Below, piece by piece: positions 1 to 64,000 of a stretch of DNA of 64,000 bases. A program made the translations under genes and the position numbers. Numbering within the stretch: the stretch's first letter is position 1; the number at the start of each line of letters is the position of its first letter. Under the pieces are notes generated by a model. It searched no databases. It was given only the letters and a program-made list of their open reading frames with translations, and was not told the DNA's origin. This DNA comes from Pseudomonadales bacterium. Its GTDB lineage: Bacteria; Pseudomonadota; Gammaproteobacteria; Pseudomonadales; JAHRWD01. The stretch lies in assembly GCA_016763075.1 (NCBI GenBank), contig JAESUM010000063.1, positions 4,254 to 68,253 of the forward strand. Direction: 5' to 3'.

Positions 1-750
1 GTGTGCGCGCAGCCGGTTTCGGTTGCGAATAAGCGTTAAGTGGTGGGCCAGTAATTCTTCAAATGCTAAGCGCTGCTGGGCTGGGTGCTGGCCTTCATCA
101 AGTTCACGTAGCGAGGCGTTGCGCGGCGGATTATGCAAATACAGTAACGAGTCTTTAAGTGGGAGCATGCCCATTTTTTGAGTCAGCGCTTGGGGCAGTA
201 GCTCGGCTAGAGTTTCGGTTTTCTCTAACCGGCCGAGGGTTTCAGCAACAAACATGCGTAGCCTACGTTGCGACAAGCCTTCGGTTGCAGGGTAAATTGG
301 GGTTAGTCGGTCATCTAGGTTTAGCTCGGCGTCTTCGGGTAATACAGTGATTTCTGGGTGATAAAGCTCTAGCCCGCTGCTGCCACGGCGGGTTTCGCCG
401 TAACAAAGTAGTTTGGCACCGGCCTGAAACTGCAGTTGCTGAGGTTTACTAAAATGGAAAAACCGTAATGTGACGGTGCCGGTGTCGTCTTGCAGCCTAC
501 ACAACAAACTGCGGCGCCGGCCAAAGACGATATTTGAACCCTTTGAATAACCACAAATAACCGCATCGCGGCCGGGCAACAAACCGCCAATGGGCGTTAC
601 ACGAGTACGGTCTTGGTAGCGCGCTGGCAGGTGGAACAGCAGGTCTTGCAGGGTTTCTATGCCCAGTTGAGCAAATTTTTCGGTTAACTTTGGGCCAACC
701 CCAGAGAGGGTAGATACAGGCAGCTCGATTGCCGAATGACCTGCTTTCAT
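1..750 (-). CDS. recG: ATP-dependent DNA helicase RecG, N-terminal part; the gene runs off the left edge
   Basis: Hand translation of the minus strand from the ATG at 750-748 gives MKAGHSAIELPVSTLSGVGPKLTEKFAQLGIETLQDLLFHLPARYQDRTRVTPIGGLLPG... The frame stays open to position 1. It is missing from the ORF track because the edge truncates it. The N-terminus is RecG-like, and the spoT-ridA-recG order matches Pseudomonas. Confidence 0.8.
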   Translation of the reverse strand, partial: MKAGHSAIELPVSTLSGVGPKLTEKFAQLGIETLQDLLFHLPARYQDRTRVTPIGGLLPGRDAVICGYSKGSNIVFGRRRSLLCRLQDDTGTVTLRFFHFSKPQQLQFQAGAKLLCYGETRRGSSGLELYHPEITVLPEDAELNLDDRLTPIYPATEGLSQRRLRMFVAETLGRLEKTETLAELLPQALTQKMGMLPLKDSLLYLHNPPRNASLRELDEGQHPAQQRLAFEELLAHHLTLIRNRNRLRAH

Positions 751-782
751 CGAATGTAGTCCTTTACGTGGCGAGCCGGTGT

Positions 783-1172
783 TTAGGCTTCAAGCGAGAT
801 AACAGCATCCATTTCTACGCCCACACCCTTAGGCAAACCAGCTACTTCTACGGCTGCACGGGCAGGGTATGGCTGGCTAAAATAGCGCGCCATGACTTCG
901 TTCACTAAGGCAAAGTTGCCCAAGTCAGTTAAAAAGATATTGAGCTTCACGATTTGGTCAAGGTTTGAGTCAGCTGCTTCCGCCACTGCTTTGAGGTTTT
1001 CAAACACTTGCACAATATGCTGCTCGATACCGCCAGAAACCACTTCCATGGTTTTTGGGTCTAGTGGGATTTGGCCGGAAAGATAAACGGTTGAACCTGC
1101 GCGTACTGCTTGTGAGTATGTACCAATGGCTGCAGGCGCCTGATCTGTAGAGATGATCTGTTTGTTATTCAT
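783..1172 (-). CDS. ridA: RidA/YjgF-family reactive enamine/imine deaminase
   Basis: 129 aa with typical YjgF/UK114 size and pattern ([30 protein letters not shown]). It lies directly downstream of spoT. Confidence 0.85.
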
Positions 1173-1224
1173 GAATATTCTCGGACAAAAAAATACGGAA
1201 GGGTGTTGGTTGAACCGGCAGACG

Positions 1225-3396
1225 CTAAACGCTGTTTTTTAACCGAACGACCCGGCTAACTTCTTTTTGCGAGCGTAAGCGTTTCATTAAGCGCGCCAGA
1301 TGAATACGGTCTTTAACCGAAACATCTAAGTGAATGGTGCCGACAGAAGAGCCTTTTTCGGCAAATTCGATTTTCTCGATATCTGCATCTGACTTGGAGA
1401 TGGCTGCCGCCAACGAGGCTAGTACACCGCGCTCGTTGAGGCTTTCCATCATCAAAGAAACAGAAAAGTACCCGGTAACTTCTGGGTCCCAACGTACCAT
1501 TAGGCTCTCTTTTGCTGAGGCAATATCGTCAGCGACATTTTTGCAGGTTTCGATATGAACCATTACGCCACGGCCTTTGCGCAGCCTTCCGATAATTGCA
1601 TCGCCTGGCAACGGGTGGCAGCATTTTGCGTAGTTCAGCACCATGCCTTCGGTGCCCAAAATGGCCAGAGGCTCTTGTGCTGCGGGGTTTTCTTGTTCGC
1701 TTTCATCGGCATCGGCATCGCCAAGCAATAAACGGTACGCCACCACATAAGACATGCGGTTACCGAGGCCCAAATCTTCTAATAATTCATCTTGATTTTC
1801 AAAGCCGAACTCTTCCAACACCAGCGCCATCTGTTCGTCCGAAACTGACTCAAGATCAGCATCTAAATACGATAACGACTGTTCGAGCAAACGACGGCCC
1901 AAGTCTCTTGATTGGCTGCGCTGTTGGTTCTTTAATGTGTGGCGAATATTGGTTTTGGCTTTACCCGTTACTACAAAATTCAGCCACGCAATGTATGGCT
2001 TAGATTCTGATTTGGTAATAATTTCAACGGTTTGGCCATTGTGCAAAGGCTGGCTTAAGGGGGCAATACGACGGTTTATACGGCAAGCAATACAAGTATT
2101 TCCGATATCTGTGTGCACTGCGTAGGCAAAATCGATGGCGGTTGCGCCCTTGGGTAGCTCCATAATCCGGCCCTTTGGCGTGAAGATATATACTTCATCG
2201 GGGAACAGATCCATTTTGACGTTTTCAATGAATTCTAATGGGTTGCCTGCAAATTTTTGCAGCTCCATGACGCTTTTTATCCACTGATTGGCTCTGCCGC
2301 TTTGCTCCGCTGCTTCTGCTTCGGTGGATTTATAAAACCAATGGGAGGTCACGCCTTTATTGGCACGCGCTTCCATTTTTTGGGTGCGAATTTGAATTTC
2401 TATGGGTGCGCCGTGCAAACCAATTAACGTGGTATGCAGTGACTGGTAGCCGTTACTTTTGGGAATCGCGATATAGTCTTTAAAGCGCCCGGGGATGGGT
2501 TTGTAATGCCCGTGTACCGCACCGAGCACTCGGTAACACTGGTCTTCGTTTTGAACGACAATTCGAAAACCATAAACATCCATAATTTCAGAAAAAGATT
2601 TACGATTGTCGCGCATTTTTTTGTAAATGCTGTAGAGGTGTTTTTCTCGGCCTTCTACTTCTACTCTGATCTCTCTTGCTTCTAGTGCACCAGCCAATGC
2701 TTGGCGGATTTCGTCGACAATCTCTTTATGGTGACCTTTGCTAGCTTTTACCGCTGCTGCGATTCTTCGTGCTCGCATTGGGTACACGGCGTGAAACCCA
2801 AGCTCTTCAAGCTCTAGCCGAATGTCATACATACCTAAACGGTTGGCAATAGGGGCGTAAATTTCGAGGGTTTCTTTAGCGATACGGCGCTTTTTTTCTG
2901 GCTTTAAGCAGCCAAGGGTGCGCATGTTGTGCAAACGATCGGCTAGTTTTACTAAGATCACCCGGATATCCCGGGACATAGCAAAAGCCATTTTCTGGAA
3001 GTTTTCAGCCTGGGCCTCTGCCCGCGACTCAAATTTAATCTGATTAAGCTTACTTACCCCATCGACAAGCTCGCCGACGGTTTCATCAAAAATATCACTC
3101 AGCTCCTTTTTTTCAACGCCGGTGTCTTCGATAACATCGTGTAGAAGCGCGGCCATCAGACTTTGATGGTCCATCTGTAAGCCAGCAAGAATACGGGCTA
3201 CAGCAAGGGGGTGGGTAATGTAGGGTTCGCCGCTTTGACGCTGCTGATTACTATGGGCTTTTTCAGCGTAGTAATACGCTTTTTCGATTTGAGCGATCGT
3301 TCCTTCATCAAGGTATCCAACGATATCCTGATGCAGTAACTCGAAGCCAGATGGTGGCACTTTGATGGCGCCTGCGACGTCTGGCTGAGTTTCCAT
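1225..3396 (-). CDS. spoT: Bifunctional (p)ppGpp synthetase / ppGpp pyrophosphohydrolase SpoT
   Basis: 723 aa. It has the HD hydrolase motif (HPLAVA...LLHDVIEDT), a RelA/SpoT synthetase core (GYQSLHTT) and TGS/ACT-like C-terminal regions. It is co-directional with rpoZ-gmk. Confidence 0.93.
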
Positions 3397-3412
3397 TTAA
3401 GCAGTACCTAAA

Positions 3413-3694
3413 TTAAGTTTCGGCGCTCTTTTCTTCGGAGGGTTTAGCTAACCCTATTTCTTCGAATGCGGCGTCTAATTCTGCTTCTACTTCTACCCGA
3501 TGCAGTAATTCTGTCGTCACAAAGCCTTCTTCAATTTCACGCAGAGCGACTACGGTTGGCTTATCGTTTTCCCAAGCAACCATGGGTTCATGGCCACCAG
3601 TAGCGATCTGTCTGGCTCTTTTACTTGCCAACATCACTAATTCAAAACGGTTTTCTACCGCATCAAGACAGTCTTCTACAGTTACTCTAGCCAT
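3413..3694 (-). CDS. rpoZ: DNA-directed RNA polymerase omega subunit
   Basis: 93 aa with the canonical omega N-terminus [10 protein letters not shown]...NRFELV..ASKRARQ. Position follows gmk-rpoZ-spoT synteny. Confidence 0.93.
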
Positions 3695-3747
3695 TCATAC
3701 CTCTGGAATTCAGATTTACCAAACGAAAAAGTCGCCATACCAAAAAA

Positions 3748-4368
3748 CTATGACAACAGGCCTTCAATCATAGCGGAAAGCCGCTGGTTCTGCCCAGCGA
3801 ATTCAAGCCTTTTCGATACAAAAATGGCCTGTAACTCGGCTAATGCCGCTGAAAAGTCGTCATTTACAACAATATAGTCAAATTCAAGATAATGTGAGAT
3901 TTCATCGACTGACGCAGCCATTCGCCCCGCGATCACTTTATCGTCGTCCTGGCCCCTGTTTTTGAGCCTTTGCTCAAGGGCTTCACGAGATGGCGGAAGG
4001 ATAAATACGCTTTGCGCTTCAGGCATCATGGCGCGGATTTGCTGCGCTCCTTGCCAGTCAATTTCCAAAATTACATCGGATCCAGCACTTAATAAACCAT
4101 TGATTTGCTGCTTCGATGTACCGTAGAAATTACCAAACACTTCTGCGTACTCCACAAATTCGTTGGCTCCGATCATTTGCCCAAACCGCGACGTAGAAAT
4201 AAAGTGGTAATTAATACCGTCAACTTCATTGGGGCGGCTATCGCGGGTGGTGTACGAAGTAGCTACTTGAAGGCCTTTATCAGCCTCCAATAACGCTTCA
4301 ACCAAGCTGGTTTTACCCGCGCCAGAAGGCGCTGAAATAATGTAAAGATTGCCGTTGTTTTGGCTCAT
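3748..4368 (-). CDS. gmk: Guanylate kinase
   Basis: 206 aa with a P-loop (SAPSGAGKTS), TTRDSRPNEVDGINYHF, and EIDWQGA. Confidence 0.93.
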   Translation of the reverse strand: MSQNNGNLYIISAPSGAGKTSLVEALLEADKGLQVATSYTTRDSRPNEVDGINYHFISTSRFGQMIGANEFVEYAEVFGNFYGTSKQQINGLLSAGSDVILEIDWQGAQQIRAMMPEAQSVFILPPSREALEQRLKNRGQDDDKVIAGRMAASVDEISHYLEFDYIVVNDDFSAALAELQAIFVSKRLEFAGQNQRLSAMIEGLLS

Positions 4369-4375
4369 ATAACGC

Positions 4376-5242
4376 TTACTCTATATTTTGAATTTGCTCA
4401 CGCACTTGCTCAATCAACACCTTCAACTCGACGGCTGAGCGCGTTGTGTCGTGCGCAATTGATTTCGAAGACAGGGTATTGGCTTCGCGGTTCAGTTCTT
4501 GCATCATGAAATCAAGCCTGCGGCCCACAACTCCGGTACCGTCGATGATTCGCTGCACTTCGCCAATATGCGCATTGAGCCGATCTAGCTCCTCCTCAAC
4601 ATCCATTTTTTGCGCAACCAAGACAATCTCTTGCTCGATACGCCCGGGATCAAGCTCTATACCTAAGTCCTCTAAACGCTCTTTTAGCCGTGCTCTTTGC
4701 GCTTCTAAAACATCCGGCAGAATTTTACTGACTTTAACCACTTCTTCGCGCATGCGCTGCAAACGTGAATCGATCACTTGGTAGAGGTCAGCGCCTTCAC
4801 GGGCGCGGTTTTCTTTTAGCGAAGACAGCGTTTGCGTGAACAGCTCCGTGACCATTTTTTGTTGGTCTGCGGCATCCGCTTCAAGCTCGCTAAATACACC
4901 GGGCCAGCTCCACAAATCTTTGATGCTAAGCGGCTTAGCATTAGGCATTACTTTTAATAACTGTGTTTCGATATCCTTCATACCTTGAAGCGTCGCCAAA
5001 TTAAGCTGCGGGGGCTGGTCTGATTTATCGGGTGTTTGAATGCGCATTACGCAGTCTACTTTGCCGCGATCAAGCTGCTTTTTAGCCATCTCTTTTAGAC
5101 TATGTTCTAACACTCTAAACTCTTCGGGCAACCTAAAGCTTAAGTCAAGATAACGGTGATTCACCGAGCGAATCTCCCAACTGATTCGCCCCAACGGGCT
5201 ATCTGCTTCAATGCGCGCAAAGGCGGTCATACTCGATAACAT
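4376..5242 (-). CDS. yicC: YicC-family stress-induced protein
   Basis: 288 aa. The N-terminus MTAFAR...WEIRSVNHRYLD and a conserved C-terminal REANT...K region are typical of YicC/DUF1732. It is divergent from rph, as in many gammaproteobacteria. Confidence 0.85.
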   Translation of the reverse strand: MLSSMTAFARIEADSPLGRISWEIRSVNHRYLDLSFRLPEEFRVLEHSLKEMAKKQLDRGKVDCVMRIQTPDKSDQPPQLNLATLQGMKDIETQLLKVMPNAKPLSIKDLWSWPGVFSELEADAADQQKMVTELFTQTLSSLKENRAREGADLYQVIDSRLQRMREEVVKVSKILPDVLEAQRARLKERLEDLGIELDPGRIEQEIVLVAQKMDVEEELDRLNAHIGEVQRIIDGTGVVGRRLDFMMQELNREANTLSSKSIAHDTTRSAVELKVLIEQVREQIQNIE

Positions 5243-5455
5243 TTAATAGTTCTCTTTGCTGGTTGTGTGCGTTTCAAAATGAATGGACCAGTAATTTGCT
5301 TCGCTTACGCTATTGTCGCAATCCGCAGGCCTATCGAGTGCATTATAGGGGTATAATGCGGCGCTTTTCTGGTGGCGCTAATTTGTATTGCGGCGCCCCT
5401 TTTTCAAGTCCATAACCGACGTTCATTCTGACTCGATCAATCAAGGTATATTAAC

Positions 5456-6178
5456 ATGCGGCCCAGCAAACGTGCACCCGACCAACTTCGCGAAATCAAA
5501 CTAACCCGTAACTATACCTGCCATGCAGAAGGTTCTGTTTTAATCGAATTTGGGCAAACCAAGGTCCTCTGCAACGCCAGTGTTGAAGAGTCGGTTCCGC
5601 GCTTTTTACGGGGCAGCAATAAAGGTTGGGTCACCGCTGAATACGGCATGTTGCCTAGGGCCACCAATAGTCGCATGCAACGCGAAGCTGCGCGCGGCAA
5701 GCAAAGTGGCCGAACTCAAGAAATCCAGCGATTAATTGGCCGTTCGTTACGCGCATCTCTTGATTTGAAGAAAATGCCGGGCATTACCATCACATTAGAT
5801 TGCGATGTCATTCAGGCAGATGGCGGAACCCGTACTGCCGCAATTACCGGAAGCTGTGTTGCTCTAAGAGACGCGATTAGCGGCTTAATGGCAGCAGGAA
5901 AAATCAAACAAGATCCGTCGCTATTTTTACTGGCTTCGGTCTCGGTGGGTGTATACAAAGGCACACCGGTTCTAGATTTGGATTACCCGGAAGATTCTAA
6001 CGCCGAAACCGATATGAATGTGGTGATGAGTGATGATGGCCGGTTCATTGAAGTGCAAGGTACTGCAGAAGCCGCTCCCTTTAGCGCTGAAGAGCTGCAA
6101 GCCATGTTGGCGCTGGCCAGTGGCGGTGTGACTGACCTGATTGCTATCCAACGCACAGCGTTAGAGCAAGCGGAGTAA
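5456..6178 (+). CDS. rph: Ribonuclease PH
   Basis: 240 aa with [26 protein letters not shown], and [14 protein letters not shown]. Confidence 0.93.
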
Positions 6179-6308
6179 GTTCGCTTTCGCTCAGCAGTTA
6201 ACGCTGGGTGTGCTTTGTACTCTATTAGGGATCATGCCCAACGTTTTACCGAGGGCATGGTGGGCATGTGCTAACTTTTTCTAGATAGGTTCTTCGCTTT
6301 GCTAGCGC

Positions 6309-7073
6309 TCAAATCGAGTATTCGATAATAAGTGGCAAATGGCTTGAAAATTTAGTTTGCGAGTCAAACTCAGCATGTTCAACCTTTGGCGAAAGACTGT
6401 TGGTGATTATCTGGTAGTCAACACGCCAAGCATCGCGCAGGTAATCGTCGCAATCCTGCGACGGGTGCCAGCTGTATTGATTGGGCTGGTCATTCACTTC
6501 GCGAAACGCATCGTTGTAACCCGCCGCATCAAAAACATCATCGAGCCATTCACGGTCTTGCTCGTCAAAGCAAAAGTTGTCGTCTGATTCTGCATTAAGT
6601 GAATCAATATCGAGATGGGCAACCTGAAAGTCGCCACACAAAATAAACTCACGGCGTTTATTCCTGATTTTAATCAGGTGCTGAAGAAGTTTATCCATAA
6701 ATTGGCGGCGTTCGATTTGCCGCGCTTCATCGTTGCTTGCTTCAGGTATGGCTACCGATACAATGCTCACGTCGTCGTAATCTGCTTGCATGTAGCGGCC
6801 TTCGATATCCGCTAACAAGTGCCCAAACCCACGCATCATGGCTCGCGGCTGCTGTTTACAATAAATTGCAACGCCGCCTTTACCGGGCTCTACCGCATCA
6901 TAGAAATGACCGAAATACGGCTCTGGGTGATACAGCGCATCGGCCAATTCATATTCGTCGCTTCCAGTTCCCTGAATACAGATGACGTCAGCATCTTGCT
7001 GAACCATCCACTTAAAAAAACCTTTTTCCGCAGCCGCAACAAGTCCATCCAGACTGATGCTAATGATCTTCAT
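6309..7073 (-). CDS. crc: Crc-like catabolite repression control protein (EEP/ExoIII fold with substituted nuclease residues)
   Basis: The ORF spans 6309..7091, but the likely start is the internal ATG at 7073 (MKIISISL...). It sits between rph and pyrE exactly like Pseudomonas crc. It has an ExoIII-like fold, but the usual QETK is ICIQGTG, GDFN is GDFQ, and SDH is SSH. Confidence 0.7.
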   Translation of the reverse strand: MKIISISLDGLVAAAEKGFFKWMVQQDADVICIQGTGSDEYELADALYHPEPYFGHFYDAVEPGKGGVAIYCKQQPRAMMRGFGHLLADIEGRYMQADYDDVSIVSVAIPEASNDEARQIERRQFMDKLLQHLIKIRNKRREFILCGDFQVAHLDIDSLNAESDDNFCFDEQDREWLDDVFDAAGYNDAFREVNDQPNQYSWHPSQDCDDYLRDAWRVDYQIITNSLSPKVEHAEFDSQTKFSSHLPLIIEYSI

Positions 7074-7140
7074 ATTCGCTCCACATACCAAGAGCCGGTA
7101 TGATACCGGATTAGTTTAGAATGTAAAAAATGGGATTAAA

Positions 7141-7800
7141 GTGAAACAACAAACAACATCACTCAGCCAACAATTTATTGAATTTGCCATTGCCCAGGGC
7201 GTACTGCAATTTGGCGAATTTACACTTAAATCAGGAAGAGCCAGTCCTTATTTTTTTAATATGGGAAACATTTGCAACGGTGCATCGCTTGATCGCCTGG
7301 GCGAATTTTATGCCGGCCGAATAGATCAAATCACTACACCTGTGGAGCTTTTATTTGGCCCCGCTTACAAAGGTATTCCGTTGGTTTCTGCTGCATCTAT
7401 CGCGCTTTCTAGAAACCATCAAACCGATCTCCCCTATGTGTTTAACCGTAAAGAAGCTAAACAACACGGCGAAGGTGGCAGCCTGGTCGGCGCGCCATTG
7501 ACCGGTCAAGTTTTGATTATAGACGACGTAATCACCGCCGGGACGGCAATCCGTGAAGTGCTGTCGATCATCGAGCAATCCGATGCCACAGCTATGGGAA
7601 TATTGGTCGCCTTAGACCGACAAGAAATGGGGCCAAGCGGAAAATCTGCGATTCAAGAAATCGAGCAGGAGTTCAGCATTGAGGTTTACAGCATCGCGAA
7701 TGTAAATCAGTTGATTGAGTATCTTGAGAAAAACAACGATCTTCAAAATGAACTGAGGCGACTCATCACCTACAGAAACACCTACGGATCCAGGCCTTAG
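7141..7800 (+). CDS. pyrE: Orotate phosphoribosyltransferase
   Basis: 219 aa with a GTG start, the PRPP-binding motif VLIIDDVITAGTA, and FGPAYKGIPL. Confidence 0.92.
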   Translation: MKQQTTSLSQQFIEFAIAQGVLQFGEFTLKSGRASPYFFNMGNICNGASLDRLGEFYAGRIDQITTPVELLFGPAYKGIPLVSAASIALSRNHQTDLPYVFNRKEAKQHGEGGSLVGAPLTGQVLIIDDVITAGTAIREVLSIIEQSDATAMGILVALDRQEMGPSGKSAIQEIEQEFSIEVYSIANVNQLIEYLEKNNDLQNELRRLITYRNTYGSRP

Positions 7801-7828
7801 TTCACGCATTGAAGCGGTGTGGTGATCA

Positions 7829-9513
<1,685 letters not shown>

Positions 9514-9617
9514 CTAATTGAGCTATTTCGAATGAATAATAATTACAGCGGGAGAGCCTAGTCCCCAAGCTCGGTAGTTGCAAAGCTTTTAGCGAACAAG
9601 CTGCTCGCAAGTACCCA

Positions 9618-12179
9618 TCAAAATGGAATACTGAGCGTGTTATCCACTGCGAGCAGTTGCTGCTTGAACATATCTTGTATGCGAGACAGGCATTCTTCGT
9701 TATCGGCTTCAAAACGAAGCGTCAGTTTTGGCATGGTATTAGAGGCCCGAACCAAACCCCAGCCATAGGGGAAGTCAATCCGCACGCCATCTAAAACGGT
9801 ACGACTACCGCCTTCAAATTGCGCTTGCTCGAGAAAATCGCTAACGAAAGCAAATTTTTGGCTGTCGGGCATTTCTATTTCTAACTCTGGGGTGCTCGGC
9901 GACCACGGGAACTCGGACATGAGGTCATCTAAACTCGCACCCTCAGTGGATAGCACTTCCAATAAGCGCGCTGCGCTGTACATGCCATCATCGAATCCGT
10001 ACCAACGGTCCCTAAAAAACAAATGGCCGCTAAATTCGCCGGCAAGTAACGCGCCGATTTCATCAGACTTGGCCTTAATCAACGAGTGGCCGCTTTTCCA
10101 CATGACGGGACGTCCGCCGGCATCACTGATAACGGCTGCTAAATGGTTACTACTTTTAACGTCAAATACGACGTCTGCCGCGGGGTTACGCGCCAGTATA
10201 TCTTGTACAAACAGCATCATTAGGCGGTCAGGCTGGATGATTTTTCCAGAACCTGAAACCACCACCAGTCGGTCGCCGTCGCCATCAAAAGCGAGGCCTA
10301 AATCAGCGCCTTCGGCGCTCACGCAAGCGATTAGATCTTGAAGGTTTTCGCTTTTGCTCGGATCTGGCGGATGATTCGGAAAACTGCCGTCAACGTCGCA
10401 ATATAGCTCAATCACCTCGCACCCTAACGCCTTAAGCAAGAATGGCGCAATGTTACCGGCGATTCCGTTTCCGCAATCGACAACCAGCTTTAGCGAGTCC
10501 GCAAGCAACGCGACGTCGTTACAGATTCGGTCAACATATTTGTTATTAATTTGAGTGCTTTCGACCTGGCCTGTGCCGGTGACCATATCGCCGCTTATCA
10601 CCCGCGTGTACAGGTCTTGAATACGTTGTTCCGACAACGTTACGCCGTCAATCACAATTTTTAAGCCGTTGTAATCCACCGGATTATGACTGCCGGTAAT
10701 CATCACGCCAGATTGATGACCCAAATGATGCAGGCCAAAATACAGCACCGGTGTGGCTGTAATGCCAATATCAATAACTTTGCAACCTGTGCTGGTTAAG
10801 CCGCTGATCAGTGCTTGTGTCAGCGCAGGGCTAGATAGCCGGCCATCCGCCGCTACCACCACCACTTGCTCACCCTGGTCGATCACTTCGCTACCAATGG
10901 CTTGGCCAATCAATTCTACGGTTTCAATTGTTAAGGTTTTTTCGAACACACCGCGTATATCGTATGCTCTAAAAATTTCTGCGGATATTTCCAACTCATC
11001 AACTTCAGCTGCTTCGAGGCTAGAATAAACTCGCGCTGGCGGCTTATCGGCCTTCGCAGGCCCACCTGCTTTAGTAATGGTTGGACCTTGCGGCAGTAGA
11101 TTATCGCTTTCTGTTCGTTGTTTGATGCTCGGCGAGCCCTTCATCAACAGCTCAAACCCCTGAGACAAGCTTTCAAACATAGAAAGTGAAAACTGATAAC
11201 GGGCGTGGTGCTTGCCCTTCACGGTGTTATCCATGAAACGAAAAAGCTCCTGCGCATTGTGGTTCAACTTTTTCGCATTCATTCGGTAACCAGCAAACAA
11301 AGCACCGAGGCTGATTAGCAGCCACAGTATATTTGCGGTTATCAGCGCATCCACAGGAAACTTTGAACCTGTAAATAAAGACTCGGCCGCCGAAAATTTT
11401 ATTTTCCAGCGCGAGTTTAGCAGTTGGATTTCTGTGCTATCGCTGCGCAGGCCCACAGAGCCCACAGAGCCCACAGAGCCCACAGAAAATACTTTTTGTT
11501 CAGCAATATTAGGGAACCGCTGCAGAAATTGAGCGCTGCCTTTTTTTTCATCCAATGACGCTAGCGGCTGTTGCAGCACGGCAAGCTCAAACACCACCAG
11601 GAGAACACCAGCAGGTGTGTTGTCTCGGCCTAAAACAGGCTCAACGGTATAAATTAACTGGCCGATTGGGGTGCGGTGAATCTCGGCTTCTACTTTTTTA
11701 TGTTGCTCAGCCCATACGATCATTTGCAACGCCGCATGTCCGACAGGTGCTTTTTCGTGCTGATCGATTCGGGCCATGCCTGCTGAATACAGCATGACCC
11801 GCACAGCACCGGGCACATGCTCGGTTAATGATTGCGACAAAATTGTTTGCGTAACTGCGTCTTTGCCTATCACCGCAGAGCGAATTTCCAAACTAGATAC
11901 CAGGCGCTTTTGCTGCAACCTGATCTGCTCGATACTTTGATTTAAGCGCGCCGAATACGCGCCAGCATAATTGTTGGTTAATACATTGCGCTGCTTTTGC
12001 TCAACACCGACAATCAATAAAAAATAGACAATTCCGGCTGCGCACAGCAAACCAGCAAATAGGCCCAGCGCAGCCATCAAGAAACCCTGCGCAGTTCCGC
12101 CAGAACCCATCACGCCATTGGCAGGCTTATTTTCAGCGGTTGGGTTATTTAATACGGCTTTCTTTTTGGTTGATTTCAC
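9618..12179 (-). CDS. algC: Phosphomannomutase/phosphoglucomutase (AlgC type) with a ~390 aa N-terminal two-TM, sensor-like extension
   Basis: 853 aa with a GTG start. The C-terminal ~460 aa carry PMM/PGM motifs: TGSHNP (active-site Ser loop), DGDGDR (metal site) and GEFSGH. The N-terminus has two hydrophobic helices (FLMAALGLFAGLLCAAGIVYFLLIV and ITANILWLLISLGALFAGY) bracketing ~240 aa. Confidence 0.88.
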   Translation of the reverse strand: MKSTKKKAVLNNPTAENKPANGVMGSGGTAQGFLMAALGLFAGLLCAAGIVYFLLIVGVEQKQRNVLTNNYAGAYSARLNQSIEQIRLQQKRLVSSLEIRSAVIGKDAVTQTILSQSLTEHVPGAVRVMLYSAGMARIDQHEKAPVGHAALQMIVWAEQHKKVEAEIHRTPIGQLIYTVEPVLGRDNTPAGVLLVVFELAVLQQPLASLDEKKGSAQFLQRFPNIAEQKVFSVGSVGSVGSVGLRSDSTEIQLLNSRWKIKFSAAESLFTGSKFPVDALITANILWLLISLGALFAGYRMNAKKLNHNAQELFRFMDNTVKGKHHARYQFSLSMFESLSQGFELLMKGSPSIKQRTESDNLLPQGPTITKAGGPAKADKPPARVYSSLEAAEVDELEISAEIFRAYDIRGVFEKTLTIETVELIGQAIGSEVIDQGEQVVVVAADGRLSSPALTQALISGLTSTGCKVIDIGITATPVLYFGLHHLGHQSGVMITGSHNPVDYNGLKIVIDGVTLSEQRIQDLYTRVISGDMVTGTGQVESTQINNKYVDRICNDVALLADSLKLVVDCGNGIAGNIAPFLLKALGCEVIELYCDVDGSFPNHPPDPSKSENLQDLIACVSAEGADLGLAFDGDGDRLVVVSGSGKIIQPDRLMMLFVQDILARNPAADVVFDVKSSNHLAAVISDAGGRPVMWKSGHSLIKAKSDEIGALLAGEFSGHLFFRDRWYGFDDGMYSAARLLEVLSTEGASLDDLMSEFPWSPSTPELEIEMPDSQKFAFVSDFLEQAQFEGGSRTVLDGVRIDFPYGWGLVRASNTMPKLTLRFEADNEECLSRIQDMFKQQLLAVDNTLSIPF
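11452..11487. repeat. 9-bp tandem repeat (cccacagag x3 plus cccacagaa) inside the algC N-terminal extension
   Basis: It encodes (SVG)n on the minus strand, giving VFSVGSVGSVGSVGLRS. Confidence 0.9.
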
Positions 12180-12332
12180 AAACTAAACGCCAAAGGGAAG
12201 AAAAAACAATGAAAGTTATTGAGCGAAACCGGCAATATCATGGCCTGGTTACGCTCAGTCCAACAATAATTATAGTCAACAATAGATATGAACGGCGTAT
12301 TGCCTATTTAGCAGCCTAACCAGCAGTGCTAA

Positions 12333-12791
12333 CTATGACCGGCCTGTGTGCCCAAATCCGCCGTCGCCGCGCTGGGACACAACGAAATCTGTAACGGTTT
12401 CAAGCTCCATTTGAACCACCGGCGTGATCACCAATTGTGCAACACGGTCGCCATGCTGAATTTTATACGTGGTGTCGCCCCTATTCCAGCACGAGATCAT
12501 CAACGGCCCTTGGTAATCTGAATCGATCAAACCCACCAAATTGCCCAAAACCACTCCGTGTTTATGGCCCAATCCGGAGCGAGGTAAAATCATTGCAGCC
12601 AAACTCGGGTCGTCGATAAAAATTGAGATACCTGTGGGCAATAACTTGGTTTGGCCTGGCTTCAGATCTATTGCTTCATCCAAACACACGCGCAGATCCA
12701 TGCCGGCGGAACCTGGCGTAGCGTAATTAGGCATGGGGAAATCAACACCCACCCGGGCGTCAAGTACTTTTACTTTTAACTTATGGGTCAT
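12333..12791 (-). CDS. dut: dUTP diphosphatase
   Basis: The ORF extends to 12836, but the likely start is the ATG at 12791 ([11 protein letters not shown]), just past the coaBC stop. Motifs are [15 protein letters not shown] and [10 protein letters not shown]. Confidence 0.92.
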
Positions 12792-12792
12792 T

Positions 12793-14001
12793 TTAACCTT
12801 GCTTGGATAATAGGTAGTGCCGTGCGAGCTGTTCAATCAGCTGTCGCGCTAGCTTGGTTTTAGACATTTTTGGCAGCAGGGTTGAGCCGCTACGAGAAAT
12901 CATAGTGACCTCGTTGTCATCGCTATTGAAGCCAATTTGTTTATCGGCAACGTTGTTTGCAATGATCAGGTCGAGGTTTTTTTGTTCGAGTTTTTTATTT
13001 GCGTATTCAATAACGTCGTTGGTTTCTGCCGCGAAACCAACCGTAAAAGGTCGAGCAGAAGCATTCGCCACTTCCGCTATGATATCGGGGTTGCGAACCA
13101 GCTCGATGGTCATCGTCTGATCGCCTTTTTTGATTTTGCGTTCAGCCACCTGCGCCGGCCGATAATCCGCAACCGCTGCTGAGCCAATAAACATATCGCA
13201 ATTTGGCAAGTGCTCGAACACCGCGGCGTGCATGTCTGCGGTGCTAACTACATTGATTCGCTGAACGTGCTCGGGGGTTGGCTGCTGTACTGGGCCGGCA
13301 ATCAACGTCACTTTTGCACCGGCTTCTACAGCCGCTTGGGCCAGTGCAAAACCCATTTTACCGGAGCTTTCATTACTGATATAGCGCACGGGGTCGAGCG
13401 CTTCGCGGGTTGGCCCGGCGGTAATCATAATATGGCAGCCATTGAGCGCGTGGCTTTCAAATAAATTCGCAACCTCAATGACTATTTGATCAACGTCAAG
13501 CATGCGCCCTAAACCCACGTCACCACAGGCCTGTTGGCCTTCGTCGGGGCCAAGAATTTTCACACCTTTTTCGATGATGTTTTCGAGGTTAGATTGGGTA
13601 AATGCATCACGCCACATCGCTTGGTTCATCGATGGTGCCACGACTATTTGAGCATCGGTTGCCAAGCAAAGGGTCGACAATAAATCTTCGCCGCTGCCGC
13701 TACTGAGCCTAGACATAAAACTTGCGGTAGCCGGCGCAATTAATACTAAATCTGCCCATCGAGCCAACTCTATGTGCCCCATGGCCGCTTCTGCGTCTGT
13801 ATCGAGCAAATCAATGTGCACGGGGTTTCCGGATAATGCCTGCAATGTTAGTGGTGTGACGAATTCACAGGCCGATGATGTCATCACAACCCTTACCGAA
13901 GCGCCCGCTTTTTGCAGCCCACGCACCAGTTCTGCGCTTTTATACGCGGCAATTCCACCGGTCACACCGAGGATAATTTGTTTATTGGTCAAGCGATTCA
14001 T
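12793..14001 (-). CDS. coaBC: Bifunctional phosphopantothenoylcysteine decarboxylase / phosphopantothenate-cysteine ligase
   Basis: 402 aa with an N-terminal flavoprotein motif ([12 protein letters not shown]) and a C-terminal CoaB domain ([22 protein letters not shown]). Confidence 0.93.
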
Positions 14002-14144
14002 AAAACAATGCTCCTAATACACTGACCTATACACGATCCATAATAATGGCCGGACAGCCTCATTCTATTGCGTTTATTCATGGCATTATACAGACAAGCA
14101 TAATAGCGTGAAGAGAAGCATAATGAGCGCAACGGATTCACAAA

Positions 14145-14831
14145 ATGGAGTTTGCGATGACGATCAAAGATTGGCCACAGCAATTGCGGCCACGAGAAAA
14201 GCTGCTTAAAAAAGGCGCACCTTCGCTTTCAGATGCAGAGCTATTGGCTATTTTTCTACGCACGGGTGTTGCGGGTAAATCAGCGGTTGAGCTGGCCACT
14301 GACCTGCTTCAACAGTTTGGCGGATTACGGCCCATTCTTGCGGCCAGCCAGTCGCAGTTTTGCCAAGGTAAGGGGCTTGGGGAAGCCAAATACACCCAAC
14401 TACAGGCTGTACTAGAAATGGCCAACCGTCATCTAAGCGAAACACTCGAGCGCAGCAACCCGCTAGAAAGCCCTGAAACCACTAAACGGTTTTTGCAGTC
14501 TAAAATGCGGCACTATCAAAACGAGGTCTTCGCCTGCTTGTTTCTTGATAGCCAACACCGCGTGATTGTATTTGAAGAGTTGTTCTTTGGCAGCATTGCC
14601 AGCGCTAATGTTCACCCCCGCGAAGTGGTAAAACGCGCCCTTCACCACAATGCAGCGGCGCTGATTTTTTGCCATAACCATCCCTCCGGAATTGCTGAGC
14701 CCAGCGCCTCAGATCAGGCGATCACAACCACCTTAGTTTCAGCGTTGGCGCTGGTCGACGTGCGTGTTTTGGATCATATGATTGTTGGCGATGCTGATAT
14801 TACGTCTATGGCTGAACGTGGGCTTATGTAA
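14145..14831 (+). CDS. radC: RadC-family JAB-domain protein
   Basis: 228 aa; the ATG at 14157 (MTIKDWP) is an alternative start. It has [14 protein letters not shown] and the JAMM motif HNHPSG. Confidence 0.88.
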
Positions 14832-14885
14832 GCACAATCAAAATGCCCGGCATTTGAAACCACATACCTACCCAAAATCGCAGGC

Positions 14886-14918
14886 AAAAAAAAGAGCCAG
14901 CAAGCCGGCTCTTTTTTA
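14886..14918. terminator. Rho-independent hairpin between convergent radC and the thiolase gene
   Basis: The sequence aaaaaaaagagcc-agcaagcc-ggctctttttt has a GC stem flanked by an A-run and a T-run, so it could act in both directions. Confidence 0.6.
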
Positions 14919-14980
14919 AACTTAGACATGTTCTTTGCACTACATGTTGCCGGCCAAAGCTCCGCAACAAGAACCTGTCG

Positions 14981-16120
14981 TTACGCTTCGTTAGTGAAAA
15001 TAACGGTACCGCTGGCACCAAACATTCCACCAACACCATGACTAACGGAGATTTTCGCGCCTTCAATCTGGGCCGCAGCTGTACCACGCATTTGCCGGAT
15101 ACTCTCTTGCAGCGCATACATACCGTACATTCCGGAGTGCATGTAACTTAGGCCACCGCCGTTGGTATTCATTGGCAGTTTACCGCCGGGAGCAGTATTA
15201 CGCTCACGAATAAACGCCGCTGCTTCACCGGGTTTACAGAAGCCAAGATCTTCCAGGCCGTATAAAGGTAGATGCGCAAAGGCATCATAAATCATCAAAT
15301 GATCCACATCATCATGGCTGATGCCCGCTTCTTCAAAGGCTTTTGCGCCGGAAACCTTGAAGGCTCTGGAGCTGCAGAAATCTTCCATCTGACTGATCAT
15401 CGGTGTTTCAACACTTTCACCCGTACCCAAAACATAAACAGGCTTCTGTGGGAAATCTTTAGCGCGTTCTGCGGAGGTAAGAATGATCGCACCACCACCA
15501 TCAGTCACCAGGCAGCACATCAGTTTAGTGAAGGGCCATGCAATCATTGAGGAGCCAAGCACGTCATCAACGGTCAGTGGATCTTTAAAGGATGACCGCG
15601 GATTCTTCGCAGCCCATTCGCGCTGAATGACCGAAACCATTGCCAAGTCTTCAACGGTTAAGTCGTACTCTTTCAGGTAACGCAACACAGGGATGGTGAA
15701 CATGGAGGGAGGCCCCATTACACCGTAGGGTATCTCAAACTGACCCGCCAGGCTTACGGTATCCATCGGATACGGCGATGAGCCAATACGACTTCGGCCA
15801 CTTTCACCATGGGTAATCAATACGGTTTCGCATAGGCCTTCATTAATCGCTGCTGCTGCGTGGCGCACGTGCATCATAAAAGAACAGCCACCTACCAAGG
15901 TACCGTCCACCCATGTTGGGGTGATACCCAGATAATGGGCGATCGAAGTGGGCCATTCGCCTGCTGTGGCTATGCCATCAATATCGGATGGTTTAAGGCC
16001 CGCATCTTCGAGTGCATTTAATGCTGCATCTGCATGCAACATGATTTGCGACATACCTGGAACTTTGCCCATGTCGGTGGTTTCTGCGGCGCCTACTACT
16101 GCTACTGAATTCTGTTTCAT
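14981..16120 (-). CDS. Thiolase-fold protein (SCP-x / DUF35-associated type acetyl-CoA acyltransferase)
   Basis: 379 aa with overall thiolase-like layout, and a glycine-rich C-terminal region (HGVGGMFGASG). It is immediately preceded by a DUF35 partner gene after a 2-nt gap. Confidence 0.75.
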   Translation of the reverse strand: MKQNSVAVVGAAETTDMGKVPGMSQIMLHADAALNALEDAGLKPSDIDGIATAGEWPTSIAHYLGITPTWVDGTLVGGCSFMMHVRHAAAAINEGLCETVLITHGESGRSRIGSSPYPMDTVSLAGQFEIPYGVMGPPSMFTIPVLRYLKEYDLTVEDLAMVSVIQREWAAKNPRSSFKDPLTVDDVLGSSMIAWPFTKLMCCLVTDGGGAIILTSAERAKDFPQKPVYVLGTGESVETPMISQMEDFCSSRAFKVSGAKAFEEAGISHDDVDHLMIYDAFAHLPLYGLEDLGFCKPGEAAAFIRERNTAPGGKLPMNTNGGGLSYMHSGMYGMYALQESIRQMRGTAAAQIEGAKISVSHGVGGMFGASGTVIFTNEA

Positions 16121-16122
16121 GC

Positions 16123-16533
16123 CTAAGCCCCCGCCGGTTTAAATAATGGCAGAGTGATATCGTCATTCTGCTGTTCGAAAGTGACTTCAAGCTTCATATC
16201 CAAAGGAAGCGCTTCCGGGGTTTGCTCACACTCCACAATGTTCGTCATCATGCGCGGGCCCTCTTCAAGCTCAACCACGGCAATCGCGTAGGGAGTTTCA
16301 GAAATGGGCTGTGGACGTGTATTGATCACGTAGCTAAGCAAAAAACCTTTACCCGATGCTTTGAAGACCGATACTTTTCGGCTTCCACATTTTGGGCAGA
16401 AAGGCCTCGGGGGGAAATAAGCATCGCTGCAATCGTCACAACGCTGTAGTAATAGCTCGCCATCACGCGCGCCGTCCCAGAAATGCTGAGTTTCCGGTGT
16501 TGGAGTTGGCAACATCCGTTTCATCTTCGCCAT
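16123..16533 (-). CDS. DUF35 Zn-ribbon/OB-fold protein (thiolase partner)
   Basis: 136 aa with a rubredoxin-like C4 motif (CDDC...CPKC) followed by an OB-fold-length C-terminus. Confidence 0.8.
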   Translation of the reverse strand: MAKMKRMLPTPTPETQHFWDGARDGELLLQRCDDCSDAYFPPRPFCPKCGSRKVSVFKASGKGFLLSYVINTRPQPISETPYAIAVVELEEGPRMMTNIVECEQTPEALPLDMKLEVTFEQQNDDITLPLFKPAGA

Positions 16534-16830
16534 AGTAAAGCCACCTGTTATTTTAGTTTGGTGTGGAAATGTAGTCGGTGATTATCACATTTAGTTAGCT
16601 ACCTATGCAATTTTGCGTAATAGGAACCCATTACGAAGTCCGCAAAGCAGCGTATTCACGTTGCATCTAATCAGTTAGACTGCATCGCCTTAAATTAGCG
16701 AAGCTGCTCTTGCGGGGCTGATTTTCCGGCGGCAGGATCCAAAAAGCTCTCAAAAAAGGAATTTATTGGCAACTGCTTCTATACTCGATTGAACCCTACG
16801 AATTCAGCGTAACCTACTGATCAATCAATC

Positions 16831-16864
16831 GACCGACCACCGACCACCGACCACCGACCACCGA
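16831..16864. repeat. Heptanucleotide tandem repeat (GACCACC) x4 plus partial units, abutting the nhaD ribosome-binding site
   Basis: The sequence reads gacc|gaccacc|gaccacc|gaccacc|gaccacc|ga. It is preceded by (tcaa)x2, followed by aagagga, and then the TTG start at 16879. Confidence 0.9.
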
Positions 16865-16878
16865 AAGAGGATTTCACC

Positions 16879-18318
16879 TTGAACCTGCTTAGAAACACCT
16901 CCATTGTTCTGGTTGCGCTCCTGACCACGTTATTGCCCATTGGGGCTTTTGCGTCTTCCGGCGGCGACAGCAAAGAGCTACTCGATCTCACCACACACTG
17001 GGTCGGCTTTGCCGCACTAGCGGTATTTATTCTGGCTTATGCGTTGGCCATGGCGGAAGATTATATCCACCTGCGTAAATCGAAACCTGTGATCATCGCG
17101 GCCGGTATTATTTGGGCGCTTATCGGCTATATATATGCAGCGAATGGCTTCACCCATGAAGCCGAATCTGCGGTACGTCATAACCTCCTTGAATACGCAG
17201 AATTGATGCTGTTCTTATTGGTAGCCATGACGTACATCAACGCCATGCAAGAACGCATGGTGTTTGACTCCTTACGCGCTTGGTTGGTTAAGAAAGGCTT
17301 TAGCTTCCGCCAGCTGTTTTGGATTACCGGCATTTTAGCGTTCTTTATCTCCCCCATCGCGGATAACCTCGCCACTGCACTGCTGATGTGCGCGGTGGTG
17401 CTGGCGGTTGGTGGCGACAATATGAAATTTGTCAGCGTGGCTTGTGTCAACATTGTTGTAGCCGCAAACGCCGGTGGCGCATTTAGCCCCTTTGGCGACA
17501 TCACCACGTTGATGGTATGGCAAAAAGGCATGGTTGAATTCACCACCTTCTTTGCTCTGTTTGTACCTTCGGTTGTTAACTTTGTGATTCCTGCCGCCAT
17601 CATGCATTTTGCTATTCCTCAGGAAAACCCTGTTGGCGATGGCGAAGACGTGCCGATGAAAAGAGGTGCGAAACGCATCATTGGGTTGTTTTTACTGACC
17701 ATTTTGACCGCTGTGTCTTTCCATAACTTCCTGCATTTGCCTCCGGTTATCGGCATGTTAACTGGCTTAGGTTACTTGCAGTTCTTTGGCTTCTTTATTC
17801 GTAGAACAGAAACAGCCGCTGCTGCCGCTGCTGCCGCTAATAAGGACGATAATGATAACGACGACGTGGTCACTACGCCCTTCGATATTTTTAACAAAGT
17901 CGCGCAGGCCGAGTGGGATACCCTGCTGTTCTTCTACGGGGTTGTACTTTGTGTAGGTGGACTTGGTTTTATCGGCTACCTGTCCGAAGCGTCAAATATA
18001 ATGTACAACCAATGGGGCGCGACATACGCCAATGTTGCGGTTGGAGTGCTTTCAGCGATCGTTGATAACATTCCGGTAATGTTTGCGGTGCTGTCGATGA
18101 GCCCAGATATGTCGACCGGCCAATGGTTACTGGTAACGCTGACCGCTGGAGTGGGTGGTAGCATGCTCTCGATTGGCTCTGCTGCCGGTGTTGCGCTGAT
18201 GGGCCAAGCTCGCGGCAAGTACACATTTGTAAGCCATTTAAAATGGACGCCAGTCATCGCACTGGGATATGTGGCCAGCATTTATTGCCACATGTGGATT
18301 AACGCCTCTTATTTCTAA
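16879..18318 (+). CDS. nhaD: NhaD-family Na+/H+ antiporter
   Basis: 479 aa, polytopic, with a TTG start preceded by AGAGGA. NhaD-like segments are SPIADNLATALLMC, GGAFSPFGDITTLMVWQ and IVDNIPVMFAVL. Confidence 0.8.
   Translation: MNLLRNTSIVLVALLTTLLPIGAFASSGGDSKELLDLTTHWVGFAALAVFILAYALAMAEDYIHLRKSKPVIIAAGIIWALIGYIYAANGFTHEAESAVRHNLLEYAELMLFLLVAMTYINAMQERMVFDSLRAWLVKKGFSFRQLFWITGILAFFISPIADNLATALLMCAVVLAVGGDNMKFVSVACVNIVVAANAGGAFSPFGDITTLMVWQKGMVEFTTFFALFVPSVVNFVIPAAIMHFAIPQENPVGDGEDVPMKRGAKRIIGLFLLTILTAVSFHNFLHLPPVIGMLTGLGYLQFFGFFIRRTETAAAAAAAANKDDNDNDDVVTTPFDIFNKVAQAEWDTLLFFYGVVLCVGGLGFIGYLSEASNIMYNQWGATYANVAVGVLSAIVDNIPVMFAVLSMSPDMSTGQWLLVTLTAGVGGSMLSIGSAAGVALMGQARGKYTFVSHLKWTPVIALGYVASIYCHMWINASYF
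17815..17838 (+). repeat. In-frame GCC-GCT-GCT trinucleotide-based repeat encoding Ala8 in an NhaD loop
   Basis: The DNA gccgctgctgccgctgctgccgct is followed by Asn/Asp-rich codons, giving the protein TETAAAAAAAANKDDNDNDD. Confidence 0.85.
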
Positions 18319-18355
18319 GGAGGTTTAGCCCAGAGGTTGCGTATTACGTAACCTC

Positions 18356-18402
18356 TGCAGGCACAAAAAAAGGAGGCCTAGCCTCCTTTTTTTGTGCCTG
18401 CA
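18356..18402. terminator. Bidirectional terminator: perfect 22-bp inverted repeat with a 3-nt loop
   Basis: The arms are tgcaggcacaaaaaaaggaggc and gcctcctttttttgtgcctgca, with loop cta. It lies between convergent nhaD and the HD-GYP gene. Confidence 0.8.
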
Positions 18403-18444
18403 ATTTAATGCCTGCGATGAGTCAAAGTGTTATACGAAAAAGTG

Positions 18445-19692
18445 TCATGCGTCAAAATAGTACCCGGCAGTACCCATACTTAAATATTCTTTCACAGCAC
18501 GCGTAATTTCGGTGGGCTTAAGGGTATTTTTAATACTGAGCTCTTCTTCTTTAAGATCCAAAATCAGCGCTTGGTCGCTGGGGACTGCTTCGTCGTAGAT
18601 CATCACTTCTGGCAATAATAACTGGTCGCTTTTTACTGAGCTGACAATACCTAACCGGTTATCACTGAGCGTCACAAAAGTGCCCGGTGGATACACGCCC
18701 AAAATACTGACAAAAATATTCATTATTGTTGCGTCGTATTTCCCTTTATCCTTCGAAAACAGTATCGATACTGCTTCGTGGGGCGTTAGCTCACGGCCAC
18801 CACGCAGGTTGTTGGTCAAGTTATCGTAGGAGTTAACGAGGCTAACAATCTTTGAATACCGGCTCATTTGGTCGCCCATTAAGCCCCTTGGGTAACCACT
18901 GCCATCGATGTTTTCATGGTGCTCTGCCAATACTCTTAATGCTTCATTAGGCAACCTGCCCTGTTTTTGCGCCATCGAGGCACCCAACAATGTATGGCGT
19001 TTGTATATCGCGAATTCTGGGTCAGTAAAACGTGTGGTTTTCTTCGACACTTGGCCAGGTAACTCGGTCACCCCAACATCATGGTAGAGCGAGCCTAAGC
19101 CTAATACATGCATCTCGTTTTCAGAAAAATCCAGCCGACGACCCACCATCATCGACAATACCACTACGTTCATAATGTGGGTGTATCGACCGTCTGATTG
19201 GCCCTGAATATTGATCAGTTGTATCGCTAAATCATCGGCCTGAACCATTGAGCCACAAACATCGTCTATCAATTGTTTGGCTTCTGCAGCGGCTTCTTCA
19301 ACCGGTGCTTGTGCGCTCATCAAACTGGACAAGCATTTTATTGCTTCGGTGAAAGCTTGTTCACAGGCCTTGGCTTTTTTACGACGCTTTTTCTGCTGTT
19401 CAATTTTTTCAATTTTTATTGCGAGCAGTGGGTCTAGCTCAGCTGCTTCCACAGAAGCATTCAGCTCATCACTAGATTGCTCGGGTTCTGGCTTGCTTAA
19501 CTCAAGTGGTTTTGTATCGCTTTTATTTGGATTAAAGCGGATAGAGTCGAGCCCCAAACCTTGAAGGGTTTTGAGTTCAGCCGCATCCTTAATTTTAAAG
19601 GCTTGGCGTAGAAATGGGTGCTTAGCCCAGTGTAAATCGATATAAATATACATACCGATACACAATTGATCTGTAGAGACGTGCTGGTCCAT
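18445..19692 (-). CDS. HD-GYP domain protein (putative c-di-GMP phosphodiesterase) with an N-terminal DUF3391-like region
   Basis: 415 aa with an HD motif (LYHDVGV) and HHENIDGSGYPRGL. Confidence 0.82.
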   Translation of the reverse strand: MDQHVSTDQLCIGMYIYIDLHWAKHPFLRQAFKIKDAAELKTLQGLGLDSIRFNPNKSDTKPLELSKPEPEQSSDELNASVEAAELDPLLAIKIEKIEQQKKRRKKAKACEQAFTEAIKCLSSLMSAQAPVEEAAAEAKQLIDDVCGSMVQADDLAIQLINIQGQSDGRYTHIMNVVVLSMMVGRRLDFSENEMHVLGLGSLYHDVGVTELPGQVSKKTTRFTDPEFAIYKRHTLLGASMAQKQGRLPNEALRVLAEHHENIDGSGYPRGLMGDQMSRYSKIVSLVNSYDNLTNNLRGGRELTPHEAVSILFSKDKGKYDATIMNIFVSILGVYPPGTFVTLSDNRLGIVSSVKSDQLLLPEVMIYDEAVPSDQALILDLKEEELSIKNTLKPTEITRAVKEYLSMGTAGYYFDA

Positions 19693-19959
19693 CTAGTGGT
19701 TTCTATTACCTGTCAATTGAACGGTGCGTTTTTCGCTAGTTTTGGCGCTACTGTTTGCACTACTGAAAGTTCATAAAATACGGGAGCTACGCGGTAAGTA
19801 TAGGAAAATTTCACTCTTTTTTCTTTATTCCCAGAGTAATGCCGAAATGCCAACCTAACCCTTGCAGCAGTTAAATTTGGAAAAAACAGATACGAGCGCC
19901 ATAATCACGGCCCGCTGATACACCACAACCATTCAAAACACAGGTTTAAAACGATCAAC

Positions 19960-20265
19960 ATGCAAAAGACTATATTGGGCTGGGCGCTGTGGCTTATCGG
20001 TATTGGGATGATCTTCGGTTACGACTACTTTTCGCGTATGCAGGATGACTACATTCATACCGGCGCGGTTGCAGACGACATTATGTCGATGCTGCTCATG
20101 GGCCTAGGCTCAGTCATCGCGCTGGTTCTTTACGCGGCAACTGAAAAATACCCGCTTTATATTCGTATCAGTATTGTGTTGGCTCAAATGGCCGCGGGCT
20201 ACTTGGTGCTCGCGGCGACTTCGGTGGGTTACATGTGTGGTGCAGGTATCGGCTGTTTTTGGTAG
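19960..20265 (+). CDS. Small integral membrane protein, unknown function
   Basis: 101 aa with three or four hydrophobic helices. No recognisable motif; the coding call rests on ORF length and hydrophobic periodicity only. Confidence 0.4.
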   Translation: MQKTILGWALWLIGIGMIFGYDYFSRMQDDYIHTGAVADDIMSMLLMGLGSVIALVLYAATEKYPLYIRISIVLAQMAAGYLVLAATSVGYMCGAGIGCFW

Positions 20266-20293
20266 TTCAGCGCTTATTGGCGCCGCCCAATAA

Positions 20294-21184
20294 TCAGCCT
20301 ACTAGCTTCCAGATCGCTACTTCTTTGGCTTCTTCGGTGATTAGCTCGACGCCGGCAAAGCCATCTTCTACCAGCTTATCCAAATGAGCTTTCAACGAAA
20401 ACGCCGCGACTGGATACAAGCGCGGGTCAACGTCGTCGTAGGCTATTGGCACCAGTTGGTCTAAGGCTCCACTACCAAGTTGAGTTAATGCAGCTTTGGC
20501 TTTGTTTTCGCGCTTTAAGCGGTGCTGAATAATGCTATCTGCAACTTTATGCGGATGGCTCAGTAAATCTCCGTGGGCCGGTGCAATTTGCTCTAGCGCG
20601 TAGTCGTGTAACAACTCAAGCGAAGCAAGGTAGGCTTTCATGTTGCCATCAGGCGGCCCAATCACCACGGTTGAGCCCTCCATGATGTGGTCTCCGGTGA
20701 ACAGCAGCTGCTCTTCTTTTAACAAAAAACACAGATGATTCGAGGCATGGCCAGGGGTATGAATGACTTCTAGCGTAAAGTCATCGGCGGTTATGGTGTC
20801 GCCATGCTGCAAGTTGATATCTGGCACAAAGGTTTGGTCTTGCGTGATGATGTCCGGTGCTCGCATGCCGGCCAGCTGGCCACCAATGTTGTTTTTTAAG
20901 GTGGTCGCTAGGGGCGAATGGTCCATGTGCGTGTGGGTTGGCATGATCCAACCCAGCTCAAGGCCGTTATCACTGAGCATTTTCTTAATCGCTGCGTGAT
21001 GCTCCGGATTGTCGGGGCCGGGGTCTATAACCGCTACTTTTTTGCTACCCACAATATAGGTGTTGGTGCCGGGGCCGGTCATGATGCCGGCGTTCGGTGC
21101 AGTTAAACGCCACACTAATGGCGATATTCGGGTAAGTCGCCCCGCTAGCGCTTTGTCTTCGTCTGAAACTGCCATCTGTATCAC
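20294..21184 (-). CDS. MBL-fold metallo-hydrolase (LACTB2-like)
   Basis: 296 aa with the metal motif THTHMDH, GPGTNTYIVG, and a downstream HTPGH. Confidence 0.8.
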   Translation of the reverse strand: MIQMAVSDEDKALAGRLTRISPLVWRLTAPNAGIMTGPGTNTYIVGSKKVAVIDPGPDNPEHHAAIKKMLSDNGLELGWIMPTHTHMDHSPLATTLKNNIGGQLAGMRAPDIITQDQTFVPDINLQHGDTITADDFTLEVIHTPGHASNHLCFLLKEEQLLFTGDHIMEGSTVVIGPPDGNMKAYLASLELLHDYALEQIAPAHGDLLSHPHKVADSIIQHRLKRENKAKAALTQLGSGALDQLVPIAYDDVDPRLYPVAAFSLKAHLDKLVEDGFAGVELITEEAKEVAIWKLVG

Positions 21185-21441
21185 CTAATTTATGAATATC
21201 TGTTTTTACCTAACCGTTTATACCCAACCGTAGTTATCGGCGGCTACTCCACATTCTTGCCAAGTAGATCTCGAATAGTGAAACAAAACCCAGGTTACTT
21301 CAAGCGTGCCGACCCAGCCAAGCTCAAGTCATCTATAGTTTGCCGCTTTAATAGCCAGATTTGCAAAGCACCACCATGAACATTTCCACCCAAATTAATT
21401 CGGATACGGTTGCTAAAACGAAACACCGCTCTATAATGCAA

Positions 21442-21457
21442 ACTGAACGTTCGGTCA
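21442..21457. promoter_or_regulatory. Candidate TetR operator (imperfect palindrome around AACGTT) just downstream of a TATAAT hexamer
   Basis: ctgaacgttcggtcag has 12 of 16 positions self-complementary. TATAAT lies at 21431-21436. A second perfect 9-bp inverted repeat, gtattttaa-N12-ttaaaatac, lies at 21461-21490. Confidence 0.35.
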
Positions 21458-21566
21458 GCCGGTATTTTAAGCAGCTCTGCCTTTAAAATACGTCACGTAC
21501 ATTGGCTGACCAAGGTATTTTTTTCGTACATTATTTGAATTTTTAACCACGTCTATTTATTTAGGC

Positions 21567-22238
21567 GTGGCGTTTTTTGTTCTGGAACCAAAGCCAATGG
21601 ACACCCCTGAAATAAGTAGCGGCGCTCAGAAAGTTCTCGATGCTGCGCAAGAATTATTTGCTGAAGAAGGTTTTGCTAGTGTATCGGTTGCCGCTATTGC
21701 GGATAAAGCACAGGTATCCAAAGCCAACATTTATCATCATTTTGAATCTAAAGATAAGCTGTACAGCGCTGTACTTAAGGCAGCCTGCTCAGCTTCTGCA
21801 GAAATGATCACAATGAATGCTGGCCAAAACGACAACTACGCCGACCAGCTGAGCCACTTCGCAAAAAGCCATGTCTTGCATTTGACGGACAACCCACTGA
21901 TCTCCAGTTTAGTGATACGGGGCTTATTGGAGGAATCTAGCAATATTGACTCCCCCACCAATGACCTCACAGCAAATGATTTCGACTGTAATTTTAACCG
22001 CTTAGTTACGCTCATCAAGGCGGGCCAAGAAGCCGGTCAACTTAAAAAACAGTGTCACCCAGCGGCCTTTGCAACATTAATGATTGGCGCGAACATCCTA
22101 TTTATGAAAGCTAGAAATGTATTAGGCGAAGTGCCTGATAACGAATACCCGCTAGACCCAGAAGACTTTGCAAGCACCATGATTGATATTCTTTTACACG
22201 GCGTATTAACCGATCAACAGGAAGATAACCTCCTATGA
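21567..22238 (+). CDS. TetR/AcrR-family transcriptional regulator
   Basis: 223 aa; the ATG at 21597 (MDTPEISS) is an alternative start. The HTH region is FASVSVAAIADKAQVSKANIYHHFESKDKLY. An ATGA overlap joins it to the next gene. Confidence 0.88.
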   Translation: MAFFVLEPKPMDTPEISSGAQKVLDAAQELFAEEGFASVSVAAIADKAQVSKANIYHHFESKDKLYSAVLKAACSASAEMITMNAGQNDNYADQLSHFAKSHVLHLTDNPLISSLVIRGLLEESSNIDSPTNDLTANDFDCNFNRLVTLIKAGQEAGQLKKQCHPAAFATLMIGANILFMKARNVLGEVPDNEYPLDPEDFASTMIDILLHGVLTDQQEDNLL

Positions 22239-23353
22239 ATAGCAGTAAACGCAACATCTCAGCACCTAAAGTGCGGGCTTTTTCAGCCACTCTTATCAGT
22301 TCGATATTAGCGTTATCGCTACTAACCGGCTGCGGTGAAGAAGAGCAGACGATCAAAACGACGGAAAAACCCGCTGTTTTGGTTAACGTTGAAAAGGCCA
22401 GCCCAGAGCAAATTCAAATTAAAGAAAGCTCCATCGGCCGAATTGAATCACTGGCTACGCCGATGATATCGGCAGAAGTTTCTGGCCGAGTGACCTCCAT
22501 TGAAGTTGCCGTTGGACAAAGCTTCACCAAAGGCCAGCTTCTAGCGGCATTGGATGACGCGGATTACCAAAACCGTTTACGTGCCGCCAGCGCCGATGTA
22601 AACCGCATCATCGCTATGCTCAAAAACGAAGACATACAGCTTCAGCGTTATAAAAACCTCCAACAAAATGATTTTGTATCGAGAACTAAACTGGATTCAC
22701 TGGTCGCTCAAAAAGAGGTGCTTAACCAGCAGCTTGATGCAGCACGCGCACAAGAAGAGATCATTCGACACAACCTCAACAAAACCAAAATTTTTGCGCC
22801 TTTAGCGGGAAAACTGCAAAAACGTATGGTTTCCGTTGGCGATTACGTCAACCCTGGCAAACCAATGTTCCAGGCCAGCACCAGCGCCAAGCTTCAAGTT
22901 ATCTTGCCGTTTCCTGAAGTGATTTCGAACACATTACGTCCTGGCCTGCCCGTCACGCTGACACTCAATATCGAAAATAGCATTGTGGCAAAAGGTACGG
23001 TCACTGAAATCCGACCGGATATCGGTTCCAGCAATCTTTCATCGGATGTCATTATTGAAGTCAGCAATCCAGGCGGCTGGAAACCTGGCGCGAGCGTTGA
23101 TGGCGTAATAGTCATTGATGAGCACTCCGCGATCATGGTCTCTGACCTGTCGGTGGTTCAACGCCCCGGCAGAACCGTTGCCTATATCGTAACCTCCAGT
23201 GGCGTTGTAAAAGAGACCATCATCGAAACCGGATATTGGGAACGAGGCCGTATTGAAGTCACTTCCGGAATCTCCGCCGGCGACATCGTAGTCACCGACG
23301 GCGCTTACTTTCTTAGCGACGGTGCAAAAGTTCGATATGAGGAGAGCCTCTAA
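22235..23353 (+). CDS. RND efflux periplasmic adaptor (MFP) lipoprotein
   Basis: 372 aa with a lipobox (LSLLTGC). It has a coiled-coil hairpin region and a beta-barrel C-terminus typical of the HlyD/AcrA family. Confidence 0.85.
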   Translation: MNSSKRNISAPKVRAFSATLISSILALSLLTGCGEEEQTIKTTEKPAVLVNVEKASPEQIQIKESSIGRIESLATPMISAEVSGRVTSIEVAVGQSFTKGQLLAALDDADYQNRLRAASADVNRIIAMLKNEDIQLQRYKNLQQNDFVSRTKLDSLVAQKEVLNQQLDAARAQEEIIRHNLNKTKIFAPLAGKLQKRMVSVGDYVNPGKPMFQASTSAKLQVILPFPEVISNTLRPGLPVTLTLNIENSIVAKGTVTEIRPDIGSSNLSSDVIIEVSNPGGWKPGASVDGVIVIDEHSAIMVSDLSVVQRPGRTVAYIVTSSGVVKETIIETGYWERGRIEVTSGISAGDIVVTDGAYFLSDGAKVRYEESL

Positions 23354-26300
23354 TGACGCTATCTGAACTATCCATCAAGCGGTATGCGATGGCTTACATG
23401 ATGAACATGGTCATCGTGTTGCTCGGCGTCGTCAGTATTTTCCGCGTCGGTGTCGATCGCTACCCCAGCATCGACTTTCCTATTATCTCTATCACCACTA
23501 TATTGCCCGGTGCCAACCCTGAGATTATCGACACCAGTGTCACCAATATCATCGAGAGTGCGGTGAACAGTGTGCCTGGGATTGATTACATTCAGGGGTC
23601 ATCCACTCCTAGCGCCTCTAACGTTATCGTATTCTTTAAGTCTGCAAAAGATATGAATATCGCCTTTAACGAGGTGCAGAGTAAAGTAAACGTCGTCAGC
23701 AACCTGCTGCCAAGCGATGCGAAAACGCCCATTATCCAAAAAATTGAATTTGGTGCGTTCCCCATTATGTGGGTCGTGTTTGGTGGTGACCGCACCCCTC
23801 AACAGCTTGACCACTATATGCGGACCGTCGTTAAGAAACGCGTAGAGGGTATTGAAGGCGTGGGTAACGCCATGATTGGCGGCTCCAGTAAGCGCGCCAT
23901 TCGTATCAATGTTGATCTTGATCGGCTTACAGCCTTTGGCCTGACAGCCAATGATCTGGTCAGAGCCATTAAGTCGGAACATCTGCAGTTCCCCGGCGGC
24001 TACATGGTGGGCGAAAACCGTGAAATGCTGATCAAACTGGATCAGGAATATCACAATATTCGTGAGCTCAGCACCATGGTTGTGGGGTACCGCGACGGTG
24101 CGCCTATCAAACTTCGGGATGTTGCCGATGTAGAAGACGCACTTGAAGATATACGCGCCATTGGGCTTTACAAAGGCCTGCGAACTACCGGGCTCGGCAT
24201 TGTTAAAATCAGCACCGGGAATATCGTTGCCATATCCGACGAGGTTCAGCGCGTCATCCGAGAAGAGATTGAACCCAACCTGCCACCGGGCATGTGGGTA
24301 GAGATCGCAACCGATGATTCCATTTTCATTAAAGACCTCATCAATAACCTCAAAGAGCATATCCTCTGGGGCACCATTCTCGCGGCGTTAGTCGTGCTGG
24401 TATTCCTGCACGACTGGAGATCAACCATTATTGTTGCCACGGCTATTCCGGTTTCTTTACTGGGCGCTGTTGCGGTGATGTACTTTGCCGATTACACCTT
24501 TAATAGCTTCACGATGTTAGCGCTGTTATTACTGATAGGGGTGGTGGTGGATGATGCGATCGTGGTGCTGGAGAATATTCACCGCCATCGCACCACCATC
24601 GATAAAAACCCAGTCACCTCCGCTATTTCCGGCTCCAACGAAGTGTTTTTTGCGATCTTTGCGTCAAGCCTTTCGCTGATCTCGATCTTTGGCCCGGTTA
24701 TTTTCATGAGCGGCATCGTTGGTAAGTTTTTCCAATCCTTCGCGGTTGTGGTGAGCTTTGGTGTTATCGCATCGTTTTTTGTATCGATCACCCTTACTCC
24801 AATGCTCTGTTCGCGGTTTTTGAAATCCCATCAAGATCTGGGCCTGATCGCACGATTTAACGAACGATGGATCACTGGATCGGAGAACTTCTATCGCAAA
24901 GTACTTCAATCGAGCCTGCTTAATCGCTGGAAAGTGCTCGCGATGGCTACCGTTGTGGTATTAAGCAGCGGGTTTTTCTTCAACAATATCGACAAAGGCT
25001 TCAACCCCGATATCGATGAAGGAAAGTTCATGGTGTTCTTTAAAACACCCATGGGCTCCACCATTGAATACGGTCGCGATCGCCTGACCAAAGTACTTGA
25101 AGTATTAGATACCTACCCCGAAGTGATCAGTCACTTCAGTGGCCTAGCGATGATGCCTGGATCTCAAACCAGTGACGGCATGTCGATGGTACGAATGACG
25201 CATAAAACAGAACGTGATCGAAGCCAATTCGAGATCCAGAAACTACTTCAAGCAGATTTGAATAAGGTTCCGGGGGTTCGCGCGTTTGTGACGCCAATGT
25301 CGCCTATGGGCGGCGGCCGGTCCGAACCATTACAAGTGGTTCTACGTCACCAAAACTTTGAAAAACTTGCCGATATGACCGAGACATTTCGGCAAACCTT
25401 GTCGAATCATCCTGATTTGGGAGGCAATGTCGATGTCGATTTACAGGTCGATCTGCCTCAAATCGAGCTCACCATTGACCGCGTGCGTGCATCGAGCCTT
25501 GGGCTAAGCGCAAGTGATGTATCGATGGCGGTCAACGTGCTGCTTGGCGGTAGTAACGTCGCCTACTTCAACGATGAATCTGGCGATCAAGATCGATACG
25601 ATATCCGCCTTAAAGCCAAGGCTGAAAGCATTGGACTACCCACTGACTTGGAGAAACTCTACCTTCGAAGCCGAACGACCGGCGAGCTGATCCGAGCCGA
25701 TACCATTGCCAAGTTTGAACAAACCCTAGGCCCAGCAAAGCTGTCGAAATTCAGCCTGCAATACGCGGCTACCTACTACGCAACACCTACCGTTCCTATC
25801 GGTGATGCGCTGGCAATCGTAGAAGCAGAAATTGCCAAGCTGCCACCGGGTTTCAGTCTTGAAGTTAAAGGCGAAGCCCGAAGCTTCAGCGAAGCGGTAT
25901 CGGCTATTGGCTTTGCGTTAATTATGGCATTACTACTGATGTACATGGTTTTAGCCAGTCAGTTCAACGGCTTTATACAACCGATGATTGTAATGATGGC
26001 GCAACCACTGGCCATTGTTGGTGGCCTTGCAGCACTTTGGTTGTTTGACTCGGAGCTGGTTATTTACTCGATGATTGGCATGGTTCTACTGATGGGGCTG
26101 GTTGCTAAAAACTCGATCCTATTGGTTGATTTAACCAATCAATACCGCGACCAAGGCATGTCGGTTGATGAAGCGCTGCTTGCAGCCTGCCCCACTCGCT
26201 ACCGGCCTGTTGTAATGACATCGCTGACGCTAATTTTAGCAATGTTACCTGCGGCGCTCAGCACCGGCGGTGGTTCAGAAACCAATTTGCCACTGGCGTT

Positions 26301-26460
26301 AATGGTGATTGGCGGCATGATCAGCTCAACCCTAATGACACTGGTTGTGGTTCCTGCGCTGTATTCATTGCTTGAAAACTTCCTCACACGCTTTTCCAAC
26401 CAGCGTATGGACGAGGCGTTAGAGCAAGATAAATCAGCGCCCCATGACAAGCTAATTTAA
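23353..26460 (+). CDS. RND (AcrB/HAE-type) efflux permease
   Basis: 1035 aa with a 12-TM layout and two large periplasmic loops. A TAATG junction joins it to the adaptor gene. No outer-membrane factor gene follows. Confidence 0.9.
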   Translation: MTLSELSIKRYAMAYMMNMVIVLLGVVSIFRVGVDRYPSIDFPIISITTILPGANPEIIDTSVTNIIESAVNSVPGIDYIQGSSTPSASNVIVFFKSAKDMNIAFNEVQSKVNVVSNLLPSDAKTPIIQKIEFGAFPIMWVVFGGDRTPQQLDHYMRTVVKKRVEGIEGVGNAMIGGSSKRAIRINVDLDRLTAFGLTANDLVRAIKSEHLQFPGGYMVGENREMLIKLDQEYHNIRELSTMVVGYRDGAPIKLRDVADVEDALEDIRAIGLYKGLRTTGLGIVKISTGNIVAISDEVQRVIREEIEPNLPPGMWVEIATDDSIFIKDLINNLKEHILWGTILAALVVLVFLHDWRSTIIVATAIPVSLLGAVAVMYFADYTFNSFTMLALLLLIGVVVDDAIVVLENIHRHRTTIDKNPVTSAISGSNEVFFAIFASSLSLISIFGPVIFMSGIVGKFFQSFAVVVSFGVIASFFVSITLTPMLCSRFLKSHQDLGLIARFNERWITGSENFYRKVLQSSLLNRWKVLAMATVVVLSSGFFFNNIDKGFNPDIDEGKFMVFFKTPMGSTIEYGRDRLTKVLEVLDTYPEVISHFSGLAMMPGSQTSDGMSMVRMTHKTERDRSQFEIQKLLQADLNKVPGVRAFVTPMSPMGGGRSEPLQVVLRHQNFEKLADMTETFRQTLSNHPDLGGNVDVDLQVDLPQIELTIDRVRASSLGLSASDVSMAVNVLLGGSNVAYFNDESGDQDRYDIRLKAKAESIGLPTDLEKLYLRSRTTGELIRADTIAKFEQTLGPAKLSKFSLQYAATYYATPTVPIGDALAIVEAEIAKLPPGFSLEVKGEARSFSEAVSAIGFALIMALLLMYMVLASQFNGFIQPMIVMMAQPLAIVGGLAALWLFDSELVIYSMIGMVLLMGLVAKNSILLVDLTNQYRDQGMSVDEALLAACPTRYRPVVMTSLTLILAMLPAALSTGGGSETNLPLALMVIGGMISSTLMTLVVVPALYSLLENFLTRFSNQRMDEALEQDKSAPHDKLI

Positions 26461-26475
26461 CGCTACCTTCCTACG

Positions 26476-26526
26476 AAAAGGGGTTCATTACATACACTTA
26501 AGTGCCTGTAATGAACCCCTTTTTTT
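26476..26526. terminator. Rho-independent terminator after the RND operon (bidirectional geometry)
   Basis: aaaaggggttcattaca-N14-tgtaatgaacccctttttttt is a 13-bp GC-containing stem flanked by A and T runs. Confidence 0.75.
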
Positions 26527-26555
26527 GCCTGCAATTTGTCCTGCGTTAAGTACTC

Positions 26556-27461
26556 TTATCGAGCATTACGTTTACGAAACCACATCACTACCCACTGCCA
26601 ACGGTTAATAATTAACGCAGAAAAGATTAACCCACAACCCAACAACTGAAGGCCGGTCATCGACTCACCGAGCCACAGCATGGCAAATATCGCAGCCCAA
26701 ACAGGCTCTAACGTTAGGATCATCGCCCCGTGACTTACCGGCGCTAACCCCAGCGCATAGGTCTGTATTAAAAACCGTAAACTACTGGCTATAAAAACAC
26801 TTAGCACCAGCCAAACAAGAATATCCAGCGGCACTTGTACGGGCCATATTTCCAAGAAATAGGAAGCCAATGTTGACAGCACTCCAACAAACATCAGTTG
26901 AATTGCGGTCAACATTAACGCCGGAACATGCTGTACTGCGCGACTATTTATATTCATTTGAAAAGCAAAAACAACGGCTGCAGCCAAGTAATACAGCTGC
27001 CCCAACTCCAGCTCAAACGACAGCTCTTGTTGGTTTCGGCCCAGCGCTAAGGTGGCAAAACCGACCACCGCAATAGGCAGAGCGAGCCACATCACTTTGG
27101 GTTGAGATTCCCCGTACACCAAAAATGCAACCACCGGCACCAGCACAGTTCCAAGGCTAGCAATGAATGCGCCTTCTCCAACATGGGTGCCATGAAACAA
27201 GCCGGTAATCCACAGCATCATCGCCGCCGCAAGTAAAATCCCAACCTTCGAAGAAGTCAGAAATTGAGGCACGGTTAAAGTTCGCCACCGTTTACCACCC
27301 ATCACAAACAACACCGCCGAGGCCAGCAAAAAGCGAGTCCCAAGAAACAGCAGTGGCGGCATGCCTCCCAATGCTTCCTTCGAGAAAATCCAGCCTAATG
27401 CGGCCAGCACTGTTACCAGCAGCAACAGCACATCGGCTTTGAGATATTGATTATTCTGCAT
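26556..27461 (-). CDS. EamA/DMT-family transporter
   Basis: 301 aa with about 10 hydrophobic helices arranged as two EamA-like halves. Confidence 0.75.
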   Translation of the reverse strand: MQNNQYLKADVLLLLVTVLAALGWIFSKEALGGMPPLLFLGTRFLLASAVLFVMGGKRWRTLTVPQFLTSSKVGILLAAAMMLWITGLFHGTHVGEGAFIASLGTVLVPVVAFLVYGESQPKVMWLALPIAVVGFATLALGRNQQELSFELELGQLYYLAAAVVFAFQMNINSRAVQHVPALMLTAIQLMFVGVLSTLASYFLEIWPVQVPLDILVWLVLSVFIASSLRFLIQTYALGLAPVSHGAMILTLEPVWAAIFAMLWLGESMTGLQLLGCGLIFSALIINRWQWVVMWFRKRNAR

Positions 27462-27582
27462 AAAGATCCTATCTACTTCTTGGATTTGGTCACACGCAAC
27501 GAAGGTTACGCTGTATGTAGGGATGACATGATGATATATTTAGCGGCTGTTTTTTTAATCAATATAACTTTACGAAGTTCAG

Positions 27583-28509
27583 ATGCATCATATCAGTCGT
27601 ATTATCGCTTCATTGGCTACCGCGGCACTGTTAGTGGCTTGTGGCGACTCAAATACTGCCAACACTTCAGGTACGCTAAACCTTAGCGTCACCGATGCAC
27701 CTATCGACGGCGCTGCTCACGTTTGGGTAGAGTTCACTGGAGTCGAACTCAAGCCTCAAAGCGGCCCAGCGTTTAGCATTGATTTTGGGGCAGGAAACGA
27801 AAAACAGATCGATTTACTCAGCCTACAAGGCAGCAGTTCTGAGCCCCTCATAAGCAACCAAGACGTTGCCGCAGGAAACTATAACTGGGTCAGACTGAAG
27901 GTCAATGCTCAGTCCAATACACTGGATTCCTATATTGAATTAAACGATGGCCGGCAATTTTCGCTATGGATTCCCGGTGGTGGCGAAACAGGCCTCAAAT
28001 TAATTCGCGGCTTTACCATCACCAGCGGCGGAGTCTCAAATTTAACGATTGATTTTGATCTTCGTAAATCGATCACTGCACCGACTGCATTTACAGACTA
28101 CTACCTAAAACCCGCATTAAAAATTGTCGACAACAGTGAGGTTGGGCAAATCAGCGGCACCGTCAGTGCCGATTTCTTCAGTGATCCAAACTGCAGTGCG
28201 GATGCATCTGCTAGCACCGGAGCCGGCGCAGCGGTTTACTTATATTCAGATGCCAATGCAACCACCGGCGATAGCGGCAGCGCCAACGAGCCTCTTTCTA
28301 GCGTCCTGATTTCATTAAACACCACCCGTGGCGAGCTAGAATACGAATTTGGTTTTGTTGATGCTGGAGAATACACCTTGGCACTAACCTGCGAAGCTAG
28401 TGATGATGACCCTGAAGCGATTAATAATATTAGCTTCAACTCGCAAGAAAATATCACCGTGGTACTGGATGAAACGACGGTTCATGATTTTGAAATACCT
28501 GCCATATAG
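27583..28509 (+). CDS. DUF4382-like lipoprotein
   Basis: 308 aa with a lipobox (LLVACG). LNLSVTDAPIDGAAHVWVEFTGVELKP matches my memory of DUF4382 N-termini. Confidence 0.6.
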   Translation: MHHISRIIASLATAALLVACGDSNTANTSGTLNLSVTDAPIDGAAHVWVEFTGVELKPQSGPAFSIDFGAGNEKQIDLLSLQGSSSEPLISNQDVAAGNYNWVRLKVNAQSNTLDSYIELNDGRQFSLWIPGGGETGLKLIRGFTITSGGVSNLTIDFDLRKSITAPTAFTDYYLKPALKIVDNSEVGQISGTVSADFFSDPNCSADASASTGAGAAVYLYSDANATTGDSGSANEPLSSVLISLNTTRGELEYEFGFVDAGEYTLALTCEASDDDPEAINNISFNSQENITVVLDETTVHDFEIPAI

Positions 28510-28563
28510 TCACTATGGGTTTGAACCGTAGGCCTGCTATTTAGTCCTCACTAACACGTTTAG

Positions 28564-28594
28564 ACCGCCTTGGTGTCATCCACCAAGGCGGTTT
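28564..28594. terminator. Hairpin between convergent genes (weak T-tract)
   Basis: accgccttggtg-tcatc-caccaaggcggt followed by ttt. Confidence 0.5.
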
Positions 28595-28631
28595 CGAAGT
28601 TGAGCCCATAACGCGTCACTCAATACCAAAC

Positions 28632-29483
28632 TTAGATGCCCGCAGCCATCACTGCGGCATAACCTTCGCGGTAAGTGGGGTACTCAAACTGGTAACCCGA
28701 CTCTATTAACCTTGCGTTGCCGCAGCGTTTATTTTGGCTTTTGGGTACCGCGCCAGACATATCCCGCCGGGGTTTTTCTACGGCTAGTTCATCGGCAAGC
28801 CAATCTGCAACCTCTGCCTTCGTCACTGGTGCGTTATCTACCGCCAAGTAACAAACTTGCGGTTGCACTAGATTCATGATGTGCTGCAAAACACCGGCGC
28901 AATCTTCCGAATGAATACGATTGGTGTAGTGCGGATATTGCTCATTCACCACGACTTCAGATTTTTTCACCTGATTAATAAAATGCGCGCGGCCAAGTCC
29001 GTAAATCCCGCCTAAGCGCACCACCGTATGCCGGTAGCCACTGTTTGCGAGCAATTGTTCTGCTTCAAGTAAAATTTGGCCCGAAAACGAGCCTGGGTTA
29101 GTTTCGGAATTTTCGTCTACCCACTCGCCTTTATTTTGTGCATAAACCGCGGTGCTTGAAACGAAAATGATACGTAGATTAGGGTTCGATAACTGATCCA
29201 GCCGCGCTAGTAGGTTTTTTAAACCCTCTACATAAGTACTGCGGTAACGTTGCTCGCTACGCTCCCCGGCTGCGGCGCAATATATTACGTGATCCACCTC
29301 ACTAGGAAAGCCTGGAAACTCGGTATCCGTTGCCATGTTTGCGGCAATTCCATGGATATTTTCAGGCAGCTTTTGAACATCCCGGCGAATACCCCAAACG
29401 GTGTGGCCACTGCGCAATAGCCGGTTCGCCAATCGTATCCCTACATCACCACAACCTGCTATCAACGTTTTTGCCACACCCAC
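28632..29483 (-). CDS. NAD(P)-binding Rossmann-fold protein (SDR/epimerase-like)
   Basis: 283 aa with an N-terminal GCGDVG dinucleotide-binding motif and an extended-SDR-like length. Confidence 0.65.
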   Translation of the reverse strand: MGVAKTLIAGCGDVGIRLANRLLRSGHTVWGIRRDVQKLPENIHGIAANMATDTEFPGFPSEVDHVIYCAAAGERSEQRYRSTYVEGLKNLLARLDQLSNPNLRIIFVSSTAVYAQNKGEWVDENSETNPGSFSGQILLEAEQLLANSGYRHTVVRLGGIYGLGRAHFINQVKKSEVVVNEQYPHYTNRIHSEDCAGVLQHIMNLVQPQVCYLAVDNAPVTKAEVADWLADELAVEKPRRDMSGAVPKSQNKRCGNARLIESGYQFEYPTYREGYAAVMAAGI

Positions 29484-29709
29484 CCCCCGTGAACACCATC
29501 AAAACTGCATTATTTTGTCGCCAATGACTATACAGCACCCGCCGCATGGTATGGATAACTGGCACGTCTCAATTGCAGCCCCAATTTGCAGCCTCAGCGC
29601 CGGTTGCATGAGACGAACGGGGTTTGATTGTCTATACTAGTTCGATCATTTTTGTCTTTGCAGACCCAAACTCACCCAAGTAAATCGTACATTTTGTGCC
29701 GAGGTTTTA

Positions 29710-30114
29710 ATGCTAAAAGCACTGTTCAAGCGATTTAGAAGCAACCCCATACCTGCTGAACCCGCCGCAGCTGGCAAAGCGAAGGGCTGGATTGGTGTAG
29801 ACCTTGACGGCACGCTGGCTTATTACGATGGCTGGATGGGGCATTTCCATATTGGCGAGCCCATTGCACCAATGCTTGAGCGAGTTCAAAAATGGCTCAG
29901 TAATGGCCAAGAAGTGCGAATATTAACCGCCCGCGCATCGGTTCCTGAGCACAAAAAATTTGTTGAACTATGGCTTCAACAACATGGCTTGGGCGAGCTA
30001 CAAGTCACCCATTCGAAAGACTACGGCATGATTGAACTATGGGATGACCGCTGCATCCAAGTGGCCGTCAATACAGGCCAGCCCGTTAGTGAAACATTGC
30101 ATGCCGGCCGATGA
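29710..30114 (+). CDS. Small HAD-like phosphatase-fold protein
   Basis: 134 aa with the DxDxT motif in IGVDLDGTLA and a later ILTARA segment. Confidence 0.45.
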   Translation: MLKALFKRFRSNPIPAEPAAAGKAKGWIGVDLDGTLAYYDGWMGHFHIGEPIAPMLERVQKWLSNGQEVRILTARASVPEHKKFVELWLQQHGLGELQVTHSKDYGMIELWDDRCIQVAVNTGQPVSETLHAGR

Positions 30115-30179
30115 ATATTGCTGGCGAAACGCATTAAAAGACTGAACCTCAACACGAAATACACGCACAAGGATTCCCC

Positions 30180-31619
30180 ATGAGTACAGGTACGTCATTA
30201 ATTCCGGTCATTTTATCCGGCGGTTCCGGCTCCCGACTTTGGCCGTTATCGCGCGCCCTGTACCCCAAGCAGCTATTGCCGTTGGCGGGGCCAGACTCCA
30301 TGCTGCAAGAAACCATAGCAAGGCTCTCTGGTCTTGCTGCCATACGCCCAGCTATTGTGGTCTGCAACGAAGAACACCGTTTTATGGTGGCTGAACAGCT
30401 CAGAGAAAAGAACACTAAATCTGCCGCTATTATTCTCGAACCAGTTGGCCGCAATACCGCTCCAGCGGTGGCGGTAGCGGCGCTGGAAGCACTGCGTTCT
30501 AGCGCTGACGATATGGATCCGCTTATTTTGGTACTGCCTGCAGACCATGTGATTACTGATCTTAATGCCTTCCACCGAGCTATCGAGCAAGGTATGGAGC
30601 AGGCGCGAGCCGGAAACCTTGTGACCTTTGGCATCGTTGCGCAGTCAGCCCACACCGGCTACGGCTATATTCAAGTCGGCGAGCCTGTCAATGAGCATGC
30701 TTTCCAAGTTGACCAATTCCGTGAAAAACCCGACCAAAGCACTGCCGATAGCTACTTAAAAGATGGTGGCTATTACTGGAACAGCGGCATGTTTTTATTC
30801 AAAGCATCGCGCTACCTGCAAGAATTAGCTAAATTTGAACCTAAAATTCAAAGCTACTGTATGACCTCTTTTGCTCTGTCACAAAAGGATTTAGATTTTA
30901 CTCGGCTTGATAAAGAATCCTTTGAGCAATGCCCATCGGATTCTATCGATTACGCCGTGATGGAAAAAACCGATGCCGCCGTGGTAATCCCGTTAGATGC
31001 CGGTTGGAACGACGTGGGCTCTTGGTCATCACTGTGGGAGCTTGGCGAGCCCGACGAGCACGGCAATGTAGTGATCGGTGATGTACTGATGGAAGACACC
31101 CACAATTCCTACCTGCGTTCAGAAAGCCGGCTGATCGCAACTGTTGGCATCAAAGATTGTGTGGTGGTCGATACCGCAGATGCACTGCTAGTGGCTGATC
31201 GTAGCCAGGTACAAAATGTTAAAGATATCGTTGCTCAGCTTAAAAAGCTTAACCGTGGCGAAACCACGCTGCACAAAAAAGTAGCCCGGCCCTGGGGTTC
31301 TTACGAAGGCATCGCTCAATCAGAGGGCTACCAAGCTAAACGAATTACCGTAAAACCCGGTGGCTGCCTGTCGTTACAGCTACATCACCGGCGCTCGGAA
31401 CACTGGATTATGGTGAAAGGCACTGCAGAAGTGACCTGCGGAGAAAAGGTATTTGAGCTGCGGGAAAATGAATCTACCTACATTCCCATCGGCGTTAAGC
31501 ACCGGCTTGAAAACCGCACGGATGAGCCGGTAGAAATGATCGAGGTCCAAGTGGGCAGTTACCTTGGCGAAGACGATATCGTACGTTTTGAAGATGTGTA
31601 TGGTCGTACTGACAATTAA
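30180..31619 (+). CDS. manC: Mannose-1-phosphate guanylyltransferase / mannose-6-phosphate isomerase (AlgA/ManC type)
   Basis: 479 aa with an N-terminal nucleotidyltransferase motif (LSGGSGSRLWPLSR) and a C-terminal cupin (HHRRSEHWIMVKGTAEV). Confidence 0.9.
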   Translation: MSTGTSLIPVILSGGSGSRLWPLSRALYPKQLLPLAGPDSMLQETIARLSGLAAIRPAIVVCNEEHRFMVAEQLREKNTKSAAIILEPVGRNTAPAVAVAALEALRSSADDMDPLILVLPADHVITDLNAFHRAIEQGMEQARAGNLVTFGIVAQSAHTGYGYIQVGEPVNEHAFQVDQFREKPDQSTADSYLKDGGYYWNSGMFLFKASRYLQELAKFEPKIQSYCMTSFALSQKDLDFTRLDKESFEQCPSDSIDYAVMEKTDAAVVIPLDAGWNDVGSWSSLWELGEPDEHGNVVIGDVLMEDTHNSYLRSESRLIATVGIKDCVVVDTADALLVADRSQVQNVKDIVAQLKKLNRGETTLHKKVARPWGSYEGIAQSEGYQAKRITVKPGGCLSLQLHHRRSEHWIMVKGTAEVTCGEKVFELRENESTYIPIGVKHRLENRTDEPVEMIEVQVGSYLGEDDIVRFEDVYGRTDN

Positions 31620-31676
31620 ACCATTGTGGAAGTGCCGCTTAAGGCACCCCTAACCATCACATATAAAATCAGATAT

Positions 31677-31708
31677 AAAAAAAGCGGCTTATAAAAGCCG
31701 CTTTTTTT
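31677..31708. terminator. Bidirectional rho-independent terminator
   Basis: aaaaaaagcggctt-ataa-aagccgcttttttt. Confidence 0.75.
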
Positions 31709-31727
31709 GCTGCATATTTAACCGGAG

Positions 31728-32648
31728 TTAAATCTTAACAGCGACTGCACCTTCAGCGATTGCCGCATCGTGTGCTGCTTTTTCTTCGAACATGCTCGGG
31801 ATCAGTTTATCAAGCTCTGAAAGCTTCCAAACGTGGTCGGTTTCATACAGTTTGAAGAGTTGGTTCTGAGAAATAACGCCAACAGAACCACGGCCACCAT
31901 GAATCACTTGACCAGTAACGCTTGCGCCACTTGCAGAAGCCAACCATGTCACGATAGGTGCAATGGAGTGTCCGCCTGTCATTGGATCATCTAGATCCAC
32001 TTCTTCTTCTTTTCCGCCTTCAGCAGCCGCAACCAAATCAGCTGTCATACGGGTCGTCGCAATAGGTGAGAACGCGTTTACAGTGGTGCCGTACTTTTTA
32101 AGTTCGATCGCTAATGTACGAGTAAAGCCGGCAATACCTGCCTTAGCCGATGAATAGTTGGTTTGACCAAAGTTGCCCATCAAGCCTGAAATCGAGCTGA
32201 AGTTGATGATGCGGCAATCAGGACGATTGGTTTCGCGGATATAACGCGCGAAAGGTTGGCTTACGCAGAAGTGACCTTTCAAGTGAACCGCAATAACTAA
32301 GTCCCATTCTTGTTCGGTCATTTTGAAAATAGTTTTATCACGCAGGATACCGGCGTTGTTGATCAAAATATCCATTGCGCCAAAAGCATCCATAGCGGTT
32401 TTGAAAATGCCCAATCCGCCTTCCATAGTCGCTACAGAATCATAGTTTGCTGCGGCTTCGCCACCAGCTGCTTTGATTTCTGCTACCACTTCATCAGCAA
32501 CACGACTCTCACCACTACCGTCTCGTGTACCGCCCAAATCATTCACAACTACTTTGGCGCCTTCGCTAGCCAAATGTAGAGCCAATTGTCTGCCAATTCC
32601 GTTTCCGCCACCGGTTACAACGGCAACCTTACCTGTTAATACGCCCAT
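31728..32648 (-). CDS. Short-chain dehydrogenase/reductase (MFE-2-like hydroxyacyl-CoA dehydrogenase type)
   Basis: 306 aa with TGGGNGIG, NNAG, and the catalytic YSSAKAG (YxxxK). Confidence 0.8.
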   Translation of the reverse strand: MGVLTGKVAVVTGGGNGIGRQLALHLASEGAKVVVNDLGGTRDGSGESRVADEVVAEIKAAGGEAAANYDSVATMEGGLGIFKTAMDAFGAMDILINNAGILRDKTIFKMTEQEWDLVIAVHLKGHFCVSQPFARYIRETNRPDCRIINFSSISGLMGNFGQTNYSSAKAGIAGFTRTLAIELKKYGTTVNAFSPIATTRMTADLVAAAEGGKEEEVDLDDPMTGGHSIAPIVTWLASASGASVTGQVIHGGRGSVGVISQNQLFKLYETDHVWKLSELDKLIPSMFEEKAAHDAAIAEGAVAVKI

Positions 32649-32958
32649 TTGATGAACTCCTTAGTTGATACTCGAGGTAATGGATACTTCGAGATAGATA
32701 CTGAATTTTATTGTTTAAAGCCGGCACATTATAAGCCAACGGGTTTCATTTTTCTTTGCATTAAATGATCCAGCGCTTTATTTGATTTGTATTTCCTCTA
32801 CGATGCCGATACCCTTTTTCAGTTCACTGTTCAAGCCGATATCGTATATATCGACAGGCCTTAGTGCCTGATTGCAAAATCATCTAATAAAAACATGAGA
32901 CCGTTGCGCGAAATCAACATGGCTTTCGTATACCAGCGTCTCTAACAAGGAGAGCTCC

Positions 32959-34098
32959 ATGGGACCATTAACGGGTGTAAAAATTATCGAAATCGCAGGC
33001 ATTGGACCAGGTCCATTTGCCGGCATGATGCTGTCCGACATGGGCGCAGAGGTGATTCGGGTAGACCGAAAAGCGGCACTGGATGGCCCAGCGCCAACCG
33101 ATGTATTGGCTCGAAACCGTAAATCGATCGCGGTAAACCTAAAGTCACCTGAAGGCATTGAAGCCGTACTCAAACTTTGCGAAGGCGCAGATGCTATTTT
33201 CGAAGGCTTTCGCCCGGGTGTTACCGAACGCCTCGGGATTGGCCCTGATGCCTGCTTAGCTCGCAACCCAAAACTGGTCTATGGCCGCATGACAGGCTGG
33301 GGCCAGGATGGCCCAATGGCTCAAGCCGCTGGCCACGATATCAACTACATTTCGTTATCTGGCGCACTACACGCCATTGGCCGCAAGGGCGAAAAACCCG
33401 TTCCACCGCTTAACTTAGTCGGTGATTTCGGCGGCGGCGGCATGATGCTGGCCTTCGGTATGGTTTGCGCATTGTTAGAAGCCAAAACTTCTGGCAAAGG
33501 CCAAGTAGTCGATACTTCGATGGTTGAAGGTTCTGCGGCATTGATGGGCATGATGTATTCGATGCTACCCTCTGGTATGTTCAGCGATCAACGTGGCACT
33601 AACATGCTGGATGGCGCACCTCACTTTTACGATACCTATGAAACCTCCGATGGCGGTTTTATCTCGCTTGGGTCGATTGAGCCACAGTTTTACGCGCTAT
33701 TGATTGAGAAGGCTGATCTTGACCCTGCAACTTTTGCTGCTCAACACGACAAAAGCAAATGGCCTGAACTGAAAGATAAAATCACCGAGGTGTTTAAAAC
33801 CAAAACTCGTGACCAGTGGTGTGAAATCATGGAAGGCACCGATGTATGCTTTGCGCCGGTTATTTCACTGATCGAAGCGCCGAACCATCCGCACAACAAA
33901 TTCCGTAACTCATACACCGAGATTAACGGCGTTGTTCAGCCCAACCCAGCTCCAAAATTCAGCCGCACCAAACCTGAAATACGCAACGCTGCCCGTCGCC
34001 CAGGCGAAGATACGGATCAAGTTCTGGCGGATTGGGGCTTTTCCGCAGAAGAGGTCGCATCACTCAAAGCAGCAGGAGCACTACCCGGAGTAGAATAG
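32959..34098 (+). CDS. Family III CoA-transferase (CaiB/BaiF; alpha-methylacyl-CoA racemase-like)
   Basis: 379 aa. The N-terminus [37 protein letters not shown] is characteristic of the family. Confidence 0.82.
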
Positions 34099-34147
34099 CA
34101 CCGCGCGTTTTCTATTTAAGTTCCGCTAAAGTTCTACTTAAGCGAAC

Positions 34148-34177
34148 AAAAAACCCCGCTGATTAGCGGGGTTTTTT
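34148..34177. terminator. Bidirectional rho-independent terminator
   Basis: aaaaaaccccgct-gatt-agcggggtttttt. Confidence 0.75.
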
Positions 34178-34204
34178 GTTACAATGGCGTAATGTTGTTT
34201 CGCG

Positions 34205-34498
34205 TTACACCACGTCGAAGATGTCTTCCATATTTTGCGCCAGCATGAAATCACGCTCGGTCACGCCATCGGCCTCATGGGTCACCAAATCGACACTCAC
34301 TTTGTTGTACTGGTTACTCCACTCTGGGTGATGGTTGTGGCGCTCTGATAACAACGCAACCTGCGTCATAAAACCAAAGGCTTCAACAAAATCCAAAAAT
34401 GAATATTCACGGTGTAATTTGCCGTTTTTCAAAATCCAGTTGGACTGCTCTGACAAAAACGACTGTAACTGTTGCTCAGTGGCGATAACGATCGACAT
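34205..34498 (-). CDS. phhB: Pterin-4-alpha-carbinolamine dehydratase
   Basis: The ORF extends to 34537, but the likely start is the ATG at 34498 (MSIVIATEQQ). It has the HHPEW motif and the typical ~97 aa size. Confidence 0.8.
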   Translation of the reverse strand: MSIVIATEQQLQSFLSEQSNWILKNGKLHREYSFLDFVEAFGFMTQVALLSERHNHHPEWSNQYNKVSVDLVTHEADGVTERDFMLAQNMEDIFDVV

Positions 34499-34666
34499 TC
34501 TAGCTCCGTCTGTTTGATAAAATCCAACAAAAGCCATTTCAACGGCTCCGCTAACGTACTTTAGTTCAGGCCTCGCGGCTCATGCTGTACAATAGCCCGC
34601 GTATCGTTTGCGCCCACCAAGGCCAAACAACAAACTCTAAATAAAGAATCTAATAAGGTAATCACT

Positions 34667-36355
34667 ATGCCCCTATCGATAGAAGAAGCCAATAAGCGGC
34701 TATTAGCCGCGCCGGGTGGGATGTTTGAAATGGAAGACGTCACTGTAAAAGGCGTTGACCTCAAAGCATGGAAAATGGCACCTAAAAACCTACGCCAGGT
34801 ATTCGAAAACACCCGTAACTTCTTCGATCGTGATTACATTGTTTACGAAGGTGAGCGAGTCACCTACGAACAAAATTATCATGCAGTGGCCAAATTGGCC
34901 AACGTATTGCAGCAAAAATACGACATTCAAAAAGGCGACCGTGTTGCCCTAGCCATGCGTAACTACCCCGAATGGCCGGTAGTTTTCTGGGCTGTAACCA
35001 GCATTGGCGCGGTCATTGTTCCGTTAAATGCTTGGTGGAAAGGTACTGAGCTGGCTTACGGCCTAGCGGATTCACAAGCAAAATTACTGTTTGGCGATAA
35101 GCAACGTATCGATATGGCGCAAGCCCATATGGCTGAATTACCACACCTAAAAAAGATGGTGTTGATCCGCGAAGGCGACTTACCCGAAGGCGTTGCACGC
35201 TATGAAGAGATATTGGGCACGCCTTCAGCCGACGACCAAATCCCTAATGTCGAAGTTGCTCCTGACGATGACTGCACCATTTTTTATACCTCCGGTACGA
35301 CTGGCAACCCTAAAGGCGCACTCGGCTCCCACCGCAACCTTTGCTCCAACCTGATCAGCGGTGCGTTTGTACGAATGCGTACAGAAATCCGTTACGGCCG
35401 CGCCATTGTTCCTGCCACGGAGCAATCGGGTCACCTGTTATCGGTACCACTGTTCCACGCAACTGGCTGCCACGCTATGTTGTGCGGCAATACCTTCGCC
35501 GGCAACAAAATTGTATTGATGTACAAATGGGACCCAGAAGATGCCATCAAACTGATCGAAACCGAGAAACTCGCCTCCTTTGGTGGCGTACCTTCAATGG
35601 TTTGGCAAGTTCTGGAATCACCTGGTTTTGAAAAAGCAGACCTTTCTTGCGTTGAAAGCATTGGTTACGGCGGCGCCCCTTCTTCGCCTGAACTGGTTCG
35701 TCGTATTCAAGAGTCATTCCCGCAGGTTAAACCCAGTAACGGTTATGGCTTAACCGAAACCTCTGCGCTGACCACCTCTTGCTCAGCGGAAGATTACGAA
35801 ACCAAGCCTAGCAGTGCCGGTGTACAAGCCCCTGTTTGCGAACTTAAAATTGTCGATGAAAGCGGCGCTGCCGTGCCAACCGAAGGCCTTGGCGAAATTT
35901 GGATTAAAGGCCCGCAAGTGATTTCAGAATACTGGAACAAACCAGAAGCCAATGAAAAGAGCTTCACTGATGGCTGGTTACACACGGGCGATATCGGCCG
36001 TATGGATGAAGATGGCTTTTTATACATTGCTGATCGCGCCAAAGATATGCTGATCCGTGGTGGCGAAAACGTCTACTGCGTTGAAGTTGAAAGCGCGCTC
36101 TATAGCCATGCCGACGTAATGGACGCTGCGGTTGTTGGCATTCCTCACCGCGTACTTGGTGAAGAAGTCGGCGCATTGGTTCAAATTCGCCCAGGCGGAT
36201 CGGTCAGTGAGCAAGAGCTTAAAGACCACGTTAAAGCTCAACTTGCAGGCTTTAAAGTACCGGTTCGTATCGACCAATTGGACGAGCCTTTGCCGCGTAA
36301 CGCTAATGGCAAAATCATGAAGCCAGACGTTAAGAAAATCATGGATATCTCTTAA
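34667..36355 (+). CDS. AMP-dependent acyl-CoA synthetase/ligase
   Basis: 562 aa with the AMP-binding signature IFYTSGTTGNPKG, plus GYGLTE and a C-terminal PRNANGKI. Confidence 0.88.
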   Translation: MPLSIEEANKRLLAAPGGMFEMEDVTVKGVDLKAWKMAPKNLRQVFENTRNFFDRDYIVYEGERVTYEQNYHAVAKLANVLQQKYDIQKGDRVALAMRNYPEWPVVFWAVTSIGAVIVPLNAWWKGTELAYGLADSQAKLLFGDKQRIDMAQAHMAELPHLKKMVLIREGDLPEGVARYEEILGTPSADDQIPNVEVAPDDDCTIFYTSGTTGNPKGALGSHRNLCSNLISGAFVRMRTEIRYGRAIVPATEQSGHLLSVPLFHATGCHAMLCGNTFAGNKIVLMYKWDPEDAIKLIETEKLASFGGVPSMVWQVLESPGFEKADLSCVESIGYGGAPSSPELVRRIQESFPQVKPSNGYGLTETSALTTSCSAEDYETKPSSAGVQAPVCELKIVDESGAAVPTEGLGEIWIKGPQVISEYWNKPEANEKSFTDGWLHTGDIGRMDEDGFLYIADRAKDMLIRGGENVYCVEVESALYSHADVMDAAVVGIPHRVLGEEVGALVQIRPGGSVSEQELKDHVKAQLAGFKVPVRIDQLDEPLPRNANGKIMKPDVKKIMDIS

Positions 36356-36369
36356 CGCTTCACAGCTTT

Positions 36370-36407
36370 AAAACCGCCCCAGGGTCTTACCCTCGGGCGG
36401 TTTTTTT
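36370..36407. terminator. Rho-independent terminator
   Basis: aaaaccgcccc-agggtcttaccct-cgggcggttttttt. Confidence 0.7.
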
Positions 36408-36560
36408 GTGCCTGATGATGCTGAGTCTCCGCACTATTACCGCTGTTCATTTACACCGTTCGCCGCCCTTCATTCCTGCCCCATAGATATGCCATACTGG
36501 CGCGTTGCTCTTATTGCTTGAGCATTCTCGCGCACCCTAAATGTAGATTCGGACACCTGT

Positions 36561-37844
36561 ATGACCGCACAAGATTCTAACCACGCTTCACCGCCAGAAA
36601 ACACCCAAAAATTCGCAGGCTGGAGGATGACAGGCATCGCCTTTTTCCTCGACTTTATCCAGGTTGGTTTTTTCTTTTATTCCTTTGGCATTTTCTTCCT
36701 CGCTTTAACCGAAGAGTTTGGTGCAACGCGTTTGGGCGTATCACTGGCTTTTATGATCAGTAGTATTGTCGGCGCTATCTTCGGGCCGTTTATTGGCCAA
36801 TTGCTCGATAAACAAAGCTCGATCAAACCCACCATGATTGCCGGCGCACTGATGCTTGCAACGGGTTATGGCCTGCTGAGCCAAATCACCGCCATGTGGC
36901 AGTTCTACTTTATTGCTGGCACCTTACTTGCGTTGGGCGGCTCTACCATGGGTGGTCAATCCTCCAGCAAATTGGTAGCCAACTGGTTTGTAAAAAAACG
37001 TGGTGTGGCGCTTGGTGTAGCCACCATGGGGATTTCTGGTTCCGGAGTACTCATGCCCGCCCTATCCTCTTTTATGATTGACGAATACGGCTGGCGTAAC
37101 AGTTACTTGCTCTTCGCGATCAGCATTATCATTTTGGTTATTCCCGTCATTTTGATATGGGTCGTCACCAAACCTGAAGATATCGGCCAATTACCCGATG
37201 GCGAGATTATCGCCCCCAATGCACCGGTTGCTGCAGTGGTTCCACAAACACAATGGACCACTTCGGCCATTCTAAAGTCCACCAATTTTTGGCTCATCGC
37301 CCTCACATTTTCTATTCTAATTGGCGTATTCCAAGCGATTTTGCTGCACATGGTGCCGCAATTTATGGACATGGGTTTTGACATAGAAGAAGCCGCATTT
37401 GCCTTGTCTGTAGCTGCAACGCTTGGCGTGCTTGGCAAAGTTGTATTTGGCTGGCTGATCGATAATTTCCATCCGCGTCTGGCGGTATGGGTCTGTATTG
37501 CAACCCAAGCAGCCGGCGCGCTGGGTATTTTGCTGTTTGATGATTACACGTTGCTACTTTCCGCATCCGCTCTTTATGGCTTTGGTATGGGCGGAGTAGT
37601 GCCACTCAACGGTGCCATATCTGGCGCAGTATTTGGCAGGCTTTCATTCGGTAGAGTAATGGGATTAATGCGCCCTGCCACGCTGCCTATCCAAGGTGCA
37701 ACCACACCTTTAGCTGGCTGGATTTACGATCAAACCGGTAGTTATTTATACGCCTTCGAAATATTCTTTGGCGCATGGCTGGTGGCTGCCATCGCAATTT
37801 CCCTCGTGAAGCTTCCAAATTCCGAGCAAGCCAGCAACAGCTAG
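36561..37844 (+). CDS. MFS transporter
   Basis: 427 aa with about 12 hydrophobic helices and a central loop. Confidence 0.75.
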   Translation: MTAQDSNHASPPENTQKFAGWRMTGIAFFLDFIQVGFFFYSFGIFFLALTEEFGATRLGVSLAFMISSIVGAIFGPFIGQLLDKQSSIKPTMIAGALMLATGYGLLSQITAMWQFYFIAGTLLALGGSTMGGQSSSKLVANWFVKKRGVALGVATMGISGSGVLMPALSSFMIDEYGWRNSYLLFAISIIILVIPVILIWVVTKPEDIGQLPDGEIIAPNAPVAAVVPQTQWTTSAILKSTNFWLIALTFSILIGVFQAILLHMVPQFMDMGFDIEEAAFALSVAATLGVLGKVVFGWLIDNFHPRLAVWVCIATQAAGALGILLFDDYTLLLSASALYGFGMGGVVPLNGAISGAVFGRLSFGRVMGLMRPATLPIQGATTPLAGWIYDQTGSYLYAFEIFFGAWLVAAIAISLVKLPNSEQASNS

Positions 37845-38003
37845 CTCGGAATTTGGTTGGTATTTCGCCCATCTGTTCACAATACGGCCAAATGGGCGGA
37901 GTTTATAGTTTCTTTCTGTCATGACCCGGCACCGATTTCTAATCTCGGTGCTACAATTAACGACTGGATGAAACACCACTTATAAACTCTATGGAGCCTT
38001 TAC

Positions 38004-38750
38004 ATGAACTCAAAATTATTAGCTGCTGGATTAACCGGCCTGTTAGCCTGCACCCCCGTGTCCGCCGACATGTTATTTGGAGTTTATGCCAAAGCAGGTG
38101 GCTGGAGCCAAGCACCATCGGGCGGGTTTGGCGACAATGCCAACCAATTCAACCTAGAAACTGACCTAGGCATGGACACCGAAACAGGCACCATGGTGTC
38201 TATCGCGGTTGAGCACTTCATACCGTTAATTCCAAACATCAAAATTGAGCGCACAGAACTGAGCTTCAGCAGTGCTGGAACCCTCACACAGGGCCTGACC
38301 TTTGGCGGCGTTACCTTTGCCAACGGCGCAGCCGTAACCAGTGAAATTGATTTGTCCCATACTGATTTCATTTTGTATTATGAAATACTCGATAACTGGG
38401 TATCTCTAGATGTCGGCGTAAACGTAAAAATGTTTGATGGCGAGCTAGCCGTCACCACCGGTGGCAATACCGGCCGAACTGACTTGTCAGTTCCGGTTCC
38501 TATGCTGTACGGAAAAGCTCAATTTGAGCTGCCTTTTACTGGCCTCAGCGCGGGTGCAGAAGGAAGTTATATCGGCTTTGATGGCGATGCATTCACAGAT
38601 TTACGAGGTTATATCGGTTACGAATTCATGTTCGGGCTTGGTGTAGAAGTAGGTGTTCGTAGCATCGTCATAGAATTTGACGACCTTGATGACGCCGCTA
38701 TTGATACTACATTTGAAGGCGCGTACATCAGCGCAACCTTTCATATATAG
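38004..38750 (+). CDS. Putative outer-membrane beta-barrel protein
   Basis: 248 aa with a signal peptide (LLAAGLTGLLACTPVSA). Alternating hydrophobic beta-strand patterning runs throughout, and the C-terminus is aromatic-rich (YISATFHI). Confidence 0.6.
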   Translation: MNSKLLAAGLTGLLACTPVSADMLFGVYAKAGGWSQAPSGGFGDNANQFNLETDLGMDTETGTMVSIAVEHFIPLIPNIKIERTELSFSSAGTLTQGLTFGGVTFANGAAVTSEIDLSHTDFILYYEILDNWVSLDVGVNVKMFDGELAVTTGGNTGRTDLSVPVPMLYGKAQFELPFTGLSAGAEGSYIGFDGDAFTDLRGYIGYEFMFGLGVEVGVRSIVIEFDDLDDAAIDTTFEGAYISATFHI

Positions 38751-38810
38751 GCCGTACATAAGCCGTATACAGGCTCTTATCGCACTGCGAAGCGGTGCTG
38801 TAAACGCAAA

Positions 38811-38841
38811 GCGGATCACTCAAAAGGTGATCCGCTTTTTT
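38811..38841. terminator. Rho-independent terminator
   Basis: gcggatcac-tcaaaag-gtgatccgctttttt. Confidence 0.75.
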
Positions 38842-38911
38842 GTGCTCGAACAACTGCATACCTATTCCTACACCCATATCTAACAACAGGCTTTTGGCTT
38901 GTAAGCGAGCC

Positions 38912-39211
38912 TTACCTAGGGATGTTCGAAAGGTTTTTCTTGGGCTCTTTGGCCGCGCGAAACAGCAATGCAACCTTCCCAACGCGTTGAATACACTCGC
39001 ATTTACAATCTGTAGTAATGCTCTCTAACAGTGCTTTCAGCTTATCCCGACCCGTGCTAATACGTACTTTGATCAATTCATGATCTTCCAGTGCTCGCTG
39101 CAATTCAGCCATAACAGGCTCAGATAACCCGTCCTCAGCAATGGTTACGACTGGCTTTAAACCGTGCCCAATAGTACGGAATTGTTTCTTTTGTGCTTGG
39201 GATAATTGCAT
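38912..39211 (-). CDS. yhbY: YhbY-like CRM-domain RNA-binding protein
   Basis: 99 aa with LSQAQKKQFRTIGHGLKPVVTIAEDGLSEPVMAEL..ALEDHELIKVRI. Confidence 0.8.
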   Translation of the reverse strand: MQLSQAQKKQFRTIGHGLKPVVTIAEDGLSEPVMAELQRALEDHELIKVRISTGRDKLKALLESITTDCKCECIQRVGKVALLFRAAKEPKKNLSNIPR

Positions 39212-39251
39212 TTGTTTCCTATATGAATGAGTGAAGCTAAAGGTTAAAAAT

Positions 39252-40151
39252 CTAAATAAAGCTCAGGGCGATGCCGGCAAAAATAGCGGCTCCGGCCCAG
39301 TTATTGTTTAAAAAAGCTTTGAAGCAGGCATCGGGCTCGCGCTTACGAATAATATATTGCTGGTACCCAAACAGCCCTGCGGCTATTAGTAAACCAACAT
39401 AATAGCTGGCCCCCAGCGGTGCGTGCTGCACCAGTAACCACAAAATAAACAGGGTAAAACCCTGCAGCATCCCCACCATCATTTTGTCCGCTTCTGCGAA
39501 CAGTATAGCGGTGGATTTGACCCCTATTTTGATATCGTCGTCTCTATCAACCATGGCGTACAGCGTGTCATAGGCGATAGTCCAAACGATATTTGCGCTG
39601 AACAAGAGCCATGCAATGCGTGGTATTTCACCGGTTTGTGCGGCAAATGCCATGGGTATGCCCCAGCCAAAAGCAGCTCCCAAAACAGCCTGAGGGAAGT
39701 AGGTATAGCGCTTCATAAATGGATAACTGGCGGCCAGCAGCAACGCAACGCCAGACAAATAAACCGTGAAACTGTTGGTTTGCAACACCAAACCAAAGGC
39801 AATTATGCTTAATACCGCGAATGTAATCAGTGCTTCGCGAGGCGAGACTTTTCCCATTGGGATTGGCCGGCCTGCGGTACGTTTGACATGGCCGTCTATT
39901 TTTCGGTCTGCGAAATCATTAATCACACAACCCGCAGAGCGCATTAATACAATTCCGAGCGTAAAAATCACCAGATTACGCCACGATGGCATGCCTTGCG
40001 CAGCTAACCAAAGCGCCCACCAGGTTGGCCAAAGCAACAGCAATATTCCTACGGGCCGGTTGAGCCTTGTTAGCTCGATAAAATCTGGTGTGCGGCGGCG
40101 TACCGTTGAAATGCCTTGCGATAGTAACCCGTAGGCTTGCTCAAGCTTCAC
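39252..40151 (-). CDS. ubiA: 4-hydroxybenzoate polyprenyltransferase
   Basis: 299 aa with [32 protein letters not shown] and [11 protein letters not shown]. It aligns closely along its length with E. coli UbiA as I recall it. The GTG start overlaps the znuB stop (GTGA). Confidence 0.92.
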
Positions 40152-40945
40152 CGTTGATGACCGTGCCGGCGGTAGGTTACCGCAAAAACTAAAATAAACA
40201 GCAGTGTCGCGGCCAGTACGATGCTTGGCCCAGTAGGAGTATCAAACTGATATGAGCCGGACAGCCCTCCAATCACCGATAAGCTGCCAATAGCACTGGC
40301 GATAATCGCCATTTGTTCCGGTGTTTTAGCAAGATAACGCGCGGTAGCAGCTGGAATAATAAGCAGCGAGGTGATCAATAATATGCCTACAATTTTCATT
40401 GAAATAGCGATAACTAGCGCGATCATCAGCATTAACGTGAGTTTGACCGGCCGCACCGCAATGCCTTCAACTTCAGCCAGTTCTTCGTGTAGCGTGATGG
40501 ATAACAGCGGCTTCCAGAGTACGCGTAACATCAATAAAATGATGGGCCCGCCGATCAATATCCAGTACAAATCTGCTTCGCTTACCGCTAGTAAGTCGCC
40601 AAAAAGCAAACCCATAAGGTCTATACGCACTTCAAGTAGTGCTACCAATACCAACCCAGCAGATAAACTACCGTGCGCCAAAATACCCAGTAGGGTGTCG
40701 GTCGCTATGGCTTGGTTATGCTCTAAAGCCACTAAAATAACGGCAATTGCGAGGCAAACCACCACCACTGCGATATTGAGATTAAGCTCCAACATAAAGC
40801 CCAGTGCAATTCCCAGCAGCGCAGAATGCGCGAGGGTATCGCCAAAATAGGACATTCGTCGCCATACAACGAAGGCTCCAAGGGGGCCACAAACCAGCGC
40901 AATTCCCACACCGGCAATCAGTGCGTATAACAAAAACTCACTCAT
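40148..40945 (-). CDS. znuB: Zinc ABC transporter permease
   Basis: 265 aa polytopic ABC-3 family permease. An ATGA overlap joins it to znuC. Confidence 0.85.
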
Positions 40946-41724
40946 GAGCGCGCCGATCCGCTGGAACTTGAAACCCCAGGGGGCAGTGTGATTTTACCGT
41001 CGAGATGATGATGATGATCGTGCTGATGGCTATAAAGGGCGATATCTTCTTGGTAACCCTCGCCAAACAGCGCTGTGAATGCTGGATCGTGACTGACTTT
41101 TTGAGGTGAGCCTTGGCAACAAATATGCTGATTCAGGCAGATCACGTGATCGGTTTTTGCCATCACCAAATGCAAGTCATGACTGACCATCAATACTGTG
41201 CAGCCGTACTGTTCTTTTATGTATGTGATGAGTTGATACAGCTCGAGCTGGCCTGAAACATCGACCCCTTGAACCGGCTCATCCAACACCAGTAATTGCG
41301 GCCTGCGTAAAATAGCTCTGGAGAGCAGTACGCGCTGGAATTCGCCGCCAGATACATATTGAATGGGGCTATGACGTAAGTGTAATATTCCGGTGTCGTT
41401 CAACACTCGGTCAATTTCATTGCGCTTAGTGCCCTGAGCCATCAACAAAAAACGCTCTACTGTTAGCGGCAGTGTTTGTTCAATATGCAATTTTTGCGGC
41501 ATGTAGCCCACGCGTGGTTTTTCACGCCAGCAGATTTCGCCTGAGCTGGGTTTCATCAGGCCTAAAATCAAACGGATCAGGGTGGTTTTCCCCGAGCCGT
41601 TGGGGCCAATCAAGGTAGTGATTTCGTGCTCATGCAGCTCTAGGCTTACGCCTTCTAGAATGGCTCGCCCTTGGCGAACAACCGAAACATCGTAGAGATT
41701 TAAAATTGAAATATGATCAGGCAT
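40942..41724 (-). CDS. znuC: Zinc ABC transporter ATP-binding protein
   Basis: The ORF extends to 41772, but the likely start is the ATG at 41724 (MPDHISILNLYDV). It has Walker A (GPNGSGKTT), the signature LSGGEFQR, Walker B (LLVLDEP) and a His-rich tail (HQHDHHHHLDG). Confidence 0.88.
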   Translation of the reverse strand: MPDHISILNLYDVSVVRQGRAILEGVSLELHEHEITTLIGPNGSGKTTLIRLILGLMKPSSGEICWREKPRVGYMPQKLHIEQTLPLTVERFLLMAQGTKRNEIDRVLNDTGILHLRHSPIQYVSGGEFQRVLLSRAILRRPQLLVLDEPVQGVDVSGQLELYQLITYIKEQYGCTVLMVSHDLHLVMAKTDHVICLNQHICCQGSPQKVSHDPAFTALFGEGYQEDIALYSHQHDHHHHLDGKITLPPGVSSSSGSARS

Positions 41725-41802
41725 CGACTCAATGAAACGTCCATAGGGCACATATAAATACACCCGCAACACAGAGCATTATGGCCCCGATAGCGCGTAG
41801 CG

Positions 41803-41815
41803 AGGTATTATACCT
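41803..41815. promoter_or_regulatory. Candidate Zur-type operator in the znuA / znuCB divergent promoter region
   Basis: aggtat-t-atacct is a perfect 13-nt AT-rich palindrome, and I saw no other strong dyad between the divergent starts. It resembles the TATAnTATA core of Zur boxes only loosely. Confidence 0.3.
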
Positions 41816-41843
41816 GTTTGATCCAGATGAGTAGCGTAAGAAC

Positions 41844-42944
41844 ATGAAGTACAGAGCTGAAATATCATCGCCATTGAATGCACGTAAAGAAAAGCCCCAA
41901 TCCAAAGCTTGGGTTGTGACTGCTTGGTCGCAGGCAAACCGTGCATTATTAGCGCTTTTAATTTGTGCTACGCCAAGCCTTGCCCAAGCCGGTGCGACTG
42001 CAATGGCTAGTGCGCAGTCAAACACCCCCCCAAGACTTATCACAAGCGTGCAGCCAGTACAGATGATCGTATCTGCCATTTCACACGGCATCAGCACTCC
42101 TATTGTATTGCTACCGCCAGGCTCCACCCCCCACGAATACAGTTTGAAACCGTCGAACGTTAAGCACATTAGCCAAGCCGATGCGCTGTTTTGGATTGGC
42201 CCATCGCTTGAAAACTTCCTGAGTAGAACACTGAAGAAATTTAGTCGTCGGTCCAGCTTAAACGTGAGCGCATTGATAGATGCCCCAGGCCTGAAGCTAA
42301 TTAGCTTAAATGATGAACATCACCACGAACACGATCATGCACAGCACGATGATGCTGCCAACACCGTCGCAGAACACTCTGATGATGCTAAAGCTGCGGA
42401 ACCCGCCGAGCACGCCGCTGAACACTCGGACCCGCATATCTGGCTTGACCCAGACAACGCATTAGCCATGGCCAGGCAAGTCAGCCAAGTTTTGGCTAAC
42501 TTGGACCCTGCCAATGCCAAGCGCTATCAACACAATTTATCTGAGTTTGCGCAACGAATAGCGAAACTGCACAAGCAACTTCAGCACAAATTAATGCCTA
42601 TTAAAAACAAAGGTTATTTTGTCTTTCATGATGCTTACAGTTATTTTGAACAGCGATATGGCCTAAAACGCCTCGGTGAATTCAGCGTAAACGAAAGTAA
42701 GCCCAGCGTTAAAAAATTAATGTCGATTCAGTCGATCATTCAACAAGGCCAAGCAGAATGTGTATTTTCAGAGCCGCAATTTAATCCATCTTTGATTCAT
42801 ACGGTTATTCGTGGAACCAACGTTCGCCAAGCAACCTTAGACCCTCTTGGCGACAGCTACCAATATGGAGTCGATCCATCGAATCATTATTTTGAATTTA
42901 TTGAGCAGTTCACTAACCAGTTTATAGGCTGCCTCAACCAGTAA
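41844..42944 (+). CDS. znuA: Zinc ABC transporter periplasmic binding protein with a His/Asp/Glu-rich loop
   Basis: 366 aa with a signal-like LLALLICATPSLAQA. The true start could instead be the in-frame GTG near 41914. It has cluster-9 SBP features and the acidic His-rich insert DEHHHEHDHAQHDD...AEHAAEHSDPH. Confidence 0.85.
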   Translation: MKYRAEISSPLNARKEKPQSKAWVVTAWSQANRALLALLICATPSLAQAGATAMASAQSNTPPRLITSVQPVQMIVSAISHGISTPIVLLPPGSTPHEYSLKPSNVKHISQADALFWIGPSLENFLSRTLKKFSRRSSLNVSALIDAPGLKLISLNDEHHHEHDHAQHDDAANTVAEHSDDAKAAEPAEHAAEHSDPHIWLDPDNALAMARQVSQVLANLDPANAKRYQHNLSEFAQRIAKLHKQLQHKLMPIKNKGYFVFHDAYSYFEQRYGLKRLGEFSVNESKPSVKKLMSIQSIIQQGQAECVFSEPQFNPSLIHTVIRGTNVRQATLDPLGDSYQYGVDPSNHYFEFIEQFTNQFIGCLNQ

Positions 42945-43002
42945 GCAGCAGGCGCTCCAATAGCCGGAAAATTCAATATTAATCGATATCTAAATTAGGC
43001 AC

Positions 43003-43038
43003 AAAAAAGGCCAGCAGAGAAACCCTGCTGGCCTTTTT
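43003..43038. terminator. Bidirectional rho-independent terminator
   Basis: aaaaaaggccagcag-agaaaccc-tgctggccttttt, between convergent znuA and the P450 gene. Confidence 0.75.
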
Positions 43039-43100
43039 AATCTTTCACAATTGCTTGTTTTCACAGTTACTTGAACTGCTTCTGAGTGCTCGTTAACGCA

Positions 43101-44357
43101 CTATTTTTTTAACGGCCGAAGCTGCACAGGGACATCGGTATAACCACGAATCAGTGCTGAGAAAGTACGTTCTGGAGTGCCGACAATATCGACTTTTTCA
43201 AAACGTTTTAAAATTTCTTCCCAGGTAACGCGAAGCTGCATTTCAGCTAAGCGGTTACCCATACAGCGGTGAATACCAAACCCAAAGGATAAATGTTGTC
43301 GTGGCTTTTCACGATCAATAATAAATTGGTCAGCATTTGTGATGGCATCTTCGTCGCGGTTTCCAGATACATACCACATCACCACTTTGTCGCCTTTGCT
43401 GATATGCTTTCCACCAAGTACAGTATCTCGGGTTGCGGTTCTGCGCATGGAAATTACAGGCGTCTGGCAACGAATAATTTCTGGAATCATTTTTGGAATT
43501 AGCGCCGGATTATCACGCAATTTTTGATATTCGTCGGGGTTTTCATTCAGCATCACAACCCCACCAGACAATGAGTTACGCGTGGTGTCGTTACCGCCAA
43601 TAATCAAAAGCAGCAGGTTCCCCAAAAATTCCATCGTAGGCATTTCTTTGGTTGCTTCGGCGTGAGCTAACATAGAAATTAAATCGTTACCAGGCTTGTC
43701 CGAAGCTGCGCGCTCTTTCCAGACTTCGGTAAAGTACTGCAAACATTCGCCCATCGCTGCAAATTTCTCGGCGTCGGTTTTTACAATGGCATTGGGGCCG
43801 GGGATTGCGGTGACCGCATCAGACCAAAAAGTGAGCTTGCTACGCTCTTCGAAAGGAAAATCAAATAGTGTTGCGAGCATTTGAGTGGTTAATTCAACCG
43901 ATACTTTCTCAACCCAGTTAAAGGTTTCATTGACGGGAAGTTCGTCAAGAATACCGCAGATACGCTCGCGAATAAGCGGTTCAAGTAGCGCCAAGTTTGC
44001 TGGCATGACAGAGGGCTGAACGACTTTACGTTGTTCGTCATGTTTAGGAGCATCCATCGCGATAAACATCTCGATGGGCATATCTTCTGGTGCATCTTGA
44101 AGCGTGATAGAACCGTCGGACGAGTATATATCCGCAGCGTTTTCAACTTCCATGATGTCTTTATATTTGGTTACAGACCAATACGGCCCGAACATAGAAT
44201 TTTTACAATAGTTAATAGGGTCTTCTTCGCGAAGACGCTCAAAAAACGGCCATGCGCTGTCGGTTTGATACAGCTTAGGTTGAGACATATCAAATTCGTC
44301 CAGTGGGATGCTGTACGGGTCTCGGCCAAATAATGGCATTGCTTTTACTGTAGACAT
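43101..44357 (-). CDS. Cytochrome P450, CYP153-like (putative terminal hydroxylase)
   Basis: 418 aa with the heme-thiolate loop FGFGIHRCMGNRLA, I-helix GGNDTT, and an EIIR K-helix. The N-terminal region ...PKLYQ...FERLREEDPINYC..SMFGPYWSVTKYKDIMEVE... resembles CYP153 as I recall it. Confidence 0.8.
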   Translation of the reverse strand: MSTVKAMPLFGRDPYSIPLDEFDMSQPKLYQTDSAWPFFERLREEDPINYCKNSMFGPYWSVTKYKDIMEVENAADIYSSDGSITLQDAPEDMPIEMFIAMDAPKHDEQRKVVQPSVMPANLALLEPLIRERICGILDELPVNETFNWVEKVSVELTTQMLATLFDFPFEERSKLTFWSDAVTAIPGPNAIVKTDAEKFAAMGECLQYFTEVWKERAASDKPGNDLISMLAHAEATKEMPTMEFLGNLLLLIIGGNDTTRNSLSGGVVMLNENPDEYQKLRDNPALIPKMIPEIIRCQTPVISMRRTATRDTVLGGKHISKGDKVVMWYVSGNRDEDAITNADQFIIDREKPRQHLSFGFGIHRCMGNRLAEMQLRVTWEEILKRFEKVDIVGTPERTFSALIRGYTDVPVQLRPLKK

Positions 44358-44535
44358 GAAACTTCCTAGGTGATGGAGATTAGCCTTTGCCTTCCTGGCA
44401 TCGGGGTAACTTTATTGTTATTTTATTTTCGTGATCCACGCGGCTCAAATGTACCGATTTACAGAACATAAGCGTTTAAATATTACGGACTTTTGGTACG
44501 CCCTTTAATTACTCATAATGTCTTAAAAACGATCG

Positions 44536-44916
44536 CTAGAGCTTTGAGTCAATCCATTGCTGGCCATCGCTCAGGTTAGTGAACATTTTCAACTCCCAAG
44601 GTATGCCCATGACCTCCATGGCCGCCATATACTCATTCGCATGCATCTGTACCTCTGGGTGAACCGCAATAATCGCTCCCAGCAGACATCGATTGTACAT
44701 CACTAAACCCGCAGAATAAGTGGCTGCAAATTCAGAGTCGTCGATATCTTTTACATACTCAGTGACTAAGGTTGTGTCCCAGATGAAATATTTGCATTGA
44801 TCAAATTGGGGGTGTTCGGCGGCCTCTTCATTAAACGCCATGATTTCTCTAGACGTAAGCACACCTTCTACCATCCAAACCACACTTTCGTCTGTCCATA
44901 TTGTCGTATGACTCAT
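44536..44916 (-). CDS. Hypothetical protein, paralog A of a local three-copy family (possibly SpoIIAA/STAS-like fold)
   Basis: The ORF extends to 44955, but the likely start is the ATG at 44916 (MSHTTIW), preceded by AAGGGA. About 126 aa. It aligns along its whole length with the 45184..45567 product. Confidence 0.6.
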   Translation of the reverse strand: MSHTTIWTDESVVWMVEGVLTSREIMAFNEEAAEHPQFDQCKYFIWDTTLVTEYVKDIDDSEFAATYSAGLVMYNRCLLGAIIAVHPEVQMHANEYMAAMEVMGIPWELKMFTNLSDGQQWIDSKL

Positions 44917-45183
44917 AAGGCGTCCCTTTTCAGCCACATTCATAGCGTGCGACATTTCTTAACGGTTTTAAGTTTTCACAGCTGCTGCACTAGTATGTGC
45001 CTTTTGTAAATATGAACGGCAGCATTTATTCAGACATTTTTCATTTAGCTCAACTGATCCTGTTCACTACACTCAGCTAGCTTAGCTTGCGTATTCAAGA
45101 CGATTCGAACTGAACCAAAAATTAATACCCATCGCCAAATAAGTTTGATGTACGTCGTGACAACTCGTTTAATTCCGGTGGAT

Positions 45184-45567
45184 TTAATACGTCATAGACT
45201 TCAGCCAATTGCGCGCATCTTCAAGGTTATCGAACTGCTCGAGTTCCCACGGTGCGCCCATCGCTGCCATGTTGGCAACATAATCTTTGACCAACCCATC
45301 AAGCAACGGGGTATCTAATACAAAAGCCCCGACCAGCTTTTTGTTGTACATCGTTATAGAAGTCGACTGTGTGGCGGTTAATTCAGCGTCATCTGTATCG
45401 TCAAGATAGGTCGTCACATCCAAACAGTCGACCAAAAAATGTTTGATCTTATCGATCGCATTGGCCTCTAGCAGCTCTTCGTTGAATTCAAACAATTCTG
45501 TAGAGGTTAACGTACCCTCAATTTTCCAGTAAACACCAAGCTCTTCCCAGACTGTTTTATGGCTCAT
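45184..45567 (-). CDS. Hypothetical protein, paralog B of the same family
   Basis: The ORF extends to 45612, but the likely start is the ATG at 45567 (MSHKTVW), preceded by GAGGAAGGG. Blocks shared with paralog A are W.(V/I)EG.LTS.E...FNEE, D(D/T)(S/D)E(F/L).AT, and MAAMG.PWEL..F.NL.D...W(I/L).S. Confidence 0.6.
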   Translation of the reverse strand: MSHKTVWEELGVYWKIEGTLTSTELFEFNEELLEANAIDKIKHFLVDCLDVTTYLDDTDDAELTATQSTSITMYNKKLVGAFVLDTPLLDGLVKDYVANMAAMGAPWELEQFDNLEDARNWLKSMTY

Positions 45568-45831
45568 CTCAAATCCCTTCCTCGCTTTGGAATATACCCA
45601 CGACATGCTCAAATCTACTGCGCGATATTGTTACGTTAGGCCGATATTTACAATACCTCTAATTAGAGTTTGATCATCCGTACGCTTTCTATTGATCTAT
45701 ATTTAACAATAGCAAATCCTAGGGGCATCGCCGTCCTTATTTACTGCATCGAAAGCTACCAAATCAGCGCCTTCGTCAGTACACTCACAGCCCTTTAATG
45801 CCAGCCACAAATACCGCTGACGAGACCCCTT

Positions 45832-46950
45832 ATGAAGCCCACCGTTAAACCCGCCAATCCTAACTTTTCATCTGGCCCCTGCAGCAAACGCCCCGGCTAC
45901 GATGTTAACGCGCTGGATATCACTACCCTTGGCCGTTCGCACCGCTCCGCTATTGGCAAAACCGCCCTGGCTCGAGCCTGCGCAAATACCGTTGAATTAC
46001 TAGGATTGCCGCAAGGGTATCGGGTTGGCATAGTGCCTGCTTCAGATACTGGCGCGGTAGAGATGGCGCTATGGTCCTTGCTCGGGCCAAAACCGGTTGA
46101 TGTATTCGCCTGGGAATCCTTCGGTGAAGGCTGGGTTGGCGATATCACTAATCAGCTTAAGCTCGATAACGTCACCGCACACCGGGCGGATTACGGCTTG
46201 TTGCCAGATTTGAGCCAAGCCAACCCCGACCACGACACGGTTTTCACCTGGAATGGCACCACCTCCGGGGTCAAGCTTATTGATGGCGACTGGATCAGCG
46301 ACCAACGCACAGGCCTAACCATTTGCGATGCAACCTCTGCAGTATTCGCAATGGAAATGCCCTGGGAAAAGTTAGACGTCGTGACATTCAGCTGGCAAAA
46401 AGTACTGGGCGGCGAAGGCGCCCACGGCATGTTGATACTCAGCCCGCGCGCGGTTGAACGGCTAGAGACCCACATACCCGCATGGCCAATGCCCAAAATC
46501 TTCCGCATGACTAAAAAAGGTAAGTTGAACGAAGGCATCTTTAGAGGCGAAACCATCAACACGCCTTCGATGCTTTGCGTGGCAGATTACCTTGATGCGC
46601 TGGATTGGATACGCGAGATTGGCGGTGTCGATGCCAGTATTGCTCGTTCGAAAGCGAACCTTGCGGTAATAGAAGAGTTTGTCGCTGCCAACGACTGGAT
46701 CGACTTTCTTGCACAGGACCCGGCAACTCGCTCCAATACCAGCGTATGCCTAACGTTAGATTTAGAACCCGCACAGATAAAAGAGCTGGCCAAACAGCTG
46801 GAAGCACAAGGCGTTGCATACGATATAGGCGCTTACAGAGATGCCCCAGCAGGGCTAAGAATATGGTGTGGCGCTACGGTTGAAGCATCCGATGTTAAAG
46901 CCTTGATGCCTTGGCTTGCTTGGGCTTACGAGCAAGCCGGAGCAAAATAA
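45832..46950 (+). CDS. serC: Phosphoserine aminotransferase (short, SerC-2 type)
   Basis: 372 aa with the N-terminus [18 protein letters not shown] and a PLP-Lys region ([14 protein letters not shown]). Confidence 0.78.
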
Positions 46951-47037
46951 CGTCTCATTACCTTTTAGGCGTTCTACTTCGAGAATGACCGAATTTCTCG
47001 AAGTGGAACCTGTCGTGCTCCACTCTAGGTTATCGCG

Positions 47038-47400
47038 CTAGTCATCTTCGTGAATCGACTTATTCAGCTTTGATTCTATCCAATCTTGGCCGCTTTGATA
47101 GCTATCACAGTCCTGTAACACCCAATCAGAGCCCGCCTTAGTCATTCGTTCAATGTACGAATTAATCGGCGCGACTAAAAACGGCTGATTAAACACGAAA
47201 ACGCCCGCCATATTTCGCGAATACACCGACAACGAATTCGAGTAATGCACATTGACCTCGGCACTATCGTCTTCGCTAGCGTAGTTTGTCACGCCAGTGA
47301 GGTCGACAATAAAATACTCAAGCCGCTCGATAGATCGCTAACCCGCAAGCTCCTGATTTATTTTCAAACCAACCACAGGCGAGAACTTCCCAATTGATCT
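47038..47400 (-). pseudogene. Decayed third copy of the paralog family (in-frame TAG, degraded N-terminus)
   Basis: The open part (84 aa, 47038..47292) aligns to the C-terminal two-thirds of paralogs A and B and ends QDWIESKL. Hand translation upstream in the same frame gives ...IGKFSPVVGLKINQELAG*RSIERLEYFIVDLTGVTNYASEDDSAEV. Homology therefore continues through a TAG codon, and further stops occur upstream. Confidence 0.6.
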
Positions 47401-47512
47401 AGCTCATCGCCCGGCTTATCTAGCAAAATATTGCTCGACAACCGATTAAAACTTCACATTCATAGTAGAAAATTGTAATCGTTCAGACCACAATGTTGGG
47501 CAACAGTGATTC

Positions 47513-48331
47513 ATGGCAGTACCAAACGCTCCTTACATTCATAAAAATCAGGAATATTTGCACATGGCTACTTCGATCTCATCCCACAACACGTTCAAGC
47601 CTGACGCCATCTCTGAAGCCGAGTGGCAAACCCGAGTTGACCTTGCCGCAGCGTACCGGTTAGTTGCCCACTACGGCTGGGATGACATTATTTTTACCCA
47701 TTTGTCTGCTCGAGTACCGGGCAATGATCACCATTTTTTGATCAACCCCTTTGGCATGTTGTTCGGCGAGATCACCGCGTCTTCGCTGGTAAAAGTAGAT
47801 GAAGAAGCCAACATCATAGGCAACAGCGAATACGGCGTGAACCCAGCGGGCTTTACCATTCATAGCGCGGTGCACATAGCGCGGCCCGAAGTTGGCGCGG
47901 TCATGCACCTGCATACACGGGCTGGTCTTGCGATATCTGCACAGAAATCCGGCTTATTGCCACTCACTCAAACGGCCATGTTTGTGACTCCACGAGTCAC
48001 CTATCATGACTTCGAAGGCGTCGCACTGAACCACGAAGAACGCGAGCGTATCGTGGCAGACCTTGGCGAAAAGGACCTGATGATTTTGCGTAACCACGGC
48101 ACGCTGGCCGCGGGTAATACCATTCAGGAAACCTTCATCATGCTGTATTTTCTGGAAAAAGCCTGCGAAGCACAGGTTGCGGCGCAAACCGGCGGCGAGC
48201 TGAACTTCCCATCCGACGAAGCGATAGCCACTACCGCAGAACAAACCAAAGGCATTCATATGTCTGGCCATAAAGCCTGGCCTGCGCTACTAAGAATGTT
48301 AGACCGCCAAGACGACTCTTATCGCCAGTAG
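47513..48331 (+). CDS. Class II aldolase/adducin-domain protein
   Basis: 272 aa; the ATG at 47564 is an alternative start. It has RVDLAAAYRL, His-rich metal sites (AVMHLHT), and NHGTLAAG. Confidence 0.78.
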   Translation: MAVPNAPYIHKNQEYLHMATSISSHNTFKPDAISEAEWQTRVDLAAAYRLVAHYGWDDIIFTHLSARVPGNDHHFLINPFGMLFGEITASSLVKVDEEANIIGNSEYGVNPAGFTIHSAVHIARPEVGAVMHLHTRAGLAISAQKSGLLPLTQTAMFVTPRVTYHDFEGVALNHEERERIVADLGEKDLMILRNHGTLAAGNTIQETFIMLYFLEKACEAQVAAQTGGELNFPSDEAIATTAEQTKGIHMSGHKAWPALLRMLDRQDDSYRQ

Positions 48332-48355
48332 TTTTCGCCGTACACTTTGCACATT

Positions 48356-48383
48356 AAAAAGGCAGCCATTGAGCTGCCTTTTT
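48356..48383. terminator. Bidirectional rho-independent terminator
   Basis: aaaaaggcagc-cattga-gctgccttttt. Confidence 0.75.
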
Positions 48384-48407
48384 AATGTGTGTGTTAATTC
48401 AAAGAAC

Positions 48408-49433
48408 TCAGGAGAACCCTGACTTAACCGCCTTTGCCTCTTCAATAACGCGCTCCATCACCTCCGCAACCGTTGGGGTATCTTTTATGCGGCCCTGTAC
48501 CTGGCCGACCAGATGAACACCCTTAACCACATCACCCTGTTTGATCGCCAAATCCAGCGCTTCGGAGGCATTTGCAGAACGCGCCAGTTGCATCACTTTT
48601 TCAGGGCCGCTTACCAAAGCCCCAATCATCACTTTGATCCAGGGAACACCGAGACTCTTTGAAACCTTAAATGAGTTTTTGAAGGCGCCGATCAAATTAG
48701 TGGGCGCTTTATCCATCTTTTCAGCGGCTGGGCTTTTCATCACCCTACAATCCATTCCATCCAGCTTCTCGGTGATGAAAGTATCTTCAATTGTGTTGCC
48801 GATCACGGTTTGTTTGGTATTTTCGTGGATCGGGCTTTCCTGGGTAATAGAGAAACGACTGCCCATCGCGATACCCTGTGCGCCTAACGCCAACGCAGCA
48901 ACCAGCCCACGGCCATCGGCGAACCCTCCAGCACTAATCACCGGAATATCCACCGCATCCACAATTGCGGGAATAAGCACCATTGATGTCACCGGCCCAC
49001 CGTGGGCTGCGGCTTCATAACCTGTCGCAAAAACCGCATCAGCACCATTACGCTCTGCTGCCATTGCATGGCGCTCATTCACCACGGTTGCGATCACCTT
49101 GCCGCCATAGGCGTGGGCACGTTTCGCAATCCAGTCACCTTTGCCCAGGGAGAAATTGATCACTGGTACTTTTTCTTCCAGTCCGATCTCAGCATTTTCC
49201 ATCGCGCCGGGCATAATCAGGGTCACACCGACGCCAAAGGGCTTATCGGTTAAGGAACGGATTTCACGAATCGCCGCGCGTGTTTCGTCGCCACTGAGTG
49301 GCCCCGTCGCTAATATGCCCAAACCACCCGCATTGGAAACTGCAGCCACCAATTTTGGTACTGCAACTTTGCTCATGCCGGATAGAACAACAGGGTATTG
49401 AATACCAAACAGCTCGGTGAATTTTGTCTTCAT
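48408..49433 (-). CDS. Nitronate monooxygenase / NAD(P)H-dependent flavin oxidoreductase (NPD family)
   Basis: 341 aa with the N-terminus FGIQYPVVLSGM, GGLGIL, and a TIM-barrel FMN-site pattern (SAGGFADGRG...ALGAQGIAMGSRF). Confidence 0.8.
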   Translation of the reverse strand: MKTKFTELFGIQYPVVLSGMSKVAVPKLVAAVSNAGGLGILATGPLSGDETRAAIREIRSLTDKPFGVGVTLIMPGAMENAEIGLEEKVPVINFSLGKGDWIAKRAHAYGGKVIATVVNERHAMAAERNGADAVFATGYEAAAHGGPVTSMVLIPAIVDAVDIPVISAGGFADGRGLVAALALGAQGIAMGSRFSITQESPIHENTKQTVIGNTIEDTFITEKLDGMDCRVMKSPAAEKMDKAPTNLIGAFKNSFKVSKSLGVPWIKVMIGALVSGPEKVMQLARSANASEALDLAIKQGDVVKGVHLVGQVQGRIKDTPTVAEVMERVIEEAKAVKSGFS

Positions 49434-49566
49434 TGTGAATGGCCTAAAAAAATGGATGACGATTGGATGACGAATAGCAACAGACTACTGTATCCGCTTT
49501 TACTTTTCTAACTCATGCCAATGAAAAATACTTAATACCCTAAGCGGGCCGGGCAGGTGTTCCAAA

Positions 49567-50607
49567 TCACTCAATCAAGGAAGCCAGTTCCGACGTAAGA
49601 TCAGCCGCAGAAACTTCTTTACAACCGTCTATGTTTTTCCCACACCAAAGTGGTGAAAAATCATCGCAGCCGCGTAGCTCTACCTGTTTACGTAATGCCG
49701 TGATAGCTGCAGTCGCCAATGGGAATTGAGGCACATCCGGATTGATCGGGCCGAGCTCACGAATGCCACGATTCACAATCCCCCTCGCTGGCCGGCCGGA
49801 AAATATATTAGTAATCTCTGTTTGGTGAGGTGAGTCACTTTTGATAGCCGCTCGATGAAAACGACTGGTTTTTGTCTCTGAGCACAGCAAGTAAGCTGTA
49901 CCGATCTGAACCGCAGCCGCCCCAACTGAAAGTGCGGCGGCCACCTCTTTTGCATCGGTAATACCTCCCGTCGCAATCACAGGCAGATTTACTTCCCGAA
50001 TAATTTTTGGCAACAGCTCGAAGGTTCCCGTTTGAAGTGATAGTTCTTCCGAAAGAAACATACCACGGTGTCCGCCCGCCTCAAATCCCTGCGCAATAAT
50101 TCCATCAGCACCATTGGCCTCAAGCCATCGCGCTTCTTCAACAGTGGTTGCAGAACTAATCACTTTTGCGCCCCAACTTTTTATCCGTTTTAGCAAATCT
50201 TGCTGAGGCAATCCAAAATGGAAACTGACTACTTCGGGCTTAAACTCCTCCAACACATCCGCCACTGCGTGGCTAAATGGTTTACGGCCAGAATCGGTCG
50301 GTATGTCGTTAATATCGACTTCATATTCTTCGAAATAGGGTTGAAGCAACAAGCGCCATTTTTGTTCTCGTTCTGCATCAAATTTGGGTGTGGTATGACA
50401 GAAAAAATTTACGTTAATGGGTTGACTGGTTTTGGATTTAATCAGAGTCAACTCAGCATGAAGCGCATCAGGACTTAGCATTGAGCACGGCAATGATCCC
50501 AAACCACCTGCAGATGATACCGCTATGGCTAATTCACTGTCTTGCACCCCTGCCATGGGCGCCTGAATGATGGGTAAATCTACACCCAAAAATGATTGAT
50601 CACTCAT
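49567..50607 (-). CDS. Nitronate monooxygenase family protein (second paralog)
   Basis: 346 aa with LPIIQAPMAG, AGGLGSLP, QGFEAGGHRG, and ATGGITD...ALSVGAAAVQIGTAY. Confidence 0.82.
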   Translation of the reverse strand: MSDQSFLGVDLPIIQAPMAGVQDSELAIAVSSAGGLGSLPCSMLSPDALHAELTLIKSKTSQPINVNFFCHTTPKFDAEREQKWRLLLQPYFEEYEVDINDIPTDSGRKPFSHAVADVLEEFKPEVVSFHFGLPQQDLLKRIKSWGAKVISSATTVEEARWLEANGADGIIAQGFEAGGHRGMFLSEELSLQTGTFELLPKIIREVNLPVIATGGITDAKEVAAALSVGAAAVQIGTAYLLCSETKTSRFHRAAIKSDSPHQTEITNIFSGRPARGIVNRGIRELGPINPDVPQFPLATAAITALRKQVELRGCDDFSPLWCGKNIDGCKEVSAADLTSELASLIE

Positions 50608-50691
50608 ATGAACTGTTGTTTGATATTAAATTTCGGCGCTCACTACTACGCTCAGCTACTAAATATTTTCAGGTTACGCAAGGCGATAAAA

Positions 50692-51399
50692 CTATACAGA
50701 AATTCCCCTACCTATCAATATCAAAGATACTGGTTTTCCAGTTATCGGATTGATTGGCTCTTTCTGATGAACTAATTCGTAGCCATGTAGATGAAACAAA
50801 TCAATCCACGATTCGGTAGTTCGAAAATACCATGGAGCGGGATCGTAAAAATCGTCACTAAAACCAGCCCATGAACCTTCGCGCCAACCATCCTCATATT
50901 CTTTTTGATTTGAGCATTCACGTGGATTTAGAGTTTGCACAATAAAATAACCACCTGGGTTTAAAACAGAGGGGACTGATTTAAAAACATACTCTACCGA
51001 TTCTTTTCCTAGCAGAGAAAAATTGCAGACAGCAATATCAAACTTTTTCGCTATTGTTTCGAAGGAAATTTTCTCGTAAGCCAATACCAGAAAATCACCA
51101 GTAGCATACTTGTTGGCGTCTTCGATCAGTTCAGGAATAATATCCAACCCCGAACAAGAGATGCCGAGATCTGAAAGTGCTCGCACTAACCAACCTTCGC
51201 CGCAGCCGATATCCAAAACAGTTTGTGGTAAAACCGATACAATCGCATCGATAATGGCTTGATTGGTGACAAGTTGCCGACTTGCAATCTGTTTTTCCTG
51301 GATCGCAGTAATCCATGGCCTTGCATTTTTATTCCAGGAATCAACTATTGCTTTGTCGTTAAATGTTTTCAAGCGATTCTCATTAACAAATGTTAACAA
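50692..51399 (-). CDS. Class I SAM-dependent methyltransferase
   Basis: 235 aa with an apparent TTG start and SAM motif I (VLDIGCGEGWL). AT-rich coding sequence. Confidence 0.7.
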   Translation of the reverse strand: MLTFVNENRLKTFNDKAIVDSWNKNARPWITAIQEKQIASRQLVTNQAIIDAIVSVLPQTVLDIGCGEGWLVRALSDLGISCSGLDIIPELIEDANKYATGDFLVLAYEKISFETIAKKFDIAVCNFSLLGKESVEYVFKSVPSVLNPGGYFIVQTLNPRECSNQKEYEDGWREGSWAGFSDDFYDPAPWYFRTTESWIDLFHLHGYELVHQKEPINPITGKPVSLILIGRGISV

Positions 51400-51450
51400 A
51401 GGTCAATTAAGCACCACGAAAAATTAGTTGGCGTCCACTATGTGTGGCCG

Positions 51451-51816
51451 CTATGGTTTTTCTAACTCGTGCTTATAAAGCTTGTTCCAGGCACGCATAC
51501 CACCCGTTAATTGTTTCACATCTGTATAACCAAGATCCGTCAATACCCGAACCGCTGGAATACTTCGATGCGCACTCAAACAGATCGTCACCACAGTCGT
51601 ACTCTTGTCAAAATTTAGATCATCTGCGGCGCTATTAAGATTGATGATTGGAATATTAGTCGCACCCTTTATATGTCCAGACCGCCATTCAGCCCGAGTA
51701 CGGACATCGAGTATCTGCACGGAATCATCACTATTTTTAAGCAGTAAATTGAGCTCTTCAGATGAGAGTTCAGGTACCTTGCCAACAGGTATCCATTTTT
51801 TTATTCTGGAAAACAT
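51451..51816 (-). CDS. Rhodanese-domain protein
   Basis: 121 aa, single rhodanese-size domain. It has ILDVRTRAEWRSGHIKGA and an active-site-like loop (ICLSAHRS). Confidence 0.7.
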   Translation of the reverse strand: MFSRIKKWIPVGKVPELSSEELNLLLKNSDDSVQILDVRTRAEWRSGHIKGATNIPIINLNSAADDLNFDKSTTVVTICLSAHRSIPAVRVLTDLGYTDVKQLTGGMRAWNKLYKHELEKP

Positions 51817-51951
51817 ATCGATAGTTCCAAATTACGTTACTTGTGAAAATGAATAAATTATTTGAACCGGAACCCATATCGGTTCCAGAGTCAGTTCTTT
51901 ATTATTTACAGGCAATAGATTACTTCATTCAACAGAGGTTATCATTTAAGC

Positions 51952-52515
51952 TCAAATCTGAACTGATACGCCAGAAACAAAAGGATGCATATACACAAAA
52001 CCAGCAAACAGTGCAGCTCCAATAACAAGCGCGAAAAAATCTCCGCGAACAGAAACCGACTCCAGTTTAACCCACTTACCATCACGCTTATTGATCAAAA
52101 CAATATCTATTAACGCCCACAGACCAAGAACACCAAACAATAGCAGGGAGCGATTTTCACCGTTTGAAAGAAGGTGCCCCAAACTAAAGGCCATTACTCC
52201 AATTAGCTGTGGATGACGAATAACTCGTTTGATGTTGTTTTGAAAGCCTGAGGCAGAAAAAAGTATAAACGCAGCCAGCGTCAATATACTCGTAGCTATG
52301 CTACCCCATCCCGGTGAAACGTAGATCGAAACCGGGTTTATAGAACGCCAACCAAAAACCATTAAAGCAATGGATGACAGCATCAAAACTGAAAATATTC
52401 CTTTGTACCCATTCTCACCCAACTTATCCAAAAGCTGCTGCCGTAGCGGCCCCGCCAAAAATTGCAAAAGATGCAATACACACCAAAGCCCAAGGCCAAA
52501 CGAAAGTAACATCAT
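51952..52515 (-). CDS. NnrU-family membrane protein
   Basis: 187 aa with about 5 TM helices. RHPQLIGVMAFSLGHLLSNGE resembles the conserved NnrU motif. Confidence 0.65.
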   Translation of the reverse strand: MMLLSFGLGLWCVLHLLQFLAGPLRQQLLDKLGENGYKGIFSVLMLSSIALMVFGWRSINPVSIYVSPGWGSIATSILTLAAFILFSASGFQNNIKRVIRHPQLIGVMAFSLGHLLSNGENRSLLLFGVLGLWALIDIVLINKRDGKWVKLESVSVRGDFFALVIGAALFAGFVYMHPFVSGVSVQI

Positions 52516-52960
52516 TTTTTTATCTCCAATTAGTCAAATCAGCCAACTTTAACTCTTCGTGATCGACAAACCTATGCTCCGAACATCTTATCCAATAAAC
52601 AAAAAGTAAACGCAGATTTTTTATAACCTGGATTCGTAAGAGCTATGCGATTGTTAAATTACAGCAAACAAAAGGGTCTGCGGTCCTTCACCTGTGGAGC
52701 CACTAGAATATAAGGATGCTCATACGCTCAGCTCAATGGGTAAATTTTTTCAAGGTCAGCATGTACTAACCTTACGAACCCGAATGCGTAAGGGCATATC
52801 GACTCTTCAAGCCTGCTCTGCCCCCCCTTCTGTAAAACCACACCGAAAACATACGCAACACACCCATCTCCAGTTAACTTATTGGTAGAAATACTGGACA
52901 AGCCCATAGATCTACATGATAATCATTCGTATTAGTGAGCTTTCATCTTTTGGAGTCTTT

Positions 52961-53452
52961 ATGTCCTTTATCTGCACGAACCACCGCCAACACATTCTAA
53001 GTTCTGTCGAAACAGCCAACCTTTACTGGAGCCAGTGGATCGAGCTAGGGATAAAACAGCTAAATCAACAAAACCCGTCCGAGGGCATCAGTTTTTTGGG
53101 GTGTGCTCTGGATGTCGCTGACTGGTTGGTCGACCAGCCCCAGGCTTTCCAGTTAAATCAACTCAACGAATATTTTGAAAAATTATCGCTATCGAGCTTT
53201 TTACTAGCGGAGTGCTTTTTGCGTGTAAATAGGCCGGATCTTGAGCTTCATTTTCTACTGCAACTACATCATCGCCTGCTGGAGAACAGAGGAAGCCAAC
53301 AAAACGTTTTTTGGCCGCTTTCAGGTTATATCAGGCAATCGTTAGAAAGGTTAGAAGACTATGTAGAACACCATGGTGAGTTTACAGGTTACAGGGAGTG
53401 CCTTATTGACACCCAAAATCAACTTGATGAGCTCAATTTAGCTCTAAATTAG
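52961..53452 (+). CDS. Hypothetical protein (orphan)
   Basis: The ORF begins at 52916, but the ATG at 52961 (MSFICTNHRQ) has a GGAG about 6 nt upstream. About 163 aa, helical and Leu/Gln-rich, with no motif I recognise. Confidence 0.45.
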   Translation: MSFICTNHRQHILSSVETANLYWSQWIELGIKQLNQQNPSEGISFLGCALDVADWLVDQPQAFQLNQLNEYFEKLSLSSFLLAECFLRVNRPDLELHFLLQLHHRLLENRGSQQNVFWPLSGYIRQSLERLEDYVEHHGEFTGYRECLIDTQNQLDELNLALN

Positions 53453-53489
53453 ATTCACACGCCTCCCAATTTACAATCGGAGTTATGTT

Positions 53490-53681
53490 ATGCAAACCTG
53501 TAACAGTTCAATAACTACAGAAAAGTACGTCAATATTCAGATGACCGAAAAGACGCTTGCGCGGCTCATCAAAGAATCCAACATTCATGCAACCGATATT
53601 CATCCACTCGATCGCACATCCAAAATATTCGTGTGGAAATCCTGCCTTGATAGCTGCTTTAGTGAAGGGCTGCCAGGGTAG
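53490..53681 (+). CDS. Small hypothetical protein, possibly co-transcribed with the preceding ORF
   Basis: 63 aa. GGAG lies 7 nt upstream of the ATG, which is 37 nt after the preceding stop. No recognisable motif. Confidence 0.3.
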   Translation: MQTCNSSITTEKYVNIQMTEKTLARLIKESNIHATDIHPLDRTSKIFVWKSCLDSCFSEGLPG

Positions 53682-53752
53682 CTACCTTAACCAAAGGTAC
53701 CGCTGGAACTAATATTTAAGGCGGATTAATAGCTACACCTGAAAAGCATTAT

Positions 53753-54331
53753 CTACTTAAATATGCCGGTCTCTTTTCCATCCAGGCTATGGGTATTTTC
53801 TTTTTCCCAGTAGTCCTCAACACCTTCACGGCCATTTTTGGTCGCCCAGTTTTCCAGCGTGGGTCGTTCTTTTTTATGCTCCATAAACGGAACAGCAAAT
53901 CCACAGGAAGTTTGCACCATGGATATATCGACAACAAACAGTTGACGTGTGCCGACGTACGCGGGAAACAAACCAATCAGTTCATCCCATTCGTCGTCGC
54001 GCTGGTGAATAGCTCTTGCACTACCGTACACTCGAAAAATAAGCGGCTTCAGATCAAAGGAACAAAACATAATGGTCATACGATTATTTTCAAGTACGTG
54101 AGCTGCCGACTCATTTCCACTACCTGTTAAATTCAGCCACACTATTTTTGATTCGCTAATCACTCGCAGGCTGTCCATCCCTTTCGGTGATACATTCACA
54201 TAACCATTTTCAGCGGCGGTACCCACAAAAAAAACATGCTGATTACCGATAAATTCAATATGGGATTGTTCTAACTTAGGGAATTGTTTTGCCACAGATG
54301 AGCCCTCATTAAATATAGATCCACTATTCAA
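53753..54331 (-). CDS. Pyridoxamine 5'-phosphate oxidase-family FMN-binding protein
   Basis: 192 aa with split-barrel family features (HVFFVGTA...NVSPKG, MFCSF) and typical length. Confidence 0.65.
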   Translation of the reverse strand: MNSGSIFNEGSSVAKQFPKLEQSHIEFIGNQHVFFVGTAAENGYVNVSPKGMDSLRVISESKIVWLNLTGSGNESAAHVLENNRMTIMFCSFDLKPLIFRVYGSARAIHQRDDEWDELIGLFPAYVGTRQLFVVDISMVQTSCGFAVPFMEHKKERPTLENWATKNGREGVEDYWEKENTHSLDGKETGIFK

Positions 54332-54384
54332 TAGCTTCGTACTCGAAATTAGTATCCGCTAATTACCTATAAACTAATATCTTT

Positions 54385-55266
54385 CTATCCGCACACACCG
54401 GAAACAAAAGCCGCGGTTAGTTCACTTTCTGGCGTTTCAAAAAGAGAATCACACTGACCAAACTCGATCAGTTTTCCAACCTTTTCTACCATCCAGAAAA
54501 AGCCGGCGTAGTTGGCTACTCGTTTAGCCTGGGCCAAATTGTGGGTCACGATCACAACGGTATAACGGCCAGCAAGGCTGCTGATTAGCTCTTCTACTTT
54601 TGCAGAGGCGATTGCGTCAAGAGCGCTACAGGGTTCATCCATTAATAAAACTTCTGGTTCCAAAACCAGAGCACGCGCAATACAAAGCCTTTGCTGTTGG
54701 CCGCCGGAAAGAGCGAGCGCGGGGCTGTCTAAACGGTCTTTGACCTCATCCCATAATCCCACTTCTCGTAATACTTTTTCGGTTTTTTGGGCTAGCTGTT
54801 TACGATTACGAATACCGTTTTCTTTCAGAGGCAGGTAAAGATTACGGCGAATTGAGAGTGGAAAGGGGTTGGGTTTCTGGAAGATCATACCGATGCGGCG
54901 GCGCAGATTCAGGGTATCTGTTTTTACAGCCAGGATTTCCTCCCCATCGAAACGGATAGATCCCTGTACCTGTGCAGTTGGCATCATATCGGTGAGTCGA
55001 TTCAGCGACGATAAAAAGCTGGTTTTTCCGCAACCGGATGGGCCAATCAGCGCAGTGATACAACCTTTGTAGATATCCAGCGATACGGTTTCGAGAACCT
55101 GATGTTCACCGTAGCTGACGGAGAGATCCCGAACCTGTATATGAGGTTCGGGCAAACAGCAGGGTTGCGCCTCGGTTATTTCGCTCAGCGTATAAGAGGT
55201 ATGGTTAGTTTCGCTACCCTGGTTTAAGTAAACTTTTTTGCCTGGATTGGGAGTCATTTGATTCAT
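54385..55266 (-). CDS. pstB: PstB-type phosphate/oxyanion ABC transporter ATPase with a ~30 aa N-terminal extension
   Basis: 293 aa with ALIGPSGCGKTSFL, the PstB-typical IGMIFQKPNPFPLSI, LSGGQQQRLCIARAL, and LLMDEPCSALD. Confidence 0.85.
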   Translation of the reverse strand: MNQMTPNPGKKVYLNQGSETNHTSYTLSEITEAQPCCLPEPHIQVRDLSVSYGEHQVLETVSLDIYKGCITALIGPSGCGKTSFLSSLNRLTDMMPTAQVQGSIRFDGEEILAVKTDTLNLRRRIGMIFQKPNPFPLSIRRNLYLPLKENGIRNRKQLAQKTEKVLREVGLWDEVKDRLDSPALALSGGQQQRLCIARALVLEPEVLLMDEPCSALDAIASAKVEELISSLAGRYTVVIVTHNLAQAKRVANYAGFFWMVEKVGKLIEFGQCDSLFETPESELTAAFVSGVCG

Positions 55267-55277
55267 ATCAGTTACGC

Positions 55278-56108
55278 TCAGGTCGCAAGTCTTCTGTACA
55301 ACCAGCGGTCGGAAAACCCCTGGGCCAGCAGGTTAAAGAGGATAATCAGGGCGATCAGCACCAGAGCCGATGCATGGGCCGCTGGGTCACCCCCGGTTAC
55401 GTTCATCGAAAGATCATAAATATGTACCGCCAGTGCACGACCGGAGTCGAGCAGGGATTCGGGCATACGATCGACATATCCACTGGTAAAAATAAGAGCG
55501 GCGGTTTCGGCGGTGGCACGACCAATACCCAATATCAGCCCGGCTGAGATAGCAGGTGCGGCGGCGGGCAACAGAATATGCCAGACCGCTGAAGTACGGG
55601 TCATTCCCAGCGCCTCTGCGCCCTGTCGCCAGCTATTGTCAACCGCTGTCAGGCCAATTTCGCAGGTACGGATAAATACCGGCAGGATCATAACCGCCAA
55701 CGTCAGGCCTCCGGAGAGAATGGAAAAACCCATGCCGAGATAGATCGAAAAAAATGCATTACCAAACAGGCCAAACACTATCGAAGGAATACCGGCCATT
55801 ACATCCAGCGCTAAACGGATCTGATTGCTCAGACGATTTCCTCTGCGAGTGAATTCCGCCAGCCACACCGCCACCATCAATCCAAGGGGCAACGCGACTG
55901 CCAGGGTTACACCGATAATCAGTAGCGTAGAAACCAGAATGGGGCCGATGCCGCCGCTACGACCGGCATTTTCTGGCGCGCTGAATATAAACTCCAGCGA
56001 AATATGAGACAGCCCCAGTCGAGCCAGATCACCCACTATCCACAACAAAGCCGCAGCAACCAGTGCTGCGCTTAGCCAAACTGCTGAGCTAAATAGACGA
56101 TCAGCCAT
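55278..56108 (-). CDS. pstA: PstA-type ABC permease
   Basis: The ORF extends to 56162, but the likely start is the ATG at 56108 (MADRLFSS), giving an ATGGCTGA overlap with the pstC stop. It has an EAA-like loop (EALGMTRTSAVWHILLP). Confidence 0.82.
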   Translation of the reverse strand: MADRLFSSAVWLSAALVAAALLWIVGDLARLGLSHISLEFIFSAPENAGRSGGIGPILVSTLLIIGVTLAVALPLGLMVAVWLAEFTRRGNRLSNQIRLALDVMAGIPSIVFGLFGNAFFSIYLGMGFSILSGGLTLAVMILPVFIRTCEIGLTAVDNSWRQGAEALGMTRTSAVWHILLPAAAPAISAGLILGIGRATAETAALIFTSGYVDRMPESLLDSGRALAVHIYDLSMNVTGGDPAAHASALVLIALIILFNLLAQGFSDRWLYRRLAT

Positions 56109-56958
56109 ATTGTTTGCTCGATTCGTTAGAGCGCGCCGCCAACCATGCCAGTGCCAATACAATTAGCGTCAGCAACAGCCCAGAGGCGAACAGACTGGCG
56201 CGATGAAGATCCGTCGCATAGGCCATCTCCAAAGCAATGTTCGCGGTTAATACCCGCACCGGCTCAAACAATCCGCTGGGGTATTGCACCACGTTGCCCG
56301 CCACCATCAGCACCACCATGGTTTCGCCAATGGCGCGGGCCATCGACAACAGGGCAGCACTGCGGATTCCGGCACCGGCGCTGGTAATCGCGATATAACA
56401 GATACGTGCGCGAAGGGTTAAACCAAGGGCCGCCGCTCCGTTCATTAGACTGCCAGGCACTGAGGACAATGCCGACGCGCTGGCCAGTGCCATGGTTGGT
56501 ATCACCATTAACGCCAGCACAATAGTGGCTGCTAGCAAGCTTGTACCCGGCGGTTGCCAGCTGCCAATGATCGGCACCAGTACGGTTAATCCCCACAGTC
56601 CTAGCACTACAGATGGCATACCCGCCAGCAGTGACAGCAGTAATCGAAATGCTTTGGCCAATACCGGCGGCGCGTAATATTGCAGGAAAATAGCGCAGCC
56701 AAGGCCGATTGGCGCAGCAATCATGATGGCTCCAAGCATCACCACCAATGAGGCAACTAACATCGGCAAAATGCCAAACAGCCCCTCCATCGGGTACCAG
56801 CCACTGTCGGCAAAAAACAATCGCCAACCGCCGCCGGTTAAAACTGGAGCTGCCTCTTTAATAAGAAACAGCAGAATCAATAACAGAATGGCCGCGCAAA
56901 CAAACCCCGCCAGCCGCAGCGGTGGTTCGACTAACCGATCAATGTTGCCGCGAAACAA
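56101..56958 (-). CDS. pstC: PstC-type ABC permease
   Basis: 285 aa with 6 TM helices, GAAALGLTLRARICYIAI, and ARAIGETM. Confidence 0.82.
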   Translation of the reverse strand: MFRGNIDRLVEPPLRLAGFVCAAILLLILLFLIKEAAPVLTGGGWRLFFADSGWYPMEGLFGILPMLVASLVVMLGAIMIAAPIGLGCAIFLQYYAPPVLAKAFRLLLSLLAGMPSVVLGLWGLTVLVPIIGSWQPPGTSLLAATIVLALMVIPTMALASASALSSVPGSLMNGAAALGLTLRARICYIAITSAGAGIRSAALLSMARAIGETMVVLMVAGNVVQYPSGLFEPVRVLTANIALEMAYATDLHRASLFASGLLLTLIVLALAWLAARSNESSKQYG

Positions 56959-57790
56959 AGAACTGCCCTTCCACTAAATCATCGACCTGAGCGCTTTGCG
57001 CGAACAGAATAAAACGTTTCGCCAGATCCGTTAGTTCGCCTTTGGTGACCAGATTTAGCGGCCTTGAGAGCGGGAAATCGCCGCTTCTGACCGTGGCAAT
57101 GCTGGCTTCGACTCCGTTTACAATTGGCCTTTTTATACTGACACCACGCTGCTCTTCATACTCCGCCGTGCCAATCGATACATAACCAATTGCGCCGGGA
57201 TTACCGGCAACGGTTTTGATCCCCTGCTGATTGTCGCCAATGATAACTCTGGCTTTGATCTGGCTGTTTCGTAATCCAAAATAGTGCAGGAACAGTTCCA
57301 ACGTCGAACGACCTTCAGCTTTATTGACCACTGTAATGCCTCTATCTTCACCGCCTAGCTCGCGCCAGTTAGCAATTTTTCCGGTATAAATTGCCCGGAT
57401 TTGATCATCGCTCAGCTGGTCCACCGGATTGTCGCTGTGCAGAATAATGCCAATACCATCGGTGGCAATAGTATGAGCGGTAAGATCCGTTTCGGACTGT
57501 TTTAGAGCGCGGGAAACCATGCCGATATCCGCCAGTCCACGGCGAGCGTCGTTGATGCCCCGGGATGATCCGCCGGTTTGAACATCGATCCGAATACCGG
57601 GGTTTAGTTTCTCAAAACGTTTAGCGATCTCAAGTGCCAGGGGTGCAACGGTGCTGGAGCCGGTTAGTGAAAGGTGCTCGGTTGCGGTTGAGATACCCGG
57701 CACAAATACCAGCAGCAATACCAGAGTCGCCAGCCTGCGAATTGAGATCCGCTTATTTCGATCTCTATTTTTATAGAGAGTAAAGATCAT
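56939..57790 (-). CDS. pstS: PstS-family (PBP2, type-2) periplasmic oxyanion-binding protein
   Basis: 283 aa with a signal peptide, GSSTVAPL, GGSSRGI, and ADIGMVSR. The ATG overlaps the stop of the upstream transferase gene (ATGA). Confidence 0.8.
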   Translation of the reverse strand: MIFTLYKNRDRNKRISIRRLATLVLLLVFVPGISTATEHLSLTGSSTVAPLALEIAKRFEKLNPGIRIDVQTGGSSRGINDARRGLADIGMVSRALKQSETDLTAHTIATDGIGIILHSDNPVDQLSDDQIRAIYTGKIANWRELGGEDRGITVVNKAEGRSTLELFLHYFGLRNSQIKARVIIGDNQQGIKTVAGNPGAIGYVSIGTAEYEEQRGVSIKRPIVNGVEASIATVRSGDFPLSRPLNLVTKGELTDLAKRFILFAQSAQVDDLVEGQFFVSRQH

Positions 57791-58470
57791 AGTATTCCTA
57801 ACTTTTCATTCGTTACATTCTGTATCGGCTTCCTGAATTGGTTGAACTCTTCGCTTTCCGGCAGCCACTTCAAATCATCAGGTTCATCAATATCGTGGAG
57901 TATCGGCAGCTCTTTCAGAGTCCAATTTAGGGCTGATATTTTCTCTCGTGTTAACTGTGCAACCTGATCTGTACTCCAGGGGATATCGGTAAATAGCGAA
58001 GTATCAAACCGATTCAGCCCCAGCAATGCGTAACCACCATCACTCACAGGGCCCAGACAAACATCGGCCTGAGAGAGTTTTTGCACAGCCAGCTTCAACA
58101 TATCTGCATCCAGCATTGGGCAGTCGGTGCCGATGATCAGCACCGATTGATCTTGCTCTAATACTCTTTGAGCAGCACCGGACATCTTCTCACCCAAATC
58201 ACCTTCACCCTGTTTTTCCCAAACAATATTGGCGGGCAACTCTAAGTGTTTCCATTCGGGCAAATTCGGGTCTGGTGTCACGCAAAGTTCGACGGTTCCG
58301 ATATTGGCGGTTATCGCTTGTTTGACCGTACGAGTAAGCAATTGGGCTGCCAGTGCCGCCGCGCCTTCGTCACCCAACACCGGGCTAAGTCTGGTTTTGG
58401 CAAATCCTGCCATCGGGGCTTTGGCGAAGATCACGATTCGTAGCGGCTTTGGCGCAGCGGACAGCTTCAC
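57787..58470 (-). CDS. DUF2064 / TIGR04282-like nucleotidyltransferase-fold protein ('transferase 1, rSAM/selenodomain-associated')
   Basis: The ORF extends to 58533, but the GTG at 58470 forms a GTGA overlap with the upstream stop. The motif IVIFAKAPMAGFAKTRLSP is typical of DUF2064. Confidence 0.7.
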   Translation of the reverse strand: MKLSAAPKPLRIVIFAKAPMAGFAKTRLSPVLGDEGAAALAAQLLTRTVKQAITANIGTVELCVTPDPNLPEWKHLELPANIVWEKQGEGDLGEKMSGAAQRVLEQDQSVLIIGTDCPMLDADMLKLAVQKLSQADVCLGPVSDGGYALLGLNRFDTSLFTDIPWSTDQVAQLTREKISALNWTLKELPILHDIDEPDDLKWLPESEEFNQFRKPIQNVTNEKLGIL

Positions 58471-59249
58471 CGGTAGAGACTCGCAAGGGTTTCTGCCGAT
58501 TCGCCGCGCCAATAGGCCCAGCGTAATCGCCACATTAGAAAAATGGTGTGCCAGGAGCCTCGTTGGTCCCAGCGTCGCCCAGAGGTAGTCACTTTTTGGA
58601 ATAGACAGACCGGAGAAGACAATTTCCGTAGGTGGCGGGAGATCTCAATATCTTCCATCAGTGGTTGATCGGGAAAAGCTGATACCGCGTAAAACGCGCT
58701 GCGGGTTACAAAAATTGCCTGGTCACCAGTAGCAATACCACTGAGACGAGAGCGTTTATTCATAAACCAGCTCACCATCGGAAGCATTTTTGATTTGCCC
58801 AAAATAGTTACGTCGAAGCGACCCCACTGTTTATTCGTTTGTTGAAGAACATCCAAAATCAAACGATCAGCATTAGCGGGAAGCCGTGTATCCGCATGCA
58901 AAAAAAGTAAATTTTCAGCCTGAGCTTTTCTGGCTCCTGCGTTCATTTGCCGCGCTCGACCGGCGGGAGCTGTCATCACTTCAAATTGCGCAGATGCCAG
59001 CTCGATAGAGCCATCGGTGCTGCCGCCATCAACCAAAATAATTTCGCAGCCTTTTTGCTGGAATTTTTGCAGATGGGCCAGCAGCGCAGGTAGCTGTTGG
59101 GCTTCGTTGAGCATCGGGGTGATGATGCTCAATAAGTTAGGTTTTATGGCAGGTTTATTTGCGGCGTTGTCCGTTGACTGGGGTGTTTTTGCGGTGGCGT
59201 TACTTATGCTGCGTGTGCTTTGCTTCAATGCCTTTTGTTCAGTTTGCAT
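58467..59249 (-). CDS. Family-2 glycosyltransferase, TIGR04283-like ('transferase 2, rSAM/selenodomain-associated')
   Basis: 260 aa with GT2 motifs (LSIITPMLNE and EIILVDGGSTDGS). It has a low-complexity N-terminal ~38 aa, so the start is uncertain. Confidence 0.72.
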   Translation of the reverse strand: MQTEQKALKQSTRSISNATAKTPQSTDNAANKPAIKPNLLSIITPMLNEAQQLPALLAHLQKFQQKGCEIILVDGGSTDGSIELASAQFEVMTAPAGRARQMNAGARKAQAENLLFLHADTRLPANADRLILDVLQQTNKQWGRFDVTILGKSKMLPMVSWFMNKRSRLSGIATGDQAIFVTRSAFYAVSAFPDQPLMEDIEISRHLRKLSSPVCLFQKVTTSGRRWDQRGSWHTIFLMWRLRWAYWRGESAETLASLYR

Positions 59250-60159
59250 CGTTGAGACGCCAATCGTATTTGAGGTATTTGATACTCAGATTACCTGCTT
59301 TTAAAGCCGAAACGTGCTGCTCATTTAGCTTAAGCTGAGGGCTGTAGGCTGCAAAAAAGGCTTCTAATGAATGATAGCTTCCCCAGCCTTTTTCAAAATC
59401 ATCGCGATACCATTTAAAGATTGAGGAAACATGCAATTTGCCGGCTTTGAAGCGGTTACGGCTGCTATCGGCTAAAAACTGTTTGGTTTGATCTTCCAGC
59501 TGTTGTTCTATTTTGGAGCCTTCGTAGGCTTCGCCGCGCAGCGCAGGGCAACCAATACTGGCGCAGTTCACGGCAAAATGAATACGTGGCTCGTTGTAGC
59601 GCCCGGAGTTACGAATCAGCTGGTGCTCAACGTCGTCCAATGATAAGTGCTTGCCTAACAACGGAATGATTTTTTTGCTCCAAGGCGAGCTAAAGAAACT
59701 CCCGAGATCTTTTATTGATTTTAAATCTGGGTATTTTGTAAGAATAAGCTCAATGGTCCAGGCGTTATAGGCGTTGATCAAAAAGGCGAGCTGGTCTGCT
59801 TTTGGCCAGTTTTCAAAGGTAGATTGGCGAATATCAGAAAGCGCATTCAAATACTCTTTTAACTGAGTTCGGTGAGTGGCAAAGCCAGCATAGCTCACTT
59901 GGGTAGAGCTGCCAGCTACCACGCCGTAACGCTGCGCTGGGCCTGGCTCAACAGGCACTACATGCTGCTGCAACAAGCCATTCCACTGAGAATGATCCAT
60001 CGCTGGCGTGGTATCGGATTTAGTGTCTGCAATGCTATTTCCTGCCATCACAGCCGTTAGCACAGCTGCGCTCACCGATAAAACCAAACTGCGGACAAAA
60101 CGCTTGCCGGTCTGTTGCAGCCCGTTAGTCAGCCTTGTGAATAGCCATTTTCGTTGCAT
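59239..60159 (-). CDS. DUF547-domain protein with signal peptide
   Basis: The ORF extends to 60192, but the likely start is the ATG at 60159 (MQRKWLF), 2 nt after the upstream TAA. It has a signal-like LVLSVSAAVLTAVMAGNSIA and the DUF547-like LAFLINAYNAWTIELIL. Confidence 0.68.
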   Translation of the reverse strand: MQRKWLFTRLTNGLQQTGKRFVRSLVLSVSAAVLTAVMAGNSIADTKSDTTPAMDHSQWNGLLQQHVVPVEPGPAQRYGVVAGSSTQVSYAGFATHRTQLKEYLNALSDIRQSTFENWPKADQLAFLINAYNAWTIELILTKYPDLKSIKDLGSFFSSPWSKKIIPLLGKHLSLDDVEHQLIRNSGRYNEPRIHFAVNCASIGCPALRGEAYEGSKIEQQLEDQTKQFLADSSRNRFKAGKLHVSSIFKWYRDDFEKGWGSYHSLEAFFAAYSPQLKLNEQHVSALKAGNLSIKYLKYDWRLNDAN

Positions 60160-60160
60160 G

Positions 60161-62311
60161 TTAGCCCCGTCGCCATGCGTGATAACGTTCAAGTAACGCT
60201 AGCACTTTTTCTGGCGCATGCGCTTTCTTCCACTCCCCTGCGGCGTATTTGTTGGCCTCTGCCCAGGTTGGGTAGGTGTGAATGGTTTCAAGAATTTTAT
60301 TAAGACCAAGACCATGCTTCATGGCCAATACAAACTCTGCCAGTAAGTCTCCTGCATGTTCGCCAGCGATGGTGACGCCCAGTATTTTATCTTTGCCAGG
60401 CACGGTTAATACTTTAACAAAGCCCACGGCTGCGCTGTCGGCGATGGCTCGGTCTAAGTCGTCTATACCATAACGGGTGAGTTCATATTCTATGCCCTGC
60501 TCTTTGGCTTCTTGTTCGTTAATGCCAACCCGCGCTACTTCAGGGTCAATGAACGTAGTCCACGGGATGACTCGATAATCGACCCGAAAGCGTTTGAACT
60601 GTCCAAATAATGCGTTCACGGCGGCATACCAAGCCTGATGGGCAGCGGTATGGGTGAATTGGTAAGGCCCTGCTACATCGCCTGCGGCATAAATATTGGG
60701 GTACAGTGTTTCAAGGTAGTCGTTGGTCAGCACGGTTCGGTTGGTTTCGATGCCGAGTTCTTCTAAACCATAGCCATCAAGGCGCGCAGAGCGGCCAACG
60801 GCGCACACCAACATATCAAATGGTATACGTTGTTCTTTGCCGTCTTTTTCAACCACGATAAATTTATCTTCGCCGTCGTTTTCGCAGCGCAGTGCCTTGT
60901 GTCCTGCCAGTATATTTACGCCATCGCTTTCAAGCGACTTTTGCGCCAGCGCTGATACATCTTCATCTTCACGAATGAGTATTCGCGGCAGCATCTCAAT
61001 TTGAGTGACGGCCGAGCCTAAGCGCGCAAAGCTTTGGGCTAGCTCGCAGCCGATGGGCCCGCCACCAAGTACCACTAACTTTTGCGGTGGTTGTTCGAGC
61101 TTGGCGCACTCTTCCCATAGGGTATCGCTGGTTAGGTAGCCAGATTGCTCAATACCCGGCAGTGGCGGCACAAAGGGGCTTGCGCCGGCTGCAATCACGA
61201 TGCTGCGAGCGGTTAATGTTTGGGTGCTGCCATCGTTCATTTTTATTTCGACGGTCCAGGGGTCTATCAACCGGCCATAGCCTTGCAATACTTCGACGCC
61301 GAGCTCGGTGTAGCGCTCGACGCTGTCGTGGGGCTCGATGTCGCGCACAATTTGCTCGATTCGAGCCATCACTTTTTTGAACGATAACGTCGGCTGTGCA
61401 GCATCAAGGCCATACTTGTCTGCGTTGCGCATTTGATGTGCAAGCTTGGCGCTACGAATCAATGCCTTGCTGGGAACGCAGCCGTAGTTCAGGCAGTCGC
61501 CGCCCATTTTATGGGCTTCAATCAATGTCACTTTGGCTTTTACGGTTGCGCCAATATAAGAGGCCACCAAACCCCCGGCACCGCCACCAATCACAATCAT
61601 GTTGCGATCAAACTTTTTGGGTTTGTTCCAGCGTGCATAAACCCGTCGGCTTTTGATGATACTGATGATTTTGTTCGCAATAAGCGGGAACAGACCCAAC
61701 AATACAAAGGAGAGCAGTAATTCAGGTGAAAGAATGCCCGATAAACTGGTGAGCTGCGCCAGTTGAGTGCCGGCGTTTACGTACACTACGGTACCCACCA
61801 ACATGCCTACTTGGCTGACCCAATAAAATGTTGCGGCTCGCATGGGGGTTAGGCCCATCACAAGGTTGATCACAAAAAAGGGGAACACCGGCACAAGGCG
61901 TAGCGTGAACAGGTAGAATGCGCCGTCTTTTTTAACCCCTTCGTTGATGGCTATTAGGCGCTCGCCAAACTTGGACTGAACCCAGTCTCGTAATACGTAC
62001 CGCGAAACCAAAAAGGCCAGCAAGGCGCCAATGCTGGATGCAAAGGAAACCAGTAACAAGCCCCAGCCTAGGCCAAATAATGCGCCACCCACCAGCGTCA
62101 TAATGGCTGCGCCAGGAAGCGATAATGCGGTGATAATGACGTAAACGCCAAAGTAGATGGCCGCTGCCAGCACAGGGGTTTGTGCGCGCCAATCTTGAAT
62201 TTGGCCAAGACTACCTTTAATACCATCGAGGGTGAGCAGTTGGTGCAAATCAAAGATAAAGAACCCAGCGATGACTCCAATCAGCGCTGCAACCAAAATA
62301 ATTTTTTTCAT
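60161..62311 (-). CDS. Fusion protein: N-terminal TVP38/TMEM64 (DedA-like) membrane domain plus C-terminal FAD pyridine-nucleotide-disulfide oxidoreductase
   Basis: 716 aa. The first ~225 aa are polytopic. They are followed by the FAD motif VIGGGAGG, the redox-active GGDCLNYGCVPSKAL (CxxxxC), an NAD motif (VVLGGGPIGCE), and a C-terminal dimerisation domain (HTYPTWAE). Confidence 0.8.
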   Translation of the reverse strand: MKKIILVAALIGVIAGFFIFDLHQLLTLDGIKGSLGQIQDWRAQTPVLAAAIYFGVYVIITALSLPGAAIMTLVGGALFGLGWGLLLVSFASSIGALLAFLVSRYVLRDWVQSKFGERLIAINEGVKKDGAFYLFTLRLVPVFPFFVINLVMGLTPMRAATFYWVSQVGMLVGTVVYVNAGTQLAQLTSLSGILSPELLLSFVLLGLFPLIANKIISIIKSRRVYARWNKPKKFDRNMIVIGGGAGGLVASYIGATVKAKVTLIEAHKMGGDCLNYGCVPSKALIRSAKLAHQMRNADKYGLDAAQPTLSFKKVMARIEQIVRDIEPHDSVERYTELGVEVLQGYGRLIDPWTVEIKMNDGSTQTLTARSIVIAAGASPFVPPLPGIEQSGYLTSDTLWEECAKLEQPPQKLVVLGGGPIGCELAQSFARLGSAVTQIEMLPRILIREDEDVSALAQKSLESDGVNILAGHKALRCENDGEDKFIVVEKDGKEQRIPFDMLVCAVGRSARLDGYGLEELGIETNRTVLTNDYLETLYPNIYAAGDVAGPYQFTHTAAHQAWYAAVNALFGQFKRFRVDYRVIPWTTFIDPEVARVGINEQEAKEQGIEYELTRYGIDDLDRAIADSAAVGFVKVLTVPGKDKILGVTIAGEHAGDLLAEFVLAMKHGLGLNKILETIHTYPTWAEANKYAAGEWKKAHAPEKVLALLERYHAWRRG

Positions 62312-62444
62312 CTGTTATTCCTTGAACATCGATGCGTCTAACATCTGTATTTTACTCGTTTGAATCTGTCGGCTCGCAGCCAAAACAATATTTTACCGTC
62401 TACGAGTTCATGAGGGGGTCTTCATTTTTGCGGCAAGTGAGCCG

Positions 62445-63398
62445 TTACAACGCGCCACCACAGCTGCTGCCTTGGCCTGCGGTGCAGCCATAACAATGGT
62501 CAGCTACGACAATGGGGTTGCCATCAATTTCCCGCGTTAGCAGGTCTCGCAAATGGGGGCGCTCTTCAGCGCCTAGGGTTAATTCCAGCTGCTGGTTGAA
62601 GTCGCAATCGTAAAGGTAACCCTGCCAATCGACGCTCACCATGGTGCGGCACATTAGGTTGCCTAAATTGCTTTCTAGGTAGTTGTCTTTGAGCAACTCC
62701 ATATACCCCTGGAAGGTACCCTTAGATATCATCGTCGAGCCAAAGCGTTTAATAGGCATGTTAGTGACCACAAATAACTCGTTAAAAACGATATCGAAAT
62801 GTTTGCTTAGCTCACGTTTGTAATCTGCCTGCAAGCCTTGTTGCTCCGGCGGTAGTGTTGGGCCTTGCGGGTTAAACACCAAATGCAAACTCAAGTCAGA
62901 GCCTGGCTGGCCATAGCCCAGTTTATTAAGCTCTCGTAGCGCCGCGATGCTTTTATCAAACACCCCGTCGCCACGTTGTTGGTCGACATTTTCTAGCGAA
63001 TAGCACGGCATTGAAGCCACCACCTGTACCCGGTACTGCGCAAGAAAGTCCGCGAGGCCTTCTTGGCCAGGTTCAAATAATATGGTCAGGTTGCAGCGAT
63101 CAATCACCGTTACGCCTAAATCTGTCGCAATTTTTACCAAACCCCGAAAGCCTTCGTGTAGCTCCGGTGCGCCACCGGTTAAATCCAGGGTTTTGATGCG
63201 GCCTGTTTTAAGCATGTCGACCACCACAGCAAGGTTCTCTTCATCCATCATTTCTTTGCGGGTTGGACCGGCATTCACATGGCAATGCAAGCAAGACAAG
63301 TTGCACTTATACCCCAAATTCACTTGAAGCGTTTCAAGCCCTGCTCGGTGTATCGGTGGGAAATCGGTGGCTTGTAAAAGGGGTAAAGTCGCGTGCAT
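62445..63398 (-). CDS. Radical SAM / C-terminal Cys-rich domain protein, ArsS-like (TIGR04167-type)
   Basis: The ORF extends to 63461, but the likely start is the ATG at 63398 (MHATLPLL), with GGAG 6 nt upstream. It has the rSAM cluster motif CNLSCLHCHV and the C-terminal motif HCYGCTAGQGSSCGGAL. The penultimate Cys is a TGT codon, not TGA. Confidence 0.75.
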   Translation of the reverse strand: MHATLPLLQATDFPPIHRAGLETLQVNLGYKCNLSCLHCHVNAGPTRKEMMDEENLAVVVDMLKTGRIKTLDLTGGAPELHEGFRGLVKIATDLGVTVIDRCNLTILFEPGQEGLADFLAQYRVQVVASMPCYSLENVDQQRGDGVFDKSIAALRELNKLGYGQPGSDLSLHLVFNPQGPTLPPEQQGLQADYKRELSKHFDIVFNELFVVTNMPIKRFGSTMISKGTFQGYMELLKDNYLESNLGNLMCRTMVSVDWQGYLYDCDFNQQLELTLGAEERPHLRDLLTREIDGNPIVVADHCYGCTAGQGSSCGGAL

Positions 63399-63483
63399 GT
63401 ATAGCTCCGGTGGCGGTGTTCGGCCGTTCAATAATAATCGTCCTGCACAGTAGATGCACAAATGCCTAATTTGTTACATCAAC

Positions 63484-63502
63484 AATGAATAAAAAATTCA
63501 TT
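63484..63502. promoter_or_regulatory. Perfect 7-5-7 inverted repeat upstream of the rSAM gene (candidate operator)
   Basis: aatgaat-aaaaa-attcatt lies about 85-105 nt upstream of the likely ATG at 63398, in an AT-rich intergenic region. Confidence 0.3.
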
Positions 63503-63673
63503 CGCGGGTTAAAAATGCGTTCAAAAACCTGGCGAGGCCGTTTAACCCTTGCTCTAAAGTGTCTACTTTCACAAGCATTGGTTACAAAAAAACCGATGTT
63601 CTAAACTCAATCATAGCGCTCATTTGGCAACCCAAAACCTTCAACCACTCTAAACTTGTCGCTAAACCTGTTA

Positions 63674-64000
63674 TTAAAATTCGGCGGGGCAGTGCTGGTG
63701 AAAGCGCTGCCTGGTAACCGGGTGTTCAAACTCAATATCGCTGGCATGCAACATTAATCGCTCAGCCATATGAAACACCTCATCTGGCGCATAAAGGTCA
63801 CAACCCAAAATAGAATGCCCAATCGATTGGCTATGTATACGCAATTGATGGGTTCTGCCGGACACTGGGTTAAAAGTGACTCGTGTTGAAGATGGATGAG
63901 TATTGCGCTCGATCACTTGATATCGAGTCAAGGCAGCTTTACCGGTTTCTTCACAGATTTTTTGCAGCGGAAAGTTAGGCTTATCTTTTGCGATGGCAGC
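63674..64000 (-). CDS. RluA-family pseudouridine synthase, C-terminal part; the gene runs off the right edge
   Basis: It has the motif GRTHQLRIHSQSIGHSILGCDLYA. Hand translation shows the frame stays open from 63931 to 64000 (AAIAKDKPNFPLQKICEETGKAALTRYQV...). Confidence 0.8.
   Translation of the reverse strand, partial: AAIAKDKPNFPLQKICEETGKAALTRYQVIERNTHPSSTRVTFNPVSGRTHQLRIHSQSIGHSILGCDLYAPDEVFHMAERLMLHASDIEFEHPVTRQRFHQHCPAEF

Follow-up and report, generated by a model that had tools for sequence, protein, structure and literature searches.

The nine tightly packed, co-directional ORFs on the minus strand at 54385-63398 of the window (the whole 64-kb stretch of DNA that was analysed) are one arsenic-handling operon, and its four pst genes very probably are not the housekeeping system but belong to a separate, strongly conserved Pst subfamily that is hardly ever found away from arsenic genes. 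Judging from sequence, arsenic-induced phosphate uptake would be the most likely reading of its cargo, with a probability of roughly 45%. No description of this Pst subfamily was found in the searchable literature; it could reveal the means by which phosphate and arsenate are discriminated in cells, or be a case of deliberate arsenic uptake.

Organization of the operon

The window comes from a marine bacterium. The features discussed are as follows.

63451..63478, minus strand, ECF-sigma-type promoter-like element, TGTAACAA-N14-CATCTA, a motif also present upstream of arsS in other loci
62445..63398, minus strand, arsS, radical SAM/Cys-rich protein of 317 aa (TIGR04167, Radical_SAM and DUF3641 matches)
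62312..62444, minus strand, 133-nt intergenic gap that sets arsS apart from the eight-gene block
60161..62311, minus strand, 716-aa fusion of a VTT (DedA/TVP38) membrane domain with an FAD/NAD(P)H pyridine-nucleotide disulfide oxidoreductase (Pfam)
59239..60159, minus strand, DUF547 protein, N-terminal hydrophobic segment, CASIGCP motif (PF04784)
58467..59249, minus strand, GT2 glycosyltransferase, TIGR04283 family (268.5 bits, cut-off 182)
57787..58470, minus strand, DUF2064/CofC-like nucleotidyltransferase, TIGR04282 family (202.8 bits, cut-off 134)
56939..57790, minus strand, 283-aa periplasmic binding protein, PstS-like, arsenic-linked subfamily (fold, pocket motifs)
56101..56958, minus strand, PstC-like permease (TIGR02138, 206.4 bits, cut-off 196)
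55278..56108, minus strand, PstA-like permease (TIGR00974, 243 bits, cut-off 193)
54385..55266, minus strand, PstB-like ATPase, N-terminal extension with a vicinal Cys pair (TIGR00972)

All nine co-directional minus-strand genes of the initial annotation were found as ORFs at these coordinates, in the order ArsS, VTT-fused flavoprotein disulfide reductase, DUF547, TIGR04283, TIGR04282 and PstS/C/A/B-like, and the overlaps and short gaps between them bear out its claim of a single tightly packed unit. The DUF547 and GT2 genes overlap by 11 nt, the DUF2064 stop and the pstS start share ATGA, pstC and pstA overlap by ATGGCTGA and an 11-nt gap separates pstA from pstB; two further overlaps hinge on start-codon choice, namely GTGA between the GT2 and DUF2064 genes (provided that DUF2064 starts with the GTG at 58470) and 20 nt between pstS and pstC (provided that pstC starts with the TTG at 56958). 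Only the spacer 3' of the oxidoreductase TAA had to be corrected, from 2 nt to 1 nt (C at 60160). Promoter- or terminator-like signals did not exceed shuffled expectation anywhere within the cluster, the 133-nt gap included. The same nine-gene order was found in a relative that is 84-87% identical (L006), in which the counterpart of this gap is 65 nt, and the DUF547-GT2-DUF2064-pstS stretch is present again in a second one (L081), so the arrangement is conserved and not a one-off.

Every family assignment held in HMM searches, with the PstS-like and PstB-like proteins below their TIGR cut-offs. ArsS scored 453.6 bits against TIGR04167 (cut-off 300) and above the Pfam threshold for DUF3641, and carries the cluster motif CNLSCLHC (63282-63305) and a C-terminal CYGCTAGQGSSC (62460-62495); the length of its homologues (317-322 aa) supports the ATG at 63398 as its start. 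The oxidoreductase, with several hydrophobic segments in residues 1-220 and a redox-active CLNYGC (61478-61495), matched VTT_dom and Pyr_redox_2 above thresholds, as well as Pyr_redox and Pyr_redox_dim, and its best NCBIfam match was NF004991 (476.6 bits, below the cut-off of 620). It lacks the C-terminal Cys pair of the MerA type. Its two domains are encoded by separate genes in Pseudanabaena, and the VTT domain is present alone in Bacterioplanoides. Nothing ties this CxxxxC flavoprotein to reduction of the imported oxyanion, as had been proposed for it; in N. oceani and Porticoccus a separate ArsC-like gene of the LMW-phosphatase fold lies between arsM and pstS. The DUF547 protein scored 95.7 bits against PF04784, above the Pfam threshold, with CASIGCP at 59548-59565, and its gene is present again in nine related loci.

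A Pst subfamily linked to arsenic genes

Two independent scans placed PstS identities in two bands, at least 49% and at most 39%, with nothing between. Among loci of 8 kb or more, after de-duplication, arsenic genes (ArsM, ArsS, ArsC-like, ArsR or VTT reductase) were found within 10 kb in 20 of the 22 motif-bearing subfamily loci and in 0/49 of the ordinary, motif-less PstS loci (Fisher p = about 1e-15). This linkage extends over Gamma-, Beta- and Alphaproteobacteria, Bdellovibrionota, Planctomycetota and Cyanobacteria, with an arsenic setting in each phylum that was examined, and the suggestion that these pst genes serve the arsenic cluster specifically thus stands, since their adjacency is not unique to this strain. 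The ArsM-like proteins near subfamily pstS genes retain all As(III)-binding Cys motifs, the ArsM-ArsC-like-PstS junctions of N. oceani overlap or abut, and one locus (L019) has an ArsP permease gene nearby. In Nostoc, Pseudanabaena and planctomycetes the gene immediately upstream encodes an ArsR that has GCC at its C-terminus; some loci consist of an ArsR-PstSCAB module only, and some members sit on plasmids as copies under ArsR. The subfamily is linked to arsenic-transforming enzymes (ArsM, ArsC-like, ArsS), and no ArsB or Acr3 efflux pumps were seen in the annotated loci.

The PstS-like protein has a signal peptide and no Cys, its closest structures are those of C. perfringens PBP-1 (4Q8R and 4GD5, E = 3e-40) and it scored 173.7 bits against TIGR02136, below the cut-off of 206.6. 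Its pocket includes GGSSRG (57557-57574) and the loop NKAEGRSTLELF (57290-57325), which is almost invariant in the subfamily, whereas ordinary PstS have SRE..SGT at the anion-loop position; an exact 16-mer spanning this loop was found in 97 of 120 homologues and in 0 distant PstS. Three of the nine positions that contact the ligand in PBP-1 differ (Arg125 to Lys, Ser129 to Arg, Gly130 to Ser) and the other six are kept, with flanking changes of Ala43 to Arg and Arg132 to Leu, and these replacements are nearly invariant across the subfamily. Ligand positions that are replaced and then frozen usually signal a change of ligand in binding proteins. The Asp by which classical PstS discriminates against arsenate is a Ser here, as in PBP-1, the least selective binder measured (about 150-fold; PMC5381212).

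In the membrane components, the equivalents of E. coli PstC Arg237 and Glu241 (RAIGET, 56320-56337) and PstA Arg220 (GRATAET, 55503-55523) are conserved. The PstB-like ATPase scored 328.7 bits against TIGR00972, below the cut-off of 343.2, and its extension YTLSEITEAQPCCLPEPH (residues 25-42; 55141-55194) corresponds to the N-terminal YTLGxIxxGxPCCxPxPH of proteobacterial subfamily members. The CC pair is invariant in the 120 top homologues (120/120) and absent from canonical PstB and from cyanobacterial and Pirellulales members.

Regulation and loss of arsM

No phoU or phoBR was found in the window, and none of 11 upstream regions contained a Pho box above shuffled sequence (E. coli control, 14/14). 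Control looks ECF-sigma or ArsR driven and not Pho driven, because both the Pho box and phoU are missing. The promoter-like element begins 80 nt upstream of the arsS ATG. Matching elements precede the arsS genes of L001, L006 and L066, and all three loci also carry, in divergent orientation, a gene pair for an ECF sigma and a zinc-binding anti-sigma factor. In 1.7 Mb of fetched loci there were only seven matches, all on the coding strand and in arsS-bearing loci. In L001 a bufferin-like metallophore operon carries the ECF-type motif too. The window has no ECF sigma gene. The operon is probably transcribed from this ECF-sigma-type promoter upstream of arsS, the function that we infer for the element.

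Neither arsM (tblastn and a Pfam survey of the remaining ORFs) nor an arsenate reductase gene was found in the 64-kb window. The initial annotation was correct in noting the missing arsM but not in placing the importer there instead of it: most relatives have arsM directly upstream of pstS, or with only an ArsC-like gene between. The arsM-less order is limited to the close lineage of the window (the window, L006 and L081), and the absence is a lineage-specific loss, in which arsM and the sigma/anti-sigma pair would both have gone from the locus. The cell would thus have to make methylated arsenic with an arsM at another genomic site or obtain it from its surroundings.

What the importer may carry

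Under arsenic-induced phosphate uptake, the secreted PstS-like protein would capture a tetrahedral oxyanion in its remodelled pocket, and PstC/PstA, with the phosphate-type Arg/Arg/Glu site intact, would import it together with PstB, keeping up the phosphorus supply when arsenate competes at the ordinary phosphate transporters. Arsenic that still enters would be handled by the co-expressed enzymes: ArsS would attach 5'-deoxyadenosine to methylated As(III), the CofC-like TIGR04282 and GT2 TIGR04283 proteins would convert the ribosyl moiety to arsenosugar-type glycosides, and the VTT-flavoprotein and DUF547 protein may work at the membrane. As a candidate As(III) sensor on the cytoplasmic side, the PstB Cys-Cys pair may gate the pump; in the cyanobacterial and planctomycete members, where the extension is lacking, ArsR would fill that role. 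A phosphate-type cargo is suggested by the conserved PstA and PstC residues and the six kept contacts, and the ArsR-PstSCAB-only modules favour phosphate because an importer triggered by As(III) would be protective if it carried phosphate. A precedent is provided by the pst operons of arsenite-oxidase islands, which are arsenic-induced and ArsR-regulated (PMC3834237). The initial annotation had proposed a scheme of import, reduction and adenosylation, but ArsR/ECF control and these modules fit an arsenic-induced phosphate importer at least equally; selenite or phosphite as cargo found no support.

The phosphate reading is weakened by the Ser in place of the discriminating Asp, by three ligand positions replaced and then frozen amid changed flanking positions, by PstS and PstB scores below the curated phosphate-family cut-offs and by linkage to arsenic-transforming enzymes instead of efflux pumps. 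The same pocket, scores and pump-less clusters would suit a dedicated arsenate importer for deliberate uptake, a somewhat unlikely reading in which arsenate would pass to As(III) (ArsC-like), methyl-As (ArsM), 5'-deoxyadenosyl-As (ArsS) and finally arsenosugars or arsenolipids (TIGR04282, TIGR04283, VTT scramblase), with the PstB Cys pair giving trans-inhibition by As(III). By analogy, its logic would be that of MerT/MerP importing Hg(II) for MerA. Translational coupling of pstS to biosynthetic genes (ATGA here, and the N. oceani junctions) also speaks for it, as does the membrane and lipid flavour of VTT and GT2, which suits a retained arsenic product. However, the ArsR-PstSCAB-only modules would then respond to As(III) by importing a poison for which their operon encodes no downstream pathway, ordinary phosphate transporters already admit arsenate, the Pho-type control expected if arsenolipids spared phosphorus was not found, and the window has neither arsenate reductase nor arsM.

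The lack of arsM in the window and in its two closest relatives, despite all nine genes being intact, could instead point to import of an environmental, pre-methylated pentavalent arsenical (methylarsonate or dimethylarsinate, both common in seawater), which the flavoprotein would reduce and ArsS use directly, making the arsM-less cluster self-sufficient. ArsS needs a methylated As(III) substrate in the Synechocystis pathway, and the pocket has gained hydrophobic residues beside the anion loop (TRDAF becomes TLELF). From the sequences, this is nevertheless improbable: the pocket is identical in many clusters with arsM beside pstS, so the same ligand is expected with or without arsM, the pocket has gained two arginines too, and the conserved Arg/Arg/Glu membrane site suits a fully oxygenated oxyanion. 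An ordinary housekeeping or second-copy phosphate transporter, a mere neighbour with no functional coupling, would agree with PstC and PstA scores above phosphate-family cut-offs and with the source annotations (phosphate ABC transporter components), but it is highly improbable given a linkage that is subfamily-specific and recurs across phyla, the missing phoU and Pho box, the subfamily-specific pocket and PstB extension and the plasmid-borne members under ArsR. Comparative genomics effectively refutes such a chance neighbour.

Comparison with known systems

Canonical PstSCAB(-PhoU) (E. coli; PBP-1, PDB 4Q8R) shares with this locus the four-component architecture, gene order, fold family and membrane anion site, as well as the six PBP-1 contacts, including the Ser where the low-barrier hydrogen-bond Asp sits. 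The locus differs in its pocket residues, the PstB Cys-Cys extension, the sub-cut-off PstS and PstB, the lack of phoU and Pho box and its embedding in arsenic operons. With the Synechocystis ArsM-ArsS pathway and the TIGR04167/TIGR04282/TIGR04283 neighbourhood it shares all three families above cut-offs, and on a Pseudanabaena plasmid VTT/TVP38 and 'mercuric reductase'-like partners adjoin arsS and arsM; here, by contrast, arsM is missing and an ABC importer is joined into the operon. To our knowledge, experimental support exists for ArsM and ArsS only, the transferases being named from gene neighbourhood alone.

By analogy, the mer operon (MerR, MerP/MerT, MerA) would offer the same logic of a metal-responsive regulator governing a periplasmic binder and importer whose genes adjoin that of a cytoplasmic, toxicant-transforming enzyme of the flavoprotein disulfide-reductase family. 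The transporter families are nevertheless unrelated, and the flavoprotein, without the C-terminal Cys pair, scored 362.8 bits, below the MerA cut-off of 454.45. AioX, ArxX and ArrX are also periplasmic arsenic-oxyanion binders encoded in arsenic loci, but they are PhnD-like (phosphonate-binding family) sensors for two-component systems and, unlike the PstS-like protein, not PBP_like_2 components of ABC importers; AioX uses a cysteine and the PstS-like protein has none.

The pst1 of arsenite-oxidase 'arsenic islands' (Li et al. 2013, PMC3834237) is likewise a second pst copy linked to arsenic genes. These islands are built on aioBA and ars efflux genes, whereas the subfamily is linked to ArsM, ArsS, ArsC-like and ArsR. 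In PLSDB, PstS more than 50% identical were found on only three plasmids, all cyanobacterial, and the rest were at most 35% identical; by these identities, the plasmid-borne island PstS appear to be another subfamily. The island pst responds to arsenic/ArsR and not to phosphate alone, as in A. tumefaciens 5A, where pstS1 is ArsR-regulated, and the subfamily probably does likewise; both pose the same question of selective phosphate uptake versus arsenate uptake (PMC3834237).

Gene organization of the cluster

The importer encoded beside arsS belongs to a dedicated arsenic-linked type of Pst transporter, and the cluster that carries it is a conserved unit. ORF listing together with start-codon inspection confirmed nine co-directional minus-strand genes at 54385-63398, in the order arsS, VTTox (a VTT (DedA/TVP38) domain fused to a flavoprotein disulfide oxidoreductase), DUF547, GT2, DUF2064, pstS, pstC, pstA and pstB. 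The gene junctions were as initially annotated, except that the spacer after the TAA of the oxidoreductase gene is 1 nt and not 2; two of the overlaps hinge on which GTG or TTG start codon is taken.

Junctions within the cluster
arsS / next gene, minus strand: gap of 133 nt
DUF547 / GT2, minus strand: overlap of 11 nt
GT2 / DUF2064, minus strand: GTGA overlap
DUF2064 / pstS, minus strand: ATGA overlap
pstS / pstC, minus strand: overlap of 20 nt
pstC / pstA, minus strand: ATGGCTGA overlap
pstA / pstB, minus strand: gap of 11 nt

No promoter-like or terminator-like signal inside the cluster rose above shuffled expectation. HMM searches bore out all the family calls of the initial annotation. ArsS scored 453.6 bits against TIGR04167 (cut-off 300; model positions 2-303 of 303 aligned), its radical SAM cluster motif (CX3CX2C) reads CNLSCLHC at residues 32-39, and its C-terminal Cys-rich domain is DUF3641 (185.6 bits), with CYGCTAGQGSSC at residues 302-313. 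Characteristic of ArsS proteins is the transfer of a 5'-deoxyadenosyl group to DMAs(III), with ArsM as partner, and the window's protein is a candidate for this activity. The GT2 and DUF2064 genes, overlapping neighbours in the same operon as arsS, matched TIGR04283 (268.5 bits, cut-off 182) and TIGR04282 (202.8 bits, cut-off 134), and DUF547 as well as the VTT_dom and Pyr_redox_2 domains passed their cut-offs. Among the transporter subunits, PstC (206.4 bits vs 196.45) and PstA (243.1 bits vs 193.45) also passed, whereas the PstS-like (173.7 bits vs 206.6) and PstB-like (328.7 bits vs 343.2) proteins fell below the curated phosphate-family cut-offs.

The window is part of a Pseudomonadales metagenome-assembled genome (proteins 100% identical), and the genes outside the cluster are ordinary chromosomal ones (spoT, gmk, rph, argB, dut, coaBC, an RND pump, znuABC). 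The 64 kb hold no arsM, arsC, arsR, acr3, phoU, phoBR, ECF sigma factor or second pst operon. A Pfam survey of the window found no AioA-type molybdopterin oxidase, ArsB or Acr3, and the annotated related loci likewise have no aioBA-type oxidase, ArsB or Acr3. The ArsS partner gene arsM, missing from locus and window, is present in most related loci, so that the earlier suggestion of an importer in place of arsM did not hold.

Three flanking genes were considered as parts of the pathway. The 235-aa class I methyltransferase at 50692-51399 is not a hidden ArsM, as its best matches are UbiG/BioC-type models and it has no ArsM Cys motifs; it is syntenic with L006, a relative with the same nine-gene order, yet the operon does not include it. 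A possible Acr2-type arsenate reductase, the rhodanese at 51451-51816, matches sulfurtransferase-type models, and an opposite-strand gene stands between it and the operon. The PNPOx-like gene at 53753-54331 also comes after pstB in L006, but some 480 nt away, and the other loci do not have it; it was not counted as a tenth operon member. An NnrU-family gene (51952-52515) also lies downstream of pstB. L006 has the PNPOx-like, rhodanese and methyltransferase genes in the same order, the NnrU gene is not conserved there, and none of the four occurs in the other related loci. The stretch 50692-54331 has a GC content of 41-43%, lower than the value of about 48% elsewhere in the window. No Pfam match at E < 1e-6 was obtained for four ORFs of 178-372 aa (7829-8569, 38004-38750, 45832-46950 and 52916-53452).

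A Pst subfamily linked to arsenic genes

The PstS-like protein has thousands of relatives at 65-74% identity in Gamma- and Betaproteobacteria. Two scans, one of a single genome per species and the other of metagenome contigs, sorted PstS proteins into two discrete groups, at least 49% identical to it or at most 39% (ordinary PstS), and the gap between them was empty in both. We analyzed linkage by tblastn with the window's proteins and ArsM, ArsR, ECF sigma and DUF3179 queries, and asked for each de-duplicated locus of 8 kb or longer whether arsenic-type genes lay within 10 kb. Such genes accompanied the subfamily PstS in 20 loci and were missing from 2; around ordinary PstS they occurred in none, against 49 loci without them (Fisher's exact p = 1e-15). 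This subfamily-specific linkage speaks strongly against a chance juxtaposition with a housekeeping pst operon and supports the central intuition of the initial annotation, a dedicated importer.

Gene order in related loci
Halioglobus, Haliea: ArsS-VTTox-DUF547-ArsM-(46 aa)-(Glu_synthase-like)-PstSCAB
Pseudomaricurvus: ArsS-VTTox-DUF547-ArsM-PstSCAB
Nitrosococcus oceani ATCC 19707: ArsS-VTTox-GT2-DUF2064-ArsM-ArsC-like-PstSCAB
Betaproteobacterial MAG (L002): ArsM-PstSCAB alone
Nitrotoga: VTTox-GT2-DUF2064-...-ArsM-PstSCAB
Nostoc and Pseudanabaena plasmids; planctomycete loci L015, L018, L020 (L019: divergent): ArsR-PstSCAB

None of the four canonical cysteine motifs for As(III) binding is missing from the ArsM-like proteins, whose top HMM matches are arsenite methyltransferases. 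Within 10 kb on the Pseudanabaena plasmid there are also arsS, arsM, TVP38 and a gene for a 'mercuric reductase', and in Neorhodopirellula an ArsP-family permease gene lies nearby. Relative to arsS the pst module is an accessory: Vibrio aerogenes and Bacterioplanoides, both of which have arsM, lack it. In PLSDB only three plasmids, all cyanobacterial, carry a close relative of the PstS-like protein.

Several further genes recur around these clusters. In Halieaceae, a 46-aa ORF and a gene for a 527-aa Glu_synthase (FMN) domain protein lie between arsM and pstS (Halioglobus japonicus, L001, 8249-9969; L007 and L073, about 8377-9960), and the pair is preceded by its own copy of an ECF-type motif. 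An ArsC-like gene, absent from the window, encodes an LMW-phosphatase fold with a CTGNSARS P-loop whose best match is a thioredoxin-type arsenate reductase (60.7 bits vs a cut-off of 174); it is found between arsM and pstS (N. oceani, L133, 6930-7463; L010, 9439-9969), directly after arsM (L132, 808-1218) or upstream of pstS (L011, 7606-8031). DUF3179 genes recur near the arsenic/Pst clusters of Gammaproteobacteria, a planctomycete MAG (Phycisphaeraceae) and a cyanobacterial plasmid (L001 845-1780 and 14523-15479, L006 1813-2742, L007, L011, L015, L026, L071, L073, L074 and L086). A PNP_UDP_1 nucleoside phosphorylase gene lies divergently beside arsS in Vibrio aerogenes (L067, 8569-9429). On the Nostoc edaphicum plasmid pNe_5 (L070, 11108-12106) an IS630 transposase splits pstC of the ArsR-PstSCAB module, and this transporter copy is therefore probably inactive.

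Binding pocket, membrane site and PstB extension

Discrimination of phosphate from arsenate is a classic problem, and the explanation to date has been one low-barrier hydrogen bond formed by PstS. The ligands of E. coli PstS (Thr10, Ser38, Asp56, Arg135, Ser139, Gly140, Thr141) served as the canonical reference. The PstS-like protein, which has a signal peptide and no cysteines, is closest among solved structures to Clostridium perfringens PBP-1 (4Q8R/4GD5; E = 3e-40). Nine residues of PBP-1 contact phosphate: Ser11, Thr12, Ser13, Ser41, Ser59, Arg125, Ser129, Gly130 and Thr131 (PMC5381212). Six of them are kept (Ser11, Thr12, Ser13, Ser41, Ser59 and Thr131), and the other three are replaced, as are two flanking residues.

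Pocket substitutions relative to PBP-1
Arg125 (contact): Lys
Ser129 (contact): Arg
Gly130 (contact): Ser
Ala43 (flanking): Arg
Arg132 (flanking): Leu

The Asp56 position, source of the discriminating low-barrier bond in classical PstS, is Ser here as in PBP-1, the weakest arsenate discriminator among the measured binders (PMC5381212). The pocket loop NKAEGRSTLELF is essentially invariant in the subfamily: an exact 16-mer containing it occurs in 97 of 120 database relatives, and the loop or a near variant was found in all subfamily loci with readable sequence there, cyanobacterial plasmid copies included. Ordinary PstS reads SRE..SGT at this position. The binding pocket was altered and has since stayed the same.

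The membrane anion site is phosphate-like. In cryo-EM, the phosphate site of the membrane domain comprises PstA Arg220 and PstC Arg237/Glu241 (PMC12976172), and the corresponding motifs (GRATAET, RAIGET) are kept in the window and in every aligned subfamily member bar one truncated sequence. The conservation of this site therefore points to a phosphate-like tetrahedral oxyanion as cargo. Additionally, proteobacterial members have an N-terminal PstB extension, YTLGxIxxGxPCCxPxPH (residues 25-42; 55141-55194), whose vicinal Cys pair is invariant in the 120 top homologues (120/120). Canonical PstB lacks this extension, as do the cyanobacterial and Pirellulales members under ArsR control; the extension, with its Cys pair, may act on the ATPase as a regulatory element that binds As(III).

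Regulation of the cluster

The regulatory neighbours of the subfamily are of stress type or ArsR type. An ECF-type promoter-like element lies upstream of arsS, and the same pattern (TGTAACAA-N14-15-CATCTA) precedes arsS in L001, L006 and L066. In 1.7 Mb of fetched DNA it occurs only seven times, always on the coding strand and in arsS-carrying loci; looser variants stand before arsS or arsM in betaproteobacterial loci and N. oceani.

ECF-type promoter-like elements
Window, 63451-63478: TGTAACAA-N14-CATCTA, 80 nt upstream of arsS
L001: 3017, 8162, 17869
L006: 4544
L066: 9942

L001, L006 and L066 each encode, divergently, an ECF sigma factor and a small anti-sigma factor bearing an HxxxCxxC zinc motif; the three sigma factors are 70% identical to one another. 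In L001 the motif also precedes the pstSCAB-containing unit and a DoxX / 86-aa / MbnB_TglH_ChrH / HvfC_N operon of bufferin-like metallophore genes (17134-19889), and this sharing suggests that the arsS, pstS and bufferin-like units form one metal/metalloid stress regulon. The window shares synteny with L006 on both flanks, but the DUF3179, anti-sigma and sigma genes that L006 carries between a pseudouridine-synthase-like gene and arsS are missing. Because the cognate sigma/anti-sigma pair is absent from the 64-kb window, its promoter may be an orphan or may use a sigma factor from another part of the genome. Lacking arsM, a local regulator and the ArsC-like gene, the window cluster is therefore a reduced version. 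Control by the Pho regulon found no support: a crude consensus scan, in which the E. coli pstS control scored 14/14, gave no Pho box above shuffles in 11 upstream regions, and phoU and phoBR are missing from the related loci as from the window.

Cargo of the importer

We favour, at a probability of about 45%, an arsenic-induced phosphate importer, and infer its cargo from the logic of control: As(III)-responsive control of an importer would be protective only if the cargo is useful. Such control could be exerted by ArsR, possibly by the zinc anti-sigma factor and possibly by the PstB Cys pair. ArsR-PstSCAB modules with no downstream pathway count in the same direction, and arsenic-island pst operons, which are arsenic-induced, provide a precedent (PMC3834237). 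The main rival, a dedicated arsenate importer feeding the ArsC-like protein, ArsM, ArsS and the transferases, seems to us less likely. In its favour are the changed ligand residues and missing discriminating Asp, the sub-threshold PstS and PstB scores, the close coupling of pstS with arsM and the ArsC-like gene, and clusters devoid of efflux pumps; the mer operon, a resistance system that imports its own toxicant, would be an analogy. Import of pre-methylated As(V) would account for the loss of arsM in the window's lineage, but arsM-carrying clusters have an identical pocket, and we regard it as improbable.

It is likewise less likely that the subfamily was built for importing arsenate (or methylarsenate), with an ATPase gated by As(III) through the PstB Cys-Cys, in order to supply arsenosugar/arsenolipid biosynthesis.

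As for the downstream chemistry, judging from family membership only, the CofC-like enzyme (TIGR04282) would activate arsenoribose, GT2 would transfer it and the VTT/DedA domain might handle a lipid-linked product; the PNP/UDP-type phosphorylase beside arsS in V. aerogenes would be a candidate for removing adenine from the 5'-deoxyadenosyl-arsenical. The import-reduce-adenosylate scheme of the initial annotation found no support.

Members of this abundant subfamily come from several phyla and are linked to arsenic genes. As the subfamily appears to lack the low-barrier bond, with a third of the ligand contacts rebuilt and a candidate arsenite-sensing Cys pair added to its ATPase, either a new discrimination mechanism or the first dedicated arsenate ABC importer would follow. 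A phosphate-selective protein would embody the former and could be of use in phosphate capture from arsenic-rich water and in biosensors; an arsenate importer would revise the view of arsenosugar and arsenolipid production by ocean bacteria. Were the arsenate or methylarsenate reading true, widespread marine and freshwater bacteria would acquire arsenic deliberately, beyond tolerance. The current annotation 'phosphate ABC transporter' probably masks a separate functional class. Since cultured carriers exist (Nitrosococcus oceani ATCC 19707, Halioglobus japonicus, Pseudomaricurvus alcaniphilus, Neorhodopirellula pilleata, Nostoc edaphicum and Pseudanabaena galeata), both the phosphate and the arsenate readings are directly testable.

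Comparison with known systems

In the literature outside subscription journals, our search found the ArsS/ArsM-Pst linkage, the NKAEGRST pocket and the PstB CC extension nowhere described. The flavoprotein is not MerA, scoring 362.8 bits against TIGR02053 (cut-off 454.45) and having no C-terminal Cys pair; of the two Cys features it has only the CxxxxC redox disulfide. The window importer counts as a Pst-type ABC importer on its architecture, fold and membrane site, but departs from the phosphate-specific PstSCAB family in the sub-threshold scores of two of its four subunits, in three ligand residues and in having neither phoU nor a Pho box. The pst1 operons of aio arsenic islands are alike in concept; however, they adjoin aioBA and ars efflux genes, whereas the window importer does not and is linked to other arsenic genes.
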